In this document: positions 1 to 64,000 of the stretch, in pieces | Layout of the letters: every line of letters begins with the position of its first letter | Position numbering within the stretch: position 1 is the first letter of the stretch | Assembly (NCBI GenBank): GCA_964551475.1 | Contig: CAZKCI010000064.1 | Coordinates: forward strand, 19,643-83,642 | DNA: 64,000 nt | DNA from: an uncultured bacterium | GTDB taxonomy: Bacteria > Auribacterota > Erginobacteria > Erginobacterales > CAZKCI01 | Direction: 5' to 3' | Notes under the pieces: model-generated | Database searches by the model: none | What the model saw: the letters and a program-made list of their open reading frames with translations, nothing else | Told to the model about the DNA's origin: nothing | Made by a program: the position numbers and the translations under genes

Positions 1-910
<910 letters not shown>

Positions 911-967
911 AATTTCCGATTTCGGATTTCGGATTGCGGATTGCGGATTTGGCGGACTGAGTTTATA

Positions 968-1807
968 ATGAAACTGCGAACGGTCTTCCGGTATCCTTCC
1001 ATAATAATTGGCTCTCTGCTGATCCTGGGGATGGCCTTGGCTGCGCTCTTCGCGCCGATTCTTTCCCCCCGCGACCCCGACGAGGTCCGGCCGTCGCCCG
1101 AGGAGATCCTGCGGCCGCCCGGGACCGGCTGCCCCCTGGGCACCGACGACCTCGGCCGCGACGTCTTGAGCCGCCTTCTCTACGGGGGGAGAATCTCGCT
1201 TTCGGTCGGTTTCCTGGCGGTCGGGATCGCCCTCCTGATCGGCGTCTTCCTGGGAGCGGCGGCGGGTTATTACGGCGGCTGGGTCGATCTCCTGATCATG
1301 CGCCTGGTGGAGATCGTGATGATGTTCCCGACTTTCTTCTTCATCCTCATGATCCTGGCCTTTCTGGGCCCGGGGATCGGCAACGTGATGATCGTCATCG
1401 GCATCTTCAGCTGGCCCGGCCTCTGCCGGCTGGTCCGGGCCGAGTTCCTGTCCCTGCGCGAGCGGGAATTCGTCCTCGCCGCCCGCGGCCTGGGCGCCTC
1501 CGGCGGGAGGATCATCTTCCGCCACATCCTTCCCAACGCCCTGGGGCCGGTCTTCGTCTATGCCACGCTGGCCGTGGGGGGAGCGATTCTGACCGAGACC
1601 GGCATCTCCTTCCTCGGCCTGGGCGCCCAGCCGCCCGTCTCCTCCTGGGGAAACATCATCACCACCGGCCGCCATTTCATCGACAGCGCCTGGTGGCTCA
1701 CCCTCTTCCCGGGCCTGGCCATCCTGGTCACGGTCCTCTCCTACAACCTCCTCGGTCAGGGACTGCAGGACGCCTTCGATCCGCATCGGACGGGGGCGAG
1801 AAGATGA
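968..1807 (+). CDS. ABC transporter permease, OppC/DppC family
   Basis: ATG at 968 (MKLRTVFRYPS…) inside ORF 941..1807. It has an N-terminal TM segment, a conserved permease core and the EAA-like loop (…ARGLGASGGRIIFRHILPNAL…). There is a 4-bp ATGA overlap with the downstream ATPase. Confidence 0.8.
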   Translation: MKLRTVFRYPSIIIGSLLILGMALAALFAPILSPRDPDEVRPSPEEILRPPGTGCPLGTDDLGRDVLSRLLYGGRISLSVGFLAVGIALLIGVFLGAAAGYYGGWVDLLIMRLVEIVMMFPTFFFILMILAFLGPGIGNVMIVIGIFSWPGLCRLVRAEFLSLREREFVLAARGLGASGGRIIFRHILPNALGPVFVYATLAVGGAILTETGISFLGLGAQPPVSSWGNIITTGRHFIDSAWWLTLFPGLAILVTVLSYNLLGQGLQDAFDPHRTGARR

Positions 1808-2787
1808 AGGCGCTCCTGGAGGTGAGGGATCTGCGCGTGGTCTTCCCGGCCGAAGCGGGCGTGGTCCGGGCGGTAGACGGCGTTTCCTTCTCGCTGGGCG
1901 AAGGGGAGACGCTCGGCCTGGTGGGGGAGTCGGGCTGCGGCAAGACGATGACGGCGCTCTCGCTCCTGCGCCTGATCCCGAGTCCGGGAACGCTGGCCGG
2001 GGGAGAAATCATCCTCAATGGGCGCGACCTCCGGTCGCTCACCGAGGGCGAGATGAGGCGGATCCGCGGGGAGAAGATAGCCATGATCTTCCAGGAGCCG
2101 ATGACCTCCCTGAACCCGGTCTTCACCGTCGGGGAACAGATCGAGGAGACCATCCGCGCCCACGAGCGGGCCGGCCGGGCGGAGGTCCGGGAGCGGGCCC
2201 TGCGGCTTCTGAGGGAAGTCAACATCCCGGACCCCGCCGCCCGTTTCCACGCCTACCCGCACCAGCTCTCCGGGGGCATGCGGCAGCGGGTGATGATCGC
2301 GATCGCCCTCTCCTGCCGCCCCCGCCTCCTGATCGCCGACGAGCCGACCACCGCCCTCGACGTCACGGTCCAGGCGCAGATCCTGAGACTGCTCGGACGG
2401 CTGGGGAAAGAGCACGGGATGGCCCTCCTCCTGGTGACCCACGATCTCGGCGTGGTGGCCCGGGAGACCGACCGGGTGGCGGTGATGTACCTGGGACGGA
2501 TCGTCGAGACCGCGTCCACGTCCGCCCTTTTCGCCCGCCCGCTCCATCCCTATACCGCCGCCCTGATGCGGTCGATCCCGCGCCTGGGAGAGACCCGGCG
2601 CAGGCTCCCCGCGATCCCGGGGAACGTGCCCGATCCCCGGGAGCGCCCGACCGGCTGCTCCTTCCATCCGCGCTGCCCGCTCGCCGAAGCGGTCTGCCGG
2701 GTCGAGGACCCGGCTTTGCTCGAGCTGTTGCCCGGCCATTCGGCCGCCTGCCATGTCGCCCGCAGACACGTGCGCGATCGGACCTGA
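1804..2787 (+). CDS. ABC transporter ATP-binding protein, OppD/DppD family
   Basis: ATG at 1804 ([14 protein letters not shown]). Walker A GESGCGKT, signature LSGGMRQR and Walker [13 protein letters not shown] are present. The C-terminal oligopeptide/dipeptide ABC extension has Cys residues. Confidence 0.85.
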
Positions 2788-2799
2788 GGAGGCCCGATA

Positions 2800-3212
2800 A
2801 CGGAAGGTAAATAGGCTAGGGTTAGGTGAATGGTTTGGTCATTGGGCAAGGGTTAGGTGCGGCCGGGTTCCACCGTTTACCTCACCTATTGACCAGACCA
2901 ATAACCTTGCCCTAACCCATTGACCGATTGGTTGACGGGTTAGGGTAAGGAAGTGGGTCTGGTAAATGGGTTAGGGTCAAGTGCGGCCTGGAGAACCGCC
3001 GGCCGGGCTGCACCATTGACCTTACCCATCGACCAGACCAATAACCTTGCCCTAACCCATTGACCGATTGGTTGACGGGTTAGGGTAAGGAAGTGGGTCT
3101 GGTAAATGGGTTAGGGTCAAGTGCGGCCTGGAGAACCGCCAGCCAGGCTGCACCATCGACCTTACCCATCGACCAGACCAATATCCTAACCCTAACCCAT
3201 CAACCCCATCCG
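2800..3212 (+). repeat. Three tandem copies of a ~125-bp MITE-like element with terminal inverted repeats (GGGTTAGGGTAAGGAAGTGGGTCTGGTAAATGGGTTAGGG … CCTTACCCATCGACCAGACCAATAACCTTGCCCTAACCC), joined by GATTGGTTGAC linkers
   Basis: Two near-identical ~150-bp direct repeats (approx 2893-3050 and 3043-3190), each carrying internal inverted arms, plus a more diverged copy at 2805-2935. The same element recurs at 6 other intergenic loci in the window. Confidence 0.8.
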
Positions 3213-3223
3213 CACCGCAACAA

Positions 3224-4213
3224 ATGAAGGAACAATCTCAAGATATTCTTCTGCAAGTCCGCGACCTCCGGAAGAGCTTCCCCCTTCGCCGGGGGCTCTT
3301 CTCCCGCCCGGCGGGGTCCGTCCGGGCGGTGGACGGGGTGAGCTTCGAGATCCCCCGCGGGACCACGCTCGGCCTGGTCGGCGAGACCGGCTGCGGGAAG
3401 ACCACGCTCGGCCGCCTCATCCTCCGTCTCCTCCCCGCCGACGGGGGAGAGGTTTTCTTCCGGGGCTTGAACGTGCTCGCCCTTCCCCCCGCCCGGCTGC
3501 GGGAGCTGCGCCAGGAGATGCAGATCGTTTTCCAGGATCCTTTCGGATCGCTGAACCCCCGGATGAGAGTCGGCGCGATCGTGGGGGAGGGGCTCCGAAT
3601 CTTTCGGCGGGGGACCGGACGGGAGATCGAGACGGAGACGGCCCGCCTCCTGGAGCGGGTGGGCCTCAACGCCTCCGCGGCGAAACTCTATCCCCACGAG
3701 TTTTCGGGCGGCCAGCGCCAGCGGATCGGGATCGCCCGGGCGATCGCGCTCCGGCCCGCGTTCATCGTCTGCGACGAGCCGGTCTCTTCGCTGGACGTCT
3801 CCATCCAGGCCCAGATCCTGAACCTTCTCGCCGACTTGCAGGAGGAGATGGGGCTCGCCTATCTCTTCATCGCCCATGATCTCCGCGTGGTCGAGCACAT
3901 CTCCCATCGGGTGGCGGTGATGTACCGGGGGCGGCTCATGGAGACGGCGAAACGGGAGGATCTTTACGCCGATCCCCGCCACCCCTACACCCGTCTCCTT
4001 CTGGATTCCATCCCCGATCTCGATCCCGCCGCCCCCCGCCGCGATCCGCCCGCCGTTGCGCCCGAAGAGGCGGCTGGCGACGGCTGCCCGTTCTTCCCGC
4101 GCTGCGGGGAGAGGAGCGAGGAATGCGGTACGGTAGTTCCGGAGCTTCAGGAGATTTTTCCCGGGCATCAGGTGGCGTGTATAAGGCAGGGAAGGCTGAA
4201 GACCGAAGGCTGA
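3224..4213 (+). CDS. ABC transporter ATP-binding protein, OppF/DppF family
   Basis: Walker A GETGCGKT, signature FSGGQRQR, Walker B FIVCDEPVSSLD and a C-terminal Cys-containing extension (CPFFPRC). Confidence 0.85.
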   Translation: MKEQSQDILLQVRDLRKSFPLRRGLFSRPAGSVRAVDGVSFEIPRGTTLGLVGETGCGKTTLGRLILRLLPADGGEVFFRGLNVLALPPARLRELRQEMQIVFQDPFGSLNPRMRVGAIVGEGLRIFRRGTGREIETETARLLERVGLNASAAKLYPHEFSGGQRQRIGIARAIALRPAFIVCDEPVSSLDVSIQAQILNLLADLQEEMGLAYLFIAHDLRVVEHISHRVAVMYRGRLMETAKREDLYADPRHPYTRLLLDSIPDLDPAAPRRDPPAVAPEEAAGDGCPFFPRCGERSEECGTVVPELQEIFPGHQVACIRQGRLKTEG

Positions 4214-4370
4214 AGGCTGAAGGCCGAAGACTGAAGGCTGAAGGCTGAAGGAAAAACCGCCTGAACCCTGAACCCTGAACCCTGAACCCTGAACCCTGAA
4301 CCCTGAACCCTGAACCCCGTAGCCAGCCACTTGACAATTGATAAATGACCAATGACGAATGACCAATGAT
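4189..4370. repeat. Three consecutive short tandem arrays: (GCTGAAGG)x~7 overlapping the oppF 3' end, (CCTGAAC)x8, and (AATGACC)x3
   Basis: Read directly: …gaaggctgaagaccgaaggctgaaggctgaaggccgaagactgaaggctgaaggctgaagg…cctgaaccctgaaccctgaaccctgaaccctgaaccctgaaccctgaacccc…aatgaccaatgacgaatgaccaatga. A TTGACA hexamer sits at ~4331. Confidence 0.85.
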
Positions 4371-4385
4371 AAAGGGGGTCTAGTT

Positions 4386-6182
4386 ATGAAAAAATGGCTC
4401 TCGCTCGCGATTGTCATCCTCATCCTGGCCGGAATCGCCATCTGGCGCTTCGCCTTCCGGCCGACTTCCTCGCCGCCTCTCTCCGCGTTCGTTCCGGAAC
4501 GGGCCGCGATCTATCTGTCCGCGGACGATCTGGCCGGTTTCTGGGACCGTTTCGTCACCGGGGAATTCTGGCGGGAGCTGAGCGGATCGCCCCTTTGGAA
4601 GAAGGCGGGGATTCCGGAGAAGATCGCCTCCTGGGCCGCCGGTTTCGAAGCCGCGGCCGGTTTTCCTCTCGATCGGGACAACTTCCGCGAGCTCTGCGGG
4701 CGTCAAATCGCCCTCGCCCTCCTGCCGGAGGAGAAGGGCCGTCCCGCGTGCTTCCTTCTGGCCACCCGGGTCGGCGCGAAAACCCGGGCGCTGGAGCTCG
4801 TCTCCCGCTGGCGGGACAAGATCCGCGCCGAAGATCAGAGGTCTTTGCGGGAATCGGAGCGGTCGGATCTTCCCTGGGTGGAGATCCGCCCGAGCGAGGT
4901 CTTCCCGTTCTCCTCGGCCTACGCATTCTTCGGCGATTGCCTGGTCTTCCTGGTGTCGCCCGTGCGGGCCGGTCGGGAGATCGAAGAGGTCCTGTCCCTC
5001 GCCCAAGGGAAGGGGACCGGCGCCTCCATCGCCGCGCTCGACGGCTTCCGGGAGACGAGCGGCCTCCTTCCGCCGTCCTTTTCGCCGCGACTCTTCTGGC
5101 ATCTGCGCGCCGATCGCCTGTCGGCGCTGTGGGGAGGGGGAGGCCTGGTCGGGATCGAAGCCCCCGGGATGAGGGAATGGGAGACTCTTTCCAACAACCT
5201 CCGCTCCCGCCTGGAGACCACCCGCTCGCTCGGCGGGGCGGTGTGGCTGGAACGGGGGCTGAAGGGCTTTATCCGCAGGGAGTTCGATGTCGCCCGGGCG
5301 AAAGAGATCTATGGCGAGAAACTCTCTCGTCCGATCTCCCGGCGGCTGGACGGTCTCCGTTTCGCCCCCGCTTCCGCCCTGGGCGTCTGGGCCGCCGCCG
5401 AGGACTTCTCCCTCTGCTGGGAGCGGGCGCGGATCGATTGGGAGATGCTGGCCCCGCTCCTCACCACGGGCGCGGACCGGGACTCGCGGGAAGTTTGGAC
5501 GGCGCTGTTCCGGACGTTCCGGGAAGATCTTCTCCCCGCGCTCTCGGATGAAGCGGCGGTCGTCCTCAACCGCCTCGCCTCTCCCGGCCTGATCCCGCTC
5601 CCCGACGCCGCGCTGGCGGTCAAAGTGAAAGACGCCGCCGCCGCCGCGCGGGGGATGGAGAAGGTCGTCGCCGCGGCGATCGGGAGCCGGCCCATCCTTC
5701 CCTCGTCCGCGCGGCGGGGAAAGTGGGAGATCACGACGGTCCCGGTCGCGCCCTTTTTCCAGCCCGCCTGGGCGGCGGCCGAGGGTTATCTGGTCGCCGG
5801 GACCGCTTCGGCGGCGGTGGAGAAAGCCCTCCTGCTCCTGTCCGGCGGGGAAGGGCGGCTGATCGACGAAGCGGATTTCCGGCGCCTGGCCGAGGTCATC
5901 CCGGCCGAGGGCGGGCGTTATCTCTATCTCGACACCGCCCGTCTGAGCGACGATATCGCCGAGGTCATCCGCTGGGCGGCGGCTTTCGCGCCGAAGGAAG
6001 AGCGGCAGCGGGAGTTCCTATCGGCGCCGGAGGCGATCGAGTCGCTGCGCCCCTGGAAGCGCCTGGAGAAATTGGCGTTGCGGGCGCGGGCGCAACAAAA
6101 CGTTGTGATCGATGACTTTTACTGGTATAGTGCTGAAGAATCATTCTCCGGCGCGGCTTCCGGGACGCCGCCTGCGCGTTGA
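4386..6182 (+). CDS. Hypothetical membrane-anchored protein (~598 aa); N-terminal TM helix, large periplasmic/extracytoplasmic domain
   Basis: ATG 4386 preceded by AGGGGG RBS ([20 protein letters not shown]…). It sits in the long ORF 4359..6182 and has no recognisable catalytic motif. It possibly resembles DUF3352-type proteins; this is unverified. Confidence 0.55.
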
Positions 6183-6208
6183 TCCGGCCCGCCGGTTTTC
6201 GGTTTTTA

Positions 6209-6290
6209 GCCGGGATGGTGGAACTGGCAGACACATACGTTTGAGGGGCGTATGGGGTAACCCGTGCGGGTTCGACTCCCGCTCCCGGCA
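6209..6290 (+). tRNA. tRNA-Leu (anticodon GAG), type II with long variable arm
   Basis: Acceptor stem GCCGGGA/TCCCGGC with discriminator A. Anticodon stem tacgt/gcgta has the loop TTGAGGG, giving anticodon GAG. The variable arm tggggtaacccgtgc is long. The T-arm is GCGGG-TTCGACT-CCCGC. No encoded CCA. Confidence 0.8.
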
Positions 6291-6317
6291 TCAGCGAATA
6301 TTCGAGGAATTTTTTGC

Positions 6318-6346
6318 TTGCCAGGAGAATCCGATATTCGTATGAT
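6318..6346 (+). promoter_or_regulatory. Candidate sigma70 promoter: TTGCCA - 17 nt - TATGAT upstream of the OMP gene
   Basis: Hexamers read at 6318-6323 and 6341-6346 with an exact 17-nt spacer. A hairpin flanked by T/A runs (cTTTTTCCGGACGCC…GGCGGCCGGAAAAAg, ~6367-6401) lies between it and the RBS. Confidence 0.45.
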
Positions 6347-6418
6347 AAAAGCAGCTTAGAAACCATCTTTTTCCGGACGCCTCGAGGGCGGCCGGAAAAA
6401 GAAAGGAAAGGAGCCCAG

Positions 6419-7078
6419 GTGAAGACAAAGCTGATCTGCGTGATGGGTGTCTCTTGCCTCGCCTTGATCGTCGCCGGCCTCGGATGGGGCCAGGCCTATA
6501 TGGACAAAGGATACGGCAACGCCGGCCACGTCGATAATTGGAAGCCGATCGACGTGGGAGATCGCATGATCGGGGTCTCCTGCCGTCCCGGGATCGGCGC
6601 CCGGGTGGGCTATTTCTTCCCCTACTCCAACGACGACGTGAACAGCGAGATCGCCTACGAGGGGATCATCTCCTACGCGGTCAGCAACGTCTTCGCCACC
6701 GCCCTCACCGTCGGCTACACCGACCCCGAGGTCCTGGCTCCCGTCGCCGGGCGCATGGAGACGACCTACCTGAACCTGACCTTCGAGCTCCGGGGCGAGC
6801 CCGAGCCCAATTTCGGCCTCTACCTCGGCTTCGGCCCCAGCATCTATTTCACCAACTTCAAATCCGATGGTCCCTACGCCCTGGATTCCGACGACACTTT
6901 CGGCTGCCACATCTCCCTGGGGATTGACTATTTCGTCCTCCAGGACCTCGCCATCAACATCGACGTCAAGCACCAGTGGTTCATCGGTGACATCAAGTAC
7001 CGCGTCAACGGCGGGAAGAAGGAGAAGCTGGAGATGAACGGAATGACCTTCGGGGCGGGTCTGAAGTATTTCTTCTGA
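6419..7078 (+). CDS. Outer-membrane beta-barrel protein (OmpA-like/OMP_b-brl family)
   Basis: GTG 6419 after a GGAG RBS. Signal peptide VKTKLICVMGVSCLALIVAGLGWGQA, alternating amphipathic beta-strand pattern, and a C-terminal …GAGLKYFF with terminal Phe typical of OMPs. Confidence 0.6.
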   Translation: MKTKLICVMGVSCLALIVAGLGWGQAYMDKGYGNAGHVDNWKPIDVGDRMIGVSCRPGIGARVGYFFPYSNDDVNSEIAYEGIISYAVSNVFATALTVGYTDPEVLAPVAGRMETTYLNLTFELRGEPEPNFGLYLGFGPSIYFTNFKSDGPYALDSDDTFGCHISLGIDYFVLQDLAINIDVKHQWFIGDIKYRVNGGKKEKLEMNGMTFGAGLKYFF

Positions 7079-7108
7079 TCCCGGCCTTCGGGCGTTTGAC
7101 GGGCTTTT

Positions 7109-7150
7109 CGAGGGGCTCGCGCGTTGGCGCGAGCCCCTCGCTATTTCGGG
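7109..7150 (+). terminator. Rho-independent terminator-like hairpin after the OMP gene
   Basis: cGAGGGGCTCGCGC-gttg-GCGCGAGCCCCTCg perfect 13-bp stem followed by ctatttcggg. Confidence 0.5.
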
Positions 7151-7152
7151 TC

Positions 7153-7304
7153 AGTATATATGGGCGCGCCGGGTGCTGTCCGCGGACGGGTTTCGCTATC
7201 GTAGGCGCGGACCTTTACGGTCCGCGGTTACGACACCGGGGAGGGGACCCTGGGGACGTTTCGGCTTGAAATGATTCCGAAGGCCCATATATAATACGCG
7301 CCCG
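7153..7304 (+). other. Structured ~150-nt element upstream of hppA. Its ends are mutually complementary AT-rich segments (gTATATATGGGCGCGcc … ggCCCATATATAatacgcgccc) and it encloses strong internal hairpins (GCGCGGACC-ttta-CGGTCCGCG)
   Basis: Complementarity was read directly. It is either a cis-regulatory leader RNA or a small TA-flanked MITE. Confidence 0.35.
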
Positions 7305-7378
7305 ATGGACGAAGTCTTCGGGAGCGGATGCTCTGCGTCCGTTCCCAGAACAAACCAGGACAATCAAGAGGAGGAGCC

Positions 7379-9814
7379 ATGAGGAAAACATTTTGGTTGG
7401 CGCCGGCGCTCTCTGCCGCCGCCCTGTTGTCCCCTTCCGCGACCTGGGCCGCTTCCGACGCGATACCCGCCTCCTGGTGGCTCGCGCCGTTGTCTTCGAT
7501 CGCGGCCCTGGCGGTGGCCTTCTTCTTCTACCGCTGGATGATGGCCCAGCCGCCCGGCAACGAGGCCATGGTCCGGATCGCGGGCTATGTCCGCGAAGGC
7601 GCCCATGCCTATCTCCGGCGCCAGTACGCGGTGGTGGGCAAGATCTTCATCGCCCTGGCGCTCCTCTTGGGCGTCCTGGCGGTGCTGGGGATACAGAACC
7701 CGTTCGTGCCTATATCTTTCCTGACCGGGGGGTTCTTCTCCGGCCTCTGCGGCTACCTGGGGATGAAGTCCGCGACCCAGGCCTCCTCCCGGACGGCCGA
7801 GGGGGCCCGCCTTTCCCTAAATCAAGGGCTCAAGATCGCCTTCCGATCCGGGGCGGTGATGGGGCTGGTGGTGGTCGGCTTCGGCCTTCTCGACATCTCC
7901 TTCTGGTACCTGGTGTTGAACTGGATCTATGACCATAATATCTTTGGCTTGAGCCTGGTGTTGGCCCGGAAGGTCGGTCTGGTCGTGACCGATCAGGCCT
8001 GGGATCCCTCCTGGGTCAATAATTCGCTCTACTTGAGAGGGAAGCTGGTGGAGATCACCACCACCATGATCACCTTCGGGATGGGGGCGTCCACCATGGC
8101 CCTCTTCGCCCGCGTGGGCGGGGGGATCTTCACCAAGGCCGCCGACGTGGGGGCGGACCTGGTGGGCAAGGTCGAAGCCGACATCCCCGAGGACGATCCC
8201 CGCAATCCGGCGACCATCGCCGACAACGTGGGAGACAACGTGGGCGACGTGGCCGGGATGGGCGCCGATCTCTACGAATCCTACTGCGGTTCCATCCTCT
8301 CCACCGCCGCCCTGGGCGCGGCCTTGCCGCTGATCGCCGGCGCCTTCAGCCCGGCCCGGGCGGTGATGGCTCCGATGCTGGTCTCGGCGCTGGGGATCAT
8401 ATGCTCCATCGTCGGGATGTTCTTCGTGCGCACGCGCGAGCAGGCCACCCAGAAAAACCTGCTCAAGGCCCTGCTCCTGGGCACGCTCGGCAGTTCGGTG
8501 CTGATCCTGATCGCCTGCGCCCTGATGGCCCTGATCGGCCTGATCACCTGGGGAATCTTCGGTTCGGTGGTCGCGGGCCTTCTCGCCGGCGTGATCATCG
8601 GGCAGTCCACCGAGTACTACACCAGCGATGAGTACGCCCCCACCAAGTCCGTGGCCAACCAGGCCCGGATGGGTCCGGCGACGACCGTCCTGGACGGGAT
8701 CGCGGTGGGGATGTTCTCGACCGGGATACCGGTGATCACCGTCGCCGTGGGGCTGCTCGCCTCCTATGCCTTCGCCGGCGGCTTCTCCAGCATTCCCATG
8801 GGCCTTTACGGCGTCGGCTTTGCCGCGGTCGGGATGCTCTCCACGCTGGGGATCACGCTCGCCACCGACGCCTACGGCCCGATCGCCGACAACGCCGGCG
8901 GGAACGCCCAGATGGCGGGGCTCGATCCGGAGGTGCGGGAGCGGACCGCCGCTCTCGACTCGCTCGGAAACACCACCGCCGCCACCGGGAAGGGCTTCGC
9001 CATCGGCTCGGCGGCCCTGACCGCTCTCGCCCTGGTCGCGGCCTACATCGAAGAGATCAAGATCTGGGTGGGAAAACTGGCGGGGGACGGCTACTTCCTG
9101 GTCGGCAAATACGCCTTCGTGAACAACGTTGGGGGCGAGGCGAAGGCCAAGGTGGCGGGGATCGCCCATATCGTCACCGCTGCCAAAGCGGAGATGGGCG
9201 ACTTTGTCAACGCCTACGACCTCAATCTGATGAACCCCCTTCTCCTCTGCGGCATCTTCCTGGGGTCGATGATGGCCTTTTATTTCTGCGCCCTGGCCAT
9301 CAAGGCGGTGGGCCAGGCGGCCGGCACCATGGTCGAGGAGGTCCGCCGCCAGTTCAAGGAGATCCCGGGGATCATGGAAGGGAAGGGGACGCCGGACTAT
9401 GCCCGCTGCGTCGCCATCTCCACCCAGGGCGCCCAGCGGCAGATGGTCCTCCCCTCGCTTCTCGCGATCATCGTCCCGGTGGCCACCGGGATCGTGCTCG
9501 GCGTCCCCGGCGTGATGGGGCTTCTGATCGGGTCCATGGCCGCCGGGTTCTCGCTGGCCTGCATGCTGAACAACTCGGGGGGCGCCTGGGACAACGCCAA
9601 GAAATTCATTGAGCGGGGAAGCTACGGGGGCAAAGGCTCCGCCGCCCATAAAGCCGCGGTCATCGGCGACACCGTGGGCGATCCCTTCAAGGATACCGCC
9701 GGTCCCTCGATGAACATCCTGCTCAAGCTGATGGCCATGGTGAGCGTGGTCTTCGCCGGGGTGGTGGTCAAGCTCTCACCCATCATCGCCCAGGGCCTCT
9801 TGGGACTGCGCTGA
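7379..9814 (+). CDS. hppA: Membrane-bound proton/sodium-translocating pyrophosphatase (H+-PPase)
   Basis: ATG 7379 after GAGGAGG. ~16 TM segments with hallmark motifs …[19 protein letters not shown]…, [41 protein letters not shown]. The GNTTAA (Ala) variant points to the K+-stimulated subfamily. Confidence 0.9.
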
Positions 9815-9831
9815 ACGGCCGGGGAAGCGAG

Positions 9832-10266
9832 ATGAGCCAGGGGGAGAACCGGCCGGGCGAAATCCATGACGAGCCGGCGGCCAGCCGTCTGGGCTACCGG
9901 GTTCTCAAGGCGGTCCTGATCATCCTGGTCGCGGGCGGCGTGGTCTTCCTGTGGAAGTTCGCCGCCCGGCGCACCCCCCCCGACCTGGCCCCCCACCGGG
10001 GACAGCTCCGGCTGCTGGAGGAGTCCTACGCCCTCCGCCAGGAGCGGATCCGCGCCGACTTTGAGGAGAAGATCCGCGCCGCGCCCAACGAGGTCCTTTC
10101 CGTCAAGTACCAGCAGGAGGAGAACCAGGAACTGAATCGGGCCGAGGACCTCTATTTCGCCGACAAGGAAGCGATCGCCCGGGGCGATTACCGCTGTCTC
10201 CCGGCCCACTGGGGGGAGGAGATCAAGCGGATGCCGAAATCAACAACTGGAACAACTGACCGTTAA
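9832..10266 (+). CDS. Hypothetical small membrane-anchored protein (144 aa)
   Basis: ORF with one TM helix ([18 protein letters not shown]) and a charged C-terminal region. It is co-directional and close to hppA. No recognisable motif. Confidence 0.45.
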
Positions 10267-10398
10267 TGGGTAAGGGTGAGGAAGTGGGTCTGGTCAATGG
10301 GTTGGGGTTAAGTGCAGCCCGGCGAATCGCAAGACAGGCCAGACCATTAACCTTACCCATCTTCCAGACCAATAACCTCACCCTTACCTATTGACCAT
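10267..10398 (+). repeat. MITE-like palindromic element, single copy, beginning 1 bp after the upstream stop codon
   Basis: tGGGTAAGGGTGAGGAAGTGGGTCTGGTCAATGGGTTGGGGTTAAGTGCAGCCC…AGACCATTAACCTTACCCATCTTCCAGACCAATAACCTCACCCTTACC. The arms are reverse-complementary. Confidence 0.8.
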
Positions 10399-10407
10399 CG
10401 GTTAACA

Positions 10408-10776
10408 ATGGAACCAAGTAACAAAAAGATCCTGGTTATCGACGACGACGACAAGATCGGCGCTTTTCTCAAGCTCTATTTCAGCAAGAAGGGGTTCGCG
10501 GTGGGGGTCGTCCAGAAGGCTGAGGAAGCGGAGCGGGAGATCGAGAAGACAAGGCCCGATCTGATCTTCCTCGACTACCGGATGTCCCCGATCACCGGGA
10601 AGGACATCCTGGAGCGGATGAAGATCCGCGGCGACCGCACGCCGGTGGTGATGATGTCGGCGTACCGCCGCCGCGACGGGGACATGGAGATGGTCAGGCT
10701 GGGGGCGCTCGCCTATCTCCCCAAGCCTTTCGACTTCGCCGAGATCGACCGCATCCTCCGCCGGGTCTTCCCCTGA
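10408..10776 (+). CDS. Single-domain response regulator (CheY-like receiver)
   Basis: ILVIDDDD…; phospho-acceptor context DLIFLDYRM; conserved T/S (VVMMSAY) and K (YLPKPF) positions. No output domain. Confidence 0.85.
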   Translation: MEPSNKKILVIDDDDKIGAFLKLYFSKKGFAVGVVQKAEEAEREIEKTRPDLIFLDYRMSPITGKDILERMKIRGDRTPVVMMSAYRRRDGDMEMVRLGALAYLPKPFDFAEIDRILRRVFP

Positions 10777-10780
10777 AACG

Positions 10781-11020
10781 ATTGGTCAATGGGTTAGGGT
10801 TAGGAAGTGGGTCTGGTGGATGGGTTAGGGCAAGGTGTCGCCAAGCCAGGTTGCACCATTAACTTTACCCATATACCAGACCAATATCCTTACCCTTACC
10901 CATTAACCGATTGGGTGACGGGTTAGGGTTAGGTCAACGGTTTGGTCCTTGGGCTGGGGTTAGGTCGGTTGCACCATTGACCTTGCCCATTTACCGGACC
11001 AATAACCTTGCCCTGATCCA
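10781..11020 (+). repeat. Two tandem MITE-like elements between the receiver and histidine kinase genes
   Basis: Copy 1 ~10785-10908 (GGGTTAGGGTTAGGAAGTGGGTCTGGTGGATGGGTTAGGG…TACCAGACCAATATCCTTACCCTTACCC). The linker is gattgggtgac. Copy 2 ~10920-11020. Confidence 0.8.
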
Positions 11021-12979
11021 TTGCCCGTTGTTATGGATACCGACTCCACTCCAAACGCTCTGGCCGACGAGCTGCTCTCCCGTCTCCCCGACGGGGTGAT
11101 GTGGCTGGACGGCGAGGGGCGTTTCCGCCATCTCAACCCCGCCGCTCGGGCGCTGCTTCTCGCCCCTTCCCGGCGCTGGCTGGGAAGGTTCTTGACGGTG
11201 TATCTTGCCCCCGCGTCGGCGCCGGCGGTGGCGACCGCTCTCGGCGAGATGGCCGCCGCGGGCCGCGGCGAAGGCCGATGGGAGGTGGCCGCCGCCCGGC
11301 GTCCGGAGCGGAAGCTCGAGCTGGCTCTCTCCGCCGTTCGGGACAAGGGTACTCTCTCCGGGTTCTCCGGGACCCTCCGGGACGTCACCCGGGAGAGAGA
11401 GGAGACGGCCCGCCTGCGGGAGGTCTCCGCGGTTCTCCAGAGCCTCCAGGAGACGGTGATCATCACCGACCGCCGCCGCCGGATCATCTATGTCAATCCC
11501 GCCGCCGCCGGGATGCTGGGCTATGCCGCGGAAGAGATGCTGGGGCGCGCTGCCGCCTTTTACTTCGAGGGGATCCCGGGCAACCCTCCCCATCTGGCCG
11601 ATTTCATCTCCAGCCATGTCGGCGAGAGAGGATGGGAGGGAGATGTGTACAACCGCCGCAAGGATGGCCGGATCGTCCCGGTTCATTTATCCCTGACCAA
11701 GGTGGTGGCGGAGGGGGGGGAGACGGTGGGCTATGTCGGGGTCTCCCATGACATCAGCCGGATCAAGGAGCTGGAGGCCGAGCGCCGGCTGCGCATGGAG
11801 AGGGTGGAGGAGGAGGTGCGCAAACGGACCGAGGAGCTGCAGGGGATCAGCCGGGACATGGCCGGCCAGCGGAGCCAGCTCGACGCCATCCTCTCCAACA
11901 TTGCCGAGGGGGTGGTGGTGGAGAACGAGCGCTACGAAGTGGAGTTCATGAACCAGACGCTGATCCGGGGTTTCGGGAACCAGGTGGGGCGGAAATGCTT
12001 TGAGGCCTTCATCGGCCGAGCCACACCCTGCCCGGTCTGCGGGGTGAAAGCGGTGATCGGGGAAGGGAAGGACTACTTCCGCTATGAATCGGTGGACAAG
12101 CAGGGCCGCCGCTACGAGCTGGTCGCCTCGCCCCTGGTGAAGCCCGACGGCCGCCGCCTGGTCATCGAGATCATCCGGGACATCACCGAGCGCAAGAAGA
12201 CCGAGGAGCTGATCCGCCGCCAGAACCTCCAGCTGACCGAGGTCAACCAGGAGCTGAAGAAGCTGCTCCGGGTCAAAAGCGATTTTCTTTCCCTGATCTC
12301 TCACGAGCTCAAGTCTCCCCTGACCGTGATCCAGGGCTATCTCATCCTGCTCACGAAAAAGCAGATGGGGGCCTTGAACCCGGAGCAGGAGGAGGGGCTG
12401 TCCGTGGCCGCCCTGGAGGCCGACCACCTGAACTATCTGATCAACCAGATCCTCGACCTCTCCCAGCTCGACTCCGGAAAGCTGGAGCTCATACCGGAGA
12501 CGATCGACGTCGCGGAGCTGATCGGGCATTGCCTGGCCGCGCTCCGCCCCGCGGCGAAGAAGAATCGCGTCTCCTTCCGAACGCGCATCGGCCCCGCCGC
12601 CCGCCGGGCGCTGGCCGACGGGAACAAGATCAAGCAGGTTTTCCGGAACGTCCTGGAGAACGCCCTCAAGTTCAGCCCCCCCGGAGGGACCATCTCCATC
12701 CGGGGGGAGAGCAAGGAGGGGCGGGTCACCTATTCCGTCAGCGACCAGGGCATCGGCATCCCCGAGCACGAACTGGAAAAGGTCTTCGAGCGCTTCCACC
12801 AGGTGAAGAACCCCCTGACCATGAAATTCGGGGGCATGGGACTGGGCCTGGCCATCAGCAAGAACATCATGGAGCTCCACGGGGGAAGGATCTGGGCGGA
12901 GTCCTCTCCGGGGAAGGGGACCACGATATTTTTCAGCTTGCCCCGGGAAAAGGCGGGCGGGAAGGGGGAGGAACGATGA
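11021..12979 (+). CDS. PAS/PAC-domain sensor histidine kinase
   Basis: TTG start per the ORF track (an alternative ATG lies 12 bp downstream). PAS modules (…IITDRRRRIIYVNPAAAGMLGY…), a coiled-coil, and the HisKA H-box LISHELKSPLTVIQGY. HATPase_c N/G boxes are present (…NVLENALKFS…, GGMGLGLAISKNIMELHGGRIWAESSPGKGTTIFF). Confidence 0.85.
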   Translation: MPVVMDTDSTPNALADELLSRLPDGVMWLDGEGRFRHLNPAARALLLAPSRRWLGRFLTVYLAPASAPAVATALGEMAAAGRGEGRWEVAAARRPERKLELALSAVRDKGTLSGFSGTLRDVTREREETARLREVSAVLQSLQETVIITDRRRRIIYVNPAAAGMLGYAAEEMLGRAAAFYFEGIPGNPPHLADFISSHVGERGWEGDVYNRRKDGRIVPVHLSLTKVVAEGGETVGYVGVSHDISRIKELEAERRLRMERVEEEVRKRTEELQGISRDMAGQRSQLDAILSNIAEGVVVENERYEVEFMNQTLIRGFGNQVGRKCFEAFIGRATPCPVCGVKAVIGEGKDYFRYESVDKQGRRYELVASPLVKPDGRRLVIEIIRDITERKKTEELIRRQNLQLTEVNQELKKLLRVKSDFLSLISHELKSPLTVIQGYLILLTKKQMGALNPEQEEGLSVAALEADHLNYLINQILDLSQLDSGKLELIPETIDVAELIGHCLAALRPAAKKNRVSFRTRIGPAARRALADGNKIKQVFRNVLENALKFSPPGGTISIRGESKEGRVTYSVSDQGIGIPEHELEKVFERFHQVKNPLTMKFGGMGLGLAISKNIMELHGGRIWAESSPGKGTTIFFSLPREKAGGKGEER

Positions 12980-13803
12980 AAGCTTTCGCCTGGTTGTGCC
13001 CGCCGCGCCGGCTGATCCGTTGGCCCGGTTATTCCGCCCTGCTGGCGCTGGGCCTGGCCGGCTGCTCCTCTCTTCCCGAGGCCGAGCCGGCGATCGGATC
13101 CCGGGAAGAAGCGCGGGAGGCGATCGCCAGCGCCGACCCGGACCGCCGGGCGGACGGGGTGGAATATCTGGGCGACGCGGCGGACCCGGCGCTGATCCCG
13201 ACGATCTCGCCCCTGGTCCGGGATCCGGACAAGATGGTCCGTCTGAACGCCACTCTGGCCCTGCGCAACATCGCCGATCCCGCGGCCGCCGTGCCCCTGC
13301 GGGAAGCCCTCGTGGATGCCGACTCGGATGTCCGCTTCTCGGCCGCCAGCGCTCTATTCGAGATCGGGGACAGAACGGGCGAGGACGCCCTGATCGAGGG
13401 GCTCTCGAGCCCGCGACCCGACTTTCGTCTCCAGGCGCTGATGTTCCTGGGCAAGATGCGCTCGCGCAAGGCCGTCCCCGCTCTGGTCGGCCTGCTCAAG
13501 GACGAGGAGCCCCGGATCCGCTCCACCGCCGCCTACATCCTCGGCCTGCTTGAGGAGCCATCGGCCCGGGGCCCCCTGATCGCGGCCTTGAGCGATGAGT
13601 CCGTCTGGGTGCGCCGTGACGCCTGGGGGGCGCTTCAGGCCGTCTCCGGGGAGGCGCTGATTTTTCATCCCGACGCCGAACCGGCCGTCCGGGAGCAAGA
13701 GACGGCGGCCATCAGGGAATGGGCGGCCTCCCGGACGGCGGGGACGCCGGTGCTTCCGGCACCATCGCCGCTTTCCAGCCCCGGGGTGATAGGACAAGAT
13801 TAG
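12976..13803 (+). CDS. HEAT-repeat (PBS-lyase-like) lipoprotein
   Basis: ATG 12976 overlaps the kinase stop (ATGA). Lipoprotein signal …LLALGLAGCSS. Repeated …DPD/VR…A..AL… HEAT-like units (DKMVRLNATLALRNI, DSDVRFSAASALFEI, EPRIRSTAAYILGLL, SVWVRRDAWGAL). Confidence 0.7.
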   Translation: MKAFAWLCPPRRLIRWPGYSALLALGLAGCSSLPEAEPAIGSREEAREAIASADPDRRADGVEYLGDAADPALIPTISPLVRDPDKMVRLNATLALRNIADPAAAVPLREALVDADSDVRFSAASALFEIGDRTGEDALIEGLSSPRPDFRLQALMFLGKMRSRKAVPALVGLLKDEEPRIRSTAAYILGLLEEPSARGPLIAALSDESVWVRRDAWGALQAVSGEALIFHPDAEPAVREQETAAIREWAASRTAGTPVLPAPSPLSSPGVIGQD

Positions 13804-13805
13804 AA

Positions 13806-14040
13806 AGAAAATGGGTTAGGGTTAGGAAGTGGGTCTGGTAAATGGGTTAGGGTTAAGTGCGGCCTGACAAAACCGCCAGCCGGGCTACACCATTGACCGA
13901 TTGGTTAATGGGTTGTTGATGGGTTGGGGTTAGGAAGTGGGTCTGGTAAATGGGTTAGGGCAAGGTGTCGCCAAGCCAGGCTGCACCATTAACTTTACCC
14001 ATTTACCAGACCAATATCCTTACCCTTACCCATTGACTAG
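13806..14040 (+). repeat. MITE-like elements (one truncated copy plus one full copy) directly after the HEAT-lipoprotein stop
   Basis: aTGGGTTAGGGTTAGGAAGTGGGTCTGGTAAATGGGTTAGGGTTAAGTGCGGCC…; second copy …GGGTTGGGGTTAGGAAGTGGGTCTGGTAAATGGGTTAGGGCAAGG…TTTACCCATTTACCAGACCAATATCCTTACCCTTACCC. Confidence 0.8.
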
Positions 14041-14055
14041 TTATTGAGAGTGATC

Positions 14056-16170
14056 ATGCGACCTATCGGCCGAACATTGCTGTATATCGTGTTTCCCTTG
14101 TGTCTCTTCTCCCTCTCCTGCCAGGACCGGGCGGGGCGGGCCTTCAGCCGGGCCCTGACGCTGGCCCGGCAGAAGCGGTACGAGCAGGCGGTGGGGGAGA
14201 TGCGGCGTCTCCTCCAGATCGCCCCCCGATCCTCGCGCGCCCACAACGCCCTGGGGCAGATCTACCGGGTCCAGAACCTCTACTCGCAGGCGATCGAGGA
14301 GCTGGAGAAGGCGATCGAAATCAGCCAGACCGATCCCATCCCCGCCTACAACCTGGCCGTCATCTACCAGGAGATGGAGGATTATCCCAAGGCCGATTCG
14401 TTTTTCCGGGAAGCCCTGCGCCGGGATTCCCGCTTCACCCCCGCCCTCTATCGCCAGGGGACGCTCTCTCTCGCCCGGGGGGACCTCGATCAGGCGAAGA
14501 AGCAGCTGATCGATTTCGTGGAACTGGAGCCGGGAAACGCCTTCGGCCACAACAATCTGGGCTGTCTCCTCTGGCGGCAGGGCGAAGCCGTCTCCGCCCG
14601 CGAATCGTTCCGGCGGGCGGTCGAGCTGGAGCCCGCCCTGGCCTCGGCCTGGTTCAACCTCGGTTTCGCCGCTCTCGATGCTTCCGATGGGAAGGAGGAG
14701 GGGAGCGCGGCACTGGAGAGATACCTCAAGCTTCGCCCGTTCGCCCTCGATCAGGATGCGGTGAGAAAATCGATCGAAAAGCCGTCCGCTCCGACCCCCG
14801 CGACGCCCTCCGCGGAGGCGGCGCTGGCCGCCGCCGTCCGCTGCGAGGCCGCCGGAGAGACCGCGAACGCGCGGGCGAAATACGGCGAGGCGATCGCTCT
14901 CGCTCCCGGATCGGGCGAGGCCCACTATCGGCTCGCCCGTCTCTATGACCGCGCCCTGGGCGAGAAAATGAAGGCGATCGAAGGGTATGAAAGGGCGCTG
15001 GATCTCTCTCCACGTTCCGCCTGGGCGGACGCGGCGATCGCGCGCCTCCAGTCTCTGCGCGGCGATATGGAGAAGCAGCTCCTGGCGAAAAAAGATCTCC
15101 CCCGCCCGCCGTCCGCGAGCCCCACTCCCTATTCCGCCCCCGCTCCCTCCGCTCCCGCGGGCCGAGCGGAGGATCTTTACCGGGCGGGATTGAAAGAGGA
15201 AGAGGCCCGGCGGACGGAACAGGCGGAGGCTTGCTACCGCCAAGCGCTGGCGGTCTCTCCCGATCACGCGCTCACCCTCTTCCATCTCGGCCGCCTGGCG
15301 GCAGCCTCCGGCCGCTATGAGGAGGCGCTCGATCTTCTGCGGAAGGCCCAAGCGATCGATGCCTCCCTCCCCGCCCGGGAGGAGCTCGGCTCGGTCTGCC
15401 TCAAGCTCGGAACCGCCGCCCTCTCCGACAAGGAATTCGACCGGGCCGTCGACTGGTATCGCCAGGCCGGGACCTACGGCAAGGTCCATGAAGCCCGGCA
15501 GGGACAGGGGACGGCCTTCCAGGCCGCCTACCGCGCCGAATTCGACCGGGGGAACTATTCCGCCGCCGCCGGTCATCTCCGCTCCGCCGTGGAGATCCGC
15601 CCGGACACGGCTTCGGACTGCCTGGCCCTGGGCGATCTCTACGCCCAGAAGCTCCGGCGGCCCGATGAGGCCCGACGCTATTATCAGAAGTATCTGGCCC
15701 TGATGCCTCGGGGGCCGGACGCCGACCGGGTGAGAGGATACGTCTCTCCCTCCGCCGCCCCGCCGCCGGCCGCCCGTCCTCCCGCCGCCCGTCCGGCCTC
15801 GTCCCCGCGCGCGCCTAAGCCGACGCAGGATCATTTCTCGCTGGGCGCCCGCTATCAGCAGCAGGGGAAAACAGCGGAGGCGGAGGAGGAGTATCTGATC
15901 GCGCTCCGGGAGAAGCCGTCCCTGTACCAGGCGCACTACAACCTGGGCGTGCTCTACAGCCAGACGGGCCGCGCGACCGACGCTCTCAACGCCTACAAGA
16001 GGGCGGCCCAGATCAATCCCAACTTCGCGCCGTCCCAGCTCGCCATCTTCAAGATGTACTACTTCCGTTTCGGGATGAAGAACCTGGCCCGTCCCTACGC
16101 CCAGAAATACATCCAGCTGGAGCCGAACTCCTCGGCGGCGCGGGAGCTGGAAGGATGGCTGAACAAGTGA
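14056..16170 (+). CDS. TPR-repeat protein (probable lipoprotein, ~704 aa)
   Basis: ATG 14056 (the track ORF starts at TTG 14044). N-terminal hydrophobic segment ending …LFSLSCQ. Many 34-aa TPR units (…AHNALGQIYRVQNLYSQAIEELEKAIE…), with Pro/Ala-rich linkers. Confidence 0.75.
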   Translation: MRPIGRTLLYIVFPLCLFSLSCQDRAGRAFSRALTLARQKRYEQAVGEMRRLLQIAPRSSRAHNALGQIYRVQNLYSQAIEELEKAIEISQTDPIPAYNLAVIYQEMEDYPKADSFFREALRRDSRFTPALYRQGTLSLARGDLDQAKKQLIDFVELEPGNAFGHNNLGCLLWRQGEAVSARESFRRAVELEPALASAWFNLGFAALDASDGKEEGSAALERYLKLRPFALDQDAVRKSIEKPSAPTPATPSAEAALAAAVRCEAAGETANARAKYGEAIALAPGSGEAHYRLARLYDRALGEKMKAIEGYERALDLSPRSAWADAAIARLQSLRGDMEKQLLAKKDLPRPPSASPTPYSAPAPSAPAGRAEDLYRAGLKEEEARRTEQAEACYRQALAVSPDHALTLFHLGRLAAASGRYEEALDLLRKAQAIDASLPAREELGSVCLKLGTAALSDKEFDRAVDWYRQAGTYGKVHEARQGQGTAFQAAYRAEFDRGNYSAAAGHLRSAVEIRPDTASDCLALGDLYAQKLRRPDEARRYYQKYLALMPRGPDADRVRGYVSPSAAPPPAARPPAARPASSPRAPKPTQDHFSLGARYQQQGKTAEAEEEYLIALREKPSLYQAHYNLGVLYSQTGRATDALNAYKRAAQINPNFAPSQLAIFKMYYFRFGMKNLARPYAQKYIQLEPNSSAARELEGWLNK

Positions 16171-16223
16171 CGCTTGACCGTTCCCGCCGGAGCGCGATCA
16201 GGGCCGGGAGAGGGGCGATCCGG

Positions 16224-16895
16224 ATGGCGTTAGCCTCTCTGCTGCTCTCTCTCCTTTGCTGCGGCTGCGGCCCGGGCGAGGAGGCGCCGGCGGCAGGGGA
16301 GACACCCTCCTATCACATCGGGATGGGCAAGGCCCTCTATCAGCGCGGTGACTATACCGGGGCGGTCCGGATGTATGAAAAGGCGATCGGAATGGACCGG
16401 GAATGCGCCGAGGCCTATCTTCAGATCGGGACCATCTACGACAACATCCTGAAAGACAAACCCCAGGCGCTTTTTTGCTATGGGAAGTTTCTCTCCCTGG
16501 AGCCCGATTCGCCGATGGCGGAGATGGTCAAGGAATGGAGCGAAGAAATAGAGAAGAACCTGCCGCCGTCCCGGCGCGAGACGCTGCGGAAACCATCCCC
16601 CGCGCCGCCCCTTCCGAGCATCCCTCCGGCCCCGCGGAAGGAGAAACGGGAGCCGTCTCCCACCCCGGCTCCCGCCCTCGCGCGTCCGGCCTCTTCGCCG
16701 CCCGCCCGCTCCGCCGTCCCTTCCCGCTACACGGTCAAGGCCGGGGATACGCTGGCCCGGATCGCGGCCGCCCATTACGGGGACCGGAACGACTGGAAGA
16801 CGATTTTCGAGGCGAACCGCGGCGTGCTGGAGAAGCCCGACGGGATCCGGCCAGGTATGACGCTGGTGATACCGGTTTCTCCGGGACGACGGTGA
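16224..16895 (+). CDS. TPR + C-terminal LysM domain lipoprotein
   Basis: ATG 16224 (MALASLLLSLLCCGCG lipobox). An in-frame upstream ATG at 16155 would overlap the previous gene. TPR units are present (ALYQRGDYTGAVRMYEKAI…). The LysM motif is YTVKAGDTLARIAAAHYGDRNDWKTIFEANRGVL…. Confidence 0.7.
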   Translation: MALASLLLSLLCCGCGPGEEAPAAGETPSYHIGMGKALYQRGDYTGAVRMYEKAIGMDRECAEAYLQIGTIYDNILKDKPQALFCYGKFLSLEPDSPMAEMVKEWSEEIEKNLPPSRRETLRKPSPAPPLPSIPPAPRKEKREPSPTPAPALARPASSPPARSAVPSRYTVKAGDTLARIAAAHYGDRNDWKTIFEANRGVLEKPDGIRPGMTLVIPVSPGRR

Positions 16896-16905
16896 TTGCC
16901 GAGGG

Positions 16906-17030
16906 CATGGACGAGATGGACGGAAGAATGGACGAGATAGACAAAAAACCGGATTAAGACTGTTTCTCCTCCCGTCCCCTGATCCCTACCCTCTATCCTC
17001 TACCATCTACCATCTACCCCCTACCCCCTA
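16906..17030. repeat. Tandem 9-mers (ATGGACGAG)x3 followed by 7-mers (CTACCMT)x~6
   Basis: …catggacgagatggacggaagaatggacgagata… and …ccctaccctctatcctctaccatctaccatctaccccctaccccctaa… read directly. Confidence 0.8.
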
Positions 17031-17042
17031 AGGCGGCCCCCG

Positions 17043-17522
17043 TTGAACGTCTCCCAGGCCATCCGCGCGCGGCGCAGCATCCGGCGCTTCCTTCCCCGCC
17101 CCCTTCCCGCCGGGACGCTCGCGGAGCTGATCGCCGGCGCCCGGCTCGGCCCCTCGGCCGCCGATCTTCGTCCGCTCCGTTTTCTCCCGGCGGAGGATCC
17201 GGCTCTCCGGAGGAAGATCTTTCCCGCCCTCCGCTGGGCGGCGGGCGGGCGTCCTCCGGCCGGCCGCCGCCCCGCCGCCTACGTCGTAGTCCTGGTCGAC
17301 TCGACCGTTCGCGAGACGGGCTGGCAGTGGGAGGCGGGAGCGGCGGTCCAGTCGATCCTCCTCGCCGCCCGGGAGAAGGGGATCGGGTCCTGCTGGATAC
17401 TTTCGGTCGATCGCCGGCGCCTGGCGGAGGCCCTCGGGATCGGCGCGCGCTATCTCATCGACTCGGTGGTGGCACTGGGCTATCCGGCGGAAGAGGCGAA
17501 AAAAAAGGAAAGGTCCCGATAA
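17043..17522 (+). CDS. Nitroreductase-family protein
   Basis: TTG start per track. N-terminal …AIRARRSIRRF… FMN-binding motif and …GIGSCWI… typical of the NADH/flavin nitroreductase fold. Confidence 0.7.
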   Translation: MNVSQAIRARRSIRRFLPRPLPAGTLAELIAGARLGPSAADLRPLRFLPAEDPALRRKIFPALRWAAGGRPPAGRRPAAYVVVLVDSTVRETGWQWEAGAAVQSILLAAREKGIGSCWILSVDRRRLAEALGIGARYLIDSVVALGYPAEEAKKKERSR

Positions 17523-17565
17523 TCACACTCCGTTGATCATCGGGATCTCCGCTTCGCTCCGACAG

Positions 17566-17692
17566 GAAAGAAAGGCTGAGGGCTGAAGGAAAAGCGGCGC
17601 GCATCTTGTGTCCGGCCTCTCTTATCGTGTATTGTATGGCCGGCAAGCCGGGCTGCGTTTGTCCAGGCTTTGTCCATATCGTCCATATCGAC
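17566..17692. repeat. Short tandem repeats in the secA upstream region: GCTGAGG/GCTGAAGG and (GTCCATATC)x2-GACCATGTC
   Basis: …aaaggctgagggctgaaggaaaag… and …tttgtccatatcgtccatatcgaccatgtcaa… These are the same CTGAAGG and CGTCCAT repeat families seen elsewhere in the window. Confidence 0.7.
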
Positions 17693-17693
17693 C

Positions 17694-20600
17694 ATGTCAA
17701 TACTGACCAAAATTTTTGGCACCAAGTTCGACCGCGACCGCAAGAAACTCCAGCCCCTGGTCGACGAGATCAACCGCCGGGAGGCGGAGTACCGCAACCT
17801 CTCCGAAGAGGCCTTCCGGTCCCTCTCCGCCGGCTTCCGGGAACGGCTCGCCCGGAAGATCGCCGAGCCGACCGCCGCCCTCGCCTCCGTCCGCTCCCGC
17901 CTGGCCTCGGAGCTTACGACCGGCGAGGAGGATGAGCTCAAGGCCGAGGAGAAGGACCTGATCAAGACCATCCGGGCGGCGGAGAAAGCGGAGCTGGAGG
18001 TCCTCCTCCCCGATGCCTTCGCCGCGGTGAAGAACGCCTGCCGGAGGCTCCTCAAGCAGACCTGGGATGTCTGCGGCCAGTCCCTGACCTGGGAGATGGT
18101 CCCCTTCGACGTCCAGATCATCGGGGGGATCGCCCTCCACCAGGGGCGGATCGCCGAGATGGCCACCGGCGAAGGCAAGACGCTGGTCGCCACCTTCCCC
18201 CTCTACCTGAACGCGCTCGCCGGCCACGGCGTCCACCTGGTCACCGTGAACGACTACCTGGCCCGGCGCGACCGGGAGTGGATGGGGCGGATCTTTGAAA
18301 GCCTGGGACTCAGCGTGGGCTGCATCCAGGTGGGGATGGAGCCCGCCGAGCGGTGCGCCGCCTACGCCTGCGACATCACCTACGGGACGAACAACGAGTT
18401 CGGTTTCGACTACCTCCGCGACAACATGGCGGTCCGCCCCGAAGACCAGGTGCAGCGGATCTACCTTCACCACAAGGCGGACACCGACGAGATCAAGCGC
18501 GGCCACTACTACGCGATCATCGACGAGGCGGATTCGATCCTGATCGACGAGGCGCGGACCCCGCTGATCATCTCCGGACCGGTGGCCCGGGACGAGTCCA
18601 CCCATCTCGTCTACAAGCGGGTGATGCCGCTGATGAAGGACCTCTCCCGGCGGCAGGCGCTCCTCTGCGCGCGGCTTTTGGCGGAGGGGAAGGCGGCCTG
18701 GGAGAAGGACGACGAGGAGACGGCCGCCCGCCGCTTCTACCAGGTGAAGAAAGGCCAGCCCAAGAACAAGCAGCTGATGAGCCTGATCGAGGACCCCGCC
18801 GCCCGGAGGCTGATCGAGCGGGCCGAGGTCGAGCTCGACGCCGTCTCTTCCCAGGCCCCCCGGGCCGAGGAGGGGCGGGCGATGCGCGAGGAGCTCTTCT
18901 ACACGCTCAACGAGCGCGCCCACGAGATCAACATCACCGACAAGGGCCATCTCGCCCTCTCTCCCCAGAACCCCGACGAGTACGTGGTCGAGAGCCAGCA
19001 GCAGGACTGGCTGAGCGAGCATCAGAAGGTGGAGTCCGACCCCTTGCTGAGCCGGGAGGAGAAGGTCCTCCGCCACAACGAGATCGTCCGGGAGGAGCAG
19101 GCCTTCAACCAGAAGATCGACAAGATCCACGCCGCCTTCACCTCCCTGCGCGCGCTCGACCTCTTCGAGAAGGACGTCGAGTACGTGATCCAGGACAACA
19201 AGGTGGTGATCGTGGACGAGTTCACCGGCCGCTTGATGCCCGGCCGCCGCTACAGCGACGGGCTCCACCAGGCCCTGGAGGCGAAGGAGGGGGTCTGGAT
19301 CGAGCATGAGACGCAGACGCTGGCCACGGTCACCATCCAGAACTACTTCCGGATGTACGAGAAGCTCGCCGGGATGACCGGGACGGCCGAGACCGAGGCG
19401 GTGGAGTTCGACAAGATCTACCACCTCGACGTGATGGTCATCCCCACCAACGAGCCGGTCCGGCGGACGAACTACCACGACCGGATCTACAAGACCAAGA
19501 ACGAGAAGTACCAGGCGGTGATCGCCGAGATCGCCGCCGGCTTCGAGAAGCAGCGGCCGGTGCTGGTGGGGACGGTCTCGGTCGACACCTCCGAGGTCCT
19601 GAGCCGCATGCTGAAGCGGCGCAAGATCCCCCACCAGGTCCTGAACGCCCGCTACCATCAGCAGGAGGCGGAGATCGTGACCCGGGCCGGCCAGGCCGGC
19701 GCGGTCACCATCGCCACCAACATGGCCGGGCGGGGGACCGACATCAAGCTCGGGGCGGGCGTGGTCCGCGCGGAGTGCCTGGAGACGCGGGGGCGGAACC
19801 GCCGCGCCGCCGGGGAGGCCTTCGCGGGCGAGCCCTGGTGCTGCGTCACCTGCCGCGTCTACGACAAATGCCGCCGGGGGTCGAAGGCGCTCTGCGGGAA
19901 GCCGGCCCAGATGTTCGCCTGCCGAAGCGAGGTCCCCTGCGGACTGCACATCGTCGGGACCGAACGGCACGAGGCGCGGCGGATCGACCGCCAGCTCCGC
20001 GGCCGCTGCGCCCGCCAGGGGGACCCCGGCGCCTCGCGCTTCTACCTCTCGCTCGAGGACGACCTGATGCGCCTTTTCGGCTCCGACCGGATCGCCGGGA
20101 TCATGGGGAAGATGGGGATCGAGGAGGGGGAGGAGATGACCCATCCGCTCCTCACCCGGGCGATCGAGACCGCCCAGAAACGGGTGGAGGGGCACAACTT
20201 CTCCATCCGCGAGCACATCCTCAAATACGACGACGTGATGAACAAGCAGCGGGAGGAGATCTACGCCTTCCGCACCAGCATCATCGACAGCCTGAACCCG
20301 CGCCGGGGGATCCTGGGGGTCATCGAGGAGGCGGTCCGGGAAAAGGTGGAGGAGTTCTGCCCGGAGAAGACGCCTCCGGAGGAGTGGAAGTGGTCGCGCC
20401 TCTCCCTCTGGCTCCAGTCGACCTTTCTCATCTCGCTCCCCGAGAAGTCCCCCCCGGAAGGGATCGCCGCCGCGGGGCTCACCGAGAAGATCATGGGACA
20501 GGTCTCCCGCTTCTACGAGCTCAAGGAGGTCTACGAGGGGAAGGAGAACATGCGGCGGCTCGAGAAGCTGGTGGTCTTGTCCGTGATCGACCGCCTCTGG

Positions 20601-21050
20601 CTCGAGCATCTGGCCAACATGGACGACCTCCGCCAGGGCATCTCTCTGAGGGCCTACGGCCAGAGGGACCCGCTGGTCGACTACAAGCAGGAGAGCTACG
20701 AGATGTTCACCAACATGGAGGCGAATCTCAAGCAGGAGGTGGCGGGGGCGATTTTCCGCGCTTCCATCCGCCCCCCGCCGCTTACCCGCGCTCCGGAGCG
20801 CTTCATCCACGAGGAAGTGGCGGCCTTCTCCGGAAGGCTTCCGGCCAAACCGCAGGCCCGGCCGCGCCCCGCGCCCGCCGCGGCCATGGCCGGAGGGGAT
20901 CCCGGCGAACTCTTCCCGGGCGCCCCTCCCGCGGAGTCCGCTCCCTCCGCCCCCGTTACCTTCAAGCGGGAGGCGGCCAAAACCGGGCCCAACGACCCGT
21001 GTCCCTGCGGTTCGGGGAAGAAGTTCAAGAAGTGCTGCGGGAAACAGTAA
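17694..21050 (+). CDS. secA: Preprotein translocase ATPase SecA
   Basis: ATG 17694 ([17 protein letters not shown]… aligns to the canonical SecA N-terminus). DEAD motor motifs ([77 protein letters not shown]) and a C-terminal zinc finger [14 protein letters not shown]. It contains an unusual Cys-rich insertion in NBD2. Confidence 0.95.
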   Translation: [1118 protein letters not shown]

Positions 21051-21051
21051 A

Positions 21052-21215
21052 AAACATTGGAGTACTGGAGTATTGGAGTAGTGGAGTGATGATAATCATG
21101 GAGTATTGGAGTAGTGGAGTGATGGAGTAATGGGGCAGACTGCCGTGCGGCTTTTTTCCAATACTCCAATACTCCATCACTCCATTACTCCATTGCTCCA
21201 TCACTCCAGTACTCA
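21052..21215 (+). repeat. Large inverted repeat built from 8-mer tandem units (GGAGTANT)x~9 … (ANTACTCC)x~7, with an embedded intrinsic-terminator-like centre (GGCAGACTGCC gtgcggc TTTTTT)
   Basis: Left arm ~21058-21132, centre 21133-21157, right arm 21158-21214. The arms are reverse complements at unit level. Confidence 0.85.
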
Positions 21216-21249
21216 TTCTCCCTTCTGTCGATCGGCTTCTCTCTCCGGC

Positions 21250-22785
21250 TTGCTCGCGCTCCTCTCCGGCGTTCTTCTCACCCTCCCGTTCCTGAACTTC
21301 GCCCTCGCGCCCTTGGCCTGGTTCTCTCTCGTCCCCCTGATCGTCTCCGCCGCCTATCGCCCCGTCCGGACGGGGGCGGTGATGGGTCTCGTCGCCGGAT
21401 GCGTTTTCGGCTTCGTCGGCATGCACTGGCTGAGGGCGGTGACGGGGATCGGCTATTCCATACTCGCCCTCTACCTCGCCCTCTACTGGGCGGCCTGGTC
21501 CGCCTTCGTCTCTTTCGTCTCGCGCCGCCGCCCCGGCTGTCTCTGGTGGGCCGCGCCCGCCTCTTTCGCCGCCCTGGAGTTCCTCCGCTCCCATCTCTTC
21601 ACCGGTTTTCCCTGGAACCTTCTCGGGGTGAGCCAGGCTCTCAACCCGCCGCTCATCCAGGTCGCGTCCTGGACCGGCGTCTACGGCGTCTCCTTCCTCG
21701 TCGTCCTCGCCAACGCCGCCCTCGCCTGTTTCCTCCTGGGTGGGAAGATCGCTCCGGCCGGCCGTGGGCGCCGCCTGCTTCCCTTGGCCGTCACGCTGGC
21801 CGTCCTCGCCGCGGTCTGGCTCTATGGAGAGAATGAGCTTAGGGAGGCGGACGCTCTCCCTCCGTCGCCTTCGTTCAACCTCTGCCTTGTCCAGGGGGGG
21901 ATCAGCCAGGATTTGAAGTGGGATCCCGCTCTCGCCCCCCATCATCTTGAGACCTATCTCCGCCTGACCCGGAAGGCCCTCCCCACTCATCCCGATCTTG
22001 TCCTCTGGCCGGAGTCCGCCGTTCCCTATTACATCGAAGAGCAGGCGGAGGTGAGGAAAAGGATCGCCGAGGTCTGCGCGGAGGGGAAAACTTTTCTTCT
22101 CTTCGGCGGCGACACACGGGAAAGGGCTTCCACCGTGGGCGACACCGGAGGTGAGACGGTTTCTCGCTGGCGCTATTTCAACAGCGCCTACCTCTTCGAC
22201 GGGGCAGGGGAGATGGCCGGGCGCTATGACAAGGTCCATCTCGTCCCCTTCGGCGAATACGTCCCCCTGCGCCGCTTCCTCCCCTTTGTCCGGAGGATGG
22301 TCCCCTGGGAGGACGATTTTTCGGCCGGTGAGGGCCTTGCCCTGCTCCCGGTCGGAGCCGGAAAGTCCATGGCCGTCCTGATCTGCTACGAGGACATCTT
22401 CCCGGGTCTGGTCCGGGATTTCTGCCGGAAGGGCCCGTACCTGCTCGCCAACGTCACCAACGACGCCTGGTACGGGCGGACCAGCGCGCCCTTCCAGCAC
22501 GCCTATGCCGCGCTCTTCAGGGCGGTGGAGAACCGCGTCTACCTGGCGCGGGCCACCAACACCGGCTACTCCTGTGTCGTCGATCCCTGGGGGAGGATCG
22601 TCTCCGAGGTCAGGGACGGGGGAGGGGAGATGCTTTTCATTCCCGGCGCCGCCACCGCCGCCGCCGCTCTCCGAAGGGCCGGGAGTTTTTACACCCGCCA
22701 TGGCGATCTGTTCGCCTGGCTCTGCGTCGGCCTGTCTCTTATCGCGACCGTGTTCTCCGTGATCCGGCAGTCGAAGCAGGCTTGA
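21250..22785 (+). CDS. lnt: Apolipoprotein N-acyltransferase
   Basis: N-terminal multi-TM region plus a CN-hydrolase domain (…LVLWPESAVPYY…, YDKVHLVPFGEYVP, LICYEDIFP, NVTNDAWYG). The start is uncertain: the track ORF begins at ATG 21130 inside the upstream hairpin, while the in-frame TTG 21250 gives a typical Lnt N-terminus (LLALLSGVLLTLPF…). Confidence 0.8.
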   Translation: MLALLSGVLLTLPFLNFALAPLAWFSLVPLIVSAAYRPVRTGAVMGLVAGCVFGFVGMHWLRAVTGIGYSILALYLALYWAAWSAFVSFVSRRRPGCLWWAAPASFAALEFLRSHLFTGFPWNLLGVSQALNPPLIQVASWTGVYGVSFLVVLANAALACFLLGGKIAPAGRGRRLLPLAVTLAVLAAVWLYGENELREADALPPSPSFNLCLVQGGISQDLKWDPALAPHHLETYLRLTRKALPTHPDLVLWPESAVPYYIEEQAEVRKRIAEVCAEGKTFLLFGGDTRERASTVGDTGGETVSRWRYFNSAYLFDGAGEMAGRYDKVHLVPFGEYVPLRRFLPFVRRMVPWEDDFSAGEGLALLPVGAGKSMAVLICYEDIFPGLVRDFCRKGPYLLANVTNDAWYGRTSAPFQHAYAALFRAVENRVYLARATNTGYSCVVDPWGRIVSEVRDGGGEMLFIPGAATAAAALRRAGSFYTRHGDLFAWLCVGLSLIATVFSVIRQSKQA

Positions 22786-22792
22786 TGTTTGT

Positions 22793-22845
22793 AGGCCCGC
22801 TCTGAGAGCGGGCGTTTTAATCGCCGCTTCACAGAAGCGGCCTAC
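22793..22845 (+). terminator. Compound terminator after lnt: GCCCGCTC-tgag-AGCGGGC followed by gtttta, then a second hairpin GCCGCTTC-acag-AAGCGGC, all nested in GTAGGCC…GGCCTAC
   Basis: Read directly from gtaggcccgctctgagagcgggcgttttaatcgccgcttcacagaagcggcctacagg. Confidence 0.5.
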
Positions 22846-22851
22846 AGGAGC

Positions 22852-24720
22852 TTGTCCAGCTACCGTCTCCGGCTCACGAATAAGATGATGAATGTTCGCG
22901 ATCATCTCTCGAGCCGCGCCTTTCGGGGGACGGCGCTCCTGCTTCTCGCCCTCCTCGCCGCGCTCGCCTATTCCTATCCCATCTTCCGCGACTTCGGCAA
23001 CTGGGGGATCCAGGACTGGGACCAGCACCTCTTCTACCACGCCGTCCCCCGCCACACGATTCTCCACTACCATGAGTTCCCGCTCTGGAACCCCTGGTAC
23101 TGCGGGGGGGCGCCTCTTCTCGCCAACCCGCAGTCCCGTTTCCTCTCCCCGACCTACCTCTGCGTCCTCCTCCTGGGCGCGGTGCGGGGGATCAAGGTCG
23201 AGATCCTCCTCCACCTGGTCGTCGGCCTGGTCGGGGCTTACCGCCTCGCCCGCTCCTTCCGGATGAGCCGCCCCGCCTCCGCCCTCACCGCTTCCCTCTT
23301 CGTTCTCAACAGCTCCTTCGCCCTCAACCTGACCGTGGGGATGACCTGGTTCCTCTCCGCCGCCTACATCCCCTGGGCTTTCCATTTTTATCTCAAAGCG
23401 ATGCGGGACCTGCGCTGGTCGGCCGCGAGCGGTGCCTGTCTGGCTATGGTTTTCCTGGGCGGGGGAATCTATCCCGTCGTGATCGCCGTTCTTTTTCTCT
23501 TCGTCTATGCACTCTTCGCCGTTCTCCTGGAGAAAAGGCGCTTCTCCCGCGCCGCGGCGGCCATTTTTCTCTCCATCGCTTTCGCCTTGTCGATCAGCGC
23601 CATCAAAGCCATCCCCGCCTGGATGTATCTGAAAGGACACCCCCGCCTGATCGACGACTACTCCGGCTACAGCCTCTCCTCGCTCGTCTTCTCCCTCTTC
23701 AGCCGCGATCAGCAACTGGGGGCGATCGAGAGCGCCCTCTCCACGTCCCGGACGGGATTTTTCGGCGGCGTCTCCTGGTTTATGGACGAGAACGGAATGT
23801 ACGTCGGGATCGTCGCCGCCCTCCTCTGCCTTCTCGGGATGATCTCCCGCTTCCGCCGCCGCCCGGCTCTCGCCCTCTGCCTGGTCCTCTCCCTCTGGCT
23901 CGCCTTCGGCTCCCGGGCGCCGTTGAGCCTTTGGAATCTCATCCATGAACTTCCGGTTTTCGCCTCGATGCGTGTGGCCCAGCGCTACCGGATCGTTTTT
24001 CTCCTCGCCTTCTCGCTCTTCGCCGGTTTCGGTCTCGACTCCCTGCTCGACCGTCTCCGCCGCCTCCGCCCGCGATTCCCCTCCGATCCCCTCGCCGCCG
24101 CCGCGGTCCTGGTGATCTCGGCCGACCTGATCCTGGTCTCCTCGCGGGTTTTCCGGGAAGCCTTCCCGATCCCTCCGCTCCCGGTTGGCCCTCCGGGCGC
24201 TTTTCGCCAGGTGGAATCATTCTCGTCTTACGGAAGAATCGGCTGGGTGGCGTACGCTTCGAATCCCCGGCACATATCCTGGGGCGGACTCTACCCGGCT
24301 TTTTTGAGCAACCTGGGAGTGATCAAGGCCTACGAGTCGGCCGAGGTGCCCAGGATGGCGATCCCGTCGGAGTGGCCGAGCTACCGGGGGGAGATATTCC
24401 TGGAGGGCACGGAAGGGAGCGCCACGCTCCAGCGTTGGACGCCCAACGCGCTGACGATCGAAACCGAGGCCGATCGTCCGGGCTATCTCATCGTCAACCA
24501 GAACTACGATCCCGGCTGGAAAATCGCCGGCGGCGGGACGGTGGAGAAGAGGAGGGGACTGATTGCGGTAAAAATACCTTTCCGCCGGGCCTCCGTGGCA
24601 TTATATTATCAGCCCCCCGGTTTTCGCCTCGGACTGGCCGTCTCGGCCGCCGGCTGCCTGCTGGCGGCCGCTGTTCTGCGCCGGACGATGCGTCTCCGGG
24701 GGAGGCAGGAAGAAAAATGA
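22852..24720 (+). CDS. Large polytopic membrane protein (~620 aa), candidate GT-C-fold glycosyltransferase (YfhO/ArnT-like)
   Basis: More than 10 predicted TM helices. A conserved-looking periplasmic loop (HEFPLWNPWYCGGAPLLANPQS). Family assignment is tentative. Confidence 0.45.
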   Translation: MSSYRLRLTNKMMNVRDHLSSRAFRGTALLLLALLAALAYSYPIFRDFGNWGIQDWDQHLFYHAVPRHTILHYHEFPLWNPWYCGGAPLLANPQSRFLSPTYLCVLLLGAVRGIKVEILLHLVVGLVGAYRLARSFRMSRPASALTASLFVLNSSFALNLTVGMTWFLSAAYIPWAFHFYLKAMRDLRWSAASGACLAMVFLGGGIYPVVIAVLFLFVYALFAVLLEKRRFSRAAAAIFLSIAFALSISAIKAIPAWMYLKGHPRLIDDYSGYSLSSLVFSLFSRDQQLGAIESALSTSRTGFFGGVSWFMDENGMYVGIVAALLCLLGMISRFRRRPALALCLVLSLWLAFGSRAPLSLWNLIHELPVFASMRVAQRYRIVFLLAFSLFAGFGLDSLLDRLRRLRPRFPSDPLAAAAVLVISADLILVSSRVFREAFPIPPLPVGPPGAFRQVESFSSYGRIGWVAYASNPRHISWGGLYPAFLSNLGVIKAYESAEVPRMAIPSEWPSYRGEIFLEGTEGSATLQRWTPNALTIETEADRPGYLIVNQNYDPGWKIAGGGTVEKRRGLIAVKIPFRRASVALYYQPPGFRLGLAVSAAGCLLAAAVLRRTMRLRGRQEEK

Positions 24721-25851
24721 ACGTGGAGATCACCGAAAGACACAAGACCCTCGCCTCCCGCTTCGCGGAGATGCGGGGGCATCTTTGACCTGGACGGCAA
24801 GCGGACCCGCCTGAAGGAACTGGAAACGGAGATGTCCCGCCCCGGTTTCTGGGACGAGGGGGAAAAGACCCAGAAGGCAATCGCCGAGCTCAAGGGGATC
24901 AAGGAGGTGCTCGATCCCTGGTCCGAACTGGAGAAAGATCTCGGGGAGCTTCCCGAACTTCTCGCTCTGGCCGCCGAAGACGCCAGCCTGGAGGGGGAGA
25001 TCGTCTCCGAGGTCGACCGGATCGGGGAGCGCCTGGACGCGCTCGAGCTTTCCGCGATGCTCTCCCGCCCGGAGGACGCCCAGGACGCGGTCTTCAGCCT
25101 CCAGGCCGGAGCGGGGGGGACCGAGTCCTGCGACTGGACCGAGATGCTCTGGCGGATGTACAGCCGCTGGTGCGAGAGGCGCGGCTACGACGTCGAGGTG
25201 GTGAACATCGCGCCGGGGGAAGAGGCGGGGATCCGGAATCTCACCGCCCTGATCAAGGGGCGTTTCGCCTACGGTTATCTCCAGGCCGAGCGGGGAGTCC
25301 ACCGGCTGGTGCGGATCTCCCCCTTCGATTCCAACCATCGCCGCCACACCTCCTTCGCGTCGGTCGACGTGGCCCCCGACGTGGAGGAGGAGATCGTGAT
25401 CGAGATCGAGGAGAAGGATCTGCGGATCGACACCTTCCGCGCCGGGGGCCATGGGGGCCAGCACGTCAACATGACCGACTCGGCCGTCCGGATCACCCAC
25501 CTGCCGACCGGGATCGTGGTCCAGTGCCAGAACGAGCGCAGCCAGCACAAGAATCGGGCGACGGCGATGAAGGTCCTCAAAGCCCGCCTCTACCAGCGGG
25601 AGCAGGACGAGCTCCGGAGGAAGGCGGTCAAGCATCACGAGGCGCAGAAGGAGATCGGCTTCGGTTCCCAGATCCGCTCCTACGTCTTTCATCCCTACAC
25701 CATGGCCAAGGATCACCGGACCGGCGTCACTACCGGCGACGTGAACCGGGTCATGGACGGGGACATCGACCGCTACATCAACGCGTTTTTAAAGCAGCAG
25801 ACGGGGAGGGGTTCTCCCGGGCCGGCTGCCGACGACGACATGGAGGTGTAA
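24717..25851 (+). CDS. prfB: Peptide chain release factor 2, expressed via programmed +1 ribosomal frameshift (join 24717..24785, 24787..25851)
   Basis: Frame-0 ORF MNVEITERHKTLASRFAEMRGHL ends at the in-frame UGA in gggggCAT CTT TGA C. The +1 frame continues DLDGKRTRLKELETEMSRPGFWDE… and carries the SPF (…RISPFDSNHRRHTSF…) and GGQ (…RAGGHGGQHVNMT…) motifs. Confidence 0.9.
24775..24789 (+). promoter_or_regulatory. RF2 autoregulatory +1 frameshift site: internal SD-like GGGGG, 3 nt, then CUU UGA C
   Basis: Matches the canonical prfB frameshift cassette (SD-like element, slippery CUU, weak UGA-C stop context). Confidence 0.85.
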
Positions 25852-25857
25852 AACGGG

Positions 25858-25915
25858 TAAACCAAGAACCGCAAAAAGTGAACCGTGAACCGTGGAACCG
25901 TGAACCGTTGAACCA
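25858..25915 (+). repeat. Tandem 9-mers (GTGAACCGT-like)x~5 immediately after the prfB stop
   Basis: …aaccaagaaccgcaaaaagtgaaccgtgaaccgtggaaccgtgaaccgttgaaccaggttgg… This is the TGAACC repeat family. Confidence 0.75.
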
Positions 25916-25941
25916 GGTTGGTTAAACCAGAGGAGGAGACG

Positions 25942-26214
25942 ATGACTATCTATGTCGGCAATCTGCCCCGCGATATCAGCGAGGAGGAAGTCCGCCAGGC
26001 TTTCGCCGCATTCGGCGAAGTGACCGTGGTCCGCATGATCAAGGACAAAGTTACCGGCGAGGCGCGCGGCTTCGGCTTTGTGGAGATGCCCAACGCCGAG
26101 GAAGGCGCTTCCGCCGTCCGGGCGATGAACGGCAAGGAGCTCAAGGGCCGCACGCTGAACGTCAACGAGGCCCACGCCAAGCCCGAGGGCGGAAGAGGCC
26201 CGAGAAGAGAGTAG
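25942..26214 (+). CDS. RNA-binding protein with a single RRM domain
   Basis: RNP-2 IYVGNL and RNP-1 RGFGFVEM, with a Gly/Arg-rich tail. The ATG at 25942 lies inside track ORF 25918..26214. Confidence 0.85.
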   Translation: MTIYVGNLPRDISEEEVRQAFAAFGEVTVVRMIKDKVTGEARGFGFVEMPNAEEGASAVRAMNGKELKGRTLNVNEAHAKPEGGRGPRRE

Positions 26215-26220
26215 GCAGGT

Positions 26221-26288
26221 AAGGGTTAGGAAGTGGGTTTGGTCTATGGGTTACCAGACCCACTTCCTAACCCTGACCCATCGACCAG
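26221..26288 (+). repeat. Minimal MITE-like hairpin (20-bp arms GGTTAGGAAGTGGGTTTGGT / ACCAGACCCACTTCCTAACC) filling the RRM-lysS intergenic gap
   Basis: Near-perfect inverted repeat with a 9-nt loop. It has the same arm sequence as the larger elements and ends 6 bp before the lysS ATG. Confidence 0.8.
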
Positions 26289-26293
26289 TAGTT

Positions 26294-27751
26294 ATGAGCG
26301 AGACCCAGCACGAACAGAGGCTGAAAAAGCTTGCCGCCCTGCGGGCGGCGGGCGTCGATCCTTTCGGGAAGAGCTTTCCCCGGAAGGACACCGCCGCCTC
26401 CTGCCGTTCCGAATACCGGGAGGGGAAAGAGGTGTCCGTCGCCGGAAGAATCGTGGGCTGGCGGGAGCACGGGAAGTCGATCTTCGCCGACCTCCAGGAC
26501 TCGAGCGGGAAGGTCCAGCTTTACCTCCGCCGCGATGGATTGGGAGAGGAGGGCGCTTCCCTCCTTCCCCAGCTCGACCTGGGGGACATCCTGGGGGCCG
26601 CCGGGACCCTCTTCACCACCCGGATGGGGGAGGTCTCCATCCAGGTCAAGCGGCTTACCATTCTTGCCAAGGCCCTGCGACCGCTCCCGGAGAAGTGGCA
26701 CGGACTCAAGGACACCGAGGTCAGGTTCCGCCAGCGCTATCTCGATCTGGTCGTCACGCCGGAGGCCCGGGAGGCCTTCCGGGTCCGCTTTCAGGCGATC
26801 CGGGCGATCCGGAAGAGCCTGGACGAACAGGGATTCCTGGAAGTGGAGACGCCGATGATGCAGGCGGCGGTGGGCGGAGCGGCCGCCCGCCCCTTCGTCA
26901 CCCATCACCACGCTCTCGACATCGACCTCTATCTGCGCATCGCCCCCGAGCTCTACCTGAAGCGTCTTCTGGTCGGGGGGTGGGAGAAGATCTACGAGCT
27001 CAACCGCAACTTCCGCAACGAGGGGATCTCCACCCGCCATAACCCGGAGTTCACCATGCTCGAGGTCTACGAGGCCTTCGCCGACTGGCGGACGATGATG
27101 GCCCTCACCCGCTCGCTCGTCCTGGCCGCGGCGGAGGCGGCGGGAAAGGTGCGCCTGCCCCAGGGGGAAGGGGAGATCGATCTCGCCGCGCCCTGGGCGG
27201 AGCGGACCTACTACGGCTCGCTGGAGGAGGGGACCGGGATCGACTTTCGCCCGCTCGAGGCGCGCGCGGTCCTCGAGGCGGCGGCGCGGCTCGGCGTGGC
27301 CGTGACCAAGGAGACCACCCGGGAGCAGGCCCTGGACGGAGTCTTCGACAAGGCGGTCCAGCCCTCCCTCCAGATCCCGACCTTCATCATCAACTATCCG
27401 ATCGAGCTCACGCCCCTGGCCCGCACGCTTCCCTCCGATTCGGGCTTGGCCGCCCGCTTCGAGCTTTTCATCGGGGGGATGGAGCTCGCCAACGGCTACA
27501 CCGAGCTCAACGATCCCCTGGAGCAGAGGCAGAGGTTCGAGGAACAGCTGAAGAAGGGGGCGAGCCGGGGCGAGGTGGACGAGGATTTCGTCCTCGCCCT
27601 CGAGCACGGGATGCCCCCCGCGGGCGGGATGGGGATGGGGATCGACCGCCTGGCCATGATTCTCGCGGGAGTGACCTCAGTCCGCGAAGTGATTCTCTTC
27701 CCGCATCTCAGGCCGAAAACTGATGAGGATAGGCTGAGGACTGAAGACTGA
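26294..27751 (+). CDS. lysS: Lysine--tRNA ligase (class II)
   Basis: ATG 26294 (MSETQHEQRLKKLAALR…). Anticodon-binding OB fold and class II motifs (…FLEVETPMMQ…, …GGMELANGYTELNDP…, GMPPAGGMGMGIDRLAMIL). Confidence 0.9.
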   Translation: MSETQHEQRLKKLAALRAAGVDPFGKSFPRKDTAASCRSEYREGKEVSVAGRIVGWREHGKSIFADLQDSSGKVQLYLRRDGLGEEGASLLPQLDLGDILGAAGTLFTTRMGEVSIQVKRLTILAKALRPLPEKWHGLKDTEVRFRQRYLDLVVTPEAREAFRVRFQAIRAIRKSLDEQGFLEVETPMMQAAVGGAAARPFVTHHHALDIDLYLRIAPELYLKRLLVGGWEKIYELNRNFRNEGISTRHNPEFTMLEVYEAFADWRTMMALTRSLVLAAAEAAGKVRLPQGEGEIDLAAPWAERTYYGSLEEGTGIDFRPLEARAVLEAAARLGVAVTKETTREQALDGVFDKAVQPSLQIPTFIINYPIELTPLARTLPSDSGLAARFELFIGGMELANGYTELNDPLEQRQRFEEQLKKGASRGEVDEDFVLALEHGMPPAGGMGMGIDRLAMILAGVTSVREVILFPHLRPKTDEDRLRTED

Positions 27752-27804
27752 GGGAACTGAACTCTTATATTCCCAGTCACTAATCACCATTCACTATCCC
27801 CCCC

Positions 27805-29040
27805 ATGCTCCCCTACACACTCTGGATCGCACTGCGCTATGCCCGCTTCCGGGGCAAGCGCTCCTTCGTCTCCCTGATCACACTGATCACCGTCACGGGC
27901 GTGGCGGTGGGCGTGATGACCTTGATGGTGGTGATGTCGGTGATGAGCGGTTTCGACGCCGAGCTCAAGGACAAGTTCCTGGGCATCTACGGCCACGTCG
28001 TCATCTCGGGTGACGGCGTGCTCAACGATTACCGGGCGGTGGCGGAACAAGTGTCCCGCCAGCGCGGCGTCAAGGCGGTCGCCCCCTACATCGCCGGCCA
28101 GGTGATCGTCCGCACCCGCAACCGGGCGTTGGGCGTCAACCTCCGCGGCATCGATCCCGCCGCCGAAGCCCGGGTCAGCAAGCTCGCCGCCTATCTCAAG
28201 GAAGGGACGATGGATCTGGGGACGGACGGGATCCTGATCGGTTCCCAGCTCGCCGAATTCTACCGCCTCTCCGTGGGCGACAAGGTCATCCTGATCTCTC
28301 CCGCCGAGGACCTTCTCCCCGGCGCGGCGGGCGCCCGCCGGGAGAAGTTCACCGTGACCGGGATCTTCAAGTCGGGGATGGCTCAGTACGACCTGGAGCT
28401 GGCCTACGTGTCGCTGGAGGCTGCCCAGCGCTTCTTCAACCTGGGCGAGGGGGTCACGGGGATGTCGATCGCGGTCGACAACGTGGAGGAGGCCCACGCC
28501 ATCCGCAACCGCCTTTCCGAAATCTTCTCCTATCCTCCCTTCATCGTCCGCTCCTGGATGGAGCTGAACAAGCCCCTCTTCTCGGCCATCCGGGTGGAGA
28601 AGAACCTGATGTTCATCATCGTCACCCTGATCATCGTGGTCGCCGCGCTCAACATCGCCAGCACGCTGATCGTCACGGTCAAGGAGAAGACCAAGGCGAT
28701 CGGTATTTTCAAGTCGCTGGGCATGACCGAGGCGGCGATCCGGCGGATCTTCGTCATCCTGGGGATGACGATCGGCTCCCTGGGGATCGCGATCGGCGTG
28801 GCGGGAGGGCTCCTCCTGATCGCCAACATCAACCACGTCGCGGCCTTTCTTTCCGTGAGCTTCGGGATCGAGGTTTTTCCTCCGGACGTCTACTACTTCG
28901 AGGCGATCCCCGCCCGGGCCGATTTCCGGGAAACCCTGATCATCGCCGGCTGCGCCCTCCTGATCAGCGTGTTCGCCTCTCTCTACCCGGCCTGGCAGGC
29001 GGCGCGACTGGAGCCGGTCCAGTCGCTGAGGTATGAATAG
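27805..29040 (+). CDS. Lipoprotein-releasing system transmembrane permease (LolC/LolE, FtsX family)
   Basis: MLPYTLWIALRYARFRGKRSFVSLITLITVTGVAVGV… canonical LolC/E N-terminus. It has a MacB-like periplasmic domain and a C-terminal FtsX 4-TM core. It is followed by lolD. Confidence 0.85.
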   Translation: MLPYTLWIALRYARFRGKRSFVSLITLITVTGVAVGVMTLMVVMSVMSGFDAELKDKFLGIYGHVVISGDGVLNDYRAVAEQVSRQRGVKAVAPYIAGQVIVRTRNRALGVNLRGIDPAAEARVSKLAAYLKEGTMDLGTDGILIGSQLAEFYRLSVGDKVILISPAEDLLPGAAGARREKFTVTGIFKSGMAQYDLELAYVSLEAAQRFFNLGEGVTGMSIAVDNVEEAHAIRNRLSEIFSYPPFIVRSWMELNKPLFSAIRVEKNLMFIIVTLIIVVAALNIASTLIVTVKEKTKAIGIFKSLGMTEAAIRRIFVILGMTIGSLGIAIGVAGGLLLIANINHVAAFLSVSFGIEVFPPDVYYFEAIPARADFRETLIIAGCALLISVFASLYPAWQAARLEPVQSLRYE

Positions 29041-29045
29041 AAGAG

Positions 29046-29275
29046 TCAATGGGTTAGGGTTAGGAAGTGGGTCTGGTAAATAGGTTGGGGTTAGGTGTGT
29101 CATGGCAAAACGACTGACGGGCTACACCATTGACCGATTGGTTGACGGGTTAGGGTTAGGAAGTGGGTCTGGTAAATGGGTTGGGGTTAGGTGTGTCATG
29201 GCAAAACGACTGACGGGCTACACCATCTACCTTACCCATCGACCAAACCCACTTCCTTACCCTCACCCATTAACC
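29046..29275 (+). repeat. MITE-like elements (two copies, first lacking a right arm) between lolC/E and lolD
   Basis: …caatGGGTTAGGGTTAGGAAGTGGGTCTGGTAAATAGGTTGGGGTTAGGTGTG…; the second copy ends …ATCTACCTTACCCATCGACCAAACCCACTTCCTTACCCTCACCC. The internal spurious ORFs (MAKRLTGYTI…) are repeat-encoded. Confidence 0.8.
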
Positions 29276-29285
29276 CTGTTTGACT

Positions 29286-29999
29286 ATGACTGAACTTCTC
29301 CGAGCCGAAGGCATCGTCAAGTCCTTCCCGATGGGAAAGGCCGTCCTCCCCGTCCTGAAGGGGATCGACTTCTCCGTCGCGGAAGGCGAGACGGTGGTGA
29401 TCGCGGGCCGTTCCGGGGCCGGGAAGAGCACGCTGCTCCACATCCTGGGCGGCCTGGACTCGCCCGACCGGGGACGGGTCCTGATCGAGGGGCAGGAGAT
29501 CAGCCGGATGTCCTCCCGCGCCCGCTCCCGCCTCAGGAACCTCAAGGTCGGCTTCGTCTTCCAGTTTTTCCATCTGCTCCCCGAGTTCACCGCCCGCGAG
29601 AACGTGCTTCTTCCCCTTCTCATCCAGGGCGGGGGAGGGGGGTGGGGCCGCTCCCAGGCCTCTCGCCGCGCCGAGGAAACCCTCAGCCTGGTGGGGCTGG
29701 CCGAACGGTTCGATCACTACCCGAACCAGCTCTCCGGAGGGGAACAGCAGAGGGTGGCGATCGCCCGGGCCCTGATCAACCGTCCCCCTCTTCTCTTCGC
29801 CGACGAGCCGACCGGCAACCTCGACTCGGACACCGGCCTGGCCATCCTCGCTCTCCTCACCGAGCTCAATCGAACACTCAAGCAAACGGTGGTGGTGGTC
29901 TCCCACGATCAGCAGGTGGCGGACTGGGCGCCCCGGATCGTGACCATGCGGGACGGCGTGGTGGAGGGGGAAGTGAGGCGGGTGAAGCCGGGCGTGTAA
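29286..29999 (+). CDS. lolD: Lipoprotein-releasing system ATP-binding protein
   Basis: Walker A GRSGAGKST, Q-loop, signature LSGGEQQRVAIARAL, Walker B LLFADEPTGNLD. ATG 29286 (the track starts at the in-frame TTG 29280). Confidence 0.85.
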   Translation: MTELLRAEGIVKSFPMGKAVLPVLKGIDFSVAEGETVVIAGRSGAGKSTLLHILGGLDSPDRGRVLIEGQEISRMSSRARSRLRNLKVGFVFQFFHLLPEFTARENVLLPLLIQGGGGGWGRSQASRRAEETLSLVGLAERFDHYPNQLSGGEQQRVAIARALINRPPLLFADEPTGNLDSDTGLAILALLTELNRTLKQTVVVVSHDQQVADWAPRIVTMRDGVVEGEVRRVKPGV

Positions 30000-30066
30000 C
30001 GTTGGCGATGGAACCGATAACGTGGTATAATACACGATCGGAATGGCCCGAAAGCGAGGTAAAGCA

Positions 30067-30972
30067 ATGCATATCTACATCAACGGCAAGTATTTCGACA
30101 AGGACGAGGCGAAGGTCTCGGTCTATGACCACGGGCTTCTCTACGGGGACGGCGTCTTCGAGGGAATCCGGGTCTACAACAACCGCGTCTTCCGCCTGGG
30201 GGAGCACATCCAGCGCCTCTACGATTCGGCCAAAGGGATCTGCCTGACCATCCCGCTCAGCCCGGAGGAGATGTCCCAGGCGGTCATCGAAACCGTTCGT
30301 CGCAACGGCCTGCCCGATGCCTACATCCGCCTGGTCGTCACCCGCGGCGCCGGCTGCCTGGGGCTCAACCCCTTCACCTGCTCCCATCCCCAGGTCATCA
30401 TCATCGTCGACAAGATCGCCCTCTATCCCCAGGAGCTGTACGACAAGGGGTTGAATGTCGTCACCGTGGCCACGCACCGCAACTACCCGGAGTCGCTCAA
30501 CCCCCGGATCAAGTCGCTCAACTACCTGAACAACATCCTGGCCAAGATCGAGGCGATCAACGCCGGCGTGGAAGAGGCGATCATGCTCAACTCCTACGGC
30601 CTGGTCTCGGAGTGCACCGGCGACAACATCTTCGCCTACCGCAAGGGCGTTCTCCTCACCCCCTCGATCAGCATGGGCGTGCTGGAGGGGATCACCCGCG
30701 ACGCCGTCATCCAGATCGCCCGGGAAAAGAAGATCGTCGTCAAGCCCATGGTCATGACCCGCTACGATTTCTACATCGCCGACGAGGTCTTCGTGACCGG
30801 GAGCGCGGCCGAGATCGTCCCGGTGGTCAAGGTCGACGGGCGGGTGATCGGGGAGGGCGTCCCCGGCCCGGTCACCCGGTCCCTGATGGAGGCCTACCAT
30901 CACCTGACCCGGAGCGAAGGGGAGCCGGTGACCCGTGGGGGGAAACCGGGTAAAAAGAAACTGATTGGTTGA
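30067..30972 (+). CDS. ilvE: Branched-chain amino acid aminotransferase (PLP fold type IV)
   Basis: ATG 30067 after a GAGGT RBS (MHIYINGKYFDKDEAKVSVYDHGLLYGDGVFEGIRVY…). Conserved E…K motifs are present. The final codons and TGA stop lie within the downstream repeat. Confidence 0.85.
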   Translation: MHIYINGKYFDKDEAKVSVYDHGLLYGDGVFEGIRVYNNRVFRLGEHIQRLYDSAKGICLTIPLSPEEMSQAVIETVRRNGLPDAYIRLVVTRGAGCLGLNPFTCSHPQVIIIVDKIALYPQELYDKGLNVVTVATHRNYPESLNPRIKSLNYLNNILAKIEAINAGVEEAIMLNSYGLVSECTGDNIFAYRKGVLLTPSISMGVLEGITRDAVIQIAREKKIVVKPMVMTRYDFYIADEVFVTGSAAEIVPVVKVDGRVIGEGVPGPVTRSLMEAYHHLTRSEGEPVTRGGKPGKKKLIG

Positions 30973-31245
30973 CGGGTTAGGGTTAGGAAGTGGGTCTGGT
31001 AAATGGGTTAGGGTTAAGTGCGGCATGGCGAAACCGCCAGCCGTGCCACACCATCTACCTTACCCATCGACCAAACCCACTTCCTTACCCTCACCCATTG
31101 ACCGATTGGTTGACGGGTTAGGGTTAGGAAGTGGGTCTGGTAAATGGGTTAGGGTTAAGTTCGGCATGGCAAAACGGCTGACGGGCTACACCATTAACCT
31201 TACCCATTTACCAGACCATTATCCTGACCTTTACCTATAGACCAT
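30962..31245 (+). repeat. Two tandem MITE-like elements between ilvE and mcsA; the element/linker supplies the ilvE stop codon
   Basis: ctgattggtTGAcGGGTTAGGGTTAGGAAGTGGGTCTGGTAAATGGGTTAGGGTTAAGTGCGGC…ATCTACCTTACCCATCGACCAAACCCACTTCCTTACCCTCACCC cattgaccgattggttgac GGGTTAGGG… (second copy). Confidence 0.85.
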
Positions 31246-31249
31246 CTTT

Positions 31250-31723
31250 ATGAAATGCCAGGTCTGCAATAAGAAAGAGGCGATCGTCCACTTGACCGAA
31301 ATCGGCGACAACGGCGCGGTCAAGATCCATCTCTGTCCCGACTGCGCCCAGGCCCGGGGGATCGGAGGGCTCGCCCCGGAAGAGGCAGGACCGGCCGAGG
31401 CGGCCGCCGCCTCCGCCGGTCCCGACGAGTCCGGGATCCGCTGCGCCGTCTGCGGCATCAGCCTGGCGGAATTCCGGAAGAAAGGCCGCCTGGGCTGCGG
31501 GAACTGCTATCAGGCCTTCGCGGAGGCCTTCGTCCCGCTCCTGGCGGCCATCCATCGGGGAGACCGGCATGTCGGCAAGGTCCCGGCGGTCCATCACCCG
31601 GGGAGCGCCGCACCGGATCTCGTGAGCCTCAAGGAGTCGCTGCGCACGGCGGTGGAGAAGGAGAAGTTCGAAGAGGCGGCCCGGCTCTCCGGGCTGATCA
31701 AGAAACTGGAGCGCGCCCAGTGA
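31250..31723 (+). CDS. mcsA: McsA-like activator of protein-arginine kinase (two CxxC zinc-finger pairs + UVR domain)
   Basis: MKCQVCNKKEA…LCPDCA…CAVCGISL…GCGNCY Cys pairs. C-terminal UVR-like helix (LKESLRTAVEKEKFEEAARLSGLIKKLE). It is immediately upstream of mcsB-clpC. Confidence 0.8.
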   Translation: MKCQVCNKKEAIVHLTEIGDNGAVKIHLCPDCAQARGIGGLAPEEAGPAEAAAASAGPDESGIRCAVCGISLAEFRKKGRLGCGNCYQAFAEAFVPLLAAIHRGDRHVGKVPAVHHPGSAAPDLVSLKESLRTAVEKEKFEEAARLSGLIKKLERAQ

Positions 31724-32829
31724 CCAACGCCCTGGACAGCCTGCCCGCGGGGACGAAGATCGAGTATTTCCTTTACCGTCCTCCGGAATGGATATCCGGG
31801 ACCGGCCCGGAGTCGGACATCGTCATCTCGACCCGGATCCGCCTGGCCCGGAACCTCAAGGGGATCGCCTTCTCCCGGAAGGCGGGCGTCCCCCAGCGCC
31901 GCAGCGTGCTGGAGGCGGCCGCGGCGGCGGCTCCGGCCACGGCCGATCTCGCCGGGGCCTTTCTGATCGAGCTGGAGAAGGTTTCCGAGACCGACCGCCG
32001 GTTCCTGGTCGAGCGCCACCTGATCAGCCCCGAGCTTTCCGCGCGCCAGCAGGGGGCGGTGATCGTCGGCGCGCGGGAGTCCGTGTCGGTGATGATCAAC
32101 GAGGAGGACCATCTCCGCCTCCAGGTCCTTCAGTCCGGCTTTCGCCTGACCGAGACCCTCGCCCAGGCCGACCGTTTGGACAACGACCTGGAGAAACAGG
32201 TGGCCTACGAGTTCTCGCCCGTCCTCGGTTATCTGACCGCCTGCCCCACCAACGTGGGGACGGGCCTGCGCGCCTCGGCGATGCTCCATCTTCCCGGACT
32301 GGTGATCCGCAAACAGATCGGCCAGATCATCCAGGCCTTCGGGAAACTGGGCCTGGCGGTGCGGGGGATATACGGCGAGGGAACCCAGGCCAGCGGCAAC
32401 ATGTTCCAGATCTCCAACCAGGTGACGCTGGGGAAGACGGACTCCGAGATCGTCCGCGATCTGGGGGCGATCATCCGGAAGGTGGCGGCCTACGAACGCG
32501 CCGCCCGCTCGTTCCTGGCCGAGTCGCGGGCGGCGGAGCTGGAGGACCGGATCTTCCGCTCGGCCGCGGTTCTGAGAAGCGCCCGTCTGATCTCGTCGGA
32601 GGAGACGCTCGACCTTCTCTCCGGCCTGTGCCTGGGCGTGGACATGGGCTTCCTCCCGGAGATCCCGCGCGCTGCCGTCAACGAGCTCTTCCTCTCCAGC
32701 CAGCCGGCCCATCTGCAGAAGTTCGCGGGAAAGGAGCTCTCTTCCCGCGCGCGGGACGAGCTGAGGGCCTCCCTGCTCCGGGAGAAGCTGGGGGGGGACC
32801 AGCGCCGCGCCCCGGAGAGGAAGAAGTGA
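31720..32829 (+). CDS. mcsB: Protein-arginine kinase (ATP:guanido phosphotransferase family)
   Basis: GTG start overlapping the mcsA stop. Phosphagen-kinase active-site signature CPTNVGTGLRAS, plus the conserved mcsA-mcsB-clpC synteny. Confidence 0.85.
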   Translation: MTNALDSLPAGTKIEYFLYRPPEWISGTGPESDIVISTRIRLARNLKGIAFSRKAGVPQRRSVLEAAAAAAPATADLAGAFLIELEKVSETDRRFLVERHLISPELSARQQGAVIVGARESVSVMINEEDHLRLQVLQSGFRLTETLAQADRLDNDLEKQVAYEFSPVLGYLTACPTNVGTGLRASAMLHLPGLVIRKQIGQIIQAFGKLGLAVRGIYGEGTQASGNMFQISNQVTLGKTDSEIVRDLGAIIRKVAAYERAARSFLAESRAAELEDRIFRSAAVLRSARLISSEETLDLLSGLCLGVDMGFLPEIPRAAVNELFLSSQPAHLQKFAGKELSSRARDELRASLLREKLGGDQRRAPERKK

Positions 32830-32962
32830 GAATTGTGTAAGGTGTAATGAAGGCCAGCCAGTCGATCGGTCCCTGACACCTCACGCTTTAAACCTTACCC
32901 GGCTATCATCTCTGGTGAACCCAAATCCATTCCAGCAGTCAACGCGCTGATCGGAGACCGCC

Positions 32963-35458
32963 GTGTTCGACCAATTCACTCCCCGCGCCCGCCAGGTGAT
33001 CATCCTGGCCCGCAAGGAAGCCGACCGCTTCAACCACGACTATATCGGCACCGAGCACATTCTCCTCGGCCTGCTCCGCCTGGGCCAGGGGGTGGCGGTG
33101 GACATCCTCCGCGAGCTGGGCGTGGATTTCCAGACCCTGCGGATGGAGGTGGAGCGAGCGGTCGGGACCGGTCCCGAGACCAAGACGGCGGGCGAGGTCC
33201 CTCTCACACCCAAGGCCCGCCGCGCCATCGACCTCGCCGTCGCCGAGGCCAAGAAGCTTCAGCACAGCTACATCGGCACCGAGCATCTCCTGCTGGGGCT
33301 TCTCCAGGAGGGGGAGGGTGTCGCTTCCCAGGTGCTCAAGAACCTGGGGGTGGACCTGGAGGAGACCCGGGGGAGGATCCTGGAAAAGCTCAAGATGGAG
33401 TACGGCAGCCAGACCGGTCCGGAGGCGCCCCCGGCCGAGCCCCGGGACAAGCGCGCGGGCCGGACTCCGGCTTTAAAGGCCTTCGGCCGCGACCTGACGG
33501 AGCTCGCCCGGGAAGGGAAGCTTGACCCGGTGATCGGCCGGGACGCGGAAATCGAGCGGTTGACCCAGGTGGTCTGCCGGCGCTCGAAGAACAATCCGGT
33601 CCTGATCGGGGAAGCGGGGGTGGGCAAGACCGCGATCGTGGAGGGGCTGGCCCAGCGGATCGTCTCCGGCGACGTCCCCGAGATCCTCCGGGAGAAGAAG
33701 CTGATCACGCTCGACCTGGCCCTGATGGTGGCGGGGACGAAATACCGCGGCCAGTTCGAAGAGAGGATCAAGGCGATGATGGAGGAGATCAAGCGCTCCC
33801 GCAACGTCCTGCTTTTCATCGACGAGCTCCACACCATCGTGGGGGCGGGCGCGGCCGAGGGCGCCATCGACGCCTCCAACATCTTGAAGCCCGCCCTCTC
33901 CCGGGGAGAGCTCCAGTGCATCGGGGCCACCACGATGAACGAGTACCGCAAGTACATCGAGAAGGACGCGGCCCTGGAGCGTCGCTTCCAGGTGATCAAG
34001 GTCCGGCCCAACACGGTGGAGGAGACGATCGAGATCCTGAAGGGGCTCCGGAAGAAATACGAGCAGCACCACAACGCCTCCATCACCGACGGCGCGCTGA
34101 TCGCGGCCGCCCGCCTCTCCGACCGCTACCTCTCCGGCCGCTACCTCCCCGACAAGGCGATCGACCTGGTCGACGAGGCCTCCTCCCGCCGGCGCCTCGC
34201 GGTGATGACCCGCCCCGCCGAGATCAAGGGCCTGGAGAAGCGGCTGGAGGAGATCCAGAAGGAGAAGGAGAAGGCGGTCAAGGACCAGGATTTTGAAAAG
34301 GCGGCGGGGCTCCGCGACGAAGAGCGTTCCTCCCAGGAGAAGCTCCGGCGGGAGCTGGAAATCTGGAAGGAGACCAAGAGCAAGGAAAAGGTCACGGTGG
34401 ACGAGGAGGAGATCGCGGAGGTCCTCTCCCGCTGGACCGACATTCCGGTCTCCCGGATGGAAGAGACCGAGGCGGAAAAGCTTCTCAAGATGGAGACGGC
34501 CCTGCACACCCGGGTGGTCGGCCAGGAGGAGGCGATTTCGGTGATCTCGCGGGCCCTGCGGCGTTCGCGCTCGGGGCTCAAGGACCCCGGCCGTCCGATC
34601 GGATCCTTTATCTTCCTCGGCCCCACCGGCGTGGGCAAGACCCTGCTCGCCCGGGTGCTGGCCGAGTTCATGTTCGGCAACGAGGACGCCCTGATCCAGA
34701 TCGACATGTCCGAGTACATGGAGAAGTTCGCCGTCTCCCGCATGGTCGGCTCGCCGCCCGGCTATGTCGGTTTCGAAGAGGGGGGGCAGCTCACCGAGCG
34801 GGTGCGCCGCCGGCCCTACGCCGTGGTCCTCTTCGACGAGGTGGAGAAGGCCCACCCCGACGTGATGGGTATCCTCCTCCAGATCCTGGAGGACGGCAAG
34901 CTCACCGATTCCTGGGGGCGCCCGATCGATTTCCGCAACACGGTGGTGATCATGACCTCCAACGCCGGAGCGGAGCTTCTCCAGAAGGAGACCACGGTGG
35001 GCTTTTCCTCCGGATCGAAGATGGAGGAGTTCTCCGGGATGAAGGGCAAGCTGATGGCGGAGATGAAGAAGATCTTCAAGCCGGAGTTCCTGAACCGCCT
35101 CGACGACGTCATCGTCTTCCACCACCTGACCGGCGACGACCTGGAGCGGATCGCGGACCTCGAAATCCGGGACATCTCCGGCCGCCTCCGGGACCGTCGG
35201 ATCACGCTGGAGCTGACCAAGAAGGCCCGGGAGTTCGTGGTCAAGGACTGCGAGAAACAGCGGGCCGGCGCCCGCCCGCTGCGCCGGGCTCTCCAGCGCC
35301 TGGTGGAGGATCCTCTTTCCGAAGAGCTTCTCCGGTCCAAAATCCCGGAGGGCAGCCGGATCAAGGTGGACCTGAAGAAGGGGGCCATCGTCTTCATCTC
35401 CAGCAAAGAAGAGGGCGCCGCCGGCGCCCCGGCGGCGGCCGGAGACAAGGTCGGATGA
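32963..35458 (+). CDS. clpC: ATP-dependent Clp protease ATP-binding subunit ClpC
   Basis: Two Clp_N repeats. AAA1 has GEAGVGKT and DELH. The UVR motif lies in the linker. AAA2 has GPTGVGKT and the sensor-2 RPLRRALQ. Confidence 0.9.
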
Positions 35459-35535
35459 GTTCGATCGGCTCCCCGCCGTTCCCTCTCTCGCCTGCCCTGG
35501 ACGCAGTCGAACGGGTCTAGGGTGAGGGGGCATGG

Positions 35536-37398
35536 ATGCATGCTTGCCGGACAGCGTATCTTTCCATCCTTCTTCTCCCCCTGGTTTTCGCCCCGCTCGC
35601 CCGTTCCGAGATCCTGCTCGCCGTCCCCGACGACATCGCCGACGCCCTGCCCGAGGATATCCGGGATGACGCGGGGGAGACGGCGACCGTCTCCGGCGCC
35701 TTCCGCTCCTTCTCCCGCGACCGGCGCAACTTCGATCCCGCCTACCCCTGGGTGCTGGAGACGGAGGCCTGGACCGGTTTTCTCGATGATGAAGTCTCCC
35801 GCGCCGCGGGCCCGATCCTCGCCTCGATTTCGGCGGGGGACCAGCTCACGGCCTCGGGATCCTGGGGCGTTCTCCTTTCCGCCGCCGAGCCCCCCTGGCC
35901 CGGGTCGGTCGCGGTCGGCGATCGCCGGGCGCTGGCCGTTCTCGTCGTGACCTCGCTGGCGTCGCGACCCGTCCCGTCCGCCGGCGTCTCCTCCCCGCCC
36001 CGCCCCGATCTCGCGGCGGTCGCCCGGGCCGTGCAAGCCGAGGAGCTCAAGGCGGTTCGGGATCCCTCCTACGCCTCCCCCGCCCGCCGGAAGATCGCCC
36101 AGCTCTACGTGAAATCCGGGCAATACGAGAAGGCGATCAACGAATACCGTTTCGATATGATCCTCGACCCCGCCCGCTCCTCCTCTGGCCATCGCAAGAT
36201 CGCCGAGATCTACAAGCTGATGGGGGACGGGGAGAACGCCCGGATCGAGCTGGAGCTTTCCCGGCTCACCCAGAAGGAGAGCCGGGAATCGCTTTACCGC
36301 CAGCGCCTGACCAAGTGGATCAAGCAGGGAAAATACGAGCTGGCGATTCAGGAGTACAATTATCTTCTCCAGGCCGACAGCCGCTCCCGTCCCGAGTACC
36401 TGGAGAAGATCGCCCAGCTCTATAGCCTGCTGGGGGACCGGGCGCGGGCGCGCGACTACTACGGAAGGCTGATCCGGGAAATGCAGGAGACCGCGCGGCA
36501 GACCGCCGCCCAGCGGCTGGACAAGTCGCTCCGCCTGGCCGCGATCTACGAGGACATGGGCGACTTCGACGCCGCCCGCGCCCAGTACGAGAACGCCCTC
36601 CAGGCCTCGCCCGGCAAGAAGGAGGAGGTCCTGATCAAGACCGCCCAGTTCCTGGAGCGGAGGAAGGATTATCCCGGGGCCCTGGCCGTCTACCGGAGAA
36701 TGGAGGGGATGCCGGATGCGGACCGGGCGGGGCTCGCCGAGCGCAGCGCGCGGCTGATGGAGCGAAACAAGGACATCGGAGGAGCGATCGCGGAATACGA
36801 GCGGGCGGCGAAGTTCTCCCGCCCTCCGGACTCCTCCCGTATCCGCTGGAAACGCGCCGCTCTGCTCTCTTCGTCGGGCCGTCTGCAGGAAGCCCTGGCG
36901 GCCTATCGGGAAGCGGCCGGCGATCTCACGGGCGCGGCGCGGGCGGAGGCGGTGGAGGAAACGGGGGATCTCCTGGTCAAGCTCAAGAAGGAAGAGGAGG
37001 CGAGAGCGGCCTACCGCGAGGCGGGTTCCCTCCTCCTCGCCTCCCGGTCGACGGCCTCTGGCCGGGAAGACGTCGTCCGCCGGCTGGCGGATCTGGCGGA
37101 GAAAGCGGGCGATGCCGAAGTCGCCCGCCGCTATCGGGAGGAGACGGCGTCACTGCTCGCGGGCAAGATCCGCGACGATCCCGCCTCCAGTGTCCGGTCC
37201 CGCCGCCGACTGATCGATCTCCTGGAGAAGCTCGAAAAATGGGACGAGGCCGCCGCGCAGTACCAGGAATGGATCGCCCGGGAGCCGGACAACTCCTCGC
37301 CCTATTACCGCCTGTATCGCCTCTATCGCGATAAGCTGAAAAACGAGGAGCAAGCGAAGACGTGGGAGGAAAAGTACCAGGAGATGAAAAGGAAATAA
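35536..37398 (+). CDS. Secreted TPR-repeat protein (620 aa)
   Basis: Signal peptide MHACRTAYLSILLLPLVFAPLARSE followed by more than 10 TPR-like units (…AQLYVKSGQYEKAINEY…, …WIKQGKYELAIQEYNYLLQAD…). Confidence 0.6.
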   Translation: MHACRTAYLSILLLPLVFAPLARSEILLAVPDDIADALPEDIRDDAGETATVSGAFRSFSRDRRNFDPAYPWVLETEAWTGFLDDEVSRAAGPILASISAGDQLTASGSWGVLLSAAEPPWPGSVAVGDRRALAVLVVTSLASRPVPSAGVSSPPRPDLAAVARAVQAEELKAVRDPSYASPARRKIAQLYVKSGQYEKAINEYRFDMILDPARSSSGHRKIAEIYKLMGDGENARIELELSRLTQKESRESLYRQRLTKWIKQGKYELAIQEYNYLLQADSRSRPEYLEKIAQLYSLLGDRARARDYYGRLIREMQETARQTAAQRLDKSLRLAAIYEDMGDFDAARAQYENALQASPGKKEEVLIKTAQFLERRKDYPGALAVYRRMEGMPDADRAGLAERSARLMERNKDIGGAIAEYERAAKFSRPPDSSRIRWKRAALLSSSGRLQEALAAYREAAGDLTGAARAEAVEETGDLLVKLKKEEEARAAYREAGSLLLASRSTASGREDVVRRLADLAEKAGDAEVARRYREETASLLAGKIRDDPASSVRSRRRLIDLLEKLEKWDEAAAQYQEWIAREPDNSSPYYRLYRLYRDKLKNEEQAKTWEEKYQEMKRK

Positions 37399-37547
37399 GG
37401 TTCAACGGATCAAGGGTTCAGCGGTTCAGAGGTTCACGGTTCAACGGTTAGATAACACAACCGCTGAACCGCTGAACCGTGAACCGTTGAACCGTGAACC
37501 GCTGAACCGCTGAACCGTGAACCGCTGAACCGTTGAACCCTGAACCC
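37399..37547 (+). repeat. ~150-nt inverted repeat made of 8-9-mer microsatellite units: (GGTTCANNG)x6 - loop agataacacaa - (CNNTGAACC)x~11, followed by a T-rich tract
   Basis: It begins 1 bp after the TPR-gene stop and ends ~20 nt before the proS ATG. The arms were read directly. Confidence 0.85.
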
Positions 37548-37567
37548 TGTTTCCTTTTGGAGCACCC

Positions 37568-39271
37568 ATGCGCTGGACCAAGACACTGATCCCCACGCTG
37601 CGCGAAGCGCCGCAGGAAGCCGAGATCGCGAGCCACATCCTGATGATCCGGGCCGGGCTGATGCGGAAGCTCTCCTCCGGCCTCTACACCTTTCTCCCCC
37701 TGGGACTGAGGGCGCTCAGCAAGGTGGAGAGGATCGTCCGGGAGGAGATGGACCGGGCGGGGGCGCTGGAGATCCTGATGCCGATCCTGCAGCCCCGCGA
37801 GCTCTGGGAGAAGAGCGGCCGCTTCGGGATCATGGGCGAGATCATGCTCCGGGCCAAGTCGCGCTCCGGCCGCGAACTCGTCCTCGGCCCCACCCACGAG
37901 GAGGTGGTGACCGATCTCGTCGCCCACGAGATCGACTCCTACCGCGGGCTCCCCGTGAACCTCTACCAGATCGCCCCCAAGATCCGCGACGAGATCCGCC
38001 CCCGCTTCGGCCTCATCCGCTCAAGGGAGTTCATCATGAAGGACGGCTACTCCTTCGACCTCGACGACGCGGGGGCGGCGGAGTCTTACCAGAAGATGTA
38101 CGACGCCTACATCCGGATCTTCGCGCGCTGCGGTCTCCAGGTCCGGGTGGTCGAGGCCGACACCGGCGTGATGGGGGGAAACCTCTCCCACGAGTTCATG
38201 GTCCCGGCCGAGTCGGGCGAGGACTACCTCGCCTCCTGCGCGCAGTGCGGCTACGCCGCCAACACCGAGAAGGCGGCTCTCCGGCCCTCCCCCGACCGGC
38301 CCTCCCGGACGGCCGAGCCGATCGCCTCCGTCGACACGCCGAACTCCAGGACGGTGGAGGAGCTCGCCGCCTTCTTCCAGGCCGGCCCCGAGCGCTTCAT
38401 CAAGACGCTGATCTATGTCGCCGACGGGACGCCCGTCGCCGTCCTGGTCCGGGGGGACCGGGACGTGAACGAGGGGAAGCTCGCGCGCCTGCTCGGGGCG
38501 ACACAGACGGCCCTGGCCGACGAGAAGACGATCGAGAAGGCGACCGGCGCTCCGCTCGGCTTCGCCGGGCCGGTGGGGCTCGCGGGGATCCGGGTCGTCG
38601 CCGACTACAGCGTGGCGTCGATCGCCGACGGGATCACCGGGGCGAACCAGAAGGACAAGCACCTGGTCCATGTCAACCTCGAGCGCGATTGCGCGATCTC
38701 TGAGTTTCACGATCTCGCCGTGGCGGCGGCGGGCGACCTCTGCGGCCGCTGCGGCGCGCCTCTCTCGCTGAGCCGGGGCGTCGAGGTCGGCCACACCTTC
38801 AAGCTGGGGACGAAATACAGCCGGGCCCTGGGGGCCATGGTCAAGACCGAGAAGGGGGAGGAGATCCCGGCGGTGATGGGCTGCTACGGGATCGGCGTGA
38901 GCCGGGTGGTGGCGGCGATCGTCGAGCAGTCCCATGACGCCAAGGGGATCGTCTGGCCCGTCTCCGTCGCCCCCTACCAGGTCCTGGTCCAGGCTTTGAA
39001 CCAGGACGACGAGAAGATCGCCTCCGTCGCCTCCGCCCTCCACGACCGGCTGGAAGGGGAGGGGTGGGAGGTCCTCTACGACGACCGCCCGGTCTCAGCG
39101 GGCGTCAAGTTCAACGACGCCGACCTGGTCGGGATACCGCTCCGGATCACGATCGGGAGGAAGTTTCTGAAGACCGGCGAGCTGGAGCTGAAGCGGCGCG
39201 ACGCCCCCGCCGCCGTGGGTTGCCGTCCCGAGGACCTCACGGCGACGCTTAAAAAACTCCTGGCTGGCTAA
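37568..39271 (+). CDS. proS: Proline--tRNA ligase (class II, bacterial type with editing domain)
   Basis: MRWTKTLIPTLREAPQEAEIASHILMIRAGLMRKLSSGLYTFLPLG… canonical ProRS N-terminus. INS/editing domain and class II motif 3 are present. Confidence 0.9.
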   Translation: MRWTKTLIPTLREAPQEAEIASHILMIRAGLMRKLSSGLYTFLPLGLRALSKVERIVREEMDRAGALEILMPILQPRELWEKSGRFGIMGEIMLRAKSRSGRELVLGPTHEEVVTDLVAHEIDSYRGLPVNLYQIAPKIRDEIRPRFGLIRSREFIMKDGYSFDLDDAGAAESYQKMYDAYIRIFARCGLQVRVVEADTGVMGGNLSHEFMVPAESGEDYLASCAQCGYAANTEKAALRPSPDRPSRTAEPIASVDTPNSRTVEELAAFFQAGPERFIKTLIYVADGTPVAVLVRGDRDVNEGKLARLLGATQTALADEKTIEKATGAPLGFAGPVGLAGIRVVADYSVASIADGITGANQKDKHLVHVNLERDCAISEFHDLAVAAAGDLCGRCGAPLSLSRGVEVGHTFKLGTKYSRALGAMVKTEKGEEIPAVMGCYGIGVSRVVAAIVEQSHDAKGIVWPVSVAPYQVLVQALNQDDEKIASVASALHDRLEGEGWEVLYDDRPVSAGVKFNDADLVGIPLRITIGRKFLKTGELELKRRDAPAAVGCRPEDLTATLKKLLAG

Positions 39272-39295
39272 AAAAAAGCAACCGCGGATTGCGCG

Positions 39296-39315
39296 CCTGC
39301 CTGCCGGCAGGCAGG
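39296..39315 (+). terminator. Palindrome CCTGCCTGCC-GGCAGGCAGG after proS (hairpin; no clear U-tract)
   Basis: Perfect 10-bp inverted repeat, flanked by a CGCGGATT direct repeat. Confidence 0.3.
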
Positions 39316-39335
39316 GATTTCGCGGATTATAAAAG

Positions 39336-39360
39336 CCCTGAACCCTGAACCCTGAACCCC
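39336..39360 (+). repeat. (CCCTGAA)x3 heptamer array
   Basis: gccctgaaccctgaaccctgaacccc; the same unit as the 4261-4318 array. Confidence 0.7.
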
Positions 39361-39368
39361 GGACTTCA

Positions 39369-40172
39369 ATGAAATCCTCGTTGTTCAGCAAAGGTTCCAA
39401 GTTGTTCGTCGGCATGGTCCACCTCCTTCCTCTCCCCGGCAGCCCCGGTTACGGCGGCTCCTTCGAGGCGATCGTCACCCGGGCGCTCAAGGACGGGCTC
39501 GCCCTCCAGGAGGGGGGCGCGGACGCCGTCATCATGGAGAACTATGGCGACGTCCCCTTCTTCTCCGACTCCGTTCCGCCGGAGACGGTCGCGGCGATGG
39601 CGGTGATCGCGCGCGCCATCCGCGCCGAGGTCTCCCTGCCGATGGGGATCAACGTCCTCAGGAACGACGCCCGCTCGGCCCTGGCGGTGGCGCTGGCCGC
39701 GGGGGGGAACTTCATCCGGGTCAACGTCCACTCCGGGGCGATGGTGACCGACCAGGGGATCGTCCAGGGGAAGGCCGCCGAGACGATGCGCGCCCGGGTG
39801 TCACTCAAAGCGCCGGTCGCTGTCTGGGCCGACGTGATGGTCAAGCACTCGGCGCCTCTGGGCGACTACTCGATCGAGGGGGCGGCCAAGGACACCGCTT
39901 ACCGGGGGCTCGCCGACGCCCTGATCGTCTCCGGCGCCGGGACCGGCCAGGCGACCGAGCTCGCCAAGGTCAAACGGGTCCGCTCCGCCGTCCCCGACCT
40001 GCCGATCCTGATCGGATCGGGGACGACGCCGGAGAACCTCGCCGAGTTCCTCCCCTTCGTCGACGGATTCATCGTCGGGACCGCGCTCAAGGAGAAGGGG
40101 ATCACGGTGAATCCCGTCTCCCTCCCCCGGGTCAAGGCCTTCGCCCGGGCGCTCCGGCCCAAGTCTCGGTGA
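39369..40172 (+). CDS. BtpA/SgcQ-family TIM-barrel protein
   Basis: MKSSLFSKGSKLFVGMVHLLPLPGSPGY…AVIMENYGDVPF… closely matches the BtpA (PF03437) N-terminal signature. Confidence 0.7.
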   Translation: MKSSLFSKGSKLFVGMVHLLPLPGSPGYGGSFEAIVTRALKDGLALQEGGADAVIMENYGDVPFFSDSVPPETVAAMAVIARAIRAEVSLPMGINVLRNDARSALAVALAAGGNFIRVNVHSGAMVTDQGIVQGKAAETMRARVSLKAPVAVWADVMVKHSAPLGDYSIEGAAKDTAYRGLADALIVSGAGTGQATELAKVKRVRSAVPDLPILIGSGTTPENLAEFLPFVDGFIVGTALKEKGITVNPVSLPRVKAFARALRPKSR

Positions 40173-40217
40173 AGATTCTCATCCCCTCCGCCGGTTCCGC
40201 TCGCTGTTCGGCCGGTC

Positions 40218-40246
40218 TTGACTTGGCGCTATAACCGGTGCTATAT
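40218..40246 (+). promoter_or_regulatory. Candidate sigma70 promoter for the toxin-antitoxin pair: TTGACT - 17 nt - CTATAT
   Basis: cTTGACTtggcgctataaccggtgCTATATtcgg, in a locally AT-richer intergenic region upstream of the GGAG RBS and the ATG at 40283. Confidence 0.45.
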
Positions 40247-40282
40247 TCGGTACGAATAATGGTGCGAAATGGAGAACGATCC

Positions 40283-40534
40283 ATGAATATTCTCTCTGCC
40301 CAGGAGGTCAAGCGCCGGGGGGTCGGGGCGGTGGAGGATATCCTTCACCGCGGGCCGGTGCACATATTGAAGAACAACCGCCCTCGCTACGTGATCATGA
40401 AGGAAGACGATTACGCCCTGCTGATGGCCGATCTGGCGGAGGCCCGCCTGGCGGCCTCGCTGGCGGACGTGAAGGCGGGGCGTATTCGCCGCGGCCCGGC
40501 CGCCAAACTGCTCGCGGAGCTGGAGAGGAGATAG
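40283..40534 (+). CDS. Type II antitoxin, Phd/YefM family
   Basis: MNILSAQEVKRRGVGAVEDILHRGPVHILKNNRPRYVIMKEDDYALLMADLAEARL… small acidic/basic protein with the Phd/YefM fold signature. It is directly upstream of the RelE/ParE-like gene. Confidence 0.75.
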   Translation: MNILSAQEVKRRGVGAVEDILHRGPVHILKNNRPRYVIMKEDDYALLMADLAEARLAASLADVKAGRIRRGPAAKLLAELERR

Positions 40535-40541
40535 GGGACTC

Positions 40542-40838
40542 GTGGCATCAACCCGTCCCCCTTTCGCGCTGGTCTGGACGGCGACCTTCGAGCGCACCGC
40601 CCGCAAGTTTCTTCGCCGTCACCCGGAACAGCGGGGGATGCTCGCGGATGTCTTCCGGCAGCTGGAAAGGGACCCGCGCTCTCCCCGTCTCCGGCTTCAT
40701 CCCTGGAAGGGGAGCCAGCGGGGCTGGTATGCCCTCAGCCTGACCTATGACTATCGCATCGTTCTGGTCCTAAGATTAGTCGCCCGCGAAGCGGTGCTGC
40801 TCGATATCGGAACTCATGACGAGGTCTATCGGGAGTAG
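40542..40838 (+). CDS. Type II toxin, RelE/ParE superfamily
   Basis: …RLRLHPWKGSQRGWYALSLTYDYRIVLVLRLVAREAVLLDIGTHDEVYRE matches the RelE/ParE C-terminal signature (…H.LKG…Y.L…DYRI…GTHD..Y). The start is 8 bp after the antitoxin stop. Confidence 0.75.
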   Translation: MASTRPPFALVWTATFERTARKFLRRHPEQRGMLADVFRQLERDPRSPRLRLHPWKGSQRGWYALSLTYDYRIVLVLRLVAREAVLLDIGTHDEVYRE

Positions 40839-40913
40839 GTTGTTATTCCATGGCCTCGCGTCCTGAAAACAAATGGTCCCAGCGGGTGGCCGAGACCAGC
40901 AACGCCCTCGATC

Positions 40914-41393
40914 TTGAAGCGGGTGTCTTCACCAAGTTCGCCAAGAGAGAGGAGAAAAAGGTTCCCTCCGGTCACCGGGTGCTCTTTCGTCGTCAGCATC
41001 ATCGTCGCGCTGATGATATTCTCTCCGCTTGCCTGTAAGATGTTCCCTCCGCCGAGCGTCCATTTCAAATCGCCTTTCCCGCCTTCAGCTGAGTTGTTGC
41101 ACTATCAGCGGGAGCAGGCGGGTTTTGACGTGAGCTATGCCTTTGTTTTCAGGATGACCGACGATAGACTGCGCGATCAGATAATCGCGGATTGGCAACT
41201 GCAGACGGTGGTCGATAAAGACCGGAAATTGCGCTCGTTCATCAGCCTGAAACCGCCCGCCTGGTGGCCGGCCAGGAGACTCCAGGCCATGCCCGAGCGC
41301 TACGAGAGAGACGATGAGGCTGCCGAGAAATATTGGAGCTTGTGGGTCGACGGCAAGAACGAGTTGCTGTACTGTGAGTGCGGACGGTGGTGA
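40914..41393 (+). CDS. Hypothetical protein (159 aa) with N-terminal hydrophobic segment; lower local GC
   Basis: ORF only; no recognisable motif (…WQLQTVVDKDRKLRSFISLKPPAWW…LYCECGRW). Confidence 0.35.
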   Translation: MKRVSSPSSPRERRKRFPPVTGCSFVVSIIVALMIFSPLACKMFPPPSVHFKSPFPPSAELLHYQREQAGFDVSYAFVFRMTDDRLRDQIIADWQLQTVVDKDRKLRSFISLKPPAWWPARRLQAMPERYERDDEAAEKYWSLWVDGKNELLYCECGRW

Positions 41394-41394
41394 A

Positions 41395-42111
41395 TTGAAG
41401 ATCAAAGCGAATCTCGGCTATCTGTCGGGGTGGGCGCTGGCCGCCGCGGTCTTGGCCGCCGGATGCTGCGGCGATAAAAAGGCGGATTCGTCCGCCCGGA
41501 AGGAAATCGTGCGCGATCGACGCTATCCGAGCCATTGGTGGGCGCCGGCCCCCCGGGAAGGGGCCCCGGCCTGGGAGATCCTCCCCCAGGAGGCCGGCCC
41601 CGGCGAGGTCATCCTCTCCAAGCGCAACGAGCTCGGCCTCCTCTCCAACTTCGCCGCCACGCCCTTTGAGTGTCGAGGCCAGCGCTACGCGAGCCTGGAG
41701 GGTTTCTGGCAGATGATGAAATACCCGGAATCCCCGCAGGACCCGCGGGCGACCTTCCCCGGACTGACCTGGAACTACACCCGCGACCAAGTGGCCCAGC
41801 TCACGGCCTTCGAGGCGAAGGAGGCGGGGAACCTGGCCGGGGAGAACATGAAGAAGATGGGGATCGAGTGGGTGACTTTCGAAGGGAAGCGGTTCCCCTA
41901 TCGTCCGGCGTCTCCGGGCGAGCACTGCCGCCTGATCGTAGAAGCGACCTGGGACAAGGTCCGCCAAAACCCCGACGTGAAGAAGGTCCTTCTCTCCACC
42001 GGCGATCTCATCCTGAAGCCGGATCATCACCAGGAACCCAACCCTCCCGCCGCCTGGCGGTATTACGACATCCTCACCGGGATTCGAAGCCGCCTGCGGG
42101 AAGAGCGATAG
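41395..42111 (+). CDS. NADAR (YbiA-like, DUF1768) domain lipoprotein
   Basis: In-frame TTG 41395 gives MKIKANLGYLSGWALAAAVLAAGC (lipobox). NADAR signatures LLSNFAATPFECRGQRYASLEGFWQMMKY and …VRQNPDVKKVLLSTGDLIL…. Confidence 0.6.
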   Translation: MKIKANLGYLSGWALAAAVLAAGCCGDKKADSSARKEIVRDRRYPSHWWAPAPREGAPAWEILPQEAGPGEVILSKRNELGLLSNFAATPFECRGQRYASLEGFWQMMKYPESPQDPRATFPGLTWNYTRDQVAQLTAFEAKEAGNLAGENMKKMGIEWVTFEGKRFPYRPASPGEHCRLIVEATWDKVRQNPDVKKVLLSTGDLILKPDHHQEPNPPAAWRYYDILTGIRSRLREER

Positions 42112-42137
42112 CCGGCGGAATATAATCCCCTGCCGAA

Positions 42138-42686
42138 ATGAAAACAGTCCTGGGCATTGCCGGAAGCCCCCGGAAGGGCGGGAACACGGAGATCCTGGTC
42201 TCCCGGGTCCTCGCGGGCGCGGCCGCTCAAGGCGCCACGGTCGATCTCGTCCGCCTGGCGGAACTGAAGATCTCGGAATGCGACGGCTGCCACGCCTGCT
42301 GGAAGGGGAGGGGGTGCTCCAAGAAGGACGATATGCTCTCCCTCTATCCGAAGATCGTCTCCTGCGACGCCATCGTCTTCGGCACGCCGGTCTACTGGTA
42401 TGGGCCGACCGCCTTGATGAAGGCTTTCGTGGACCGCCTGGTCTATTTCAACTGCCCGAAGAACCGGGCTTTGATCCGGGGGAAGAAGGCGGCGATCGCC
42501 GTCCCCTTCGAGGATAAGGACCCCGCGACGGCCGATCTGATCGTGAAATTCTTCAAGAAAAGCCTGTCCTACCTGGAGATGAAGTTCGCCGGCCAGGTTC
42601 TCGCGCCCGGAGTGGGCGCAAAGGGCGAGATTATGGTCCGGTCAAGAATCCTGGCCGAGGCCTTTGATCTGGGCCGCTCATTGTGA
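42138..42686 (+). CDS. Flavodoxin-fold NADPH-dependent FMN reductase / iron-sulfur flavoprotein-like
   Basis: MKTVLGIAGSPRKGGNTEILV… (FMN_red N-terminus), CDGCHACW Cys motif, …FGTPVYWYGPTALMKAFVDRL…. Confidence 0.75.
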   Translation: MKTVLGIAGSPRKGGNTEILVSRVLAGAAAQGATVDLVRLAELKISECDGCHACWKGRGCSKKDDMLSLYPKIVSCDAIVFGTPVYWYGPTALMKAFVDRLVYFNCPKNRALIRGKKAAIAVPFEDKDPATADLIVKFFKKSLSYLEMKFAGQVLAPGVGAKGEIMVRSRILAEAFDLGRSL

Positions 42687-42756
42687 TTTTCGGTTCTCTC
42701 CCGTTTTATGTGGGTTCCCAGATCCCCATTTTCTATTCTCGTCTCCGCCCCAACCT

Positions 42757-42796
42757 TTTGGACATTTAAGGTCCGATCGGACCAGAAATGTCCAAT
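42757..42796. repeat. 38-bp near-perfect palindrome TTGGACATTT-aa-GGTCCGATCGGACC-ag-AAATGTCCAA
   Basis: Read directly. It is a member of the CGATCG-cored palindrome family also present at 57428-57653. Confidence 0.8.
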
Positions 42797-43010
42797 TTCA
42801 CTTCCGGGGCGCCGAGAAGAAGACGGCCGCGGAGGCGGCAGGGCCCGGGGCAGGGACGGCGGGGATAACCGGCCGGGATGAAGGGCGCCCTCCGAATCCA
42901 CACGAAATGGAGGAGAACCTGATTTTCCAGGCCTGTCCATAGCGTCCATCCAGTCCCTCCCGTCCATGGCGTCCCGACCCTCGCGGTTCAGTCGGCCGGT
43001 GATTCCGGCC

Positions 43011-43041
43011 AAAAAATCGCCCCGGGGAGGGGCGATTTTTA
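43011..43041. terminator. Bidirectional intrinsic terminator AAAAAA-TCGCCCC-gggga-GGGGCGA-TTTTT
   Basis: Perfect 7-bp GC stem flanked by an A-run and a T-run. It sits between the accessory islet and the nusA leader. Confidence 0.65.
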
Positions 43042-43095
43042 TTCTTGACCGCGGTGCAAACGTGTAATATCCTAACAACAATTTCGGGTGGTTCT

Positions 43096-43126
43096 CCAGA
43101 GTGGGTGGACACCCACTCTTTTTTAT
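43096..43126 (+). terminator. nusA leader hairpin + U-tract (AGAGTGGGTG-gac-ACCCACTCT-TTTTTTAT), ~25 nt before the nusA ATG: candidate attenuator
   Basis: Read directly. It is preceded by TTGACC (43045-50) and TGTAATAT (43063-70) promoter-like hexamers with an atypical 14-nt spacing. Confidence 0.5.
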
Positions 43127-43149
43127 AAACCGCCCCGGACGAATACGAC

Positions 43150-44433
43150 ATGAACGCGGACCTGATAGCCGTACTCGAATACATGGAGAGGGACAAGGGG
43201 ATCAGCCGGGAGGTTCTCCTCCAGGCGATCGAGACCTCTCTGCTCACCGCTTCCAAGAAAAGCCTGGGGCCGGCCCGGAACCTAGAGGTCACGATCAATC
43301 CCAAGACCGGTGACATCAAGGCCTTCACCACTCTGGTCGCGGTGGAAAAGGTGACCGACCAGCACAACGAGATTTCCCTATCCGAAGCGCGCAAGATCAA
43401 GGCCTCCGCCGCGGCGGGGGACGAAATCCGCAAAGAGGTCACGCCCAAGAACTTCGGACGCATCGCCGCCCAGACCGCCAAGCAGGTGGTGATCCAGAAG
43501 ATCCGGGAAGCGGAAAAAGAAGTCGTCATGGGCGAATACCGGCAGAGGGTGGGGGACATCGTGAGCGGCGTGATCCGCCGGGCCGAGAAGGGAGTGGTGG
43601 TGATCGATCTCGGCCGGACCGAGGGGATCATGCCCGAGCGGGAGCAGTGCCCGCACGAGGAGTACCGGCCGGGGATGCGGGTGCGCGCCATTATCCTGGA
43701 AGTCCGCGACAAGAACAAGGGCCCCGAGGTCATCCTCTCCCGCGCCACCGCCGGCTTCGTCCACAAGCTCTTCGAAATCGAAGTGCCGGAGCTGAAAGAG
43801 AATGTGGTGGAGATCAAGGCCATCGCCCGGGAGCCCGGCTACCGCACCAAGATCGCGGTCTGGGCCGCCAACGAAAAGGTCGACTGCGTCGGCGCCTGCG
43901 TCGGCCTGCGGGGAGCGCGGGTGAAGAGCGTGGTCCGCGAGCTCTCCGGCGAGAAGGTCGACATCATCCGCTGGGACGCCGATCCGGCCGTTTTCATCAC
44001 CAACGCGCTCTCCCCGGCCAAGCTCAAGCAGGTCGTGATCAACGAGGAGAAGAAGGAGGCCGAGGTGGTGGTGGACGAGGACCAGCTTTCGCTGGCCATC
44101 GGGAAGAAGGGGCAGAACGTCCGCCTCTCCTCCCGCCTGACCGGCTGGAAGGTCGATATCTACCGGGAAGGCGAAATCAGCAAGGGGGTCAAGAAAGCAG
44201 TGGGCCAGATCTCCGCCCTCCCCGACGTGGACGAGGAGACCGCCCAGAAACTGGTGGAGGCCGGCTTCACCGATCTCGCCGTGCTCGCCATCTCCGACTC
44301 GGCGGACCTCGCCGAGATCCCCGGCCTGGACGAAGAGAAAGCCTCGGCGATCATCGCCTCGGCGAAGAAGCTGGCGGCTCCGGCCGAGGCGCCGGCGGCG
44401 GCCGCCCCTCCGGAAGCGGAAGAAAAAATCTGA
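43150..44433 (+). CDS. nusA: Transcription termination/antitermination factor NusA
   Basis: N-terminal RNAP-binding domain, an S1 domain, two KH domains (…GACVGLRGARVKSVVREL…GEKVDII…) and a C-terminal acidic repeat. Confidence 0.9.
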   Translation: MNADLIAVLEYMERDKGISREVLLQAIETSLLTASKKSLGPARNLEVTINPKTGDIKAFTTLVAVEKVTDQHNEISLSEARKIKASAAAGDEIRKEVTPKNFGRIAAQTAKQVVIQKIREAEKEVVMGEYRQRVGDIVSGVIRRAEKGVVVIDLGRTEGIMPEREQCPHEEYRPGMRVRAIILEVRDKNKGPEVILSRATAGFVHKLFEIEVPELKENVVEIKAIAREPGYRTKIAVWAANEKVDCVGACVGLRGARVKSVVRELSGEKVDIIRWDADPAVFITNALSPAKLKQVVINEEKKEAEVVVDEDQLSLAIGKKGQNVRLSSRLTGWKVDIYREGEISKGVKKAVGQISALPDVDEETAQKLVEAGFTDLAVLAISDSADLAEIPGLDEEKASAIIASAKKLAAPAEAPAAAAPPEAEEKI

Positions 44434-44466
44434 CGATTTTTCGCGCGCTCGACGCATAAAGGACAG

Positions 44467-46545
44467 ATGAGAGTCTACGAACTGGCCAAGTCGCTCAAGC
44501 TCGAGAACAAGGACCTGATCGCCCGGCTCGGGGAGATGGGGATCGCGGTCAAGTCCCACTCCTCGTCCCTGACCGAAGAGCAAGCGGCCTCCGTCCGTTC
44601 CCGCCTGGCGGCCTCTCCTCCCGCGGCCGCCCCGGCCGTAGGACCGGCGAAGAAGGTTTCACCGCCGGCGAAAAAGACCAAAGCCGAGGAACCGCCGGCG
44701 CCGGTCTCGACCGCCGCGCCCATCAGCGAAGCCGGACCGGCCGCGCCCTCCGCGCCGGCCGTCTTCCTGAAAAACCTGGCGATCAAGTTCCCGGTGACCG
44801 TGCGGGAGTTCGCCGATGGAGTGGGGCAGAAGCCGAACATCATCCTGAAGAAGCTCATGGAGATGGGCCTCTTCTGCTCCTTGAACCAGTTCCTGGACGA
44901 GGGCCCCGCCCAGACTATCGCCCGGGAATACGGATTTGAAATCAAGGCGCCCATCCGGGGACCGGCGGAGACGCCGCCCGGCACCCGGAAGGAAGCCGCC
45001 CATCACCGTCCGGCGCCGGTCCGGGATGAGCACGCCGAGCCGCGCGCCCCGGTGGTCACACTGATGGGCCATATCGACCACGGCAAGACCTCGCTCCTCG
45101 ACGCCGTCCGCCGCTCGCGCATCGCCGCCGGCGAGGCGGGAGGGATCACCCAGCACATCGGCGCCTACCGGATCAAGACCAAGGGGGGGTACATCGTCTT
45201 TCTGGACACCCCGGGCCACAAGGCCTTCACCACCATGCGCGCGCGGGGCGCCCAGCTCACCGACATCGTGGTCCTGGTGGTGGCCGCCGACGACGGGATC
45301 ATGCCCCAGACACTGGAGGCGATCGACCACGCCCGGGCGGCCGGCGTCCCCGTCGTGGTGGCGATCAACAAGATGGACAAGTCCGCCGCCTCGCCCGACA
45401 AGGTCAAGCGCCAGCTGGCCGAGCGGGAGCTTCTGCCCGAAGACATGGGAGGCAAGATCATCTGCGTCCCCGTTTCCGCCAAGACCAAGGACGGGCTGGA
45501 GCACCTCCTGGAGATGCTCCTGCTCCAGGCCGAGATCATGGAGCTCAGGGCCATCCCCACCGGCCCGGCCGAGGGCGTGGTGGTGGAGGCCCGCCACACC
45601 GCCGATCGCGGCCCGGTGGTTACGCTGCTCATCAAGAAGGGGACGCTCCGCCGGGGCGACCCCCTAGTCTGCGATGTTTTTCCCGGCAAGGTGAAGAGCA
45701 TGTTCGACGACCTTGGCCGCGAGGTCAAGGAAGCCGGCCCTTCCACCCCGGTCGAGGTGCTGGGGATCATGGGCGTCCCCGCCGCCGGCTCGTTTTGCCG
45801 GGTGGTGGCCTCCGACGCCGCCGCGCGGGAGTCCGCGGAAAGCCTCCAGGCCGAGAAAAAGGTCCAGTCCCGGGAGCCCGTCCACCGGGCGAGCCTGGAG
45901 GACCTCTTCCAGAAGCTCAGCCAGGGCACGGCCAAGGAGCTCAACCTGGTGGTCAAAGCCGACGTCCAGGGGACGCTGGAGGCCCTTCTGGGCTCCCTCT
46001 CCGAGCTCGCCACGCCCAAGGCCGAGGTCAAGTTCATCCACACCGGCGTCGGCGCGATCAGTGAATCCGACGTCATGCTCGCCTCCGCTTCGGGGGCGGT
46101 GATCATCGGCTTCAACGTCAAGGCGGAGAGCCGGATCAAGGGGCTGGCGGGGAGCGAAGGGGTGGACATCCGGGAATACGCCATCATCTACGAGGCGGTG
46201 GACGAGGTGACCCGGGCCCTGGAAGGGCTGCTCGAGCCCAAGATCGAGGAGCAGGTCCTCGGCCAGGCGCGGGTCAAGCAGGTCTTCAAGGTCACCAAGG
46301 TGGGGACGGTAGCCGGGTGCGATGTGGAGAAGGGAAAGATCGCGCGCGGCAACCGGGTGAAGATCCTGCGCGCCGGCCAGGTGGTCGGGAAGGACACCGT
46401 GATCTCGATCAAGCGCTTCAAGGACACCGTCGACGAAGTGGGCCCGGGGATGGAGTGCGGGATCACCCTCGGCAATTTCAAGGATTATCAGGAAGGGGAT
46501 CTCATCGAGGCCTACCGGATCAAAGAGACCGCTCAAACTTTATAG
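44467..46545 (+). CDS. infB: Translation initiation factor IF-2
   Basis: G-domain [21 protein letters not shown]. Pro/Ala-rich N-terminal region. C-terminal beta-barrels. Confidence 0.95.
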
Positions 46546-46580
46546 AACGGAGCGGCGAGCCGCTCTGTTCTATAAAGTTT
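46535..46580 (+). other. ~45-bp palindrome spanning the infB stop codon (AAACTTTATAGAACGGAGCGGC-gag-GCCGCTCTGTTCTATAAAGTTT)
   Basis: 20-bp arms with one G:U-compatible mismatch. No U-tract follows. Confidence 0.6.
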
Positions 46581-46684
46581 GACAGCCCGCTGATCTTAAG
46601 TTTCCGCGTCGTCATGCCCATCCCTCTGCGTCGGGCCGGCGCGTCGTTCCGAAGAAAATATTTGATCTTGCGGATTCCCCTGAT

Positions 46685-46746
46685 CTCGCGGATATTTTTT
46701 CCGAATGAGGCGGGGGATGACGATCCCCCGCCTCGTTCGGAAAAAA
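46685..46746 (+). other. Hairpin TTTTTT-CCGAATGAGGCGGGGGA-tgacga-TCCCCCGCCTCGTTCGG-AAAAAAG ending 2 nt before the rbfA ATG
   Basis: 17-bp stem (one wobble) flanked by T- and A-runs. It is terminator-like in either orientation and sequesters the rbfA translation-initiation region. Confidence 0.55.
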
Positions 46747-46747
46747 G

Positions 46748-47146
46748 ATGAAGACGCATCGGCTCGCCCGGATCGAGGAGCAGGTCAAGCGGATCATCGG
46801 GGAGATTCTCTCCGCCGGGGCCAAGGATCCCCGGATCGGTCTCGCCAGCGTGACCCGGGTCTCGGTCAGCCCCGATCTCCAGCAGGCCAAGGTTTTCATC
46901 AGCGCCTACGGCAGCGAGGAGGAGAAGAGGAAGACCTTCGCAGGCCTGCAGAGCGCCCGCTCCTATATCCAGCGCGAGCTCGGCTCCCAGGTCAGCTACC
47001 GCAATACGCCGGTGATCAGCTTCCACGAGGACCTCGTCCTGGCCTACGGGGCCCGGATCGACGAGATCCTCCTGGAGATCAAGAAAAAGGAAGGCGAGTC
47101 TTCCTATCCTCCATCCTCTACCCTCCATCCTCCCGAGAAGCCATGA
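46748..47146 (+). CDS. rbfA: Ribosome-binding factor A
   Basis: MKTHRLARIEEQVKRIIGEIL… KH-like RbfA signature (…RIGLASVTRVSVSPDLQQAKVFIS…). Confidence 0.85.
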   Translation: MKTHRLARIEEQVKRIIGEILSAGAKDPRIGLASVTRVSVSPDLQQAKVFISAYGSEEEKRKTFAGLQSARSYIQRELGSQVSYRNTPVISFHEDLVLAYGARIDEILLEIKKKEGESSYPPSSTLHPPEKP

Positions 47147-48129
47147 AGGTTCCCCCTTCCCTGATCTCCGCTATCCGCTCCCGCCGCTCCTTCCTCATCT
47201 CCTCCCACATCCGCCCGGACGGCGACGCCATCGGGACCCAGCTCGCCCTCCGCCTGATCCTCCTGGCCCTGGGGAAGAAAGCGGTCATCCAGAACCACTC
47301 TCCCGTCCCGCGGAACTTCCACTTCCTCCCCGGCTCGCGGCTCATCCGCCCGTTCGGGAAGCTCCCGTTCCGCCCGGACGCCGCCCTGATCATCGACGTC
47401 CCCTCGCCCCATCGCCTGGGCGGGGTGCGGGAGCACCTCCAGGGGATCCCGCTGGTCATCAATATCGATCACCACATCTCCAACGAGTATTTCGGGTCGA
47501 TCAACTGGGTGGAGGCGAAATCCTCCTCGGTGGGGGAGATGGTCTGCTCGCTGGTCCGAGCCCTCGGCCTCCCGCTTTCCCGCCCGATCGCCCTCTGCCT
47601 CTACGTGGCCCTCCTCACCGACATGGGCAAGTTCCAGTTCATGGTCACGCCGGAGTCGGGGGCGAGGATCTTCCGCCTCGCCGCCTCTCTCACCGCCACC
47701 GGTCTCGTCCCCTACGAGATCTACAAGCTCGTCTACAACCTCTATTCGCACGACCAGCTGAAGCTTCTCGGCGAGGCCCTGCGCACGCTCGCCTTCGCCG
47801 CCTCCGGACAGATCGCGCACATGTCCGTCACGGCGGCGATGGTGAAAAAGTACGGGATCAGCGACGACAACACCGACGGCCTGATCTCCCAGCCCCGGGA
47901 CCTGCGCTCCACCCGGGTAGCCATCCTCTTCACCGAGTCCGAGGGCAAGGTCAAGGTCTCGCTCCGTTCCAAGGAGCCCCGGCGACTGAACATGAACCGG
48001 GTCGCCTCCCGCTTCGGGGGGGGAGGGCATCCGGCCGCCGCCGGGGCGGAGGTGGAGGGAAGCCTCGGGCATGTCCGGCCGCTGATTGTGAAGGCGGTGG
48101 AAGAGGAGTTAAGGAGATCTCGAATCTGA
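47143..48129 (+). CDS. nrnA: DHH/DHHA1 phosphoesterase (NrnA-like bifunctional oligoribonuclease/pAp phosphatase)
   Basis: ATG 47143 overlapping the rbfA stop. DHH motifs (SHIRPDGDAIG, …INIDHHISN…) and DHHA1 GGGH (FGGGGHPAAAG). Confidence 0.75.
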   Translation: MKVPPSLISAIRSRRSFLISSHIRPDGDAIGTQLALRLILLALGKKAVIQNHSPVPRNFHFLPGSRLIRPFGKLPFRPDAALIIDVPSPHRLGGVREHLQGIPLVINIDHHISNEYFGSINWVEAKSSSVGEMVCSLVRALGLPLSRPIALCLYVALLTDMGKFQFMVTPESGARIFRLAASLTATGLVPYEIYKLVYNLYSHDQLKLLGEALRTLAFAASGQIAHMSVTAAMVKKYGISDDNTDGLISQPRDLRSTRVAILFTESEGKVKVSLRSKEPRRLNMNRVASRFGGGGHPAAAGAEVEGSLGHVRPLIVKAVEEELRRSRI

Positions 48130-48161
48130 GATCGGAGATCTCAAATCTCAGATCCCCGGCG

Positions 48162-48860
48162 CTGGACGGTTTTCTCCTCGTCGACAAACCCCCCGGCATC
48201 ACTTCCTACGGTGTGGTCGACCGGCTGAAAAAGCGCTTCCGGCCCGGCCGCATCGGCCACGGGGGAAGCCTGGACCCGCTGGCCACGGGGCTTCTGGTGG
48301 TGATGCTGGGGAAGGCGACCTCGTCCGCTTCGTCACTGCTCGGGGGGGACAAGGAGTATCTGGCCGATGTGCGCCTGGGCCTAGCCACCGACACACAGGA
48401 CATCAGCGGGCGCACTCTCTCCGAAAAGGATCCCTCGTCCGTGACCCGGGAAGGACTGGCGGAGGCGCTCCGGGCTTTCCGCGGCGAGATCGAGCAGATC
48501 CCGCCGATGTTCTCGGCCCTGAAAAGCCACGGCGAGCGCCTCTACGATCTGGCCCGGCGGGGGATAACCGTTCCCCGTCCCCCCCGCCGGGTGACGGTGC
48601 GTCAGATCGATCTTGTCGATTTTGTTCCTCCGGTCGCCCGGATCCGGGTGCTCTGTTCCAAGGGAACCTACATCCGGACGCTGGCCAGCGATCTGGGCGA
48701 GCGCTTGGGAGTGGGCGCCTGCCTGTCGGCGCTGAGACGGACAGCCTCCTTCCCGTACCTGGTCGGTGACGCGCTGGAGCTGGAACGTCTATTGGCCATG
48801 TCCAAAGAGGAGTTCGAAGCAAGACTTATACAGCCGGAGGGATCACAGGTTGCACGATAA
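48162..48860 (+). CDS. truB: tRNA pseudouridine(55) synthase TruB (probable non-canonical CTG start; the first in-frame GTG at 48213 would delete the conserved N-terminus)
   Basis: In-frame upstream translation LDGFLLVDKPPGITSYGVVDRLKKRF… matches the TruB N-terminal motif. The catalytic region GHGGSLDPLATGLLVVMLGKAT is present. No ATG/GTG/TTG lies in frame upstream. Confidence 0.7.
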   Translation: MDGFLLVDKPPGITSYGVVDRLKKRFRPGRIGHGGSLDPLATGLLVVMLGKATSSASSLLGGDKEYLADVRLGLATDTQDISGRTLSEKDPSSVTREGLAEALRAFRGEIEQIPPMFSALKSHGERLYDLARRGITVPRPPRRVTVRQIDLVDFVPPVARIRVLCSKGTYIRTLASDLGERLGVGACLSALRRTASFPYLVGDALELERLLAMSKEEFEARLIQPEGSQVAR

Positions 48861-48861
48861 T

Positions 48862-48997
48862 CGGGTTCAGCGGTTCACGGTTCAGCGGTTCAGCGGTTCA
48901 ACGGTTGGAAAAATAACCGTGAACCGCTGAACCGTGAACCGCTGAACCTCTGAACCTCTGAACCGTTGAACCGTGAACCGTTGAACCTTTGAACCCT
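48862..48997 (+). repeat. ~135-nt inverted repeat of 8-9-mer units: (GGTTCANCG)x5 - loop aaaaataa - (CNNTGAACC)x~9
   Basis: It starts 2 bp after the truB stop and ends ~18 nt before the ribF ATG. It has the same architecture as 37399-37547. Confidence 0.85.
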
Positions 48998-49014
48998 GGC
49001 TGCATAGACATGCA

Positions 49015-49962
49015 ATGAAGGTTTATAACTCCATTACTCCTCGTTCTTCGCGGTCTCCGCTGGTTATCGGAATCGGAACCTTCGACGGCGTCCATCGCGG
49101 GCACCGGGCGGTCCTCTCCGCCGTCCGCCGACTGGCCGGACAGTCCGGAGTTTCCGGCGTGATCGCCTTCCGCGTCCCCCCGCGGCATGTGGTCGGGGCG
49201 GGCGGAGAGGAGTGCCTGACCACGCCGGCCCAGCGCCGGGAACTGTTCCAGAAAACGGGCGTGGACGTCTGCTGGCTCCTCGACTTCGACCGCCGTTTTT
49301 CGCGTCTTTCCGCGGACGATTTCGTGCGCCGCGAGCTCGCCCAGAAGCTCAGGATCTCCGGCGTCTGCGTGGGGGAGGGATTCCGTTTCGGGCGGGGGAG
49401 GGGGGGGACGGTCGCTCTCCTCCGCCGTCTGGGCGCGGAACTCGGGTTCCGTGTCCGGGAGGTAAGGGCGGTGCGCGCGGGCGGCCGCCGTGTCTCCAGC
49501 ACGCGCATCCGCCGTCTTCTCGCCCGGGGGGACGTCCGTTCCGCCGCCCGCTGCCTGGGGAGAGACTACGTTCTCACCGGGAAGGTCGTGGGCGGGCGCG
49601 GCCAGGGGCGTTCTCTCGGCTATCCCACGGCCAACTTCATCCCCGAGCAGATGCTTCCCCGTCCCGGCGTCTACGCCGCCCGGATCGAGTCCGGTGGCCT
49701 CCGCCGGAGCGGGATGTTCTATCTTGGCCGCCGTCCGACACTGCCCGGGCGCCGGCCGGGAGAGGTCGTAGCCGAAGCCCATCTCTTCGATTTCGCCGGA
49801 AACCTCTACGGGAGGCGGATAAAAGTCTTCTTGAAAAGGCGCCTGCGAAGGGATATAAAGTTCAAAACCATAACGGCCCTCCTCGGGCAGATCCGGCGCG
49901 ATGAGACGCGCGCCCGCTTCTCCGCAAAGAGACTGAGCCGCCGCAAAGGAGATAACGCATGA
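49015..49962 (+). CDS. ribF: Bifunctional riboflavin kinase / FMN adenylyltransferase
   Basis: IGTFDGVHRGH adenylyltransferase motif and a C-terminal riboflavin kinase domain (…GRGQGRSLGYPTANF…). Confidence 0.85.
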   Translation: MKVYNSITPRSSRSPLVIGIGTFDGVHRGHRAVLSAVRRLAGQSGVSGVIAFRVPPRHVVGAGGEECLTTPAQRRELFQKTGVDVCWLLDFDRRFSRLSADDFVRRELAQKLRISGVCVGEGFRFGRGRGGTVALLRRLGAELGFRVREVRAVRAGGRRVSSTRIRRLLARGDVRSAARCLGRDYVLTGKVVGGRGQGRSLGYPTANFIPEQMLPRPGVYAARIESGGLRRSGMFYLGRRPTLPGRRPGEVVAEAHLFDFAGNLYGRRIKVFLKRRLRRDIKFKTITALLGQIRRDETRARFSAKRLSRRKGDNA

Positions 49963-50228
49963 GTCTGAGCACCGAGAAGAAAAAGACGGTCATCGACGCC
50001 TACGGCGCCAAAGGCGGGGACACCGGGTCCCCGGAAGTGCAGGTTGCCCTGATCACCGAGCGGATCAACGAGCTGACCGCCCACATGAAGACCCATCAGA
50101 AGGACAACCGTTCCCAGCGGGCCCTGGTGGAGCTGGTTTCGACGCGCCAGCGCCATCTCACCTATCTGAAGCGGACGTCGCTGGCCCGCTACCACGGGCT
50201 GGTCGAGAAGCTGGGACTGAGAAAGTAA
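49959..50228 (+). CDS. rpsO: 30S ribosomal protein S15
   Basis: MSLSTEKKKTVIDAYGAKGGDTGSPEVQVALITERINELTAHMKTHQKDNRSQRALV… canonical S15. Confidence 0.9.
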   Translation: MSLSTEKKKTVIDAYGAKGGDTGSPEVQVALITERINELTAHMKTHQKDNRSQRALVELVSTRQRHLTYLKRTSLARYHGLVEKLGLRK

Positions 50229-50281
50229 ATCGAGCATAGACGGCCGGGGGAGAGCCCCGGAGAAAAGAGAGAGAGGAAAGT

Positions 50282-52408
50282 ATGGAATTCAAGGCTAGTT
50301 ACAAAGCAGGGGACAAGGACTATACGATCGCCACCGGCGCTTTGGCCCGGCAGGCCGACGGGGCGGTGACGGTGTCCTGCGGGGGAACGGTGGTGCTGGT
50401 CACCGCGGTGGCCGACAAGGAAGGGGAGCCGGTGCTGGACATGCTCCCCCTGACTGTGGATTACCGCGAAAAAGTCTCCGCCGCCGGGAAGATCCCGGGC
50501 GGATTTTTCAAGCGCGAAGGCCGGCCGACCGAGAAGGAGACGCTGACCGCCCGCCTGATCGACCGCCCCCTGCGCCCGCTCTTTCCCAAGGGGATGGGGA
50601 ACGACATCCAGATCATTGCCTGGGTCCTCTCCGCCGACGGCGAGAACGATCCCGACATCCTCTGCCTGAACGGGGCCTCGGCCGCGCTGATGGTCTCCGG
50701 CATCCCCTTCGCCGGCCCGGTGGGCGCGGTCCAGGTGGGGATGATCGACGGCAAGTTCATCATCAACCCCACCAGCAAGGAGATGGACCAGAGCGATCTG
50801 GACATCGTCGTCGCCGGCTCCCCCGAGGTCATCTACATGGTCGAGGGCGGGGCCGAGGTCGTCCCCGAGGAGACGGTGCTCAAGGCGATCATGGCCGGCC
50901 ACGAGGCGCTGAAAAGCTCCTGCCGGGCCCAGATCGAGCTCCGCGGGAAGGTCAACCCCCAGCCCTACTCTTTTGAGCTTCACGTGCCTCCCGCGGAGCT
51001 GGTGGAGAAGGTCCGCCAGGCGATCGCCTCCGAAATCGTCGCGGTCCTGACCATCAAGGAGAAGCTGAAGCGCGCCGCCGCCACGGACAAGCTGAAGAAG
51101 GCGACGGCCTTGAAGCTCCAGATCGGCGACACCGAGCAGGAGCAGTGGGCTTTTTCCTCGGCTTTCACCGCCGCTCAGAAGTACCACATGCGCCGGATGA
51201 TCCTGGACCAGAACCTCCGCAGCGACGGCCGCGACCCGGAGCAGATCCGCCCGATCACCGCCCAGGTCGGCGTCTTCCCCCGCACCCACGGTTCCGCCGT
51301 CTTCACCCGCGGAGAGACCCAGGCCCTGGTCATCAGCACGCTGGGGACCAAGTCCGATCAGCAGAGGGTGGAGGGGCTGGAGGAGGAGAGGCGCAAGCGC
51401 TTCATGCTCCACTACAACTTCCCGCCCTTCTGCACCGGCGAGACCAGGCCCAACCGCGGCCCCAAGCGCCGGGAGATCGGCCACGGCCACTTGGCCGAGC
51501 GGTCGCTGGCCCCGGTCCTTCCCTCGGAAGAGGAATTTCCCTACACCATCCGGGTGGTCTCCGACATCCTCTCCTCCAACGGCTCATCCTCGATGGCCTC
51601 GATCTGCGGCGGCTCGCTCTCCCTGATGGACGCGGGCGTGCCGATCAAGGACGCGGTGGCCGGGATCGCCATGGGACTGCTTCTTCAAGAAGGCAAGACC
51701 GTGATCCTGACCGACATCCTGGGCTCCGAGGACGCCTTGGGGGACATGGACTTCAAGGTGGCCGGGACCAAGGACGGCATCACCGGCCTGCAGATGGACA
51801 TCAAGGTCGGGGGGATCACGGAGGAGGTCATGAAGCAGGCCCTCGCCCGCGCCCGTTCCGCCCGTCTCCGGATCCTGGAGATCATGAACGGCGTGCAGTC
51901 CACGGCGCGCGCCGAGATCTCGCCCTACGCGCCCAAGATCCTCTCCCTCCAGATCGATCCGGAAAAGATCGGCCTGGTGATTGGTCCCAAGGGCAAGAAC
52001 ATCAAGGCCCTGGAAAAGACCGGGAGCGGAGTGACGATCGAGATCGAGGACACCGGACAGATCATGGTCTCGTCCTCCGATCTCGACGCGGCGAAAAGGG
52101 TCAAGGCCGCGATCGAGGCCATGGTCGAGGATGTGGAAGTGGGCGATATCTACACGGGCAAGGTGGTCAGCATCAAGGCCTTCGGCGCCTTCGTGGAGAT
52201 CGTCCCCGGCAAGGAGGGGCTGGTCCACATCTCGGAGCTGGCGGAGGAGAGAGTGGCCAAGGTGGAGGACGTGGTCAAGGAAGGGGACGAGGTCCAGGTC
52301 AAGGTGATCAACATCGACAACCTCGGCCGGATCAAGCTGAGCCGGAAACAGGCGCTCCCGGAGGACAAGCGGAAGCAAGCCGACACCTCCGCCCCGCGCC
52401 GGCGGTAG
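50282..52408 (+). CDS. pnp: Polyribonucleotide nucleotidyltransferase (PNPase)
   Basis: Two RNase PH domains, a KH domain (…[14 protein letters not shown]…) and a C-terminal S1 domain. A hairpin (GGCCGGGGGAGAGCCCCGG) in the rpsO-pnp spacer resembles the known pnp leader processing stem. Confidence 0.95.
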
Positions 52409-52524
52409 TTCTCTCCCCGCCGCCTCTTGGGGGGCGGGAAGAGGATCGGTTTGAACAATGACGGCGCCGGCCGTTCCCGTCCGCCCGGGCGGGGCGTCGG
52501 CGCCGTTTCGCTTCTATCTCGACG

Positions 52525-54942
52525 ATGAGCGCGGACAGACGCTTCGCGCCGGCGTTCGGCCTTCTCCTGATCGCCGGGGCCATATTCATCGCGGTCAGCC
52601 TCTTCTCCTATCAGCCGGGAGACGCCGGCCATGCCGCCTCCGCGGGACCCGTCTACAACTACGGGGGCCGGGTGGGGGCCCAGATCGCGCTCTATCTTCT
52701 CCTCATCCTGGGCTACGGCGCCTGGGCCCTGCCGGTTACCTTGCTCGCCGAGGGATGCTTCCTGATCTTCTCCTCCCGGTCCCGTTCAGTCCTGGTCACT
52801 CTCCTCTACGAGTTCGCCGCGCTGGCCTCCTTCTCCGGCCTCTGGGGGCTCAGAAGGGATGTCCCTCCCCGCGCCCTGGGCTGGCAGCTGGAGCGGGTGG
52901 GCTGGGGGGGATACTGGGGGAGGGAAGCGAGCGGCTTCCTGCTTTCCAACCTCGGACTGATCGGCGCCCGCATCATCCTGCTCACCGTCTTCGTCCTTTC
53001 CGTCCTCCTGCTCACCGACATGAAGCCGCTCTATTGGTCGTTCGGCTTCATCCGCCGGGCGGTCCTCTTTGCCCGCTCGCTCCTCCCCTCCGGGCGGGTG
53101 GTCAAGGTCGGGCGGACGCCCGCCCGCTCGCCTCCGGCCGCGGCGAAGGCCCTCCCCCGCCGCGCCGACGAGGAGCGGAGGAAGGAGCGGGAGGCCCTGG
53201 CGAAGAAGCAGGAGGAGCTCCGGCGCAAGGCCAAGGAGCTCGAGGTTCTCAAGGCCCGCGAGAAGAAGGAGGCGGAGGAGAGGCGCCGCCGGGAGGAGGA
53301 GGAGGCCCGGGAAAAGGCGCGGGCGGAGAAGGATCGCCGCGCCCGGGAGGCCGAACGGGAGAAGGAGCGGGAGAAACAGGAAAAGCGTCGGGAGGCGGAG
53401 GCCGCCCGGCGGAAACGCGCCGCCGCGGTTCCGGCCGGCGCCCCGGTCCGGACGGCCGTCGCCACGCCGGGAGGCGTCTACCGCCTCCCCACGGCCGACC
53501 TCCTGATCCAGCCGCCGCCGCTGGCCGACCGCGAGCTCAAGGACGACATCGACGTCAACTCCAAGATCCTGGAGTCCACGCTCCAGGACTTCGGGATCGA
53601 GGCGAAGGTGGTGGGGGCGGAGCGGGGGCCGGCGATCACCCGCTACGAGCTCCAGCCCGCGCCCGGCGTCAAGGTCCAGAAGGTCAAGACGCTCGACAAC
53701 GACATCGCCCTGGCCATGAAGGCGATCTCGATCCGGATCCTCGCCCCCATCCCCGGCAAGGCGGCGATCGGGATCGAGGTCCCCAACTCCTCGACGGCAC
53801 TCGTCTACGTCAAGGAGATGATCGAGTCGGAGGAGTTCCGGGACCCCAAGATGCTGCTCCCCCTGGCCCTGGGCAAGGACATCGCCGGGAAGCCGCTGGT
53901 GGCCGACCTCACCGACATGCCCCACCTCCTGATCGCCGGGGCCACCGGTTCGGGCAAGACCGTCTGCATGAACGCGGTGATCGTGAGCCTCCTCTTCGCC
54001 CGGACGCCGGACGAGCTGAAGATGATCCTGGTCGACCCCAAGAAGGTGGAGATGACCGCCTACGGGCGCCTCCCCCATCTCCTCTGCCCGGTGGTCACCG
54101 ACGCGGTGAAGACCTCTCTCGCCCTGTCCTGGCTGGTCAAGGAGATGGAGAGCCGCTACGATCTCTTCGCCCGGGTGGGGGCGCGGAACATCGAGGGCTA
54201 CCAACGCGCCTCCAAGGACGTTCCCCTCAAGGAAGGGGAGGAGCCTCTCCCGGCGACCATCCCCTACATCCTCTTGATGATCGACGAGCTGGCGGACCTG
54301 ATGCTGGCCGCCCAGACCGAGATCGAGAACCAGATCGCCCGCCTCGCCCACCTCTCCCGGGCGGTGGGGATCCACATGATCCTCGCCACCCAGCGCCCCT
54401 CGGTCGACGTGATCACCGGCATCATCAAGGCCAACTTCCCGGCCCGCCTCTCCTTCAAGGTCTCGGCCAAGGTCGACTCCCGCACCGTCCTCGATACCTC
54501 GGGGGCGGACAAGCTCTTGGGCAACGGCGACCTCCTCTTCCTCCCTCCCGGCACGAGCCGCCTGATCCGGGCCCAGGGGACTCTCTGCCACGACTCCGAG
54601 ATCGAGGCGGTGGTCGGCTTCGTCAACCGCCAGCGCGAGCCCCAGTTCCGGGCGGAGATCCTGCAGAGGGCTCCGGGCGGGGGGGCGGGGGGGATCGCAA
54701 TGGGCGGGGGGGAGGACATCCTCCTCGAGGCGGCGGTCGAGGTGATCAAGCAGACCGGGCGGGCCTCGGTCTCGGTCCTCCAGAGGAAGCTCAAGATCGG
54801 CTATTCCCGGGCCTCCCGGATCGTTGATATACTGGAAGAGAGGGGCGTGGTCGGACCCTTCCAGGGTTCCAAGGAGCGCGAGGTCTTGATCGACACCTAC
54901 GCCGGGTCGGCGCCGTCCGGCGACAAGGACGAGGAAGAATGA
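52525..54942 (+). CDS. ftsK: DNA translocase FtsK/SpoIIIE
   Basis: N-terminal 4-TM domain and a Pro/Glu/Arg-rich linker. The motor has Walker A GATGSGKT and Walker [12 protein letters not shown]-terminal gamma winged-helix domain. Confidence 0.9.
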
Positions 54943-55439
54943 GCGGCCTCCACGATCTCGGTTCGTCCCTGAAGAAGGCGCGGGAGGCGAAGGGGGCGAC
55001 TCTTCCCGAGGCCGCCGCCTCGACCAAGATCAAGCTCTCCTACCTGGAGGCGCTGGAGAACAATCTTCTCGACAATCTCCCCCCTCACGCCTACGTCAAG
55101 GGGTTCCTCAAGATCTATACCCACTACCTGGGCATGCCGTCGGAGCCGATCCTCCTCGCCTTCGACCAGGCGACGGGCGCGGAGGAGCCGGAGATGGTCC
55201 TCGTCCCCTCGCGTCCTGACCAGGCGGTCCCCTGGCTTCCGAAGATCCGCTGGGCGGCGGCCCTCCAGGCCCTGGCGGGTCTCCTGGTGGCGGGACTCCT
55301 CGCCTGGGGCGTGATCAAGCTGATCCGGGGGGAGAAGATCATGGAGACGCCGACCGAAGGCTTCTCCCTGATCACCGACCCCTACTCTCCGGAGACGGTG
55401 CAGAAGCTGCCGCTCCCCGCCGCGCCCGCCCCCCGCTGA
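54939..55439 (+). CDS. RodZ-like cytoskeletal protein (N-terminal XRE-type HTH, single TM)
   Basis: HTH (…LPEAAASTKIKLSYLEALE…), the DUF4115-like …HAYVKGFLKIYTHYLG… and a TM segment (AAALQALAGLLVAGLLAWGVI). ATGA overlap with ftsK. Confidence 0.55.
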   Translation: MSGLHDLGSSLKKAREAKGATLPEAAASTKIKLSYLEALENNLLDNLPPHAYVKGFLKIYTHYLGMPSEPILLAFDQATGAEEPEMVLVPSRPDQAVPWLPKIRWAAALQALAGLLVAGLLAWGVIKLIRGEKIMETPTEGFSLITDPYSPETVQKLPLPAAPAPR

Positions 55440-55447
55440 AGATTTCC

Positions 55448-55677
55448 ACGAATTGACACGAATTTTCACGAATTAGGCTTGGCCCGGCTCGGCATTTTAA
55501 CCCGCGAATAACGCGCCTGCCCGCCGCAGCGCATAGCGCGGAGGCGGGAATAGCGCGCGAAGGGGTTCGATTTGAACGGTTTCAACGTCTTCAACGATTT
55601 CAACGGCCGTTCAGTCGGTCACGTGTAACGTGTAACGATTTCAACGACTGCAACGATTTTAACGTCTTCAACGCTTC
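55448..55677 (+). repeat. Composite repeat region upstream of rimO: (CACGAATT)x3, CGCGAATA/GCGCATAG/GGGAATAGCGCGCG motifs, then a ~10-unit 9-mer array (NNTTCAACG)
   Basis: …gatttccacgaattgacacgaattttcacgaatt… and …ggtttcaacgtcttcaacgatttcaacggccgttcagtcggtcacgtgtaacgtgtaacgatttcaacgactgcaacgattttaacgtcttcaacgcttc. Confidence 0.8.
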
Positions 55678-55679
55678 TC

Positions 55680-57029
55680 ATGAAGGCCAGCACCGCTCCC
55701 GTCCCCTTCGCCCTGGTCAGCCTCGGCTGCCCCAAGAACTTCGTCGACTCGGAGGCGCTCGCGGGATCCCTCCCTCCCGATCGCTATTGCCTCACACCGC
55801 ATCTGTCGGAGGCGGAGGTGATCGTCGTCAACACCTGCGCCTTCCTTGCCTCGGCCCGCGCCGAATCGCTGGAGGCCCTGAGCAGGGCGGCCAGCTGGAA
55901 AAAGAAGAGCTGCCGGGCCTTGGTCGCGGCCGGCTGTCTGCCCCAGTTTCTGGGAAAGGACGCCGCGCGGGAAATGCCCGAGGCGGACATCATCCTCGGC
56001 CCCGGCGAGTGGCTGTCTCTCCATCGGCGTCTTTCCGCCTTCCTCGATCGCGCCGCCCGGGCGCGGCCGCTCATCCGCCGCGTTCCCGTCTTTCCTGCGG
56101 GCGAATGGGACCGTCGTCGTCTCGGCCCCTCTCACACATTCTGTCTCAAGATCGCCGACGGCTGCGATAACCGCTGCGCCTACTGCCTGATCGGCCGTCT
56201 CCGCGGTCCCTACCGGTCCCGTTCTCTTCCCGTTCTCCTCGCCGAGGCCCGGCGCCTGGCGGGGGAGGGGGGACGGGAGATTGTCCTGGTGGCCCATGAC
56301 ACGGCTTTTTACGGGCGGGAGAAGAACGGCCGTTCTCTCCTTGCCCGGCTGATCGAGGGCTTGGAGGCGATCAAGGGGATCGACTGGATCCGCCTCCTCT
56401 ATCTCCATCCCTCCCACCTCGACGGGGATTTTCTCCGGACTCTTGCCGACTCGCCCAAGTTCTGCCGCTACCTGGACATCCCCCTCCAGCACATCGACGA
56501 CCGGGTCCTTGTCCGCATGGGACGCAAATCCTCCCGCCAGAAGATCGAGCAGCTCCTCGATCTCTGCCGGAGCCTCATCCCCGGTCTCGCTCTCCGGACG
56601 ACTCTGATGACCGGTTTCCCCGGCGAGGGGGAGGAGGAGTTCCAGTCGCTCAAGGAGTTTGTCCGCTGGCAGCGTTTCGACCACCTGGGCGTCTTCGCCT
56701 TCTCTCCGGAGAAGGGGACGCGGGCGGCCTCTCTCCGTCCCCGCGTCCCCCCCCCGCTCGCCGCCCGCCGCCGTGACGAGCTGATGCGCCTGCAGAAGAG
56801 GATCTCGCGGGCGAAGTTGAAACAGCGGATCGGCGAGGAGATCGAGGCGCTGGTGGACGGCCCTTTCCCGGAGAACGGCGCGGGCCTCGTGGTCGGCCGG
56901 TCCCGCTTCCAGGCCCCCGAGGTCGACGGCCTGACCGTGGTGGAAGGGGAGGGGATGAAGCCGGGCGACCTGGTCCGCGCCCGCGTCACCGCCGCCTCCG
57001 CCTACGACCTTTACGCGCTGAAGCTGTAG
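55680..57029 (+). CDS. rimO: Ribosomal protein S12 methylthiotransferase RimO (radical-SAM MTTase with C-terminal TRAM domain)
   Basis: N-terminal MTTase Cys triad (…SLGCPKN…VVNTCAF…), radical-SAM CDNRCAYC, and a C-terminal TRAM domain. Confidence 0.85.
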   Translation: MKASTAPVPFALVSLGCPKNFVDSEALAGSLPPDRYCLTPHLSEAEVIVVNTCAFLASARAESLEALSRAASWKKKSCRALVAAGCLPQFLGKDAAREMPEADIILGPGEWLSLHRRLSAFLDRAARARPLIRRVPVFPAGEWDRRRLGPSHTFCLKIADGCDNRCAYCLIGRLRGPYRSRSLPVLLAEARRLAGEGGREIVLVAHDTAFYGREKNGRSLLARLIEGLEAIKGIDWIRLLYLHPSHLDGDFLRTLADSPKFCRYLDIPLQHIDDRVLVRMGRKSSRQKIEQLLDLCRSLIPGLALRTTLMTGFPGEGEEEFQSLKEFVRWQRFDHLGVFAFSPEKGTRAASLRPRVPPPLAARRRDELMRLQKRISRAKLKQRIGEEIEALVDGPFPENGAGLVVGRSRFQAPEVDGLTVVEGEGMKPGDLVRARVTAASAYDLYALKL

Positions 57030-57056
57030 GCCCGGTCTGCGACCGGGCGTTTTTGT
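57030..57056 (+). terminator. Rho-independent terminator GCCCGGTC-tgc-GACCGGGC-GTTTTTGTTG after rimO
   Basis: 8-bp GC stem plus a U-tract, immediately after the rimO TAG. Confidence 0.7.
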
Positions 57057-57064
57057 TGAATTTT

Positions 57065-57272
57065 TGTGGGAGCGGCGTCCTCGCCGCGATCCATGACGGC
57101 TTGGCCTTTTTAACCGCGAATTCACGCGAATAAATCGCGAATAGCCCGGATACTGATCACTGATTACTGATCACTTCTTTTTCAGTTACTGTATTCCCTG
57201 TGGGAGCGGCGTTCCTGCCGCGATTCTGTCGTTTCTTGTTTTCTGTGGGAGCGGCTTCTCGCCGCGGTCGCC
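57065..57272 (+). repeat. Three copies of a 28-nt REP-like palindromic unit (YTGTGGGAGCGGCKTYCTCGCCGCGRTY) at irregular spacing
   Basis: Copies are at ~57065-57092, 57198-57226 and 57243-57272; each contains the small hairpin GCGGCG…CGCCGC. An (ACTGATY)x3 array and (CGCGAAT)x3 motifs lie between copies. Two more copies in inverted orientation are at 59726-59791. Confidence 0.75.
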
Positions 57273-57427
57273 CGATCCCTGCGCATCGCGGGCAATTCCC
57301 CGCCCGGTCTATCGCGGGGGTAAGAAAGCCGGAAGGTTTACAGGCGTTGTACGCAACCGCCAGATTGCCAAGCGGTTAGCGGATAAATCCCCCCCCACTG
57401 TCAACCCGTTCCTCTAAAACATCGGCT

Positions 57428-57653
57428 GGATTGGACACTTTTGTACGATCGAAAAAAAGTGTCCAATCCTGAGGAAGTCAAAACGAGGAATCCCGGTTGC
57501 TCAGCATCTCAAACCGGAGAGGCATTCACGTCGAGGAACTGGGTGGATCCGGCTTGGGACACTTTCATTCCGATCGGAATGAAAGTGTCCCAACCCGAGC
57601 GGATGAGAATCAGCGTGACCGGAACAACCCTTGCCCGATCGGACAAGGGTTGT
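57428..57653. repeat. Three large palindromes with a CGATCG(G) core and TTGG(G)ACA…TGTCC(C)AA arms
   Basis: P1 57428-57469 GGATTGGACACTTTT-gtacgatcgaaa-AAAAGTGTCCAATCC. P2 57554-57593 is a perfect 40-bp palindrome TTGGGACACTTTCATTCCGATCGGAATGAAAGTGTCCCAA. P3 57624-57653 ACAACCCTTGCCCGATCGGACAAGGGTTGT. They lie in a lower-GC segment. Confidence 0.85.
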
Positions 57654-57734
57654 CCCAAGAGAGGCAAGAGATGGTGATCTGGCGCAGGAAGAAGGAGAAC
57701 CCACCCAAAACGGAAGAGAACCCCATTTTTTAGC

Positions 57735-57910
57735 TCTGGCGCCTGGCCGCAGTTTCTTCGCCAGTCTTGGCGCCGCCAGCTTCACGGTTGCCACGATCTG
57801 CCCGTAGCCCGTGCATCGGCAGAGGTTGCCGTCGATCGCCTCCCGGATCTCATGTTCGGAGGGATTGGGATTTTGGTCGAGCCCGAGTTCGATAATCGCA
57901 TCACTCTTTT
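57735..57910 (-). pseudogene. Remnant (C-terminal ~45 aa only) of a [2Fe-2S]-binding small subunit of a molybdopterin oxidoreductase (CoxS/XdhC-like)
   Basis: Minus-strand translation QKSDAIIELGLDQNPNPSEHEIREAIDGNLCRCTGYGQIVATVKLAA… contains the family-defining GNLCRCTGY motif. An in-frame stop lies immediately upstream and no N-terminal ferredoxin-like domain is present. Confidence 0.55.
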
Positions 57911-58057
57911 GCTATTTACTTATATATGCCGCCCAGGTTCTCTGCTGTAAAGAGGAGGCCGGAGGTAGGCACTAAACAGGTCAATCCTTGGTCTGGCGTC
58001 GGTCCCTCGCTGGCTGTTTCGGCATTTCGGACGCAGAAGAATTTGTTCGATTCTCCC

Positions 58058-58086
58058 TTGACAGGTCCATCCGGCCGGGATAGTAT
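58058..58086 (+). promoter_or_regulatory. Candidate sigma70 promoter for the ArsR-family gene: TTGACA - 17 nt - TAGTAT (overlapping TATATA)
   Basis: cccTTGACAggtccatccggccgggaTAGTATatagc; a GGAG RBS lies 10 nt before the ATG at 58111. Its coordinates overlap the track ORF 57916..58497 (-), which is dismissed as spurious under noticed_but_rejected; the overlap is acknowledged rather than contradictory. Confidence 0.55.
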
Positions 58087-58110
58087 ATAGCAAAATGGAG
58101 ATATATAAAT

Positions 58111-58464
58111 ATGAACGACCTGCGTCGGATAGAACGGATTTTCAACGCGGTGGGGAACGACACCCGTCTGCGCATCCTGAAAATGCTCGAGGTCAAGCCC
58201 AGGTGCGTCTGCGAGGTGACGCATATCCTGGGGATCGCCCAATCGAGCGTTTCGCGGCATCTGGGCCTTCTTCGGGATGCCGGGTTGATTGACAACCGAA
58301 AGGACGGATTGTGGGTCAACTATTCGCTTGTTTCCAGCACCGATGACGTCATCGCCTCGATCGTCGTCGGCCTGAGAAGGTGGGGGAACGAGGACCCGCA
58401 GATAACCAAGGACAAAGAGAAAGCCCGGACAGCCAAACGGGAGAGCATCTGTGCGAAGGGATAG
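58111..58464 (+). CDS. ArsR/SmtB-family metalloregulator
   Basis: …DTRLRILKMLEVKPRCVCEVTHILGIAQSSVSRHLGLLRDAGLI… a winged HTH with the CVC metal(loid)-binding motif in the first helix. Confidence 0.8.
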   Translation: MNDLRRIERIFNAVGNDTRLRILKMLEVKPRCVCEVTHILGIAQSSVSRHLGLLRDAGLIDNRKDGLWVNYSLVSSTDDVIASIVVGLRRWGNEDPQITKDKEKARTAKRESICAKG

Positions 58465-58530
58465 GCTCGGGTTTTTATCTTTTTCTCCCGCGGCCAAATA
58501 TTCAGATATAGAAAATCAGAGGAGATCATT

Positions 58531-59703
58531 ATGAAGCAGTGGCTCTTATTTTTCGCGATGCTGGCCGTGTTCTTGCTGGCGTATTCTTTTCCATTCGATG
58601 AAATGGGTTTTGGCGGGCCGGTCAAGGAAGCATTTCTGATGCTCCAGGAGTACGCCCAGCAGCACGTCCTTCTCTGTTTGGTTCCGGCCTTCTTCATCGC
58701 CGGGGCGATCAGCGTCTTTGTCAACCAGCAGGCAGTGATCCGCTACCTTGGCCCCCGAGCCAATAAGGTGCTGTCGTACGGAGTCGCTTCGGTCTCCGGA
58801 ACCATCCTGGCCGTCTGTTCTTGCACCGTACTTCCCATCTTCTCGGGGATCTACCAGCGGGGTGCCGGGCTGGGACCAGCCTGCGCCTTTCTCTACTCCG
58901 GCCCGGCGATCAACGTCCTCGCCATCATCCTGACCGCGCGGATACTGGGGATGGAACTGGGAGTGGCCCGGGCGGTCGGCGCAGTCGCCTTCAGCGTCAT
59001 CATCGGGCTCGCCATGCACTACATCTTTCTCAAGGAGGAACGTGCGCGAACGGTCGCGGCCAACGGTTTCAGCGGCGGAGAGGAAGAGGAAGGACGGCCG
59101 CTCTGGAAGACGGCCCTCTATTTCGCCTCGATGATCGCTATCCTCGTCTTCGCCAACTGGAGCGGGGCGACGAAACAGGAGGGCGGGGTCTGGGCCTGCA
59201 TCTTCAAGATCAAATGGGTTCTGACCGGAATTTCGCTTCTTGCTCTGATCGCCATGCTCGCTACCTGGTTTAAAAAGGACGAACTGAAGAGCTGGACATC
59301 CGCTACCTGGACCTTCTCGAAGCAAATCCTTCCGCTTCTTTTAGGGGGGGTGCTGGTGTCGGGGTTTCTCCTCGGCCGCCCCGGTCATGAAGGACTGATC
59401 CCGTCGAGATGGATTGTCGGTTTGGTCGGAGGCAATTCCCTCTTTGCCAACTTCTTCTCTTCCTTCGCGGGGGCGCTGATGTACTTCGCCACACTGACCG
59501 AGGTGCCGATCCTCCAGGGCTTGATCGGTTCGGGGATGGGGAAGGGGCCGGCCCTGGCGTTGCTCCTGGCCGGGCCGGCCTTGAGCCTGCCGAGCATGAT
59601 GGTGATCAGATCGATGATGGGGACGAAAAAGGCGTTGGTGTTTATTGCCTTGGTTGTAGGTATGTCCACGATCACGGGGATGATCTACGGGGCACTGTTC
59701 TGA
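58531..59703 (+). CDS. Permease of the ArsP_1/DUF318 family (organoarsenical/metalloid efflux candidate)
   Basis: Polytopic protein with the conserved Cys-containing motif …SGTILAVCSCTVLPIFSG… and an internal duplication typical of DUF318 permeases. It is adjacent to a thioredoxin-like partner gene. Confidence 0.65.
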   Translation: MKQWLLFFAMLAVFLLAYSFPFDEMGFGGPVKEAFLMLQEYAQQHVLLCLVPAFFIAGAISVFVNQQAVIRYLGPRANKVLSYGVASVSGTILAVCSCTVLPIFSGIYQRGAGLGPACAFLYSGPAINVLAIILTARILGMELGVARAVGAVAFSVIIGLAMHYIFLKEERARTVAANGFSGGEEEEGRPLWKTALYFASMIAILVFANWSGATKQEGGVWACIFKIKWVLTGISLLALIAMLATWFKKDELKSWTSATWTFSKQILPLLLGGVLVSGFLLGRPGHEGLIPSRWIVGLVGGNSLFANFFSSFAGALMYFATLTEVPILQGLIGSGMGKGPALALLLAGPALSLPSMMVIRSMMGTKKALVFIALVVGMSTITGMIYGALF

Positions 59704-59725
59704 GGTGAGCTTGTTGAATGGTGTT

Positions 59726-59791
59726 TGTGGGAGGGGCATTCTTGCTCCGATCCAAGACGGCTCTGATCGCGACAAGAATGTCGCTCCCACA
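59726..59791. repeat. Pair of REP-like 28-nt units in inverted orientation (TGTGGGAGGGGCATTCTTGCTCCGATCC … GATCGCGACAAGAATGTCGCTCCCACA)
   Basis: Related to the 57065-57272 units, in a head-to-head arrangement (BIME-like). Confidence 0.65.
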
Positions 59792-59837
59792 GTATGCAGA
59801 GACAATGCGCGACGTGAATCCATCAGGGAGGCTGACT

Positions 59838-60080
59838 ATGAAGATCGAAGTCCTGGGAACCGGATGTCCGAAATGCCACAAGGTGAAGGAGAACGTGCGT
59901 ACCGCCCTGGCGGAGCTGAAAAAGGAAGCCGAGATCGTCGAGGTCAAGGATTTGAAGGCCATCTCCTCATACGGGGTTATGCTTACTCCCGCGTTGGCGA
60001 TCGACGGAGAGGTCAAGACGGTGGGGAAGATCCCCTCGGTGGAGGAGGTCAAGAAACTGATAGCGAATTCGACCAAATAA
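59838..60080 (+). CDS. Small thioredoxin-fold protein (redox-active disulfide protein 2-like, CPKC active site)
   Basis: MKIEVLGTGCPKCHKVKENV… ~80 aa. It is the classic partner of DUF318 permeases. Confidence 0.7.
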   Translation: MKIEVLGTGCPKCHKVKENVRTALAELKKEAEIVEVKDLKAISSYGVMLTPALAIDGEVKTVGKIPSVEEVKKLIANSTK

Positions 60081-60099
60081 CCGAAGAGAGGAGAAGCTA

Positions 60100-60474
60100 A
60101 TGACTGCTAAAAGCAGTTGCGGCTGCGGCGGCACGGTGAAACTAGTCTTCCCCTGCTCCGGGGCGTCCGACACCGGGGAGATCGCCGACCGCGCGGCGCG
60201 GAAGATCAGTTCCGAAGGCACCGGAAACATGTATTGCCTGGCGGGGATCGGGGGGCGGGTCAGCGGCATTATGGCCACCACGAAGGCCGCCTGCCGGGTC
60301 CTGGCGATCGACGGTTGCCCTATCGCTTGTGCGAAGAAGACACTGGAAGCGGCGGGCTTCTCGGGTTTTCACCATATACGGCTCAACGATCTGGGGATGG
60401 AGAAGGGGGAGAGCCCGGTGGTGCCGGAGAGGATCGAGAAAGTGGCGGAGGCGGCGAGAAAGCTTCTCGCCTGA
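60100..60474 (+). CDS. DGC-domain putative zinc-binding protein
   Basis: Cys-rich: CGCGG…CSGAS…C…AIDGCPIAC (DGC motif). Confidence 0.6.
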   Translation: MTAKSSCGCGGTVKLVFPCSGASDTGEIADRAARKISSEGTGNMYCLAGIGGRVSGIMATTKAACRVLAIDGCPIACAKKTLEAAGFSGFHHIRLNDLGMEKGESPVVPERIEKVAEAARKLLA

Positions 60475-60479
60475 AGATA

Positions 60480-60929
60480 ATGATGAAACAAACCGCGCGT
60501 TATCTGAAAGAGATGGTACTGCTGACGGCGATTTTGGTGGCTGTCCAAGTTATTACCTCGCTGGGATGCTCCCCCAAAGAAGGCGAGCCTGCCGGTTCCG
60601 GTGAGGCATTCAAAGCCCTGCCTCCCTTCAGCGGTCTTCCCCGCCTGGTCGACCTGGGGGCGGACAAGTGCATCCCCTGCAAGATGATGGCGCCGATCCT
60701 GGAGAAACTGCGCGGGGAATACGCCGGCGTCTTCGATGTGCATTTCATCGATGTCTGGAAAAATCCGGGGGCGGGCACAGAGTTCGGCATCAAGGTCATT
60801 CCCACGCAGATATTTTACGACGGGACCGGCAAGGAGTTGGAACGCCACATCGGGTTCATCTCCAAAGATGACATCCTGGCCGCGTGGAACAAACTGGGGG
60901 TAACTATCAAGAAAGGGGCGACTAAATGA
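60480..60929 (+). CDS. Thioredoxin-like lipoprotein (TlpA/ResA-like; CIPC active site)
   Basis: A signal/lipobox region (…VQVITSLGCSPKE…) and the thioredoxin motif LGADKCIPCKMMAP. Confidence 0.6.
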   Translation: MMKQTARYLKEMVLLTAILVAVQVITSLGCSPKEGEPAGSGEAFKALPPFSGLPRLVDLGADKCIPCKMMAPILEKLRGEYAGVFDVHFIDVWKNPGAGTEFGIKVIPTQIFYDGTGKELERHIGFISKDDILAAWNKLGVTIKKGATK

Positions 60930-61858
60930 GTCTCGTTAGAATATCCGTCGCGGCGGCGTTGGCCATGGCGTGTTTTTTCACCCTTCCCGCCGGGGCACAG
61001 GACAAGGTTGCGTCTGGCACCCTCGAATCGCTCTATCCCAATCTCGCCTCGGGCATTCTGATGTATGCCCAGGTGGCGCCGCTGCCGGGGAATATCCTGC
61101 TCAGGGCCGAAGGGATGGAGATAGCCCAGAAGGATATCGATCAGTTCGTCGCCCGACAGCCGAAGCGCCTCCAGCCGGAGATGGCGAAATCCGGCTTCTT
61201 CGCCCTGGAGCAGGTAGCGACCGAGCGAATACTGCTGAAACTCGCCCGGGACGAAGCGGCGAAAAGCAGCCGCGACGTTTCCGGAATGACGGACGACCAG
61301 GTCCGGCAGACCTTCTTCGACGGTCTCACCCGTGACATAACCGTCAGCGAGGGGGACGCGGAGAAGTTCTATAAAGAAAACGAGACCCTGTTCTGCGGCG
61401 CTCCCCTGGCCCAGATCCGCCAGCAGGTCGAATCCCAGGTATCGCAGGACAAGAAACAGCGCTTCCAGGACGACTACTATCGCAACCTCGGGCAGAAGAT
61501 GGGAATAGTCGTCGCCGATGCCTGGCTCAAGGATCAGGCGCAAACCGCCCGGAACAACCCGCTGGACCAGGCCCGGGCCGCCAGCAAGCCGACCCTCGCC
61601 GTCTTCAGCGCCAAGAGCTGCTGCGGCCCGGACAAAATGGGACCGATCGTGGGGGCCATCCAGAAGACCTTCGGGGACGCCATCAACTGCGTCTCCATCG
61701 ATCCGCGGCGGGAGCAAGTCCTCTCCACACGTTATGGAGTTCGCACGATCCCCACGCAGATTTTGTTCGACCGGAACGGCAGGGAGTCTTTCCGCAACAA
61801 CGGCCTGATCACCGAGAAGGATCTGGCCGATAAAATCGGCAAACTGAAAGCCTCCTGA
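60926..61858 (+). CDS. Secreted protein with C-terminal thioredoxin-like domain (atypical SCCGPDK motif) and N-terminal chaperone-like region
   Basis: Signal peptide MSLVRISVAAALAMACFFTLPAGAQD. The C-terminal …LAVFSAKSCCGPDKMGPIV…TIPTQILFD… has a thioredoxin fold pattern. Confidence 0.5.
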   Translation: MSLVRISVAAALAMACFFTLPAGAQDKVASGTLESLYPNLASGILMYAQVAPLPGNILLRAEGMEIAQKDIDQFVARQPKRLQPEMAKSGFFALEQVATERILLKLARDEAAKSSRDVSGMTDDQVRQTFFDGLTRDITVSEGDAEKFYKENETLFCGAPLAQIRQQVESQVSQDKKQRFQDDYYRNLGQKMGIVVADAWLKDQAQTARNNPLDQARAASKPTLAVFSAKSCCGPDKMGPIVGAIQKTFGDAINCVSIDPRREQVLSTRYGVRTIPTQILFDRNGRESFRNNGLITEKDLADKIGKLKAS

Positions 61859-61859
61859 T

Positions 61860-62558
61860 ATGCAAGAGATCTTCATTCATCTGACCCGCGCGGTCGAGGG
61901 GGCCCCTCTCCTCGCCTTGGGGGCCTCCTTCGTTTGGGGTGTCCTGAGCATCCTGCTGAGCCCCTGCCACCTCGCCTCCATCCCCCTGATCGTGGGTTTC
62001 ATCGACGATCAGGGCACCATCTCCACCCGCCGGGCCTGCCACCTCGCCATCCTCTTCGCGGTGGGGATCCTGATCACCATCGGGATCGTCGGCGCGGTGA
62101 CCGCCGCCCTGGGGAGGATGATGGGCGACGTCGGGAGATACGGGAACTACCTGGTCGCGGTGATCTTCCTCGTCGTCGGCCTCCATCTGCTGGGTGTCAT
62201 CCCGATGCCCGGGTCGGGTCCCGGCAAGGTCGGGATGAAGCGGAGGGGGCTTTTTGCCGCCTTCCTCCTGGGCCTGGTTTTCGGGATCGCACTCGGCCCC
62301 TGCACCTTTGCCTACCTGGCCCCCATGCTCGCCGTGACCTTCCAGCTCGCCTCCACCAACCTTCTCTACGGGCTGGCGCTTCTTCTCGTCTACGGGATCG
62401 GCCACTGCTCGGTGATCGTCCTGGCCGGGACATTCACTGAGGTCGTGCAGCATTACCTGAACTGGAACGATCGTTCGCGGGGGGCTTTGATCGTGAAGAA
62501 GATCTGCGGTGTCCTGGTCATCCTCGGCGGGCTCTATCTGGCCTTCGGCGCCCGTTAG
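61860..62558 (+). CDS. ccdA: Cytochrome c-type biogenesis / thiol:disulfide interchange transmembrane protein (CcdA/DsbD core)
   Basis: 6 TM segments with the two conserved Cys motifs LSPCHLASIP and GPCTFAYLAP. Confidence 0.85.
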   Translation: MQEIFIHLTRAVEGAPLLALGASFVWGVLSILLSPCHLASIPLIVGFIDDQGTISTRRACHLAILFAVGILITIGIVGAVTAALGRMMGDVGRYGNYLVAVIFLVVGLHLLGVIPMPGSGPGKVGMKRRGLFAAFLLGLVFGIALGPCTFAYLAPMLAVTFQLASTNLLYGLALLLVYGIGHCSVIVLAGTFTEVVQHYLNWNDRSRGALIVKKICGVLVILGGLYLAFGAR

Positions 62559-62631
62559 ATCGAAGCGACGGGGGGGAAAATAAGCGCTCTACGATCGGAG
62601 AAGTTATGGCCATGAACCAAACGAGGAGGAC

Positions 62632-62847
62632 ATGACGAAGACCGATCAGGGTGATGGCGCAACCCGTATAAAAAAGTTGGTGCGGGAGGCGTATGCGAAG
62701 GTGGCGAAGGGGAGGGGATCGTGCTGCGGCCCTTCGTCCGCGTGCTGCTCGGCCAGCACGACCGAGTCCATCGGAACCAGCCCGGCGAAAATCCGGGATC
62801 TCGAAGATTCCGTCGCCAGCATCAAGGTCAGGGCTGTTAAACCTTAG
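62632..62847 (+). CDS. Small Cys-rich protein (71 aa) resembling only the N-terminal ~45 residues of arsenite S-adenosylmethionine methyltransferase (ArsM)
   Basis: …[24 protein letters not shown]… with a good GAGGAGGA RBS. No methyltransferase fold follows in any frame. Confidence 0.4.
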
Positions 62848-62876
62848 CGGAATCCGGGAAATACAGGAGGGCCGGG

Positions 62877-64000
62877 ATGAGCGCGGGAGAAAGTCAGGTC
62901 AAGAGAGGCTTGGGTTTCTTCGAGAAGTATCTAACGGTCTGGGTCATCCTCTGCATCGGAGTGGGGATATTCCTCGGGAGGATTGCCCCTGGTGTGGCGA
63001 CGTTCCTGGACGGTCTCGCTATCTACGTTGGCGACGCCCCCGCCGTGTCGATCCCCATCGCGATCTGCCTTTTTTTCATGATGTACCCGATCATGGTAAA
63101 GATCGACTTCGCGGAGGTGATCAGCGCCGGCAGGACGCCGAAGCCAGTGGCCCTCACGCTGTTCGCAAACTGGGCCATCAAGCCGTTCACCATGTACGCG
63201 ATCGGGGTCTTCTTCCTGGGCACCCTGTTCATCAAGTTCATCGGGGTTGACGCGGTGGATTACGTGAAGATGCCGCTCGGGCTCAACCTCGATCTTGGAG
63301 CGGCCTACGGCGCGGGGAAGGTCGTCATGCACGGGGGGATGAAAATGCTCGCGGTGCCGCTCTGGCGGAGCTATTTTGCCGGCTGCATCCTCCTCGGCAT
63401 CGCCCCTTGCACGGCGATGGTCCTTGTCTGGGGGTACCTCGCCAAGGGGAACGACGGCCATACGCTCGTCATGGTGGCGATCAATTCCCTCTCCATGCTC
63501 CTTCTCTACGGCCCGCTCGGGGGCTTCCTTCTCGGGGTCGGCCGCATCCCGGTCCCGTGGCAGGCGCTCGTTCTCTCGATTGGGATCTACGTGGCCCTGC
63601 CCCTCGTCGCAGGGTACTACTCGCGGAAATGGATCATCCGGGCCAAGGGAATCGTGTGGTTCAGTGAGAAGTTCCTCCACGTTCTTACGCCCGTGACCAT
63701 CATCGCCCTTCTCACCACGCTCGTGCTCCTCTTCTCGTTCAAGGGCGAGATCATCACTGCAAAGCCGCTCACAATCCTCTGGCTCGCCATCCCCCTGTTC
63801 CTCCAGACGATGCTCATATTCTGGATCACCTACGGCCTCGCGAAGGTCCTCCGCCTCAGTTACGAGGACGCGGCGCCAAGCGCCATGATCGGCGCCTCGA
63901 ACCACTTTGAGGTCGCCATCGCCACCGCAACGCTCCTCTTCGGCCTCTCCTCCGGTGCGGCCCTCGCCACCGTGGTCGGCGTCCTCATCGAGGTGCCCTC
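62877..64000 (+). CDS. acr3: Arsenite efflux transporter, ACR3 family (3' end outside window)
   Basis: ATG 62877 after AGGAGG. Own translation [34 protein letters not shown]…[21 protein letters not shown]…[22 protein letters not shown]… matches the ACR3/bile-acid:Na+ symporter fold. It is open to the window end. Confidence 0.8.

Follow-up and report, generated by a model that had tools for sequence, protein, structure and literature searches.

A family of long palindromic repeats in operon-type spacers of an uncultured Candidatus Auribacterota bacterium

Seven spacers of the window, i.e., the whole 64-kb stretch of DNA that was analyzed, carry 13 units of a single palindromic family. Repeat finding and an nhmmer census recovered these units at the same seven places where a sequence-only reading had put about 13 copies. 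All seven loci lie between two genes of related function on the same strand, and the gene pairs they separate are of kinds that normally form one operon (oppD-oppF, lolC-lolD, response regulator-kinase). Each unit is an imperfect palindrome of 114–137 nt; full units measure 136–137 nt, short variants 114–125 nt, and units in arrays recur with a period of 140–141 nt. The unit length of about 125 bp given previously is too short for the full element. A 16-nt core, AGGAAGTGGGTCTGGT, occurs in 12 exact copies in the window, all on the + strand, and allowing up to three mismatches raises this to 17 matches compared to 0.42 expected.

The two arms of the element differ sharply in composition. The 5' arm is G/T-rich and consists of degenerate GGGTTA-like hexamers, with a periodicity of 6–7 nt and five GGG tracts reminiscent of telomeric repeats; the 3' arm is its C/A-rich complement, and a short, variable, GC-rich centre lies between them. 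C is almost absent from the 5' arm and G from the 3' arm, so that neither can fold singly. The termini read GGTYRAY… and …RTYRACC, with no 5'-TA-3'; GGTYRAYGGGTTAGGG at one end is complementary to CCCTAACCCATYRACC at the other, and the two constitute terminal inverted repeats, from which pairing runs over the full length of the unit. Some units stand alone; others are arrayed head to tail with GATT between them. The longer linker CATTGACCGATTGGTTGAC described earlier is mostly made up of the outer palindrome ends (…CCCATTGACC and GGTTGACGGG…), leaving only GATT between units, while the left-arm consensus quoted alongside it was correct. Two arm types can be distinguished, type 1 and type 2, the latter being GGTGAATGGTTTGG / CCAGACCAATAACC. 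In approximately half of the copies a type-1 arm stands opposite a type-2 arm, leaving 2–3 internal mismatches, and these chimeric copies are as common as those with matched arms. Copies that differ in the pairing partner still have an identical 16-nt core in the 5' arm. Judged by their letters, this core (AGGAAGUG) and its partner (CACUUCCU) look like Shine-Dalgarno and anti-Shine-Dalgarno sequences. The G+C content of the element (49–55%) is below that of the genome (65%), yet the element is not A+T-rich. It is non-coding, with stop codons within the first 15 nt in two of the three frames and no applicable protein family; a 42-aa ORF called by JGI lies wholly within one unit.

The individual units, all on the + strand, are as follows. 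A three-unit array (2806-3205) separates oppD and oppF, both of which encode ABC ATPase domains. Its first unit (2806..2925) starts 18 nt past the stop of oppD (2785-2787), has type-2 arms on both sides and scores 101.7 bits on the + strand vs 64.6 bits on the - strand. The second (2930..3065) has the full length of 136 nt and combines a type-1 arm on the 5' side with a type-2 arm on the 3' side (141.8 bits; minimum free energy (MFE) of −93.4 kcal/mol for the sense strand) and follows at a period of 140 nt; the third (3070..3205), detected with the nhmmer profile, ends 18 nt upstream of the oppF ATG at 3224. The most conserved copy, 10262..10396 (129.4 bits), stands alone in the spacer that separates a 144-aa gene from a response-regulator gene; its left end contains the TAA that terminates the upstream gene (10264-10266), and 11 nt separate the unit from the ATG at 10408. 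Between this response-regulator gene and that of a histidine kinase, one unit (10784..10908), found by both the nhmmer profile and repeat finding, is followed by a short unit with type-2 arms (10913..11026; 88.2 bits) that ends 6 nt before the kinase ATG. The next locus combines a unit without a 3' arm (13809..13898), in which the profile covers positions 5–93 only, with a full unit (13915..14038; 125.3 bits) 17 nt before the ATG of a TPR gene at 14056; the latter is 90% identical to 10784-10908. At the site of the missing 3' arm, CACCATTGACC is joined directly to GATTGG, and this junction fits a deletion between the CCATTGACC direct repeats that border the arm.

The remaining loci include further derivatives. 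A minimal form between an RRM-protein gene and lysS (26214..26286) is reduced to about 30 bp of basal stem, formed by two type-1 arms, with an MFE of −44.8 kcal/mol; a sister species has a full 143-nt unit there. The public gene call places the lysS start inside this element, giving a 501-aa ORF compared to the 485-aa LysS. Four nucleotides past the stop codon of a lolC/E-like gene lies a second unit without a 3' arm (29045..29135), which has the same CCATTGACC junction as 13809..13898 and whose G-rich 5' arm is mostly unpaired in the predicted fold. It is followed by a full unit (29140..29275; 135.6 bits), type 1 in both arms, 10 nt before a lolD-like ATG. The last locus contains two full units: 30967..31103 (134.5 bits), which shares 89% identity with the unit at 29140 and whose left end GGTTGACGGG includes the TGA of an aminotransferase gene (30970-30972), and 31108..31243 (136.7 bits), 6 nt before the mcsA ATG at 31250.

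Searches for described families returned no match. None was found in the whole window at Rfam gathering thresholds, and an E-value search of 10200-11100 gave nothing beyond generic long-hairpin hits, all to microRNA-precursor models and below threshold. An ERIC2 22-mer and a Correia terminal 19-mer had no matches at up to three mismatches. The earlier impression of an abundant non-coding palindromic family that resembles no described one is thereby upheld. Its designation as MITE-like is not supported in the strict sense. The element is small (<200–300 bp), is non-coding and has terminal inverted repeats. However, 5'-TA-3' termini and A+T-richness are hallmarks of bacterial MITEs (PMC2229807), and the element has neither. 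Across 23 loci the longest k-mer shared between the flanks averaged 4.0 nt, compared to 3.84 nt in mismatched-flank controls, so giving no sign of target-site duplication; nor were abutting repeats seen at these 23 flanks, in a comparison of occupied sites, in which a 2-nt duplication would fall below resolution. No transposase gene is present in the 64-kb window or its flanks of approximately 15 kb, and no RAYT (Y1, IS200/IS605-like) transposase gene within the window. REP and REPIN sequences are built from self-palindromic units of 20–40 nt, a REPIN from two of them in inverse orientation, whereas neither arm of this element folds on itself.

The family is best read as a previously undescribed member of the same general kind as the REP/BIME, ERIC and Correia repeats. 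It resembles the 127-bp ERIC/IRU sequences of enterobacteria in size class, in being an imperfect palindrome over its whole length and in being non-coding and intergenic; ERIC is co-transcribed as a long stem-loop, as the present element probably is. ERIC has TA ends and target duplications, and its orientation is reported to be relevant to its effect on mRNA stability (PMC2229807). In contrast, our element has another sequence, shows neither TA ends nor target duplications, and has the head-to-tail arrays and hexamer-repeat arms that ERIC lacks. With the REP/BIME/REPIN sequences of E. coli and Pseudomonas it shares a post-stop, intercistronic position, arrays of variable length and long persistence at orthologous sites. 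REP/BIME sequences have a stabilising effect on upstream mRNA and are binding sites for gyrase and IHF. Whereas each REP unit of 20–40 nt is palindromic and arrays alternate in orientation, here the palindrome spans 136 nt and arrays run head to tail. The Correia/NEMIS elements of Neisseria (100–155 bp) are likewise inverted-repeat elements and often co-transcribed, and their hairpins are RNase III substrates that alter the stability of neighbouring transcripts (PMC2229807, PMC2649163). They pair only through 24–26-bp terminal repeats and carry a TA duplication, an IHF site and promoter-like ends, whereas the present element is paired over its whole length, differs in sequence and shows no promoter-like hexamers or duplications. 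YPAL/RU-2 of Yersinia, likewise a palindromic repeat, has neither A+T-richness nor TA termini; its inverted repeats are internal and it makes target duplications of 3–26 bp (PMC2229807). The element is like it in composition and termini but unlike it in that no target duplication was detected. Heterocystous cyanobacteria contain STRR heptamers, intergenic arrays of 6–8-nt repeats. The element arms, and further repeat arrays in the window (GGTTCAnC, TGGAGTA, CCTGAAC), are STRR-like in character; however, STRR are plain tandem repeats, whereas the arms are inverted pairs within a defined, dispersed 136-nt palindromic unit.

The placement of the element relative to genes is tight on both sides. 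The gaps from stop codon to element at the seven loci are, in order, 18 nt, overlap, 3–7, 5, 0–2 and 4 nt, and overlap, in line with the stop-codon proximity that had been noted; the 3' end lies 6–18 nt from the next start codon, and the elements therefore occupy the entire spacer. The single orientation that had also been noted is real within the window but uninformative there, since the neighbours of the elements and essentially all genes of the 64 kb are on the + strand. Among sister genomes orientation is only biased, with 12 loci co-oriented and four anti-oriented by profile strand. Three of the 12 informative loci are reversed, with the arms clearly swapped at L010, L018 and L022; at L018, ORF inspection places both flanking genes, recX and an htrA-like gene, on the - strand. 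One copy lies between divergent genes (L008:7185-7318). A rule based on the replication strand could not be called in the window, where GC skew is too flat, and the four copies on contig JAEAMG010000029 fit neither a gene-strand nor a contig-strand rule.

Folding predictions indicate that single units form very stable hairpins, with MFE values of −60 to −93 kcal/mol and z-scores of about −8 (e.g., for a unit at −76 kcal/mol). Element-bearing spacers fold far better than their shuffles (e.g., −250.6 vs −147.4 kcal/mol), and a consensus stem of 23–28 pairs is retained over 29 copies. There was no clear preference between strands: the mean difference between sense and antisense folding was −2.7 kcal/mol, with the sense strand better in 20 of 33 copies, and G·U pairs numbered 146 in sense compared to 120 in antisense. 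These values lend no support to the proposal of strand-specific selection on the RNA. G·U cells outnumber A·C cells (28 vs 15), an excess that transcription-linked mutation bias could explain as well. Covariation is little informative, since most stem pairs never vary; a single compensatory change, from G-C to U-A, was found between L017 and L024. Perfect pairing is not maintained, given that about half of the copies combine the two arm types.

Very stable hairpins directly past stop codons invite comparison with transcription terminators or attenuators acting between the genes, a role that had been suggested for the element. We consider this highly improbable. No unit contains a sigma-70-like promoter or a hairpin-plus-T terminator and none is followed by a T-run, whereas signals of the promoter and terminator type are present elsewhere in the window (7266-7295, 30002-31 and 43098-43125), the last being a canonical hairpin-plus-T terminator. 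A terminator scan of the elements returned only a trivial linker match (13890-13911) and a weak one on the minus strand. A terminator would moreover split operon-type gene pairs in spacers that have neither room nor signal for a new promoter downstream.

The same tight junctions, 0–18 nt after the stop codon and 6–18 nt before the start codon, would suit translational coupling. A ribosome terminating at the foot of the hairpin would melt the base of the stem and either expose a start codon that lacks a Shine-Dalgarno sequence or be handed over to it, such that downstream translation depends on upstream translation. Consistent with this, a Shine-Dalgarno-like motif precedes none of the seven genes downstream of elements, whereas 15 of the window's 28 other genes have one; the short leaders are rich in A/T, and the minimal form retains exactly the basal stem. 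In arrays of two to four units, though, the hairpin next to the stop codon is not the one next to the start codon, which would stay covered when the former is melted. The absence of Shine-Dalgarno motifs may also reflect the C/A-rich arm occupying that space, and many element-free genes likewise lack them. Coupling appears decidedly improbable to us.

Overall, we favour, with moderate confidence, a REP/BIME-, ERIC- or Correia-like repeat that is co-transcribed as a hairpin of about 50 bp and acts as a barrier or processing site on the mRNA. Units would be transcribed as part of the operon mRNA, and each would form an imperfect hairpin, about 50 bp long, that hinders 3'-5' exonucleases and/or is cleaved by a double-strand-specific RNase. 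Such a barrier or cleavage would uncouple the stability of neighbouring cistrons while transcription continues, for which ERIC and Correia provide RNA-level precedents (PMC2229807, PMC2649163). This reading builds on the observed anatomy and placement of the elements, the stability of their hairpins, the absence of promoter and terminator signals and the conservation of orthologous sites described below. Operon-type gene pairs, the 0–18 nt of spacer left free on either side and the lack of promoter or terminator signals speak indirectly for co-transcription and an mRNA effect, which we infer from these features. Several observations count against a barrier: the gene pairs concerned (two ATPases; a permease and an ATPase) have no evident need to be expressed at different levels, the strand comparison shows no clear preference for sense, perfect pairing is not kept, and the copy at L008 lies between divergent genes.

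The family is confined to a narrow clade of Candidatus Auribacterota. Among GTDB species genomes it was found in a single MAG, CAZOYW01 (four loci); three other matches lie inside coding sequence and were dismissed as chance. The element core had no match in viral contigs. In sister species that are 84–89% identical, the same sites are occupied. The unit 10262-10396 is 97.8% identical to its orthologous copy in L016, compared to 79–83% for flanking third codon positions; the whole copy, including its locus-specific centre, is conserved beyond neighbouring synonymous and even second codon positions. Similarly, the 3' arm is about 95% conserved between L013 and L023, compared to 72–86% in the flanks. 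High conservation of the arms could, though, be attributable to homogenisation toward the family consensus rather than to selection on each copy.

Turnover at the DNA level is equally apparent. The oppD-oppF array has three units in the window and four in L033, from the same organism in another sample; the two differ in length by exactly 140 nt and are otherwise 99.9% identical. Units have been gained or lost, 3' arms have been lost between CCATTGACC repeats, and the tip of a hairpin has been lost. Sequence exchange between nearby copies is also evident, with copies homogenised within the genome by recombination: at three sites, copies within a genome are more similar (75–92%) than copies at orthologous sites (63–71%), and arm types are swapped at orthologous sites. 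The L016 orthologue of 10784..10908, for example, has the other 5' arm type and is 77% identical.

These dynamics give substance to the view that the element is a selfish or neutral DNA repeat without function, spreading and turning over by transposition, gene conversion and unequal recombination. It would be intercistronic because it is tolerated there: its hairpin brings the stop and start codons back together and it introduces no promoter or terminator. Copy-number polymorphism among near-identical genomes, deletion derivatives, swapped arm types, the greater likeness of copies within genomes, the frequency of mismatched chimeric arms, the lack of a strand-specific folding signal and the narrow taxonomic range all accord with this. 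We nonetheless regard it as a real but smaller possibility. A functionless repeat does not readily account for a copy (10262-10396) conserved, centre included, far more than synonymous or even second codon positions, or for sites that remain occupied across species. Searches for target-site duplications, and for a transposase in the window and its flanks, were negative. Other hairpin-forming repeats, moreover, lie at sites where the element is absent: at truB-ribF, L009 has a GGGTTA element where the window (48861-49014) has a GGTTCAnC/GAACCGnT inverted array, and at lolC-lolD, L028 has a CACGAAG-type palindrome in place of the GGGTTA element.

Another DNA-level account, modeled on the BIMEs of E. 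coli, is that the GG/CC tracts or a cruciform bind a nucleoid protein, gyrase or recombinase, or that the G-rich and C-rich arms form a G-quadruplex and i-motif that affect replication or transcription. Both strands fold almost equally, as a DNA palindrome would, and the invariance of the 16-nt core of the 5' arm despite differing partners might suggest sequence-specific recognition; the 6–7-nt periodicity of the arms and the orphan G-rich arms that stay unpaired are also compatible with such structures. However, a quadruplex should lose out to the hairpin of −60 to −90 kcal/mol that the neighbouring complementary arm makes possible, and the exclusively intercistronic location is left unexplained. 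This alternative seems to us decidedly improbable.

The one ORF found between element arms, at L013:4084-4518, encodes a 23S rRNA intervening-sequence protein (PF05635) and no transposase. Genes of this type sit in rRNA stems that are excised by RNase III. We rejected this gene as an autonomous parent element, as it has a single close homologue (94%) while all others are at most 67% identical; the existence of only one close homologue marks it as a one-off cargo that was not amplified.

A broader interpretation, which we put forward tentatively and think rather unlikely, is that operon spacers in this branch of Candidatus Auribacterota are systematically punctuated by long hairpins that are selected as functional operon punctuation. 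The arms may be arrays of 6–8-nt G-rich/C-rich repeats, of which the GGGTTA family may be the most successful lineage, and their roles may include RNA processing, uncoupling or coupling of cistrons, or service as a module recognised by a protein. What favours this interpretation is that unrelated repeats share the truB-ribF and lolC-lolD sites in different genomes, that one copy is conserved beyond second codon positions, that a gene of the 23S rRNA intervening-sequence type sits in the loop of one element, and that the core and its partner appear to resemble Shine-Dalgarno and anti-Shine-Dalgarno sequences.

What is known of interspersed palindromic repeats comes largely from a small number of cultured Proteobacteria and Firmicutes. 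The present elements add a well-defined family from an uncultured phylum of the PVC group, with unusual traits in their telomere-like hexamer arms, their head-to-tail arrays and the stop and start codons set against the foot of the hairpin. They mislead gene callers, as at the lysS start and the 42-aa ORF, and probably cause breaks or collapses in metagenome assembly, to judge from the array with three vs four units; they are also usable as a marker at strain level. If some copies are conserved on account of function, the family would provide a tractable test of how intercistronic hairpins affect operon expression in a Shine-Dalgarno-poor lineage.

A repeat search of the window recovered the family at all seven loci named in the sequence-only reading. 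A unit profile, built on an alignment of 14 units and run with nhmmer, detected 13 units, matching the earlier estimate of about 13 copies. All lie on the + strand: three between genes for OppD-OppF-like ABC ATPases (2806–2925, 2930–3065, and 3070–3205), one between those for a 144-aa protein and a response regulator (10262–10396), two between the response regulator and a PAS histidine kinase (10784–10908 and 10913–11026), two between a HEAT-repeat protein and a TPR protein (13809–13898 and 13915–14038), one between an RRM protein and lysS (26214–26286), two between a lolC/E-like permease and a lolD-like ATPase (29045–29135 and 29140–29275), and two between a class-IV aminotransferase and mcsA (30967–31103 and 31108–31243). 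The most conserved 16-mer, AGGAAGTGGGTCTGGT, has 12 exact + strand matches in the window, and 17 matches at up to three mismatches compared to 0.42 in shuffles. No additional copies were found in the remaining window, in 8.5 kb past its 3′ end (contig L031), or in 6.6 kb ahead of its 5′ end (L033, the same organism from another sample). The observation of a repeat family is confirmed; the interpretation first attached to it is partly supported.

Full units measure 136–137 nt, rather than the ~125 bp first proposed, with a period of 140–141 nt in arrays. The 5′ arm, GGTYRAYGGGTTAGGGTTAGGAAGTGGGTCTGGTAAATGGGTTAGGGTTAAG, is nearly C-free and resembles a run of degenerate GGGTTA-like hexamers. Its C/A-rich complement, the 3′ arm, has the terminus CCCATYRACC, and a variable GC-rich centre of 20–35 nt separates the two. 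Predicted folding energies of single units are −60 to −93 kcal/mol (z ~ −8), and the RNAalifold consensus is one long stem of 23–28 pairs, in agreement with the description of reverse-complementary arms around a short GC-rich centre. The sequence taken for a linker between tandem copies is present, but represents two outer palindrome ends plus the four bases GATT. The arms come in two types: in type 1, GGAAGTGGGTCTGG pairs with CCAAACCCACTTCC; in type 2, GGT(G/T)AATGGT(C/T)TGG pairs with CCAGACCAATA(A/T)CC. Matched-arm and mixed-arm units are roughly equally frequent, the latter with two to three internal mismatches each. Units 13809–13898 and 29045–29135 lack the 3′ arm, lost exactly between flanking CCATTGACC direct repeats, and only the basal 30 bp remains of unit 26214–26286. 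The invariant 5′-arm core AGGAAGUG (2948–2963 and equivalents) is one base off the full Shine-Dalgarno sequence AGGAGGUG, and its type-1 partner CACUUCCUUA (29242–29257 and 31070–31085) is one base off the usual 16S 3′ end, CACCUCCUUA; the 16S gene of the host itself lies outside the window. This likeness could be chance in a purine-rich arm.

Judged by GC3, the genes near elements are all on the + strand, as is essentially every other gene of the window. As the sequence-only reading had observed, elements start 0–18 nt after the upstream stop codon; at 10264–10266 and 30970–30972 their left end contains it. They end 6–18 nt before the next start codon. Shine-Dalgarno-like motifs were found for none of the seven genes downstream of elements, compared to 15 of 28 other genes. 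A translational-coupling device is a rival reading that we consider highly unlikely. No unit in the window contains a sigma-70-like promoter; promoter-like sites occur elsewhere in it (7266–7295 and 30002–30031). Canonical hairpin-plus-T terminators upstream of nusA (43098–43125 and 42960–43010) indicate that the organism uses ordinary intrinsic terminators. No unit in the window has such a structure, and the element is very probably not a terminator.

The element has confused public gene calling (contigs L029 and L033): lysS is annotated as 501 aa from an ATG inside the minimal element (26246–26293), the likely true start being 26294 (485 aa), and a 42-aa ORF (10266–10398) is called wholly inside unit 10262–10396. 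Separately, prfB (24718–24835) carries a classical programmed +1 frameshift site, CAT CTT TGA C (~24782–24791), behind a short reading frame starting at 24718; the 339-aa ORF that is listed with a start at 24832 thus covers just the second part of release factor 2. Long non-coding stretches occur at 40839–41313, 42687–43149, and 57030–58110.

Since the element is near-symmetric, orientation was judged on arm type and centre. By best profile strand, all seven window loci are co-oriented with their flanking genes and none anti-oriented, compared to approximately 12 and four, respectively, in relatives (duplicates collapsed). At independent mixed-arm loci, the type-1 arm is 5′ in the sense strand at nine and 3′ at three (in the retrieved contigs L010, L018, and L022), a split that is not significant taken alone. 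Together, these counts therefore indicate at most a ~3:1 bias; the single orientation claimed earlier holds within the window, but not as a rule. The window cannot tell the direction of transcription from that of replication. One copy in another retrieved contig (L008:7185–7318) sits between divergent genes.

Sense and antisense strands fold near equally (mean difference −2.7 kcal/mol; sense better in 20 of 33 copies), with 146 and 120 G·U pairs, respectively. One-sided changes in the sense-oriented alignment produced 28 G·U and 15 A·C cells, a suggestive trend, but a C-to-T bias of the non-template strand would yield the same. Covariation says little because most stem pairs are invariant; one stem pair shows a clean compensatory change (G-C to U-A) between the orthologous L017 and L024 copies. 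As a rival reading, we regard a DNA-level protein or quadruplex site as most improbable.

Orthologous sites are occupied in both the window species and its sister at five of five comparable spacers, with identical boundaries, though unit number and arm type are often unlike. Copy 10262–10396 differs from its orthologue in the sister-species contig L016 at 3 of 137 positions (97.8% identity), compared to 79–83% identity at third and 92–97% at second codon positions of the flanking genes; the adjoining locus is just 77% identical because its arm type has switched. The 3′ arms of L013 and L023 share ~95% identity and their flanks 72–86%. L017 and L024 share 86% over the aligned unit (~90% by eye), near the 85–89% of their flanks. 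Copies inside the window genome are 75–92% identical, several orthologous pairs only 63–71%, and neighbouring loci have long identical stretches in common (10784 with 13915; 29140 with 30967). This greater likeness within the genome, with the stretches common to neighbours, points to homogenisation or replacement of copies. For the oppD-oppF array, the window carries three units (2806–3205) and L033, a 99.9% identical contig, four (9443–9982), reflecting either real population polymorphism or assembly collapse of the repeat. With no detectable target-site duplications at element loci and no TA ends, the proposed MITE-like nature fails in the strict sense. The 64-kb window holds no transposase gene. 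A purely selfish repeat, simply tolerated in intercistronic spacers, is a possibility that we take seriously but doubt.

Element arms in L013 (3868–4530) enclose a 144-aa ORF that belongs to the 23S rRNA intervening-sequence protein family (PF05635, E = 1.3e-16). The final codons and stop codon of this ORF are furnished by an arm, and the distal 3′ and proximal 5′ arms are perfectly complementary over 29 nt. The arrangement is kept in a second species (L023:1–390); the ORF has only one close homologue and is therefore not amplified cargo.

The LysS protein of the window is 89%, 83%, and then ≤66% identical to proteins in the collection searched, and the 83% cluster contains MCX6348810.1, labelled Candidatus Aureabacteria/Auribacterota bacterium; Candidatus Auribacterota is a PVC-group candidate phylum. 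The same genome occurs in the JGI metagenomes 3300036982 (242-kb contig) and 3300037485. Exact-pattern scans covered 185,579 species genomes, of which one MAG carries the element (CAZOYW01, four loci), and also located it in a few metagenome assemblies (JAEAMG, JAEAME, JAEAMF, and Ga0105104); a pattern scan of viral contigs found none. Element-bearing relatives are 84–89% identical to the window over syntenic stretches. No copy is present in L028, a distant relative with the same gene order (LysS 62% identical, 55% G+C).

Other repeats fill spacers of this lineage. Hairpins at 37399–37567 (TPR-proS) and 48861–49014 (truB-ribF) pair (GGTTCAnC)n 5′ arms of tandem 7–8-mers with (GAACCGnT)n 3′ arms (−88.7 and −80.9 kcal/mol, compared to ~−45 for shuffles), and a partial array of this type occurs at 25873–25915. 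In sister contig L009, the truB-ribF spacer instead holds a GGGTTA-family element (4738–4856). The secA-lnt hairpin (21051–21249) has (TGGAGTA)n and (TACTCCA)n heptamer arms (−94 compared to −53 kcal/mol for shuffles), and akin GGAGTAAT-type heptamers occur in the L028 prfB-lysS spacer. Plain tandem arrays without hairpin potential lie at 4200–4370, 39337–39366, and 55568–55685; they comprise (GGCTGAA)n across the oppF end with (CCTGAAC)n and (AATGACC)n arrays behind it, a second (CCTGAAC)n array ahead of btpA, and a CGATTTCAA-like 9-mer array ahead of rimO. L028 has its own spacer repeats (11435–11739, 12976–13149, 249–448, and 818–1149), namely a ~230-nt (GAGGGAC)n array behind lysS and dispersed palindromes whose 5′ arms are C/A-rich (…GCCACAAAGACACGAAGGCACTAAG … CTTAGTGCC…), a family that also fills lolC-lolD; these occupy the same kinds of site as the window elements. 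Either the lineage has a mutational process making spacer hairpins, or structured spacers are favoured there. On the basis of this variety, spacer hairpins might be kept by selection as functional operon punctuation, which we consider unlikely.

The element fits a new REP/BIME-ERIC-Correia-like family, i.e., a non-coding palindromic repeat of intercistronic spacers, but is not a REP because its arms cannot fold alone. Of the earlier proposal of RNA-level function or targeted insertion, an RNA-level effect is on balance the reading we favour, but the terminator option is disfavoured for want of a T-run, and there is no clear sense-strand preference. Units are very probably transcribed inside operon mRNAs, where each would form a ~50-bp imperfect hairpin. 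REP elements provide one analogy for exonuclease-barrier or RNase-site effects of such hairpins. By analogy also with the mRNA-level effects of ERIC and Correia elements (PMC2229807, PMC2649163), the hairpin would most likely act as a barrier to 3′–5′ exonucleases, a site for double-strand RNases, or both.

Follow-up and report, generated by a model that had tools for sequence, protein, structure and literature searches.

Families of heptamer-class tandem arrays between the housekeeping genes of an uncultured Auribacterota-related bacterium, and their possible nature as clade-specific, repeat-built intergenic elements

The DNA that follows the oppF gene of this uncultured high-GC bacterium is filled with short tandem repeats. 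The locus (4189-4370) lies in a 64-kb stretch of DNA, referred to here as the window, and it consists of three unrelated direct arrays rather than a hairpin. As the initial annotation stated, the first array overlaps the end of oppF. The conserved ATPase domain of the encoded protein ends at about residue 323, and the final residues (GRLKTEG) are encoded by the array together with the stop codon. The second array reads as (GGGTTCA)n on the minus strand, which is a G3N4 pattern, and the AATGACC unit of the third array (4344-4369), once complemented and rotated, gives TTGGTCA, the STRR2 heptamer. The fold of this spacer has a z-score of +0.7 against shuffles. A degenerate hairpin was considered for this locus and rejected on the basis of that value and of the CTGAAGG and CCTGAAC units, which are non-complementary even when G-U pairs are allowed. 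The TTGACA sequence at 4331-4336 was also rejected as a promoter since it has no acceptable -10 partner.

Arrays with units of 6-10 nt were called across the window with TRF. There are 21 of them, 17 intergenic and 4 coding, and those with recorded coordinates are collected in Table 1. They occupy 10.3% of intergenic bases in the window versus 0.26% of coding bases, an enrichment of about 40-fold, and the similar density inside genes that had been named as possible counter-evidence was not found. Dinucleotide shuffles yielded 0.03 arrays in intergenic DNA, where 17 were observed, and 0.30 in coding DNA, where 4 were observed. The density of arrays is 3.3 per 10 kb in the window versus a mean of 0.42 in 80 control proS neighbourhoods from other bacteria, whose proS is at most 55% identical among the matches listed in the proS alignment scan. 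The window is thus about 8-fold enriched over the control genomes, and the description of the arrays as characteristic of this genome is borne out by both ratios. The claim that their number is unusual for a high-GC genome holds only in part: the window is denser than the controls above 60% GC (mean of 0.71 arrays per 10 kb), but precedents in high-GC genomes such as Xanthomonas (PMC4692102) mean that the abundance is not unprecedented. The arrays were also said to be AT-richer, and most of the intergenic ones indeed have a GC content of 38-62%, compared with 64.6% for the window. No Rfam family matched the window at the gathering threshold.

Table 1. Tandem arrays of the window, with positions, basis of the call and relation to neighbouring genes
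Feature	Coordinates	Strand	Basis	Remarks
(ATTTCGG/ATTGCGG)x5.6 direct array	912..950	+	TRF	begins 1 nt past stop codon, ends 17 nt before next start
(CTGAAGG)x8.7 direct array	4191..4251	+	TRF	covers last 7 oppF codons and oppF stop TGA 4211-4213; no complementary partner
(CCTGAAC)x8.3 direct array	4260..4317	+	TRF	copies 100% identical; TGAACC core family
(AATGACC)x3.7 direct array	4344..4369	+	TRF	end 16 nt 5' of next start codon
(ATGGACGAG)x3.7 direct array	16907..16942	+	TRF	begins 11 nt past stop codon; complement form of GTCCAT core family
(CTACCMT)x6.4 direct array	16986..17030	+	TRF	end 12 nt before next start codon
(GTCCATATC)x2.7 direct array	17672..17695	+	TRF	at, or directly upstream of, secA start
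(TGGAGTAN)x9.4, hairpin 5' arm	21058..21133	+	TRF, fold	begins 7 nt past secA stop codon
(NTACTCCA)x7.2, hairpin 3' arm	21157..21214	+		reverse complement of 21058-21133 arm; ends 35 nt before lnt start
(GTGAACC/GTTGAACC)x5 direct array	25878..25914	+	TRF	between prfB and RRM-protein gene 25942-26214; TGAACC core family
(GGTTCANC)x6.5, hairpin 5' arm	37399..37449	+	TRF, fold	begins at first base past TPR-gene stop codon
(GNTGAACC)x11.5, hairpin 3' arm	37459..37546	+		more copies than 37399-37449 arm; ends 21 nt before proS start
(CCCTGAA)x3.4 direct array	39336..39359	+	TRF	end 9 nt before next start codon; TGAACC core family
(GTCCATNNC)x3.7 direct array	42935..42967	+	TRF	within long spacer upstream of nusA
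(ATCCTCC/CTACCCT)x4 array	47106..47133	+	TRF	within last rbfA codons; encoded tail ends in YPPSSTLHPPEKP and stop
(GGTTCAGC)x5.5, hairpin 5' arm	48864..48906	+	TRF, fold	begins 3 nt past truB stop codon
(AACCGCTG/AACCGTG)x10.5, hairpin 3' arm	48915..48995	+		ends ~20 nt before ribF start (JGI call)
(CACGAATTNN)x2.8 direct array	55447..55474	+	TRF	begins 8 nt past stop codon
(TTCAACGNN) in two blocks, ~9-10 units in total	55581..55673	+		ends 6 nt before rimO start; no hairpin, z=+0.9
CGCGAAT x3, then (ACTGATY)x3.4	57112..57175	+		downstream of canonical terminator 57030-57048

The eight array loci listed by the initial annotation were all recovered at or near the positions given there. Two details needed correction: the GCTGAGG array at about 17575 has 2 copies only, and the array reported at 25858 with a 9 nt period has a period of 7-8 nt. 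The largest arrays had been overlooked (912-950, 21058-21214, 37399-37546 and 48864-48995), as had the one at 47106-47133 in the 3' end of rbfA, the mirror-image hairpin pairs and the arrays that extend over gene ends and provide the stop codon. A mini-ORF within the ATGGAC array (MDEMDGRMDEIDKKPD followed by a stop) was considered and dropped, as it had no support of any kind.

The position of the arrays relative to genes is highly regular. Measured from the stop codon, the first array of a spacer begins at -41 to +12 nt, and the last one ends 6-36 nt before the next start. The arrays occupy the gap that separates a stop codon from the ribosome-binding site of the following gene in the same orientation. 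Their neighbours are housekeeping genes, including oppF, secA, lnt, prfB, proS, truB, ribF, rimO and rbfA. In some cases, the arrays reach into the end of a gene and provide its stop codon; array-encoded C-terminal tails and stop codons were found in oppF in the window and, in a related metagenome-assembled genome (MAG), L004, in the genes for the ABC-ATPase and proS. No promoter-like match was found by the promoter scan within the array-filled spacers. The terminator scan called nothing within the arrays, and their hairpins were not called as intrinsic (Rho-independent) terminators; canonical terminators lie elsewhere in the window, at 22795, 43098 and 57030. In another relative, L086, seven consecutive T's follow a TGGAGTA hairpin (3090-3201).

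The repeat units follow a simple grammar. Each unit is built of a conserved hexamer core (TGAACC, TGGAGT, GTCCAT, ACTGAT and others) and a variable linker of 1-3 nt, which results in periods of 7-9 nt. At least eight unrelated cores occur in the window. The non-consensus fraction is 2-5% in the cores, and the non-modal fraction is 40-48% in the linkers. In the three large families, this difference gave Fisher p values from 1e-13 to 3e-22, with a contrast that is somewhat inflated by anchoring the test on the cores and pooling over loci. From the conserved cores we infer some sequence-specific constraint, and the pattern of conserved cores and variable linkers means that a putative sequence-specific reader is possible.

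About a third of the arrays form mirror-image pairs. In three spacers (secA-lnt, TPR-proS and truB-ribF), an array is followed by a loop and then by its own reverse complement, which gives stem-loops of 35-60 bp. The folding energies of these spacers, which begin at 21051, 37399 and 48861, range from -88 to -144 kcal/mol, with z-scores against shuffles of -7.9, -9.9 and -9.1, respectively, whereas the spacers with orphan arrays have values near 0. The arms are complementary at 49 of 58, 46 of 50 and 34 of 34 positions in the same order. Among the stem mismatches there are 38 G-U and 21 A-C, a difference in favour of the sense strand that is due largely to one locus, and 50 transversions, which are as common. 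The asymmetry is too weak, and too dominated by that locus, to serve as a test of selection on the sense RNA; together with the transversions, it means that the stems are not under clear compensatory RNA selection. The order of the arms, with the G-rich one first in 27 of 30 hairpins, was discarded as a sign of transcription-linked polarity as well, because a U-loop-U' palindrome is identical on both strands. A common loop (GGTTGGAAAAA..TAACC) was found in the truB-ribF hairpin of the window and in the TPR-proS hairpin of a third relative, L088, and its occurrence at two loci would be in character with a dispersed family.

Close relatives, which are MAGs with a proS 68-90% identical to that of the window, were collected by exact-protein look-ups. 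A repeated 6-mer core common to the window and the relatives was found for 13 of the 18 window arrays and in 34 of 432 pairs, compared with 0 of 648 pairs when the arrays of the 80 control loci were used. The claim that unit families recur is therefore supported both within the window and beyond it. The difference at four-fold degenerate sites is 25% for L004, 35% for L088 and 62% for L086, the last value being saturated. Outside the collected relatives, GGTTCA arrays, mostly unpaired, were found in more than 120 metagenome contigs with a GC content of 38-70%, so this core is not unique to the clade; the scan, made without taxonomy or a comparison heptamer, cannot show enrichment.

While the core vocabulary is common to the related MAGs, the comparison shows that copy number, presence and even family vary between orthologous spacers. 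Each arm of the TPR-proS spacer is longer in the window, with 6.5 and 11.5 units, than in L004, with 4.6 and 8.4. The proS-btpA spacer, with CGCGGATT and CCCTGAA units in the window, has a TGGAGTA hairpin instead in L004. Nothing of the kind occupies the ABC-aminotransferase spacer of the window, whereas in L004 a GGTGTAA hairpin is inserted there ahead of a conserved TGnTATAAT promoter-like site. Since an element found next to an essential gene can be missing from the orthologous spacer, any function must be dispensable locus by locus.

Several families of bacterial repeats resemble these arrays in part. E. coli REPs are imperfect palindromes located after stop codons within operons; they vary between strains, are transcribed and stabilise the 3' ends of mRNAs. 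Their units of 20-40 nt are near-identical and mobilised by RAYT transposases. In the window, by contrast, each arm is a tandem array whose length varies, members of one family do not agree in unit number, linker order or loop, and a scan of 30 window proteins found no RAYT. A short core with a free spacer, repeated contiguously with a period of 5-8 nt, is known from the heptads of the omega repressor, the metboxes of MetJ and the RNA sites of TRAP (GAG/UAG with spacers) and HutP (UAG every 7 nt). Such readers act at leader or promoter sites, while the present arrays have many cores and lie after genes, and a reader of these cores would be putative.

Among the closest precedents of the arrays are the long simple sequence repeats (LSSRs), which have units of 5-11 nt, with heptanucleotides dominant, according to the accounts of Mrazek, Guo and Shah (2007) given in PMC4679880 and PMC4692102. 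The window arrays are head-to-tail repeats within this size range, longer than composition predicts, mainly intergenic, over-represented relative to the controls and, like LSSRs, variable in copy number from one related genome to another. As far as those accounts describe LSSRs, the likeness extends to 7-9 nt tandem units beyond chance in the intergenic DNA of particular genomes, including high-GC ones, and to the occurrence of units in multiples of three inside genes, which is matched by the 9 nt GTCCAT arrays that lie in frame within genes of the relatives. Unlike the LSSRs of those accounts, the present arrays comprise several coexisting families, with a core and a variable linker and a large mirror-paired share, and they come from an Auribacterota-related lineage outside the surveys described. 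The GGGAATC repeats of Xanthomonas are another close precedent: they come in pairs beside stop codons, are transcribed and vary in length (Rehm et al. 2015, PMC4692102). About 40% of these and of the GGGGAYT heptamers of Nostoc form convergent inverted pairs, with a strong bias towards adjacency to or overlap with stop codons; their length varies between related species while the type is kept, and some unit positions are conserved and others free (PMC4692102). Similarly, the window belongs to a high-GC host and has AT-richer heptamers, three paired loci and arrays close to stop codons. Xanthomonas, however, has essentially one family with G3 tracts that form G-quadruplexes (PMC4692102), in contrast to at least eight cores here. 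Among the window units, the G3N4 pattern is confined to (CCCTGAA)n, where it reads on the minus strand at 4260-4317 and 39336-39359. G3 runs occur in the large palindromes as well and are absent from TGGAGTA, GTCCAT, CTGAAGG, TTCAACG and the other units. In Geobacter metallireducens, many intergenic sites carry 3-5 tandem units of the GTTGCTYN, TCTCCGTS, MTYCTGA and TWGTTGAY families, paired on opposite strands with a variable distance between them (Aklujkar et al. 2009, PMC2700814). Those were read as regulator binding sites, some of them IS-linked (PMC2700814), whereas the window arrays exceed them in length, reaching 11 units, and lie directly at stop codons. Intergenic direct repeats of heptamers are also shared with the cyanobacterial STRR and with the TAACTGA repeats of Beggiatoaceae (MacGregor 2015, PMC4679880). 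The ACTGATY unit is one base off a rotation of TAACTGA; the latter repeats, unlike the window arrays, lie just upstream of start codons, are almost never inverted and belong to low-GC hosts (PMC4679880).

The reading that we tentatively favour, with somewhat less than even confidence, is that the arrays are intergenic elements built from repeats and organised in clade-specific families, which would grow through slippage and fold-back and form transcribed intercistronic or 3' structures, and that they are not contingency loci. Arrays would grow and shrink by replication slippage, multi-unit blocks included, mirror pairs may result from fold-back (template-switch) copying of one arm, and the families would spread from spacer to spacer through some copying route. 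Because no room is left for a promoter, the arrays would be transcribed as intercistronic or 3'-untranslated RNA. The paired forms might then act like REP/BIME stem-loops, as a barrier to 3'-exonucleases, a site of partial termination or a substrate for RNase III, and the unpaired arrays, which are mostly C-over-G on the sense strand, could be unstructured tracts and possibly Rho-loading sites. Much of the same evidence would also fit a neutral or selfish by-product, in which polymerase slippage favouring units of about 7 nt generates LSSRs that are tolerated in unconstrained DNA without a role in the cell, with the mirror pairs as accidental fold-back duplications. This agrees with the proposal published for the heptanucleotide excess (Mrazek 2007, as represented in PMC4679880), with the strong exclusion of arrays from coding DNA, with their fast gain, loss and replacement at orthologous spacers and with the gene ends eroded by them. 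Higher-order periods of 15 and 23 nt in the arrays fit block slippage, and the perfect copies at 4260-4317 suggest a recent expansion; with the copy numbers that differ at orthologous spacers, these copies make the proposed slippage-prone character plausible. There are also no arrays in the lower-GC, probably acquired region at 57-64 kb or in the 8.5 kb beyond. We nevertheless consider this explanation somewhat unlikely, since the cores are about 10-fold better conserved than the linkers, the same few cores persist in genomes with saturated synonymous sites and no core is common to the arrays of the 80 control loci. Pure slippage would homogenise whole units and yield random units specific to each lineage.

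Transfer of the elements by transposition is unlikely. Non-autonomous mobile elements (REPIN-, PATE- or MITE-like), with each core family moved in trans by its own transposase and the tandem cores as inverted terminal binding sites, would account for presence or absence and family replacement at orthologous spacers and for the loop and outer-unit features common to copies at different loci. Further findings point in this direction: in L088 (987-1310), one element is nested in another and the inner one is flanked by a duplication of roughly 30 nt, and in both L088 and L004 a gene for a four-helix-bundle protein carries an insertion that keeps the frame. The resemblance of co-resident large palindromes to a classical dispersed family does so as well. 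However, the 30 window proteins scanned include no transposase, terminal inverted repeats and target-site duplications are not consistent, lengths are very variable and many arrays are unpaired. Copies of the same family differ greatly in unit number, linker order and loop, unlike the products of recent transposition, and the several unrelated unit families speak against pieces of a single IS or MITE, which the initial annotation had named as possible counter-evidence. Arrays of duplex-DNA sites for a small multimerising protein, of the ribbon-helix-helix type or nucleoid-associated, correspond to the protein-binding or architectural signal suggested at the outset and would explain hexamer cores with free linkers in direct and inverted arrangements. 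The omega repressor on 7 bp heptads and MetJ on 8 bp metboxes follow the same grammar of core and linker. Similar paired sites in Geobacter were annotated as putative global regulator sites (PMC2700814). This explanation is decidedly improbable: at least eight unrelated cores would require as many proteins, no candidate protein is encoded beside the arrays, and the arrays lie after stop codons rather than at promoters and are rare in divergent spacers (one of six inspected). TGAACC dimers, with 30 on the sense strand and 7 on the antisense strand, show an excess unexpected for a duplex site. The idea of contingency (phase-variation) loci, raised at the outset, whose changing copy number would turn adjacent genes on or off, can draw on repeats that are slippage-prone in principle and on copy numbers that differ between related species. 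It is extremely improbable, as the arrays lie between the stop codon of a housekeeping gene and the next ribosome-binding site, outside 5' coding regions and -35/-10 spacers, and their neighbours are not surface, host-interaction or restriction-modification genes. Units of 7-8 nt at the 3' ends of genes cannot toggle the frame of the protein body. In addition, four short arrays shared with L210, an independent assembly of the same strain from a second sample, have identical copy numbers.

It is also conceivable, though quite improbable in our estimation, that the hexamer cores are a clade-wide recognition code. This code would be read by one or more multimeric nucleic-acid-binding proteins, ring or filament formers like TRAP, HutP, Rho or the omega repressor, or by a dedicated copying enzyme. 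The arrays at stop codons would then represent a system of post-gene control or of element propagation in Auribacterota-related bacteria. Analogues might exist in Planctomycetota, Syntrophia and Geobacter, where loci with the same array architecture were found.

To our knowledge, intergenic repeats of the heptamer class have been known for years in Burkholderia, Xanthomonas, cyanobacteria, Beggiatoaceae and Geobacter and have no accepted function. What is new here is an uncultured PVC-related lineage with dense repeats of this class in multiple families. The question of their role is sharpened by the conserved cores with free linkers, by cores that outlast the saturation of synonymous sites and by the abutment or overlap of stop codons. 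If a reader protein or a role at the RNA level exists, a widespread class of non-coding DNA in bacteria would have its explanation. In practical terms, the arrays distort gene calls, with extended ORFs and array-encoded C-termini, and they break short-read assemblies; two Logan contigs (L002 and L003) are identical, and both end inside arrays.

Separate palindromes of 110-140 nt are co-resident with the arrays, and they contain a 28-mer in 10 copies, all in one orientation. With their many near-identical copies, they fit REPIN/BIME better than the arrays do. The L210 assembly is 100% identical except for one additional 140 nt copy of this large palindrome repeat, possibly a product of the assembly.

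Short-unit arrays were counted under one fixed definition (period 6–10, three or more copies, TRF score of 36 or above). By this measure 21 arrays lie in the window, 17 of them intergenic, and they cover 10.3% of intergenic versus 0.26% of coding bases; the numbers expected from dinucleotide shuffles are 0.03 arrays in intergenic and 0.30 in coding DNA. This bears out the intergenic bias raised in the initial annotation. The density is 3.3 arrays per 10 kb, compared with a mean of 0.42 in 80 control proS neighbourhoods of other bacteria, 0.71 in the control loci above 60% GC, and 6.9 in the closest relative, L004. All of the array loci listed earlier are present, and the repeat observation itself is real and highly significant. 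The GCTGAGG unit is there, but in just two copies, and the array at 25858 exists with a period of 7–8 nt, which differs from the one assigned. oppF indeed runs into the first array: past the conserved ATPase, which ends at about residue 323, the tail GRLKTEG and its TGA stop are array sequence. The arrays had, however, been under-reported, and the largest (912, 21058/21157, 37399/37459, and 48864/48915) were absent from the list.

Two forms can be distinguished, mirror-image pairs and unpaired direct arrays. A pair consists of an array, a loop of 16–38 nt, and the reverse-complement array, and such pairs occupy the secA-lnt, TPR-proS, and truB-ribF spacers. These three spacers have folding energies of −88 to −144 kcal/mol (z −7.9 to −9.9 versus shuffles), with arm complementarity of 49/58, 46/50, and 34/34. 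The locus at 4189–4370 belongs to the unpaired form; its CTGAAGG, CCTGAAC, and AATGACC arrays are mutually unrelated, and folding of this locus gives no hairpin (z = +0.7). Whichever the form, the first array starts −41 to +12 nt from the upstream stop codon and the last ends 6–36 nt ahead of the next start, which leaves space for a Shine–Dalgarno sequence and little more. A promoter scan of the window found no promoter-like sites inside array-filled spacers. Array hairpins do not qualify as canonical terminators in a terminator scan, which detects canonical ones elsewhere in the window. An RRM-domain protein is encoded immediately 3′ of the GTGAACC array. Such proteins are uncommon among bacteria other than cyanobacteria, and this one might, as pure speculation, read periodic RNA motifs.

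The units are built from a conserved hexamer core and a variable linker of 1–3 nt. In the window and its relatives, departures from consensus amount to 2–5% at core positions and 40–48% at linker positions (Fisher p = 3e-22, 1.6e-13, and 4e-16 for three families); this contrast is somewhat inflated by anchoring the test on cores and pooling loci, and is plain by eye inside single arrays. Together with the long-term persistence of the cores, this asymmetry most deserves attention. In TGAACC arrays, TRF also detects higher-order periods of 15, 23, 31, and 39 nt, which indicate that multi-unit blocks were duplicated. The copies in array 4260–4317 are perfect, which suggests recent expansion.

Positions and composition of the repeats and associated features
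Feature	Position	Strand	Description
TGAACC core			linkers G/C/GC/GT/TT; period 7 or 8
TGGAGT core			linkers AT/AC/AA/GA/AG; period 8
GTCCAT core			linker NNN; period 9
Four-helix-bundle gene with mirror pair	L088 3150-3776; L004 12829-13689	(-)	both relatives
Control loci L048, L008, L005, L024			MAGs from Planctomycetia, Syntrophaceae, Planctomycetota, Desulfobulbus; units CACAGATNAA, AGTGCTG, CTCGTA, AAGGATG + GGAGTTAG
Large palindromes	window 2788-3223, 10267-10407, 10777-11032, 13804-14076, 26215-26293, 29041-29285, 30973-31249		
Promoter-like TTGGCG-18-TATAAT, extended -10 (TGGTATAAT)	window 30002-30031; L004 ~2712-2740		upstream of aminotransferase gene
RRM-domain RNA-binding protein gene	window 25942-26214		90 residues
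prfB (release factor 2)	window 24718-25851		+1 frameshift site 24783-24789
REP-like small family TGTGGGAGCGGC..CCGCCGCGAT	window 57065-57275, 59726		4 copies
Small hairpin family GGACAC(T)TT..GATCG..AAAGTGTCC	window 42760, 57433, 57557		3 copies

The relatives share both the architecture and its vocabulary. Nearly all spacers of L004 (GCA_964584165.1; syntenic, proS 90% identical) contain an array or a hairpin, and L088 (82% identical) and L085–L087 (68–72% identical, 55–57% GC) have fewer arrays of unchanged design. A repeated 6-mer core is common to relatives' arrays in 13 of 18 window arrays (34/432 pairs), and none is shared between window and control-locus arrays (0/648 pairs). Four-fold degenerate sites differ by 25% in L004, 35% in L088, and 62% in L086, the last exceeding the approximately 55% expected at saturation. 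The arrays themselves turn over. The GGTTCA hairpin of the TPR-proS spacer persists in three genomes, its unit numbers and loop varying from one to the next, the proS-btpA spacer carries one array family in the window and another in L004, and two spacers without arrays in the window are filled in L004, one of them by a GGTGTAA hairpin that separates the stop codon from a conserved promoter-like site, TGnTATAAT. Gene ends are eroded as well: in L004, an ABC ATPase (…KVSGVRCKV*) and ProS (…NGVSE*) have array sequence in place of their native C-terminus and stop. In L088 and L004, an ATGGAC/GTCCAT mirror pair of 9 nt units lies in frame within a four-helix-bundle gene (23S rRNA IVS family, PF05635), which recalls the likewise in-frame Rickettsia palindromic elements. 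The protein thereby gains GRYGRNGRYG...SISSMGSISSI in L088 and, in L004, some 130 residues of P/S-rich repeats.

The paired-array architecture is not confined to this clade, although the particular core vocabulary is clade-typical. Array, loop, and complementary array follow directly after stop codons in some of the control loci (Planctomycetota, Syntrophaceae, and Desulfobulbus), and part of these elements are compound and mirror several arrays in order. More than 120 metagenome contigs (38–70% GC) also contain GGTTCA arrays, mostly unpaired and 78% outside long ORFs. Long SSRs with 5–11 nt units, heptamers foremost, are over-represented in scattered prokaryotic genomes, and an origin by polymerase slippage has been proposed (Mrazek et al. 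2007, as summarised in PMC4679880). In Xanthomonas, GGGAATC repeats occupy intergenic DNA of a genome of 65% GC, with a strong preference for positions on or next to the stop codon; they are transcribed, differ in length between species, and form convergent inverted pairs in about 40% of cases (PMC4692102). Geobacter metallireducens carries several families of tandem hepta/octanucleotide sites arranged in pairs (PMC2700814), and TAACTGA and other heptamers are found in Beggiatoaceae and cyanobacteria (PMC4679880). No function is established for any of these repeats, and a paper on Auribacterota genomes makes no mention of repeats. The arrays belong to this known class of intergenic heptamer-type and paired repeats, to which they add a new lineage with an unusually rich set of array families.

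The initial interpretation was partly right. Contingency switching, one of the possibilities it had raised, is not supported: the arrays have the wrong position and the wrong neighbours for it, and at the four short arrays shared with another assembly of the strain the copy numbers agree exactly. Arrays would grow by slippage, with mirror pairs made through fold-back copying. Slippage in situ is not the sole source, since hairpins at different loci have loop sequence in common (the loop GGTTGGAAAAA..TAACC, for example, links the truB-ribF hairpin of the window and the TPR-proS hairpin of L088), and the array families behave as dispersed elements. The arrays would be transcribed as intercistronic or 3′ RNA, in which paired forms may have a structural role of the REP/BIME type. 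On the sense strand, unpaired arrays mostly have C in excess of G (TGAACC dimers: 30 sense versus 7 antisense), and they could serve in Rho loading. Stem mismatches (G-U 38 versus A-C 21; 50 transversions) are a weak sign of RNA-level selection on stems. A rule placing the G-rich arm first was discarded as evidence, since it is strand-symmetric and hence uninformative.

The window (64.6% GC) is contained in JGI metagenome contig Ga0393266_0000007 (242 kb). Its ProS shares 66% identity with a protein that carries the label Candidatus Auribacterota, and nearer relatives reach 68–90%. A codon-usage gene call, matching JGI calls in the parts compared, gives 53 genes (87.9% of bases coding), all on the + strand across 64 kb without clear GC skew; minus-strand genes are few in the 8 kb on either side. 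The content is housekeeping: opp/dpp transporter, H+-pyrophosphatase, secA, lnt, prfB, aspS, lolCDE-like, mcsB-clpC, proS, nusA-infB-rbfA-truB-ribF-rpsO-pnp, ftsK, and rimO. prfB has a classical programmed +1 frameshift: frame 0 terminates ...AEMRGHL* at CTT TGA C after an SD-like GGGGG, and the +1 frame runs on as DLDGKRTRLKELE... into the PCRF/RF-1 domains. A segment of lower GC (55–62%; window 57200-64000 and L209 10700-20653) carries arsR/arsP, thioredoxin/DsbD, BrnT, and VapBC genes. Its roughly 15 kb hold no short-unit arrays, which fits recently acquired DNA where arrays have not yet accumulated.

A second repeat class comprises imperfect palindromes of ~110–140 nt (GGGTTAGGGTTAGGAAGTGGGTCTGGTAAATGGGTTAGGG ... 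loop ... CCCTAACCC), often in tandem pairs, which begin 1–7 nt past stop codons (folding z −4.7 to −14.9) and look REPIN/BIME-like. Their G-rich 28-mer occurs 10 times, on the + strand only, and bears telomere-like GGGTTAGGG runs with G-quadruplex potential. L004 has one copy (3672-3793). The second same-strain assembly, L210 (JGI sample 3300037485), matches the window at 100% identity over 13 kb apart from one extra 140 nt copy of the tandem (L210 11197-11397 versus window 2860-3200), which could reflect genuine variation in copy number or arise from assembly. Repeats do break short-read assemblies: the same-strain Logan contigs L002 and L003 contain proS alone and terminate inside flanking repeats, upstream in a TGAACC array and downstream in a CGCGGATT-flanked hairpin.

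Follow-up and report, generated by a model that had tools for sequence, protein, structure and literature searches.

The probably non-coding spacer between secA and lnt, in a 64-kb stretch of DNA from an uncultured bacterium that we refer to as the window, is a 160-base hairpin built from 8-base tandem repeats, and it raises the question of whether such a sequence ends the secA transcript, encodes the beginning of the lnt product (apolipoprotein N-acyltransferase) or acts as an untranslated element of the message. The original prediction, made from the letters alone, described two facing repeat arrays around a terminator-like centre and left two readings: either lnt begins at a TTG codon and the repeat is a 5′ leader or terminator, or Lnt has acquired a repeat-encoded N-terminal extension. 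Here, we follow the hairpin through its fold, its counterparts in related genomes and its occurrence in other phyla.

Two facing octamer arrays fill the secA–lnt spacer

The upstream gene, secA (17694-21050, + strand, as called by JGI; the longest ORF runs from 17670), shows, on a JGI contig of identical sequence, the Pfam domains SecA_DEAD, SecA_PP_bind, SecA_SW and SEC-C; it ends in a TAA stop codon (21048-21050), from which the first repeat unit is 8 nt away. The left (5′) arm (21059-21131) comprises eight clean units of the form GGAGTRNT together with a degenerate 9-mer, GATAATCAT (21091-21099), in the reading order GGAGTACT GGAGTATT GGAGTAGT GGAGTGAT GATAATCAT GGAGTATT GGAGTAGT GGAGTGAT GGAGTAAT, in agreement with the approximately nine units originally counted. 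The right (3′) arm (21160-21215) contains exactly the seven inverted units that had been estimated, all of the form ANYACTCC (AATACTCC twice, then ATCACTCC, ATTACTCC, ATTGCTCC, ATCACTCC again and, last, AGTACTCA). The left arm has 29 G and 2 C and is interrupted by stop codons in all three + frames, and the right arm has 2 G and 22 C and no stop codon in any + frame; it is thus the G-rich, stop-rich arm that begins 8 nt past the secA stop and the C-rich, stop-free arm that finishes 34 nt ahead of TTG 21250. Between them lies a 28-nt centre, GGGGCAGACTGCCGTGCGGCTTTTTTCC (21132-21159, + strand), which holds a mini-hairpin of 4 bp (21134-21144) and, at 21152-21157, a T6 run that consists of T on the + (gene) strand alone. 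Within the left arm (21067-21123), the 24-mer GGAGTATTGGAGTAGTGGAGTGAT is present in two exact copies (21067-21090 and 21100-21123), which points to a recent expansion by blocks, and the 4-nt sequence CATT stands on both flanks of the element.

A two-unit pattern matched the window 12 times, against 0.03 matches expected from shuffled sequences, with 11 of the 12 falling in the secA–lnt region, and TRF picked up both arms as arrays of period 8 (9.4 and 7.2 copies). Folding bore out the hairpin: the + strand reached −94.5 kcal/mol (z = −10.0) with 65 base pairs and the − strand −86 kcal/mol (z = −10.4), none of 200 shuffles being as low in either case, and the arms can pair in several registers with 83–89% complementarity. 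Rfam returned no match in the 64-kb window at gathering thresholds and, at permissive E-values, only sub-threshold hits to generic models of long hairpins, for instance plant miRNA precursors at 43 bits where the threshold is 73. A promoter scan around the locus found no promoter.

Relatives differ at the same site

Lnt proteins place the nearest named relatives in Ca. Aureabacteria/Auribacterota, next to other PVC-group MAGs; the host is an uncultivated member of the PVC group, probably of Ca. Auribacterota. The gain and loss history of the spacer was followed in five genomes, with a metagenome scan for more Lnt relatives adding one locus (L127). In three of the relatives (L001, L002 and L127; Lnt 77–84% identical), only 36 nt separate the secA stop from the lnt ATG, and this spacer holds a terminator, AAAATCGCC-GGGG-GCGATTTTATTT (−11.9 kcal/mol, z = −3.7). 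The Ca. Aureabacteria relative L004 (Lnt 72% identical) has a different GGAGT-type array at the secA–lnt site, with the left-arm units GGAGTAAT and GTGAGTGT, a right arm of CATACTCA/CACACTCA and a centre free of any T-run; its secA TAA lies within the array and its lnt ATG 17 nt past it. On this comparison, the element in the present lineage sits where three close relatives have the 36-nt spacer, the small terminator and the lnt ATG. The DNA alignment across the junction is short and gapped, and the last right-arm units resemble the ancestral start region only suggestively; no clean empty site could be reconstructed from this alignment, nor were insertion boundaries fixed by it.

Other spacers vary in the same manner. 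Orthologous prfB-RRM spacers hold arrays that vary in how many units they have and in sequence; at the lnt-yfhO spacer, relatives have palindromic octamer arrays and the window a plain terminator; and L013 and L023, which belong to a single genome, are copies that differ by one unit. The contig is identical to JGI metagenome contigs from two samples, which showed no copy-number variation at the secA–lnt locus itself. These comparisons show that the arrays turn over quickly by unit gain, unit loss and block duplication, and suggest that over evolutionary time they may be exchangeable with simple terminator hairpins.

Insertion of a miniature mobile element of the MITE or REPIN type between secA and lnt would account for the inverted-repeat architecture, for an orthologous site that is empty in three relatives and for the flanking CATT. 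We consider this origin very improbable: the window holds no second copy with the same centre, loops differ even within one genome (L007 versus L056), the empty site could not be cleanly reconstructed, a flank match of 4 nt is weak evidence, and the 24-nt internal duplication and the drift of the units fit growth in place. As a candidate MITE, the element thus offers a 4-nt flank match and an internal sequence that is shared neither within nor between genomes.

The centre is not a credible intrinsic terminator

The terminator-like character that the original prediction gave to the centre did not withstand closer analysis. Taken alone, the centre reaches −7.8 kcal/mol (z = −0.07), a stability equalled or exceeded by 83 of 200 shuffles; the T6 run starts 7 nt past the 4-bp stem, a scan for consensus terminators did not report the centre, and the array of L004 at the same site has no counterpart of it. 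The large hairpin, in turn, is followed by no U-tract. A stable GC-rich stem-loop with an immediate U-tract, as in an intrinsic (Rho-independent) terminator, was therefore not found here, and the centre is not a credible one.

Termination of secA transcription, by the mini-hairpin with its T6 run or by the whole hairpin in replacement of the relatives' small terminator, nevertheless deserves weighing, because the relatives carry a classic terminator at exactly this site and the T6 run is T on the gene strand only. To the poor fold and the distance of the T-run from the stem must be added that the array of L004 has no T-run and that the G-rich arm stands on the 5′ side, a polarity opposite to that of the terminators seen here. 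Moreover, among the 29 GGAGT hairpins that lie between co-directional ORFs (see below), sense T-runs are not enriched, being no commoner than A-runs in the loops (7 versus 13) or in the flanks (4 versus 5), from which we conclude that termination is not the function of this hairpin family. Release of RNA polymerase as the purpose of the secA–lnt hairpin is accordingly unlikely, and any contribution to termination at this locus would be at most weak and idiosyncratic.

TTG 21250 is the likeliest start of lnt

As originally noted, the 551-aa ORF that opens at an ATG (21130-21132, + strand) does run through the right arm and shares its frame with TTG 21250; the ATG, which had been placed inside the left arm, touches the edge of that arm and lies, precisely, at the junction of left arm and centre. 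Besides this ATG, just two further canonical start codons precede 21250 in frame, GTG 21145 and TTG 21193 (inside ATTGCTCC), and all three are within the hairpin. Because the right arm is free of stops in every frame and the left arm is stopped in all three, upstream extension of the ORF is automatic. Among the other loci listed, ACTCC arrays within ORFs are found in the open orientation in 22 cases and in the opposite one in 4, mostly at the 5′ ends of the ORFs.

The most likely gene model for lnt starts at TTG 21250 (21250-22785, + strand, 511 aa). Its product is identical to the JGI protein P0001, carries the Pfam domains LNT_N and CN_hydrolase and matches Lnt chains in the PDB at E = 3e-43. 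The LNT_N match begins at profile position 1 on residue 46 of the long ORF, and the TTG form therefore contains the whole domain. Between the hairpin and the TTG runs a pyrimidine-rich, unstructured stretch (21216-21249, + strand) that encodes, in frame, ...SPFCRSASLSG and would be either a 5′ leader or a remnant of an N-terminal coding region; the fold of 21216-21290 is weaker than that of 194 of 200 shuffles (z = +1.67). Because the surrounding RNA is unstructured and the LNT_N match is complete, we regard TTG 21250 as the likeliest start, with a somewhat better than even chance of being the true one. The lnt genes of relatives likewise lack a Shine–Dalgarno (SD) sequence, and an unstructured start region together with SD-less relatives fits SD-independent initiation.

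Orthologues speak to the coding alternative in its strict form, a conserved N-terminal extension homologous to the repeat-encoded residues. None of the 40 closest Lnt orthologues has such an extension, and three relatives have merely the 36-nt spacer, so homology gives no ground for genuine coding of the repeat. With the JGI call of TTG, the complete LNT_N domain and the asymmetry of stops between the arms, this upholds the reading that the repeat is not a conserved coding extension. The original description of the N terminus from TTG as conventional was, by contrast, too strong. The product starts M-LALLSG and has the second-shortest N terminus of 41 aligned, only that of P0009 being shorter; it has no positive charge ahead of the first transmembrane segment (TM1), and the lead of E. 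coli Lnt, LIERQRIR, aligns with FCRSASLSG upstream of TTG 21250. The stretch 21216-21249 that matches this E. coli lead also aligns, loosely, with the N termini of relatives, the 12–14 codons ahead of the TTG being still in frame. Because the TTG N terminus is unusually short, we keep an upstream start (TTG 21193 or ATG 21130) as a tentative possibility.

Such a start would mean that the repeat is partly translated, Lnt beginning at TTG 21193, GTG 21145 or ATG 21130 with a tail of 19–40 residues (...LHHSSTHSPFCRSASLSG-) from the right arm, after the array had overwritten the ancestral ATG and supplied a replacement. No canonical in-frame start other than these three precedes 21250, and E. coli Lnt and most orthologues have 8–17 residues ahead of TM1 where the TTG form is short and uncharged. 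Positions 21208-21249 are in frame with the N-terminal codons of the relatives (TCC AG... CAT ... TGY), with an apparent +6-nt indel, although this likeness extends over only about 14 codons of pyrimidine-rich sequence in which stops are improbable anyway. The odd unit ATTGCTCC resembles ATTGCTCG, which directly precedes the relatives' ATG. In the same window, ribF at 49015 starts MKVYNSITP, with two ACTCC-type units in codons 4–9, outside the Pfam domain and with no alternative start, which shows that array sequence can become translated. At the secA–lnt locus, however, all three starts are buried in the −94.5 kcal/mol hairpin, the extension is missing from the closest orthologues, LNT_N is complete from the TTG, and L004 and P0009 show that a very short uncharged N terminus is tolerated in the clade. 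We therefore view partial translation of the repeat as doubtful, if worth keeping in mind, and retain initiation at TTG 21250 as the preferred model.

The element is one of many intergenic arrays

The search for further arrays that the original prediction had called for found them in many spacers of the window. Intergenic DNA makes up 11.7% of the window and contains 14–15 of the 17 arrays with period 7–8; among the 33 spacers of at least 60 nt, 11 carry such an array. The unit types comprise GGAGTAAT, GGTTCAGC, CCTGAAC, GAAGGCT, AATGACC, CTACCCT and ATTTCGG, and palindromic arrays of GGTTCAGC/GCTGAACC are present at 37399-37546 and 48864-48995. Nearly all genes of the window are on the + strand. 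Because arrays occupy so many of its spacers, the secA–lnt element is one member of a genome-wide intergenic repeat class and not a device specific to secA and lnt.

GGAGT arrays recur across phyla with a fixed arm order

When species-representative genomes were scanned for three GGAGTRNT units in a row, at least 120 loci were returned. Those listed were all from MAGs and represented more than 15 phylum-level groups, including Desulfobacterota, Verrucomicrobiota, Planctomycetota, Bacteroidota, Cyanobacteria, Nitrospirota, Chlamydiota, Armatimonadota and Gemmatimonadota; Calothrix MAGs also contained GGAGT arrays. Among the loci listed, the arrays usually have 3–4 units per arm and sharp ends with T...GG, and 29 of the 33 hairpins that could be classified lie between co-directional ORFs, the hairpin starting a median of approximately 15 nt past the upstream stop. 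The loops are unrelated in sequence between loci. In a count that did not control for base composition, and to which we give no weight, other heptamers such as AAACCTG, AAATCCG and AACCCTG also seemed to recur across genomes above chance.

The order of the arms was nearly invariant: among the loci listed, GGAGT is followed by ACTCC within 120 nt in 45 of 46 cases and the reverse order occurs once. Since the arm order of an inverted repeat reads the same on both strands, this G-first asymmetry is a real property of the arrays. It extends to other units, for which the 5′ arm of 33 palindromic pairs had more G than C in 28 and more C than G in 3, and was purine-rich in 28 versus 5. Solo arrays exist as well, some of them 10–19 units long, and among the loci listed they show no bias relative to the transcription strand (19 versus 16).

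Pairing between the arms departed from the expectation that they mirror each other. At the variable positions, mirrored units form Watson–Crick pairs in 29% of cases, against 39% for random pairs of units, and the native hairpins have lower stability than hairpins with shuffled units (z = +3.0 and +4.4). The opposite of mirroring was thus observed, covariation lends no support to a selected structure, and it is the constant 6-nt core alone that pairs the arms, with a mismatch approximately every 8 bp.

These properties bear on three further explanations. The first takes the arrays as neutral or selfish slippage-prone DNA that seeds and expands in any spacer, with palindromic arrays persisting since they fold away harmlessly. 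Presence or absence of the element among close relatives, the unconserved unit content at orthologous sites, the unrelated loops, the missing compensatory pairing between arms and the many different units in one genome all agree with it, as does the formation of arrays by scrambled octamers in viral contigs (5 and 14 stretches for two of them, against 30 for GGAGT). It is less readily reconciled with a constant TGGAGT core with two free positions that recurs in more than 15 phylum-level groups, with the strict arm order (45 to 1 for GGAGT; a G-rich 5′ arm in 28 versus 3 of the other pairs) or with the avoidance of complementarity at variable positions. The recurrent core, the arm order and the avoided complementarity therefore point to some constraint, selective or mechanistic, beyond random slippage, and we regard the purely neutral account as possible without favouring it.

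A second explanation would make the arrays a protein platform, in which TGGAGT cores at 8-nt spacing are recognized by an oligomeric binder, either on RNA or on single-stranded DNA, and the inverted arm has a masking role. It would suit a conserved core with two free positions, the long solo arrays and the avoided complementarity. In viral contigs GGAGT is enriched 2–6 times over the scrambled controls, yet other units form arrays too, and many other unit sequences behave alike. As solo arrays, moreover, lack strand bias and no candidate protein emerged, a platform of this kind seems quite unlikely. The broadest explanation is that TGGAGT-core arrays and the G-first rule of palindromic short-unit arrays, whatever their sequence, constitute an undescribed cross-phylum system, with either a dedicated factor that reads 8-nt-spaced cores or a dedicated mechanism that generates the arrays (such as fold-back self-priming of the G-rich repeat strand), and not plain slippage and tolerance; this, too, we consider unlikely, if marginally less so than the platform. 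A search of the accessible literature for GGAGT array strings returned only unrelated primers and similar items.

Comparison with known repeat families

REP, BIME and REPIN elements are imperfect palindromes in the spacers of co-directional genes and at operon ends of enterobacteria and pseudomonads, where they act at the RNA level as barriers to exonucleases. Work attributed to Newbury (1987) and Liang (2015) reportedly found that REPs serve as such barriers and modulate the upstream gene when they are near its stop codon. The secA–lnt hairpin is likewise an imperfect palindrome between co-directional genes and near the upstream stop. REPs, however, are single palindromes of 20–40 nt with a conserved full sequence that are spread by RAYT transposases, whereas here the octamer core is all that is common and arm length varies by whole units. 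Membership in this group was rejected, as no full-length palindrome is conserved, centres and unit orders differ at every locus and the window has no second copy; the better analogue in the window is a separate BIME-like family (GGGTTAGG...) that occurs in at least seven of its spacers. MIRUs of Mycobacterium tuberculosis resemble the element as tandem repeats in intercistronic spacers of operons that touch the flanking stop and start codons; their units are direct repeats of 40–100 bp, often with small ORFs, and form no hairpins.

The closest known case is that of short tandemly repeated repetitive (STRR) sequences. In Cyanobacteria, hairpins of 7-bp repeats lie between hupS and hupL, with roles in transcript stability or translational coupling suggested (PMC2670836), and STRRs in general place short tandem units of several types in many non-coding spacers, pausing being among the suggested roles (PMC2670836; PMC2408588). 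The present arrays share with them tandem units in non-coding spacers at many loci (14–15 of 17 arrays in the window), several unit types and inverted arrays predicted to fold into a hairpin within a spacer; the hupS–hupL type of hairpin lies between co-transcribed genes, and that at secA–lnt (z = −10) between co-directional genes that may be co-transcribed. They also agree with the wider definition of long simple sequence repeats, head-to-tail units of 5–11 nt beyond chance (TRF; 12 matches against 0.03), a term of Mrazek 2007 as cited in PMC4679880. They differ in that the secA–lnt unit has 8 nt with a 6-nt constant core and not 7 nt, in that the host is a PVC-group MAG whose nearest named relative is Ca. 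Aureabacteria whereas STRRs were originally defined in cyanobacterial hosts, and in that the GGAGT core is spread over more than 15 phylum-level groups; the heptanucleotide unit and the cyanobacterial host are both absent here. The STRR literature that we searched contained no description of a G-first order or of non-complementary variable positions.

TAACTGA heptamer repeats in Beggiatoaceae, Cyanobacteria and Bacteroidetes, for which polymerase slippage was proposed (MacGregor 2015, PMC4679880), are similarly intergenic tandem repeats of 7–8 nt near start codons in scattered phyla, and some of the groups concerned (Calothrix, Saprospiraceae and Cytophagia) are the same as here (PMC4679880). 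Nearly all of these are direct and upstream of starts (169 direct sets and 1 indirect), in contrast to the inverted pair that fills an intercistronic spacer here. We conclude that the secA–lnt locus holds an STRR-like intercistronic repeat hairpin.

A proposed role in the secA–lnt message

We propose that the element is a non-coding, fast-evolving intercistronic short-tandem-repeat element comparable to STRRs, in which facing TGGAGTRN octamer arrays play a role at the RNA level and lnt is translated from TTG 21250, and we give this proposal as a whole an even chance of being correct. In the secA–lnt transcript, the arms would zip together, in one of several possible registers, and give a hairpin of approximately 65 bp that is broken by a mismatch about once in 8 bp; the 160-nt insert would thereby be folded aside, and the secA stop would stay near the region where lnt starts. 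In the manner of REP or STRR hairpins, it could form a barrier to 3′-to-5′ exonucleases and so stabilize the secA part of the message; it may also be a target of RNase III, or a weak attenuator that sets the secA:lnt ratio, and its position near the secA stop codon could affect termination of secA translation. Translation of lnt would most likely start at TTG 21250 in an SD-independent manner within the unstructured pyrimidine-rich leader, and the long ORF through the right arm would be a by-product of an arm free of stop codons. All of these functional steps are inferred, and the close relatives that lack the element would agree equally well with a functional, a neutral or a selfish insert.

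A possible reason for the G-first order is what gene ends tolerate, a stop-rich, SD-like arm being placed after a stop codon and a stop-free, G-poor arm before a start. Alternatively, the order could keep a C-rich, G-poor stretch from being exposed while its partner arm is still untranscribed, or it may be a trace of the mechanism that generates the arrays.

Implications

For gene annotation, the arrays mean that longest-ORF models would wrongly extend through stop-free arms, adding 40 residues to Lnt here and producing a like pattern at 22 other arrays; in MAGs, such arms yield 'hypothetical proteins' with ...ITPLLHHS... repeats. At secA–lnt, a repeat hairpin appears to have replaced a canonical terminator together with the ancestral start of an essential lipoprotein-maturation gene, a natural experiment in the remodelling of spacers and starts. 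For the repeats themselves, the 35-year-old question of STRR function gains a countable regularity, an arm order of 45 to 1 among GGAGT pairs and of 28 to 3 among pairs built from other units, that any mechanism must explain. The cross-phylum core and the arm-order rule are thus the parts of this system most worth pursuing.

Palindromic arrays and their arm order

In the palindromic short-unit arrays found among at least 120 GGAGT loci from species-representative genomes (L007–L126) and among the loci on viral contigs (L128–L157), the 5′ arm is the G-rich or purine-rich one. Among the matches listed, the G-rich arm comes first in 45 GGAGT arrays versus 1 with the reverse order, and in 28 versus 3 arrays built of other units; at the variable positions, complementarity between the arms of these matches is lower than between random pairs of units. 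The same order holds for two further palindromic arrays in the window (37399–37546 and 48864–48995), each of which is built of a different unit (GGTTCAGC/GGTTCAC followed by GCTGAACC/GTGAACC), lies between co-directional genes and fills the spacer, with the G-rich arm leading as in the GGAGT hairpins.

The spacer between lnt and yfhO reverses the distribution seen between secA and lnt. Here, two relatives carry palindromic octamer arrays, CGCGAATA/TATTCGCG in L001 (2700–2900) and CACGGATT/AATCCGTG in L002 (4633–4770), whereas the window has a plain terminator (22795–22818; −16.6 kcal/mol, z = −4.3 relative to shuffled sequences).

Downstream, prfB, which encodes RF2, carries the sequence CTT TGA C (24783–24789), a site of programmed +1 frameshifting that follows GGGGG and is retained in both L001 and L002. 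Its ATG at 24717 overlaps the stop codon of the YfhO-like gene (ATGA). Within this 5′ region (24717–24832), the JGI gene call for the identical metagenome contig does not begin until 24832 and leaves out codons 1–23.

Changes in unit number

Gain or loss of a unit can be seen directly in Desulfobacteraceae Eth-SRB2, in which one GGAGT hairpin is present in two copies (L013, 334–480; L023, 4067–4205). Their flanks are identical and their 82-nt centres differ by one base, but the left arm has 4 units in one copy and 3 in the other.

Separately, L096 (CBDHHR010000034.1, positions 1–8000) consists nearly throughout of ACTCC-type octamers, more than 1,000 units arranged in blocks. The tract looks like a satellite; its bin is assigned to Metamycoplasmataceae, and it possibly comes from a mis-binned organism.

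Other repeats in the spacers

One spacer of the window (4191–4369) holds three distinct heptamer arrays adjoining end to end, GAAGGCT (8.7 copies), CCTGAAC (8.3 copies, 100% perfect) and AATGACC (3.7 copies), each a direct repeat and none inverted. A BIME-like family, with arms of about 46 nt (GGTTGACGGGTTAGGGTTAGGAAGTGGGTCTGGTAAATGGGTTAGG) in alternating orientation joined either by a 4-nt linker (GATT) or by a GC-rich one of about 44 nt, occupies at least seven spacers within the 64 kb (2800–3205, 10254–10403, 10770–10922, 13860–14033, 26220–26260, 29051–29275 and 30959–31244). It recurs nearly identically in L002 (8085–8220), the relative with 77% Lnt identity.

A probable translated array remnant in ribF

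On its downstream side, the GGTTCAGC hairpin at 48864–48995 adjoins two ACTCC-type octamer units, ATAACTCC ATTACTCC, which form codons 4–9 of ribF (49015–49040; N-terminus MKVYNSITP). These codons fall outside the Pfam FAD_syn match, which begins at residue 13. They are likely to be the remnant of an array that is now translated as part of ribF.

Follow-up and report, generated by a model that had tools for sequence, protein, structure and literature searches.

Between the gene for a TPR-repeat protein and proS, the gene for prolyl-tRNA synthetase, a 64,000-nucleotide stretch of DNA from an uncultured bacterium (hereafter the window) carries a long hairpin built of short tandem repeats, which raises the question of whether it is a regulatory device dedicated to proS or one copy of a more general element. 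The first-pass annotation leaned to the former, and saw in it a potentially tunable attenuator able to change its length through repeat slippage. Its description of a hairpin spanning the whole spacer is borne out by the sequence, by Tandem Repeats Finder (TRF) and by an RNA fold of -91.1 kcal/mol, while several details of the layout had to be corrected.

The upstream TPR-repeat gene (620 aa, 35536-37398, + strand; supported by the ORF list, Pfam TPR families and the GC3-based gene call) ends in a TAA at 37396-37398, and the first GGTTCA starts at 37399, abutting the stop codon with a gap of 0 and not of 1 bp as first described. The element (37399-37549, + strand) consists of a 5′ arm in which GGTTCA followed by 1-2 variable bases recurs ~6.5 times (37399-37449; TRF period 8, 6.5 copies, 77% matches), a central loop AGATAACAC (37450-37458, from sequence and fold) of 9 nt instead of the 11 nt reported, and a 3′ arm of ~11.5 units in which 1-2 variable bases precede TGAACC (37459-37549, as delimited by TRF and by alternative registers; TRF at 37459-37546, period 8, 11.5 copies, 89% matches), in agreement with the six and about 11 units counted before. 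The units are 7-mers mixed with 8-mers (GGTTCAC, GGTTCAGC, GGTTCAAC) and not 8-9-mers; the 3′ arm additionally has a higher-order 23-nt period (8+7+8, 3.8 copies) and is ~5 units longer than the 5′ arm, leaving the two strongly unequal. Head-to-tail units in the 5-11 nt range are thus present at above-chance copy number, in two close intergenic arrays that are complementary and convergent, between the TPR and proS ORFs. Downstream follow the T-tract TTTCCTTTT (37550-37558), complementary to AAAAGGAAA (37387-37395), a Shine-Dalgarno-like GGAG (37559-37562) located 5 nt before the start codon, and proS itself (567 aa, 37568-39271, + strand; Pfam tRNA-synt_2b, tRNA_edit and HGTP_anticodon, and homologues), whose ATG lies at 37568, 18 nt from the end of the element, close to the ~20 nt with a GGAG RBS given initially.

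Folded as RNA, the region 37390-37570 is as stable as had been anticipated (z = -11.2, with 0 of 200 shuffles equally stable), with a stem of 45-60 bp, and the opposite strand reaches -96.8 kcal/mol (z = -10.3), so that folding is about equally strong on the two strands. At least 4 pairing registers on the longer 3′ arm, with 89-97% complementarity, are open to the 5′ arm; the hairpin is therefore register-degenerate, and the MFE structure represents just 0.8% of the ensemble. The inverted repeat reaches outward to AAAAGGAAATAAGGTTCA / TGAACCCTGTTTCCTTTT (37387-37404 / 37541-37558), and therefore the last TPR codons (AAA AGG AAA TAA), which form the outer base of the palindrome, and the T-tract both belong to it. 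The MFE structure leaves ~10 unpaired nucleotides between the strong stem and the T-tract, which is itself interrupted by CC, and it also leaves the GGAG-N5-AUG of proS unpaired.

The unit count of the 3′ arm comes from one assembly, and two short-read (Logan) contigs with identical proS (L002 and L003) break within this arm, beginning at window positions 37510 and 37534 and matching its last 58 and 34 nt exactly. Repeat elements at both proS junctions fragment short-read assemblies of this organism, and the short length of the ribF contigs of relatives is likewise due to the breaking of short-read assemblies by repeat elements.

The hairpin is not specific to proS. A twin element in the truB–ribF spacer (48864-48995, + strand; from TRF, sequence and the Pfam families of the flanking genes) has 5.5 GGTTCAN units, a loop GGAAAAAT and 10.5 NTGAACC units, and folds at -77.9 kcal/mol (z = -9.5), and other repeat hairpins occupy other spacers, which argues against a structure dedicated to proS as initially conceived. 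The string GGTTCANNGGTTCA, with at most 1 mismatch, has 22 matches in the window against 0.23 expected, and these fall at three loci only. Single arms occur too, all on the + strand: GTGAACC x5 at 25878-25914, just upstream of a small gene at 25942-26214 (TRF and spacer sequence), (CCTGAAC)x8.3 with its TGAACC core at 4260-4317 (TRF), and (CCCTGAA)x3.4 at 39336-39359, 10 nt upstream of the btpA start (TRF and sequence). At 4191-4317, GAAGGCT x8.7 and then CCTGAAC x8.3 stand adjacent, perfect-looking and non-complementary, with no more fold stability than shuffled sequence (z = -0.4); the GAAGGCT array apparently runs into the end of the upstream ORF, whose stop codon is at 4211-4213. Among the spacers of 50-320 nt in the window, 9 of ~27 fold at z <= -5, and a TGGAGTAA x9 / TCCATTAC x7 hairpin directly 3′ of a secA-like gene (21058-21214) attains -76 kcal/mol (z = -9.6). 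Units of this last hairpin are also found in the proS-btpA spacer of relatives (L004:11696-11801; L005:3040-3130) and are absent from that of the window, and each of the three copies folds better, and with more G-U pairs, as sense than as antisense strand. By GC3-based calling essentially all genes of the 64 kb lie on the + strand; a cruder ORF-based caller had placed 10 of 36 window genes on the minus strand, where GC3 finds almost none, and thus mis-assigned strands.

The window forms part of a 242-kb metagenome contig (JGI 3300036982). Its ProS is closest to proteins of Candidatus Auribacterota, in the PVC group, and its relatives conserve the clpC-TPR-proS synteny. A GGTTCA/TGAACC element is found in the TPR-proS spacer of five lineages, the window included, and the spacer measures 169 nt in the window (1 assembly, plus the two contigs that break in the 3′ arm), 140 nt in the L004 type (identical in the 6 assemblies L004 and L006-L010, and partial in L011), 102 nt in the L012 type (identical in the 9 assemblies L012-L019 and L262), 101 nt in L263 (1 assembly) and 324 nt in L005 (1 assembly), where a second hairpin is nested in the loop. 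The element therefore keeps its site while varying in length and sequence, and the expected difference in repeat number between related lineages is confirmed. At the nucleotide level proS is 95-97% identical among the L004, L012 and L263 types, which share 88% with the window and ~81% with L005, and throughout these lineages the element still forms a long hairpin (z = -5.6 to -11). Where the length difference could be aligned, the indels separating the L004 and L012 types comprise whole units, the one in the 5′ arm measuring 7 nt and the one in the 3′ arm 31 nt. The arms of L012 and L263 carry substitutions without compensation, which, together with the equal folding of the two strands, leaves no signature of RNA-specific selection. 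The T-tract is absent in L263 and in the truB–ribF twin and weak in L004 and L012, and the GGAG of the window aligns to TGAGCA in the spacers of relatives.

The same comparison argues against rapid tuning driven by slippage, since 6-9 independent assemblies share each length variant without a difference, which points to change over evolutionary time and not to a fast switch. For a phase-variable repeat, unit number would vary within a population or among near-identical strains, and it is the same in the 6 assemblies of the L004 type and in the 9 of the L012 type, as judged from consensus assemblies, which would mask minority variants. A metagenome scan with the unspecific junction pattern AAAARGAAATAAGGTTCM returned 120 chance matches, 0 of them with arrays. 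Two outgroups (72% and 68% ProS identity) keep clpC-TPR-proS without the GGTTCA element; one has an extra gene at the TPR–proS junction, and the other has a 394-nt TPR-proS spacer (L265:2607-3000) that contains other repeats and a promoter-like site. In relatives, entirely different repeat families are found in the truB-ribF and proS-btpA spacers, which indicates turnover. As side observations, the L265 spacer holds an ACTGATY x3 heptamer array, the unit of which recurs at window 57152-57175, and a 50-nt perfect palindrome (CTGCTTCGGAATTTCAATAATCGGAT...) with a TGGACA-17-TATCAT promoter-like site, and genes for Pfam '23S rRNA intervening sequence protein' (PF05635) adjoin repeat-rich spacers at L005:3150-3776, L012:5592-6305 and L004:15970-16332.

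Regarding transcription, a consensus scan, which may not describe the promoters of this phylum, detected no sigma-70-like promoter in 35300-39500, and the nearest + strand promoter-like sites are at 30.0, 40.2 and 43.0 kb. The simplest reading is therefore that transcription runs through from the clpC-TPR genes, and it is plausible that proS would be co-transcribed through the hairpin. The first-pass annotation had allowed for either this or a promoter inside the element; the former finds support in the lack of a separate promoter-like site, while the scan shows none inside the element either. Both GGTTCA hairpins lie within co-oriented clusters, the second in the conserved truB-ribF-rpsO-pnp array. 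On the + strand of the spacer no canonical rho-independent terminator was detected by a scan that takes loops of 3-8 nt and at most 20 pairs, limits under which a hairpin with a 9-nt loop and more than 20 pairs could not be scored as a terminator. The short GC-rich stem and immediate U-run of such terminators are not what is found here, the stem being 45-60 bp and the tract interrupted and unconserved. The Rfam gathering scan of the whole window gave 0 matches, and it also missed the tRNA-Leu(GAG) that ARAGORN places at 6209-6290, so that the negative Rfam result rests mainly on a targeted E-value scan of 37300-37700, in which nothing but sub-threshold matches to eukaryotic miRNA precursors, i.e. 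generic long hairpins, appeared. T-box, riboswitch and leader readings were rejected for the absence of Rfam matches, a G-quadruplex because the units carry GG only, and CRISPR for units of 7-8 nt without unique spacers.

Beyond this clade, an exact-pattern scan for three TGAACC units, with one genome per species, returned at least 119 loci, and the matches listed include Desulfobacterales/Thermodesulfobacteriota, Acidobacteriota, Planctomycetota, Lentisphaeria, NC10, Elusimicrobia, cyanobacteria and others, as well as viral contigs (genome loci L020-L138; viral loci L267 onward). Where both arms fall within 300 nt of each other, the GGTTCA array precedes the TGAACC array in 26 of 27 genome pairs and 17 of 17 viral-contig pairs among the matches listed, that is, 43 of 44 in total. 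As this order reads the same on either strand, it is a property of the element itself and no effect of gene orientation. GGGTTCA versions also exist (on the opposite strand of 4260-4317, and in L021 and L024).

In other genomes a subset of the arrays belongs to complete MITE-like elements, with ends GTAA(G/C)CGTTCACAGGTTCA or GTAACTGCTCAGGTT (L046:4777-4986, L052:1993-2174, L069:3171-3382, L083:~1450-1674, and L032 with two right ends), hosted by NC10, Elusimicrobia and Thermodesulfobacteriota/Deltaproteobacteria. They combine IS66-type ends (GTAAGCG/GTAACCG...TTCACAGGTTCA), subterminal GGTTCA/TGAACC arrays and variable cores of 50-175 nt, and are flanked by 8-bp direct repeats matching at 8/8 positions in L046 and L032 and at 7/8 in L083 and L069; an inverted repeat starting GTAAGCG and an 8-bp direct repeat are the hallmarks of the IS66 family (PMC11946415). 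Within the clade of the window, the L005 spacer ends in GTGAACCTGATAACCTGAGCAGTCAC, the reverse complement of which agrees with the end of the Elusimicrobia element L052 at 23 of 24 positions, and the L004 and L012 spacers end in a degenerate version, TTGAGCATTTGAC. The window element has neither an IS66-type terminus (CTGAGNAGTNAC or a GTAAC end), which is present in L005, L046, L052, L069, L083 and L032, nor an 8-bp target duplication in its flanks (GGAAATAA / TTTCCTTT or AGGAGATG / GGAGCACC). The dispersal of copies and their presence or absence among relatives that are expected of a MITE are seen in the truB–ribF twin and in the outgroups without the element. A BLAST search of the L052 element against plasmids gave no match. 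We infer that the window element may descend from a MITE, an ancestry that rests, for a copy with no such end or duplication, on the L005 orthologue and on the identity of unit and polarity. A literature search for the GGTTCA/TGAACC unit strings returned no paper, and as far as the searched literature shows, fixed polarity and IS66-type ends have not been described for this unit.

Based on these observations, we propose, with a probability of roughly 0.55, that the TPR–proS hairpin is a copy of a dispersed palindromic repeat, anciently inserted and since altered by slippage, whose action would be generic and REP/BIME-like, and that it is not a dedicated, tunable attenuator of proS. The element would be two convergent arrays of a 7/8-nt unit, GGTTCA+N1-2 and then N1-2+TGAACC, such as in some genomes take up a subterminal position in complete MITE-like elements that have IS66-type termini and 8-bp target duplications. 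The ancestor shared by the clade could have received such an insertion between TPR and proS, after which the arrays would have gained and lost whole units via replication slippage or unequal exchange while the ends decayed. Transcribed within a putative clpC-TPR-proS-btpA message, it would be expected to fold as a 45-60-bp hairpin reaching from the TPR stop codon to 18 nt before the proS start, and this folding would place the TPR stop codon beside the proS RBS. That such an insertion folds away without covering the RBS may be the reason that junctions of this sort tolerate palindromic insertions. By analogy with REP/BIME, the likely effects would be generic, namely a barrier that protects the upstream message against 3′ exonucleases or, alternatively, a target for a double-strand-specific RNase, or a site at which RNA polymerase pauses or partly stops. 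However, selection for a specific function could be what has kept a hairpin in all five lineages while its sequence turned over, in which case 'generic or near-neutral' would be too weak a description. A bolder extension, speculative and unlikely in our estimate, would take the GGTTCA/TGAACC hairpins as expanded, subterminal transposase-binding repeats of undescribed cross-phylum IS66-type MITEs that viral contigs carry too, and the decayed Auribacterota copies as kept in the role of intercistronic RNA hairpins, with their slippage-set unit number fixing the expression ratio of flanking genes (clpC/TPR versus proS).

Several other explanations have to be weighed against this generic repeat. 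That the hairpin and the TTTCCTTTT tract partly stop transcription coming from clpC-TPR, with repeat number tuning the flow to proS, seems to us decidedly unlikely. A very stable stem followed by a T-rich tract in the window, the variation of unit number between lineages, the lack of a separate promoter-like site, and the clean T-runs that follow some GGTTCA hairpins of viral contigs (e.g. L309, L341) would all suit such an attenuator, but a dedicated terminator or attenuator role is less likely because the T-tract is interrupted, set apart from the strong stem in the MFE structure, and unconserved, since the L263, L004 and L012 orthologues and the twin have a weak one or none. The fixation of each length variant, the generic nature of an element that has no link to proS and folds equally on both strands, and the failure to match any Rfam T-box, riboswitch or leader speak against it as well. 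To the view that this is purely selfish or neutral DNA whose arrays fill permissive spacers and grow to the stop codon and the RBS with no selectable effect on expression, we give some credence, at well below even odds. It accommodates the different repeat families that related lineages have in the same spacer, the position of the arrays, which abut stop codons and halt ~20 nt short of starts, the uncompensated arm mutations of L012 and L263 with no folding advantage of the sense strand, and the non-folding arrays at 4191-4317, which indicate that hairpin formation is not obligatory. However, a 45-60-bp duplex in an mRNA is unlikely to be without consequence, judging from what is known of REP/BIME and of RNase III substrates, and a hairpin has been kept at this junction through ~18% proS nucleotide divergence.

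A function at the DNA level, as a protein-binding platform (for a relic transposase, a nucleoid protein or a regulator) or as a cruciform affecting replication or supercoiling, is very improbable. The polarity of 43 of 44 pairs among the matches listed is what oriented protein-binding sites would give, and the palindrome is equally good on both strands, yet a period of 7-8 bp would presumably turn successive sites to different faces of the helix, no protein emerged as a candidate, and, as several unrelated unit families behave alike in the window, each would need a protein of its own. Hardly credible, finally, is the suspicion, raised by the breaking of short-read contigs with identical proS in the 3′ arm, that the array or its length is an assembly artefact, since the broken contigs reproduce the end of the arm exactly and homologous elements have been assembled at the same junction of related lineages in more than 15 assemblies.

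The kind of element to which the TPR–proS hairpin belongs has already been described in other bacteria, and what is new here is the unit, the phylum and the inequality of the arms. Among described kinds, the nearest is that of Xanthomonas, where each genome has 70-75 pairs of convergent heptamer arrays (GGGAATC), placed between genes and closer to the ORF upstream (Rehm et al. 2015, PMC4692102). Two species share the intergenic sites of these pairs, with arrays that vary in length and sequence, and the repeats are transcribed, their function being unknown (PMC4692102); 'long simple sequence repeats' are given as the broader class (Mrazek et al. 2007, as cited in PMC4679880). The TPR–proS element resembles them in its tandem intergenic units of the 7-nt class, in the pairing of two convergent arrays that could fold into a stem-loop or cruciform, in its position near the end of the upstream ORF, and in being kept at the same site in related species with varied length. 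It differs in its GGTTCA+N1-2 units of mixed 7-mers and 8-mers, its Auribacterota-like PVC host and its arms of 6.5 versus 11.5 units; additionally, with GG only and no G3 tracts, it is not a quadruplex former as are the GGGAATC/GGGGAYT classes. Short units reiterated at many intergenic loci, patchy over distant phyla and with no evident mechanism of transfer, are also shared with the cyanobacterial STRR heptamer repeats (Mazel et al. 1990, cited in PMC4692102) and with the TAACTGA repeats of Beggiatoaceae and cyanobacteria, which are patchy over phyla and lie just upstream of start codons (MacGregor 2015, PMC4679880). For the spread of the latter 'no mechanism is evident', and 169 direct sets compare with one indirect set (PMC4679880). 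The single TGAACC arrays of the window at 4260-4317, 25878-25914 and 39336-39359, directly upstream of start codons, are alike in placement, whereas the TPR–proS element is an inverted pair and the STRR and TAACTGA arrays are almost always direct.

The REP/BIME elements of enterobacteria are dispersed intergenic palindromes in operons, transcribed with the flanking genes. They are reportedly generic mRNA stabilisers or partial terminators (Newbury et al. 1987; Espeli et al. 2001), and REPs are said to lie next to stop codons (Liang, Rudd and Deutscher 2015). A REP is a single ~35-nt palindrome of conserved sequence, mobilised by RAYT transposases. The TPR–proS element is likewise a dispersed intergenic palindrome within co-oriented genes, but its arms are tandem 7/8-mer arrays of 50-90 nt and not a single ~35-nt palindrome. 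MITEs with internal tandem repeats are known, as in the Porphyromonas gingivalis MITE with a minisatellite (PMC4596501), and the GGTTCA/TGAACC arrays that other phyla hold within GTAAGCG/GTAACCG ends and 8-bp duplications, together with the end kept by the L005 orthologue, resemble IS66-type MITEs, from which the window copy differs in having no terminal repeat or target duplication; no autonomous IS66 partner was identified. With terminators of the intrinsic type and leader attenuators at aminoacyl-tRNA synthetase genes (T-box etc.) the element shares a hairpin and T-rich tract directly upstream of such a gene, but its stem is 45-60 bp and not 5-15 bp, its T-tract is interrupted and unconserved, and there is neither a specifier/antiterminator architecture as in a T-box nor an Rfam match.

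If the hairpin does influence expression, essential housekeeping genes (proS and ribF-rpsO-pnp) would be insulated or coupled by structures derived from repeats, the strength of which drifts by whole-unit slippage. An uncultivated PVC-group phylum now joins the short list of lineages in which heptamer-class arrays colonise spacers, and the fixed polarity, together with the IS66-type ends and 8-bp duplications of some genomes, offers a lead on the route by which such arrays reach new loci and phyla, which is unknown according to the cited papers. In practice, GGTTCA/TGAACC elements break short-read assemblies at gene junctions.

Some further features of the window were noted in passing. Both L002 and L003 end at window 39320, in another palindromic repeat (GCGCGCCTGCCTGCCGGCAGGCAGG). 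GC skew is flat over 1-64000. At least 7 spacers of the window (2770-3223, 10267-10407, 10777-11020, 13850-14043, 26220-26245, 29041-29279 and 30973-31249) hold palindromes of another, unrelated family, ~140 bp long and built on GGGTTAGGG; their arms read GGGTTAGGGTTAGGAAGTGGGTCTGGTAAATGGGTTAGGG, telomere-like and G3-rich, with z down to -16, and the family also occurs at L139:975-1090 and fills the truB-ribF spacer in one relative.
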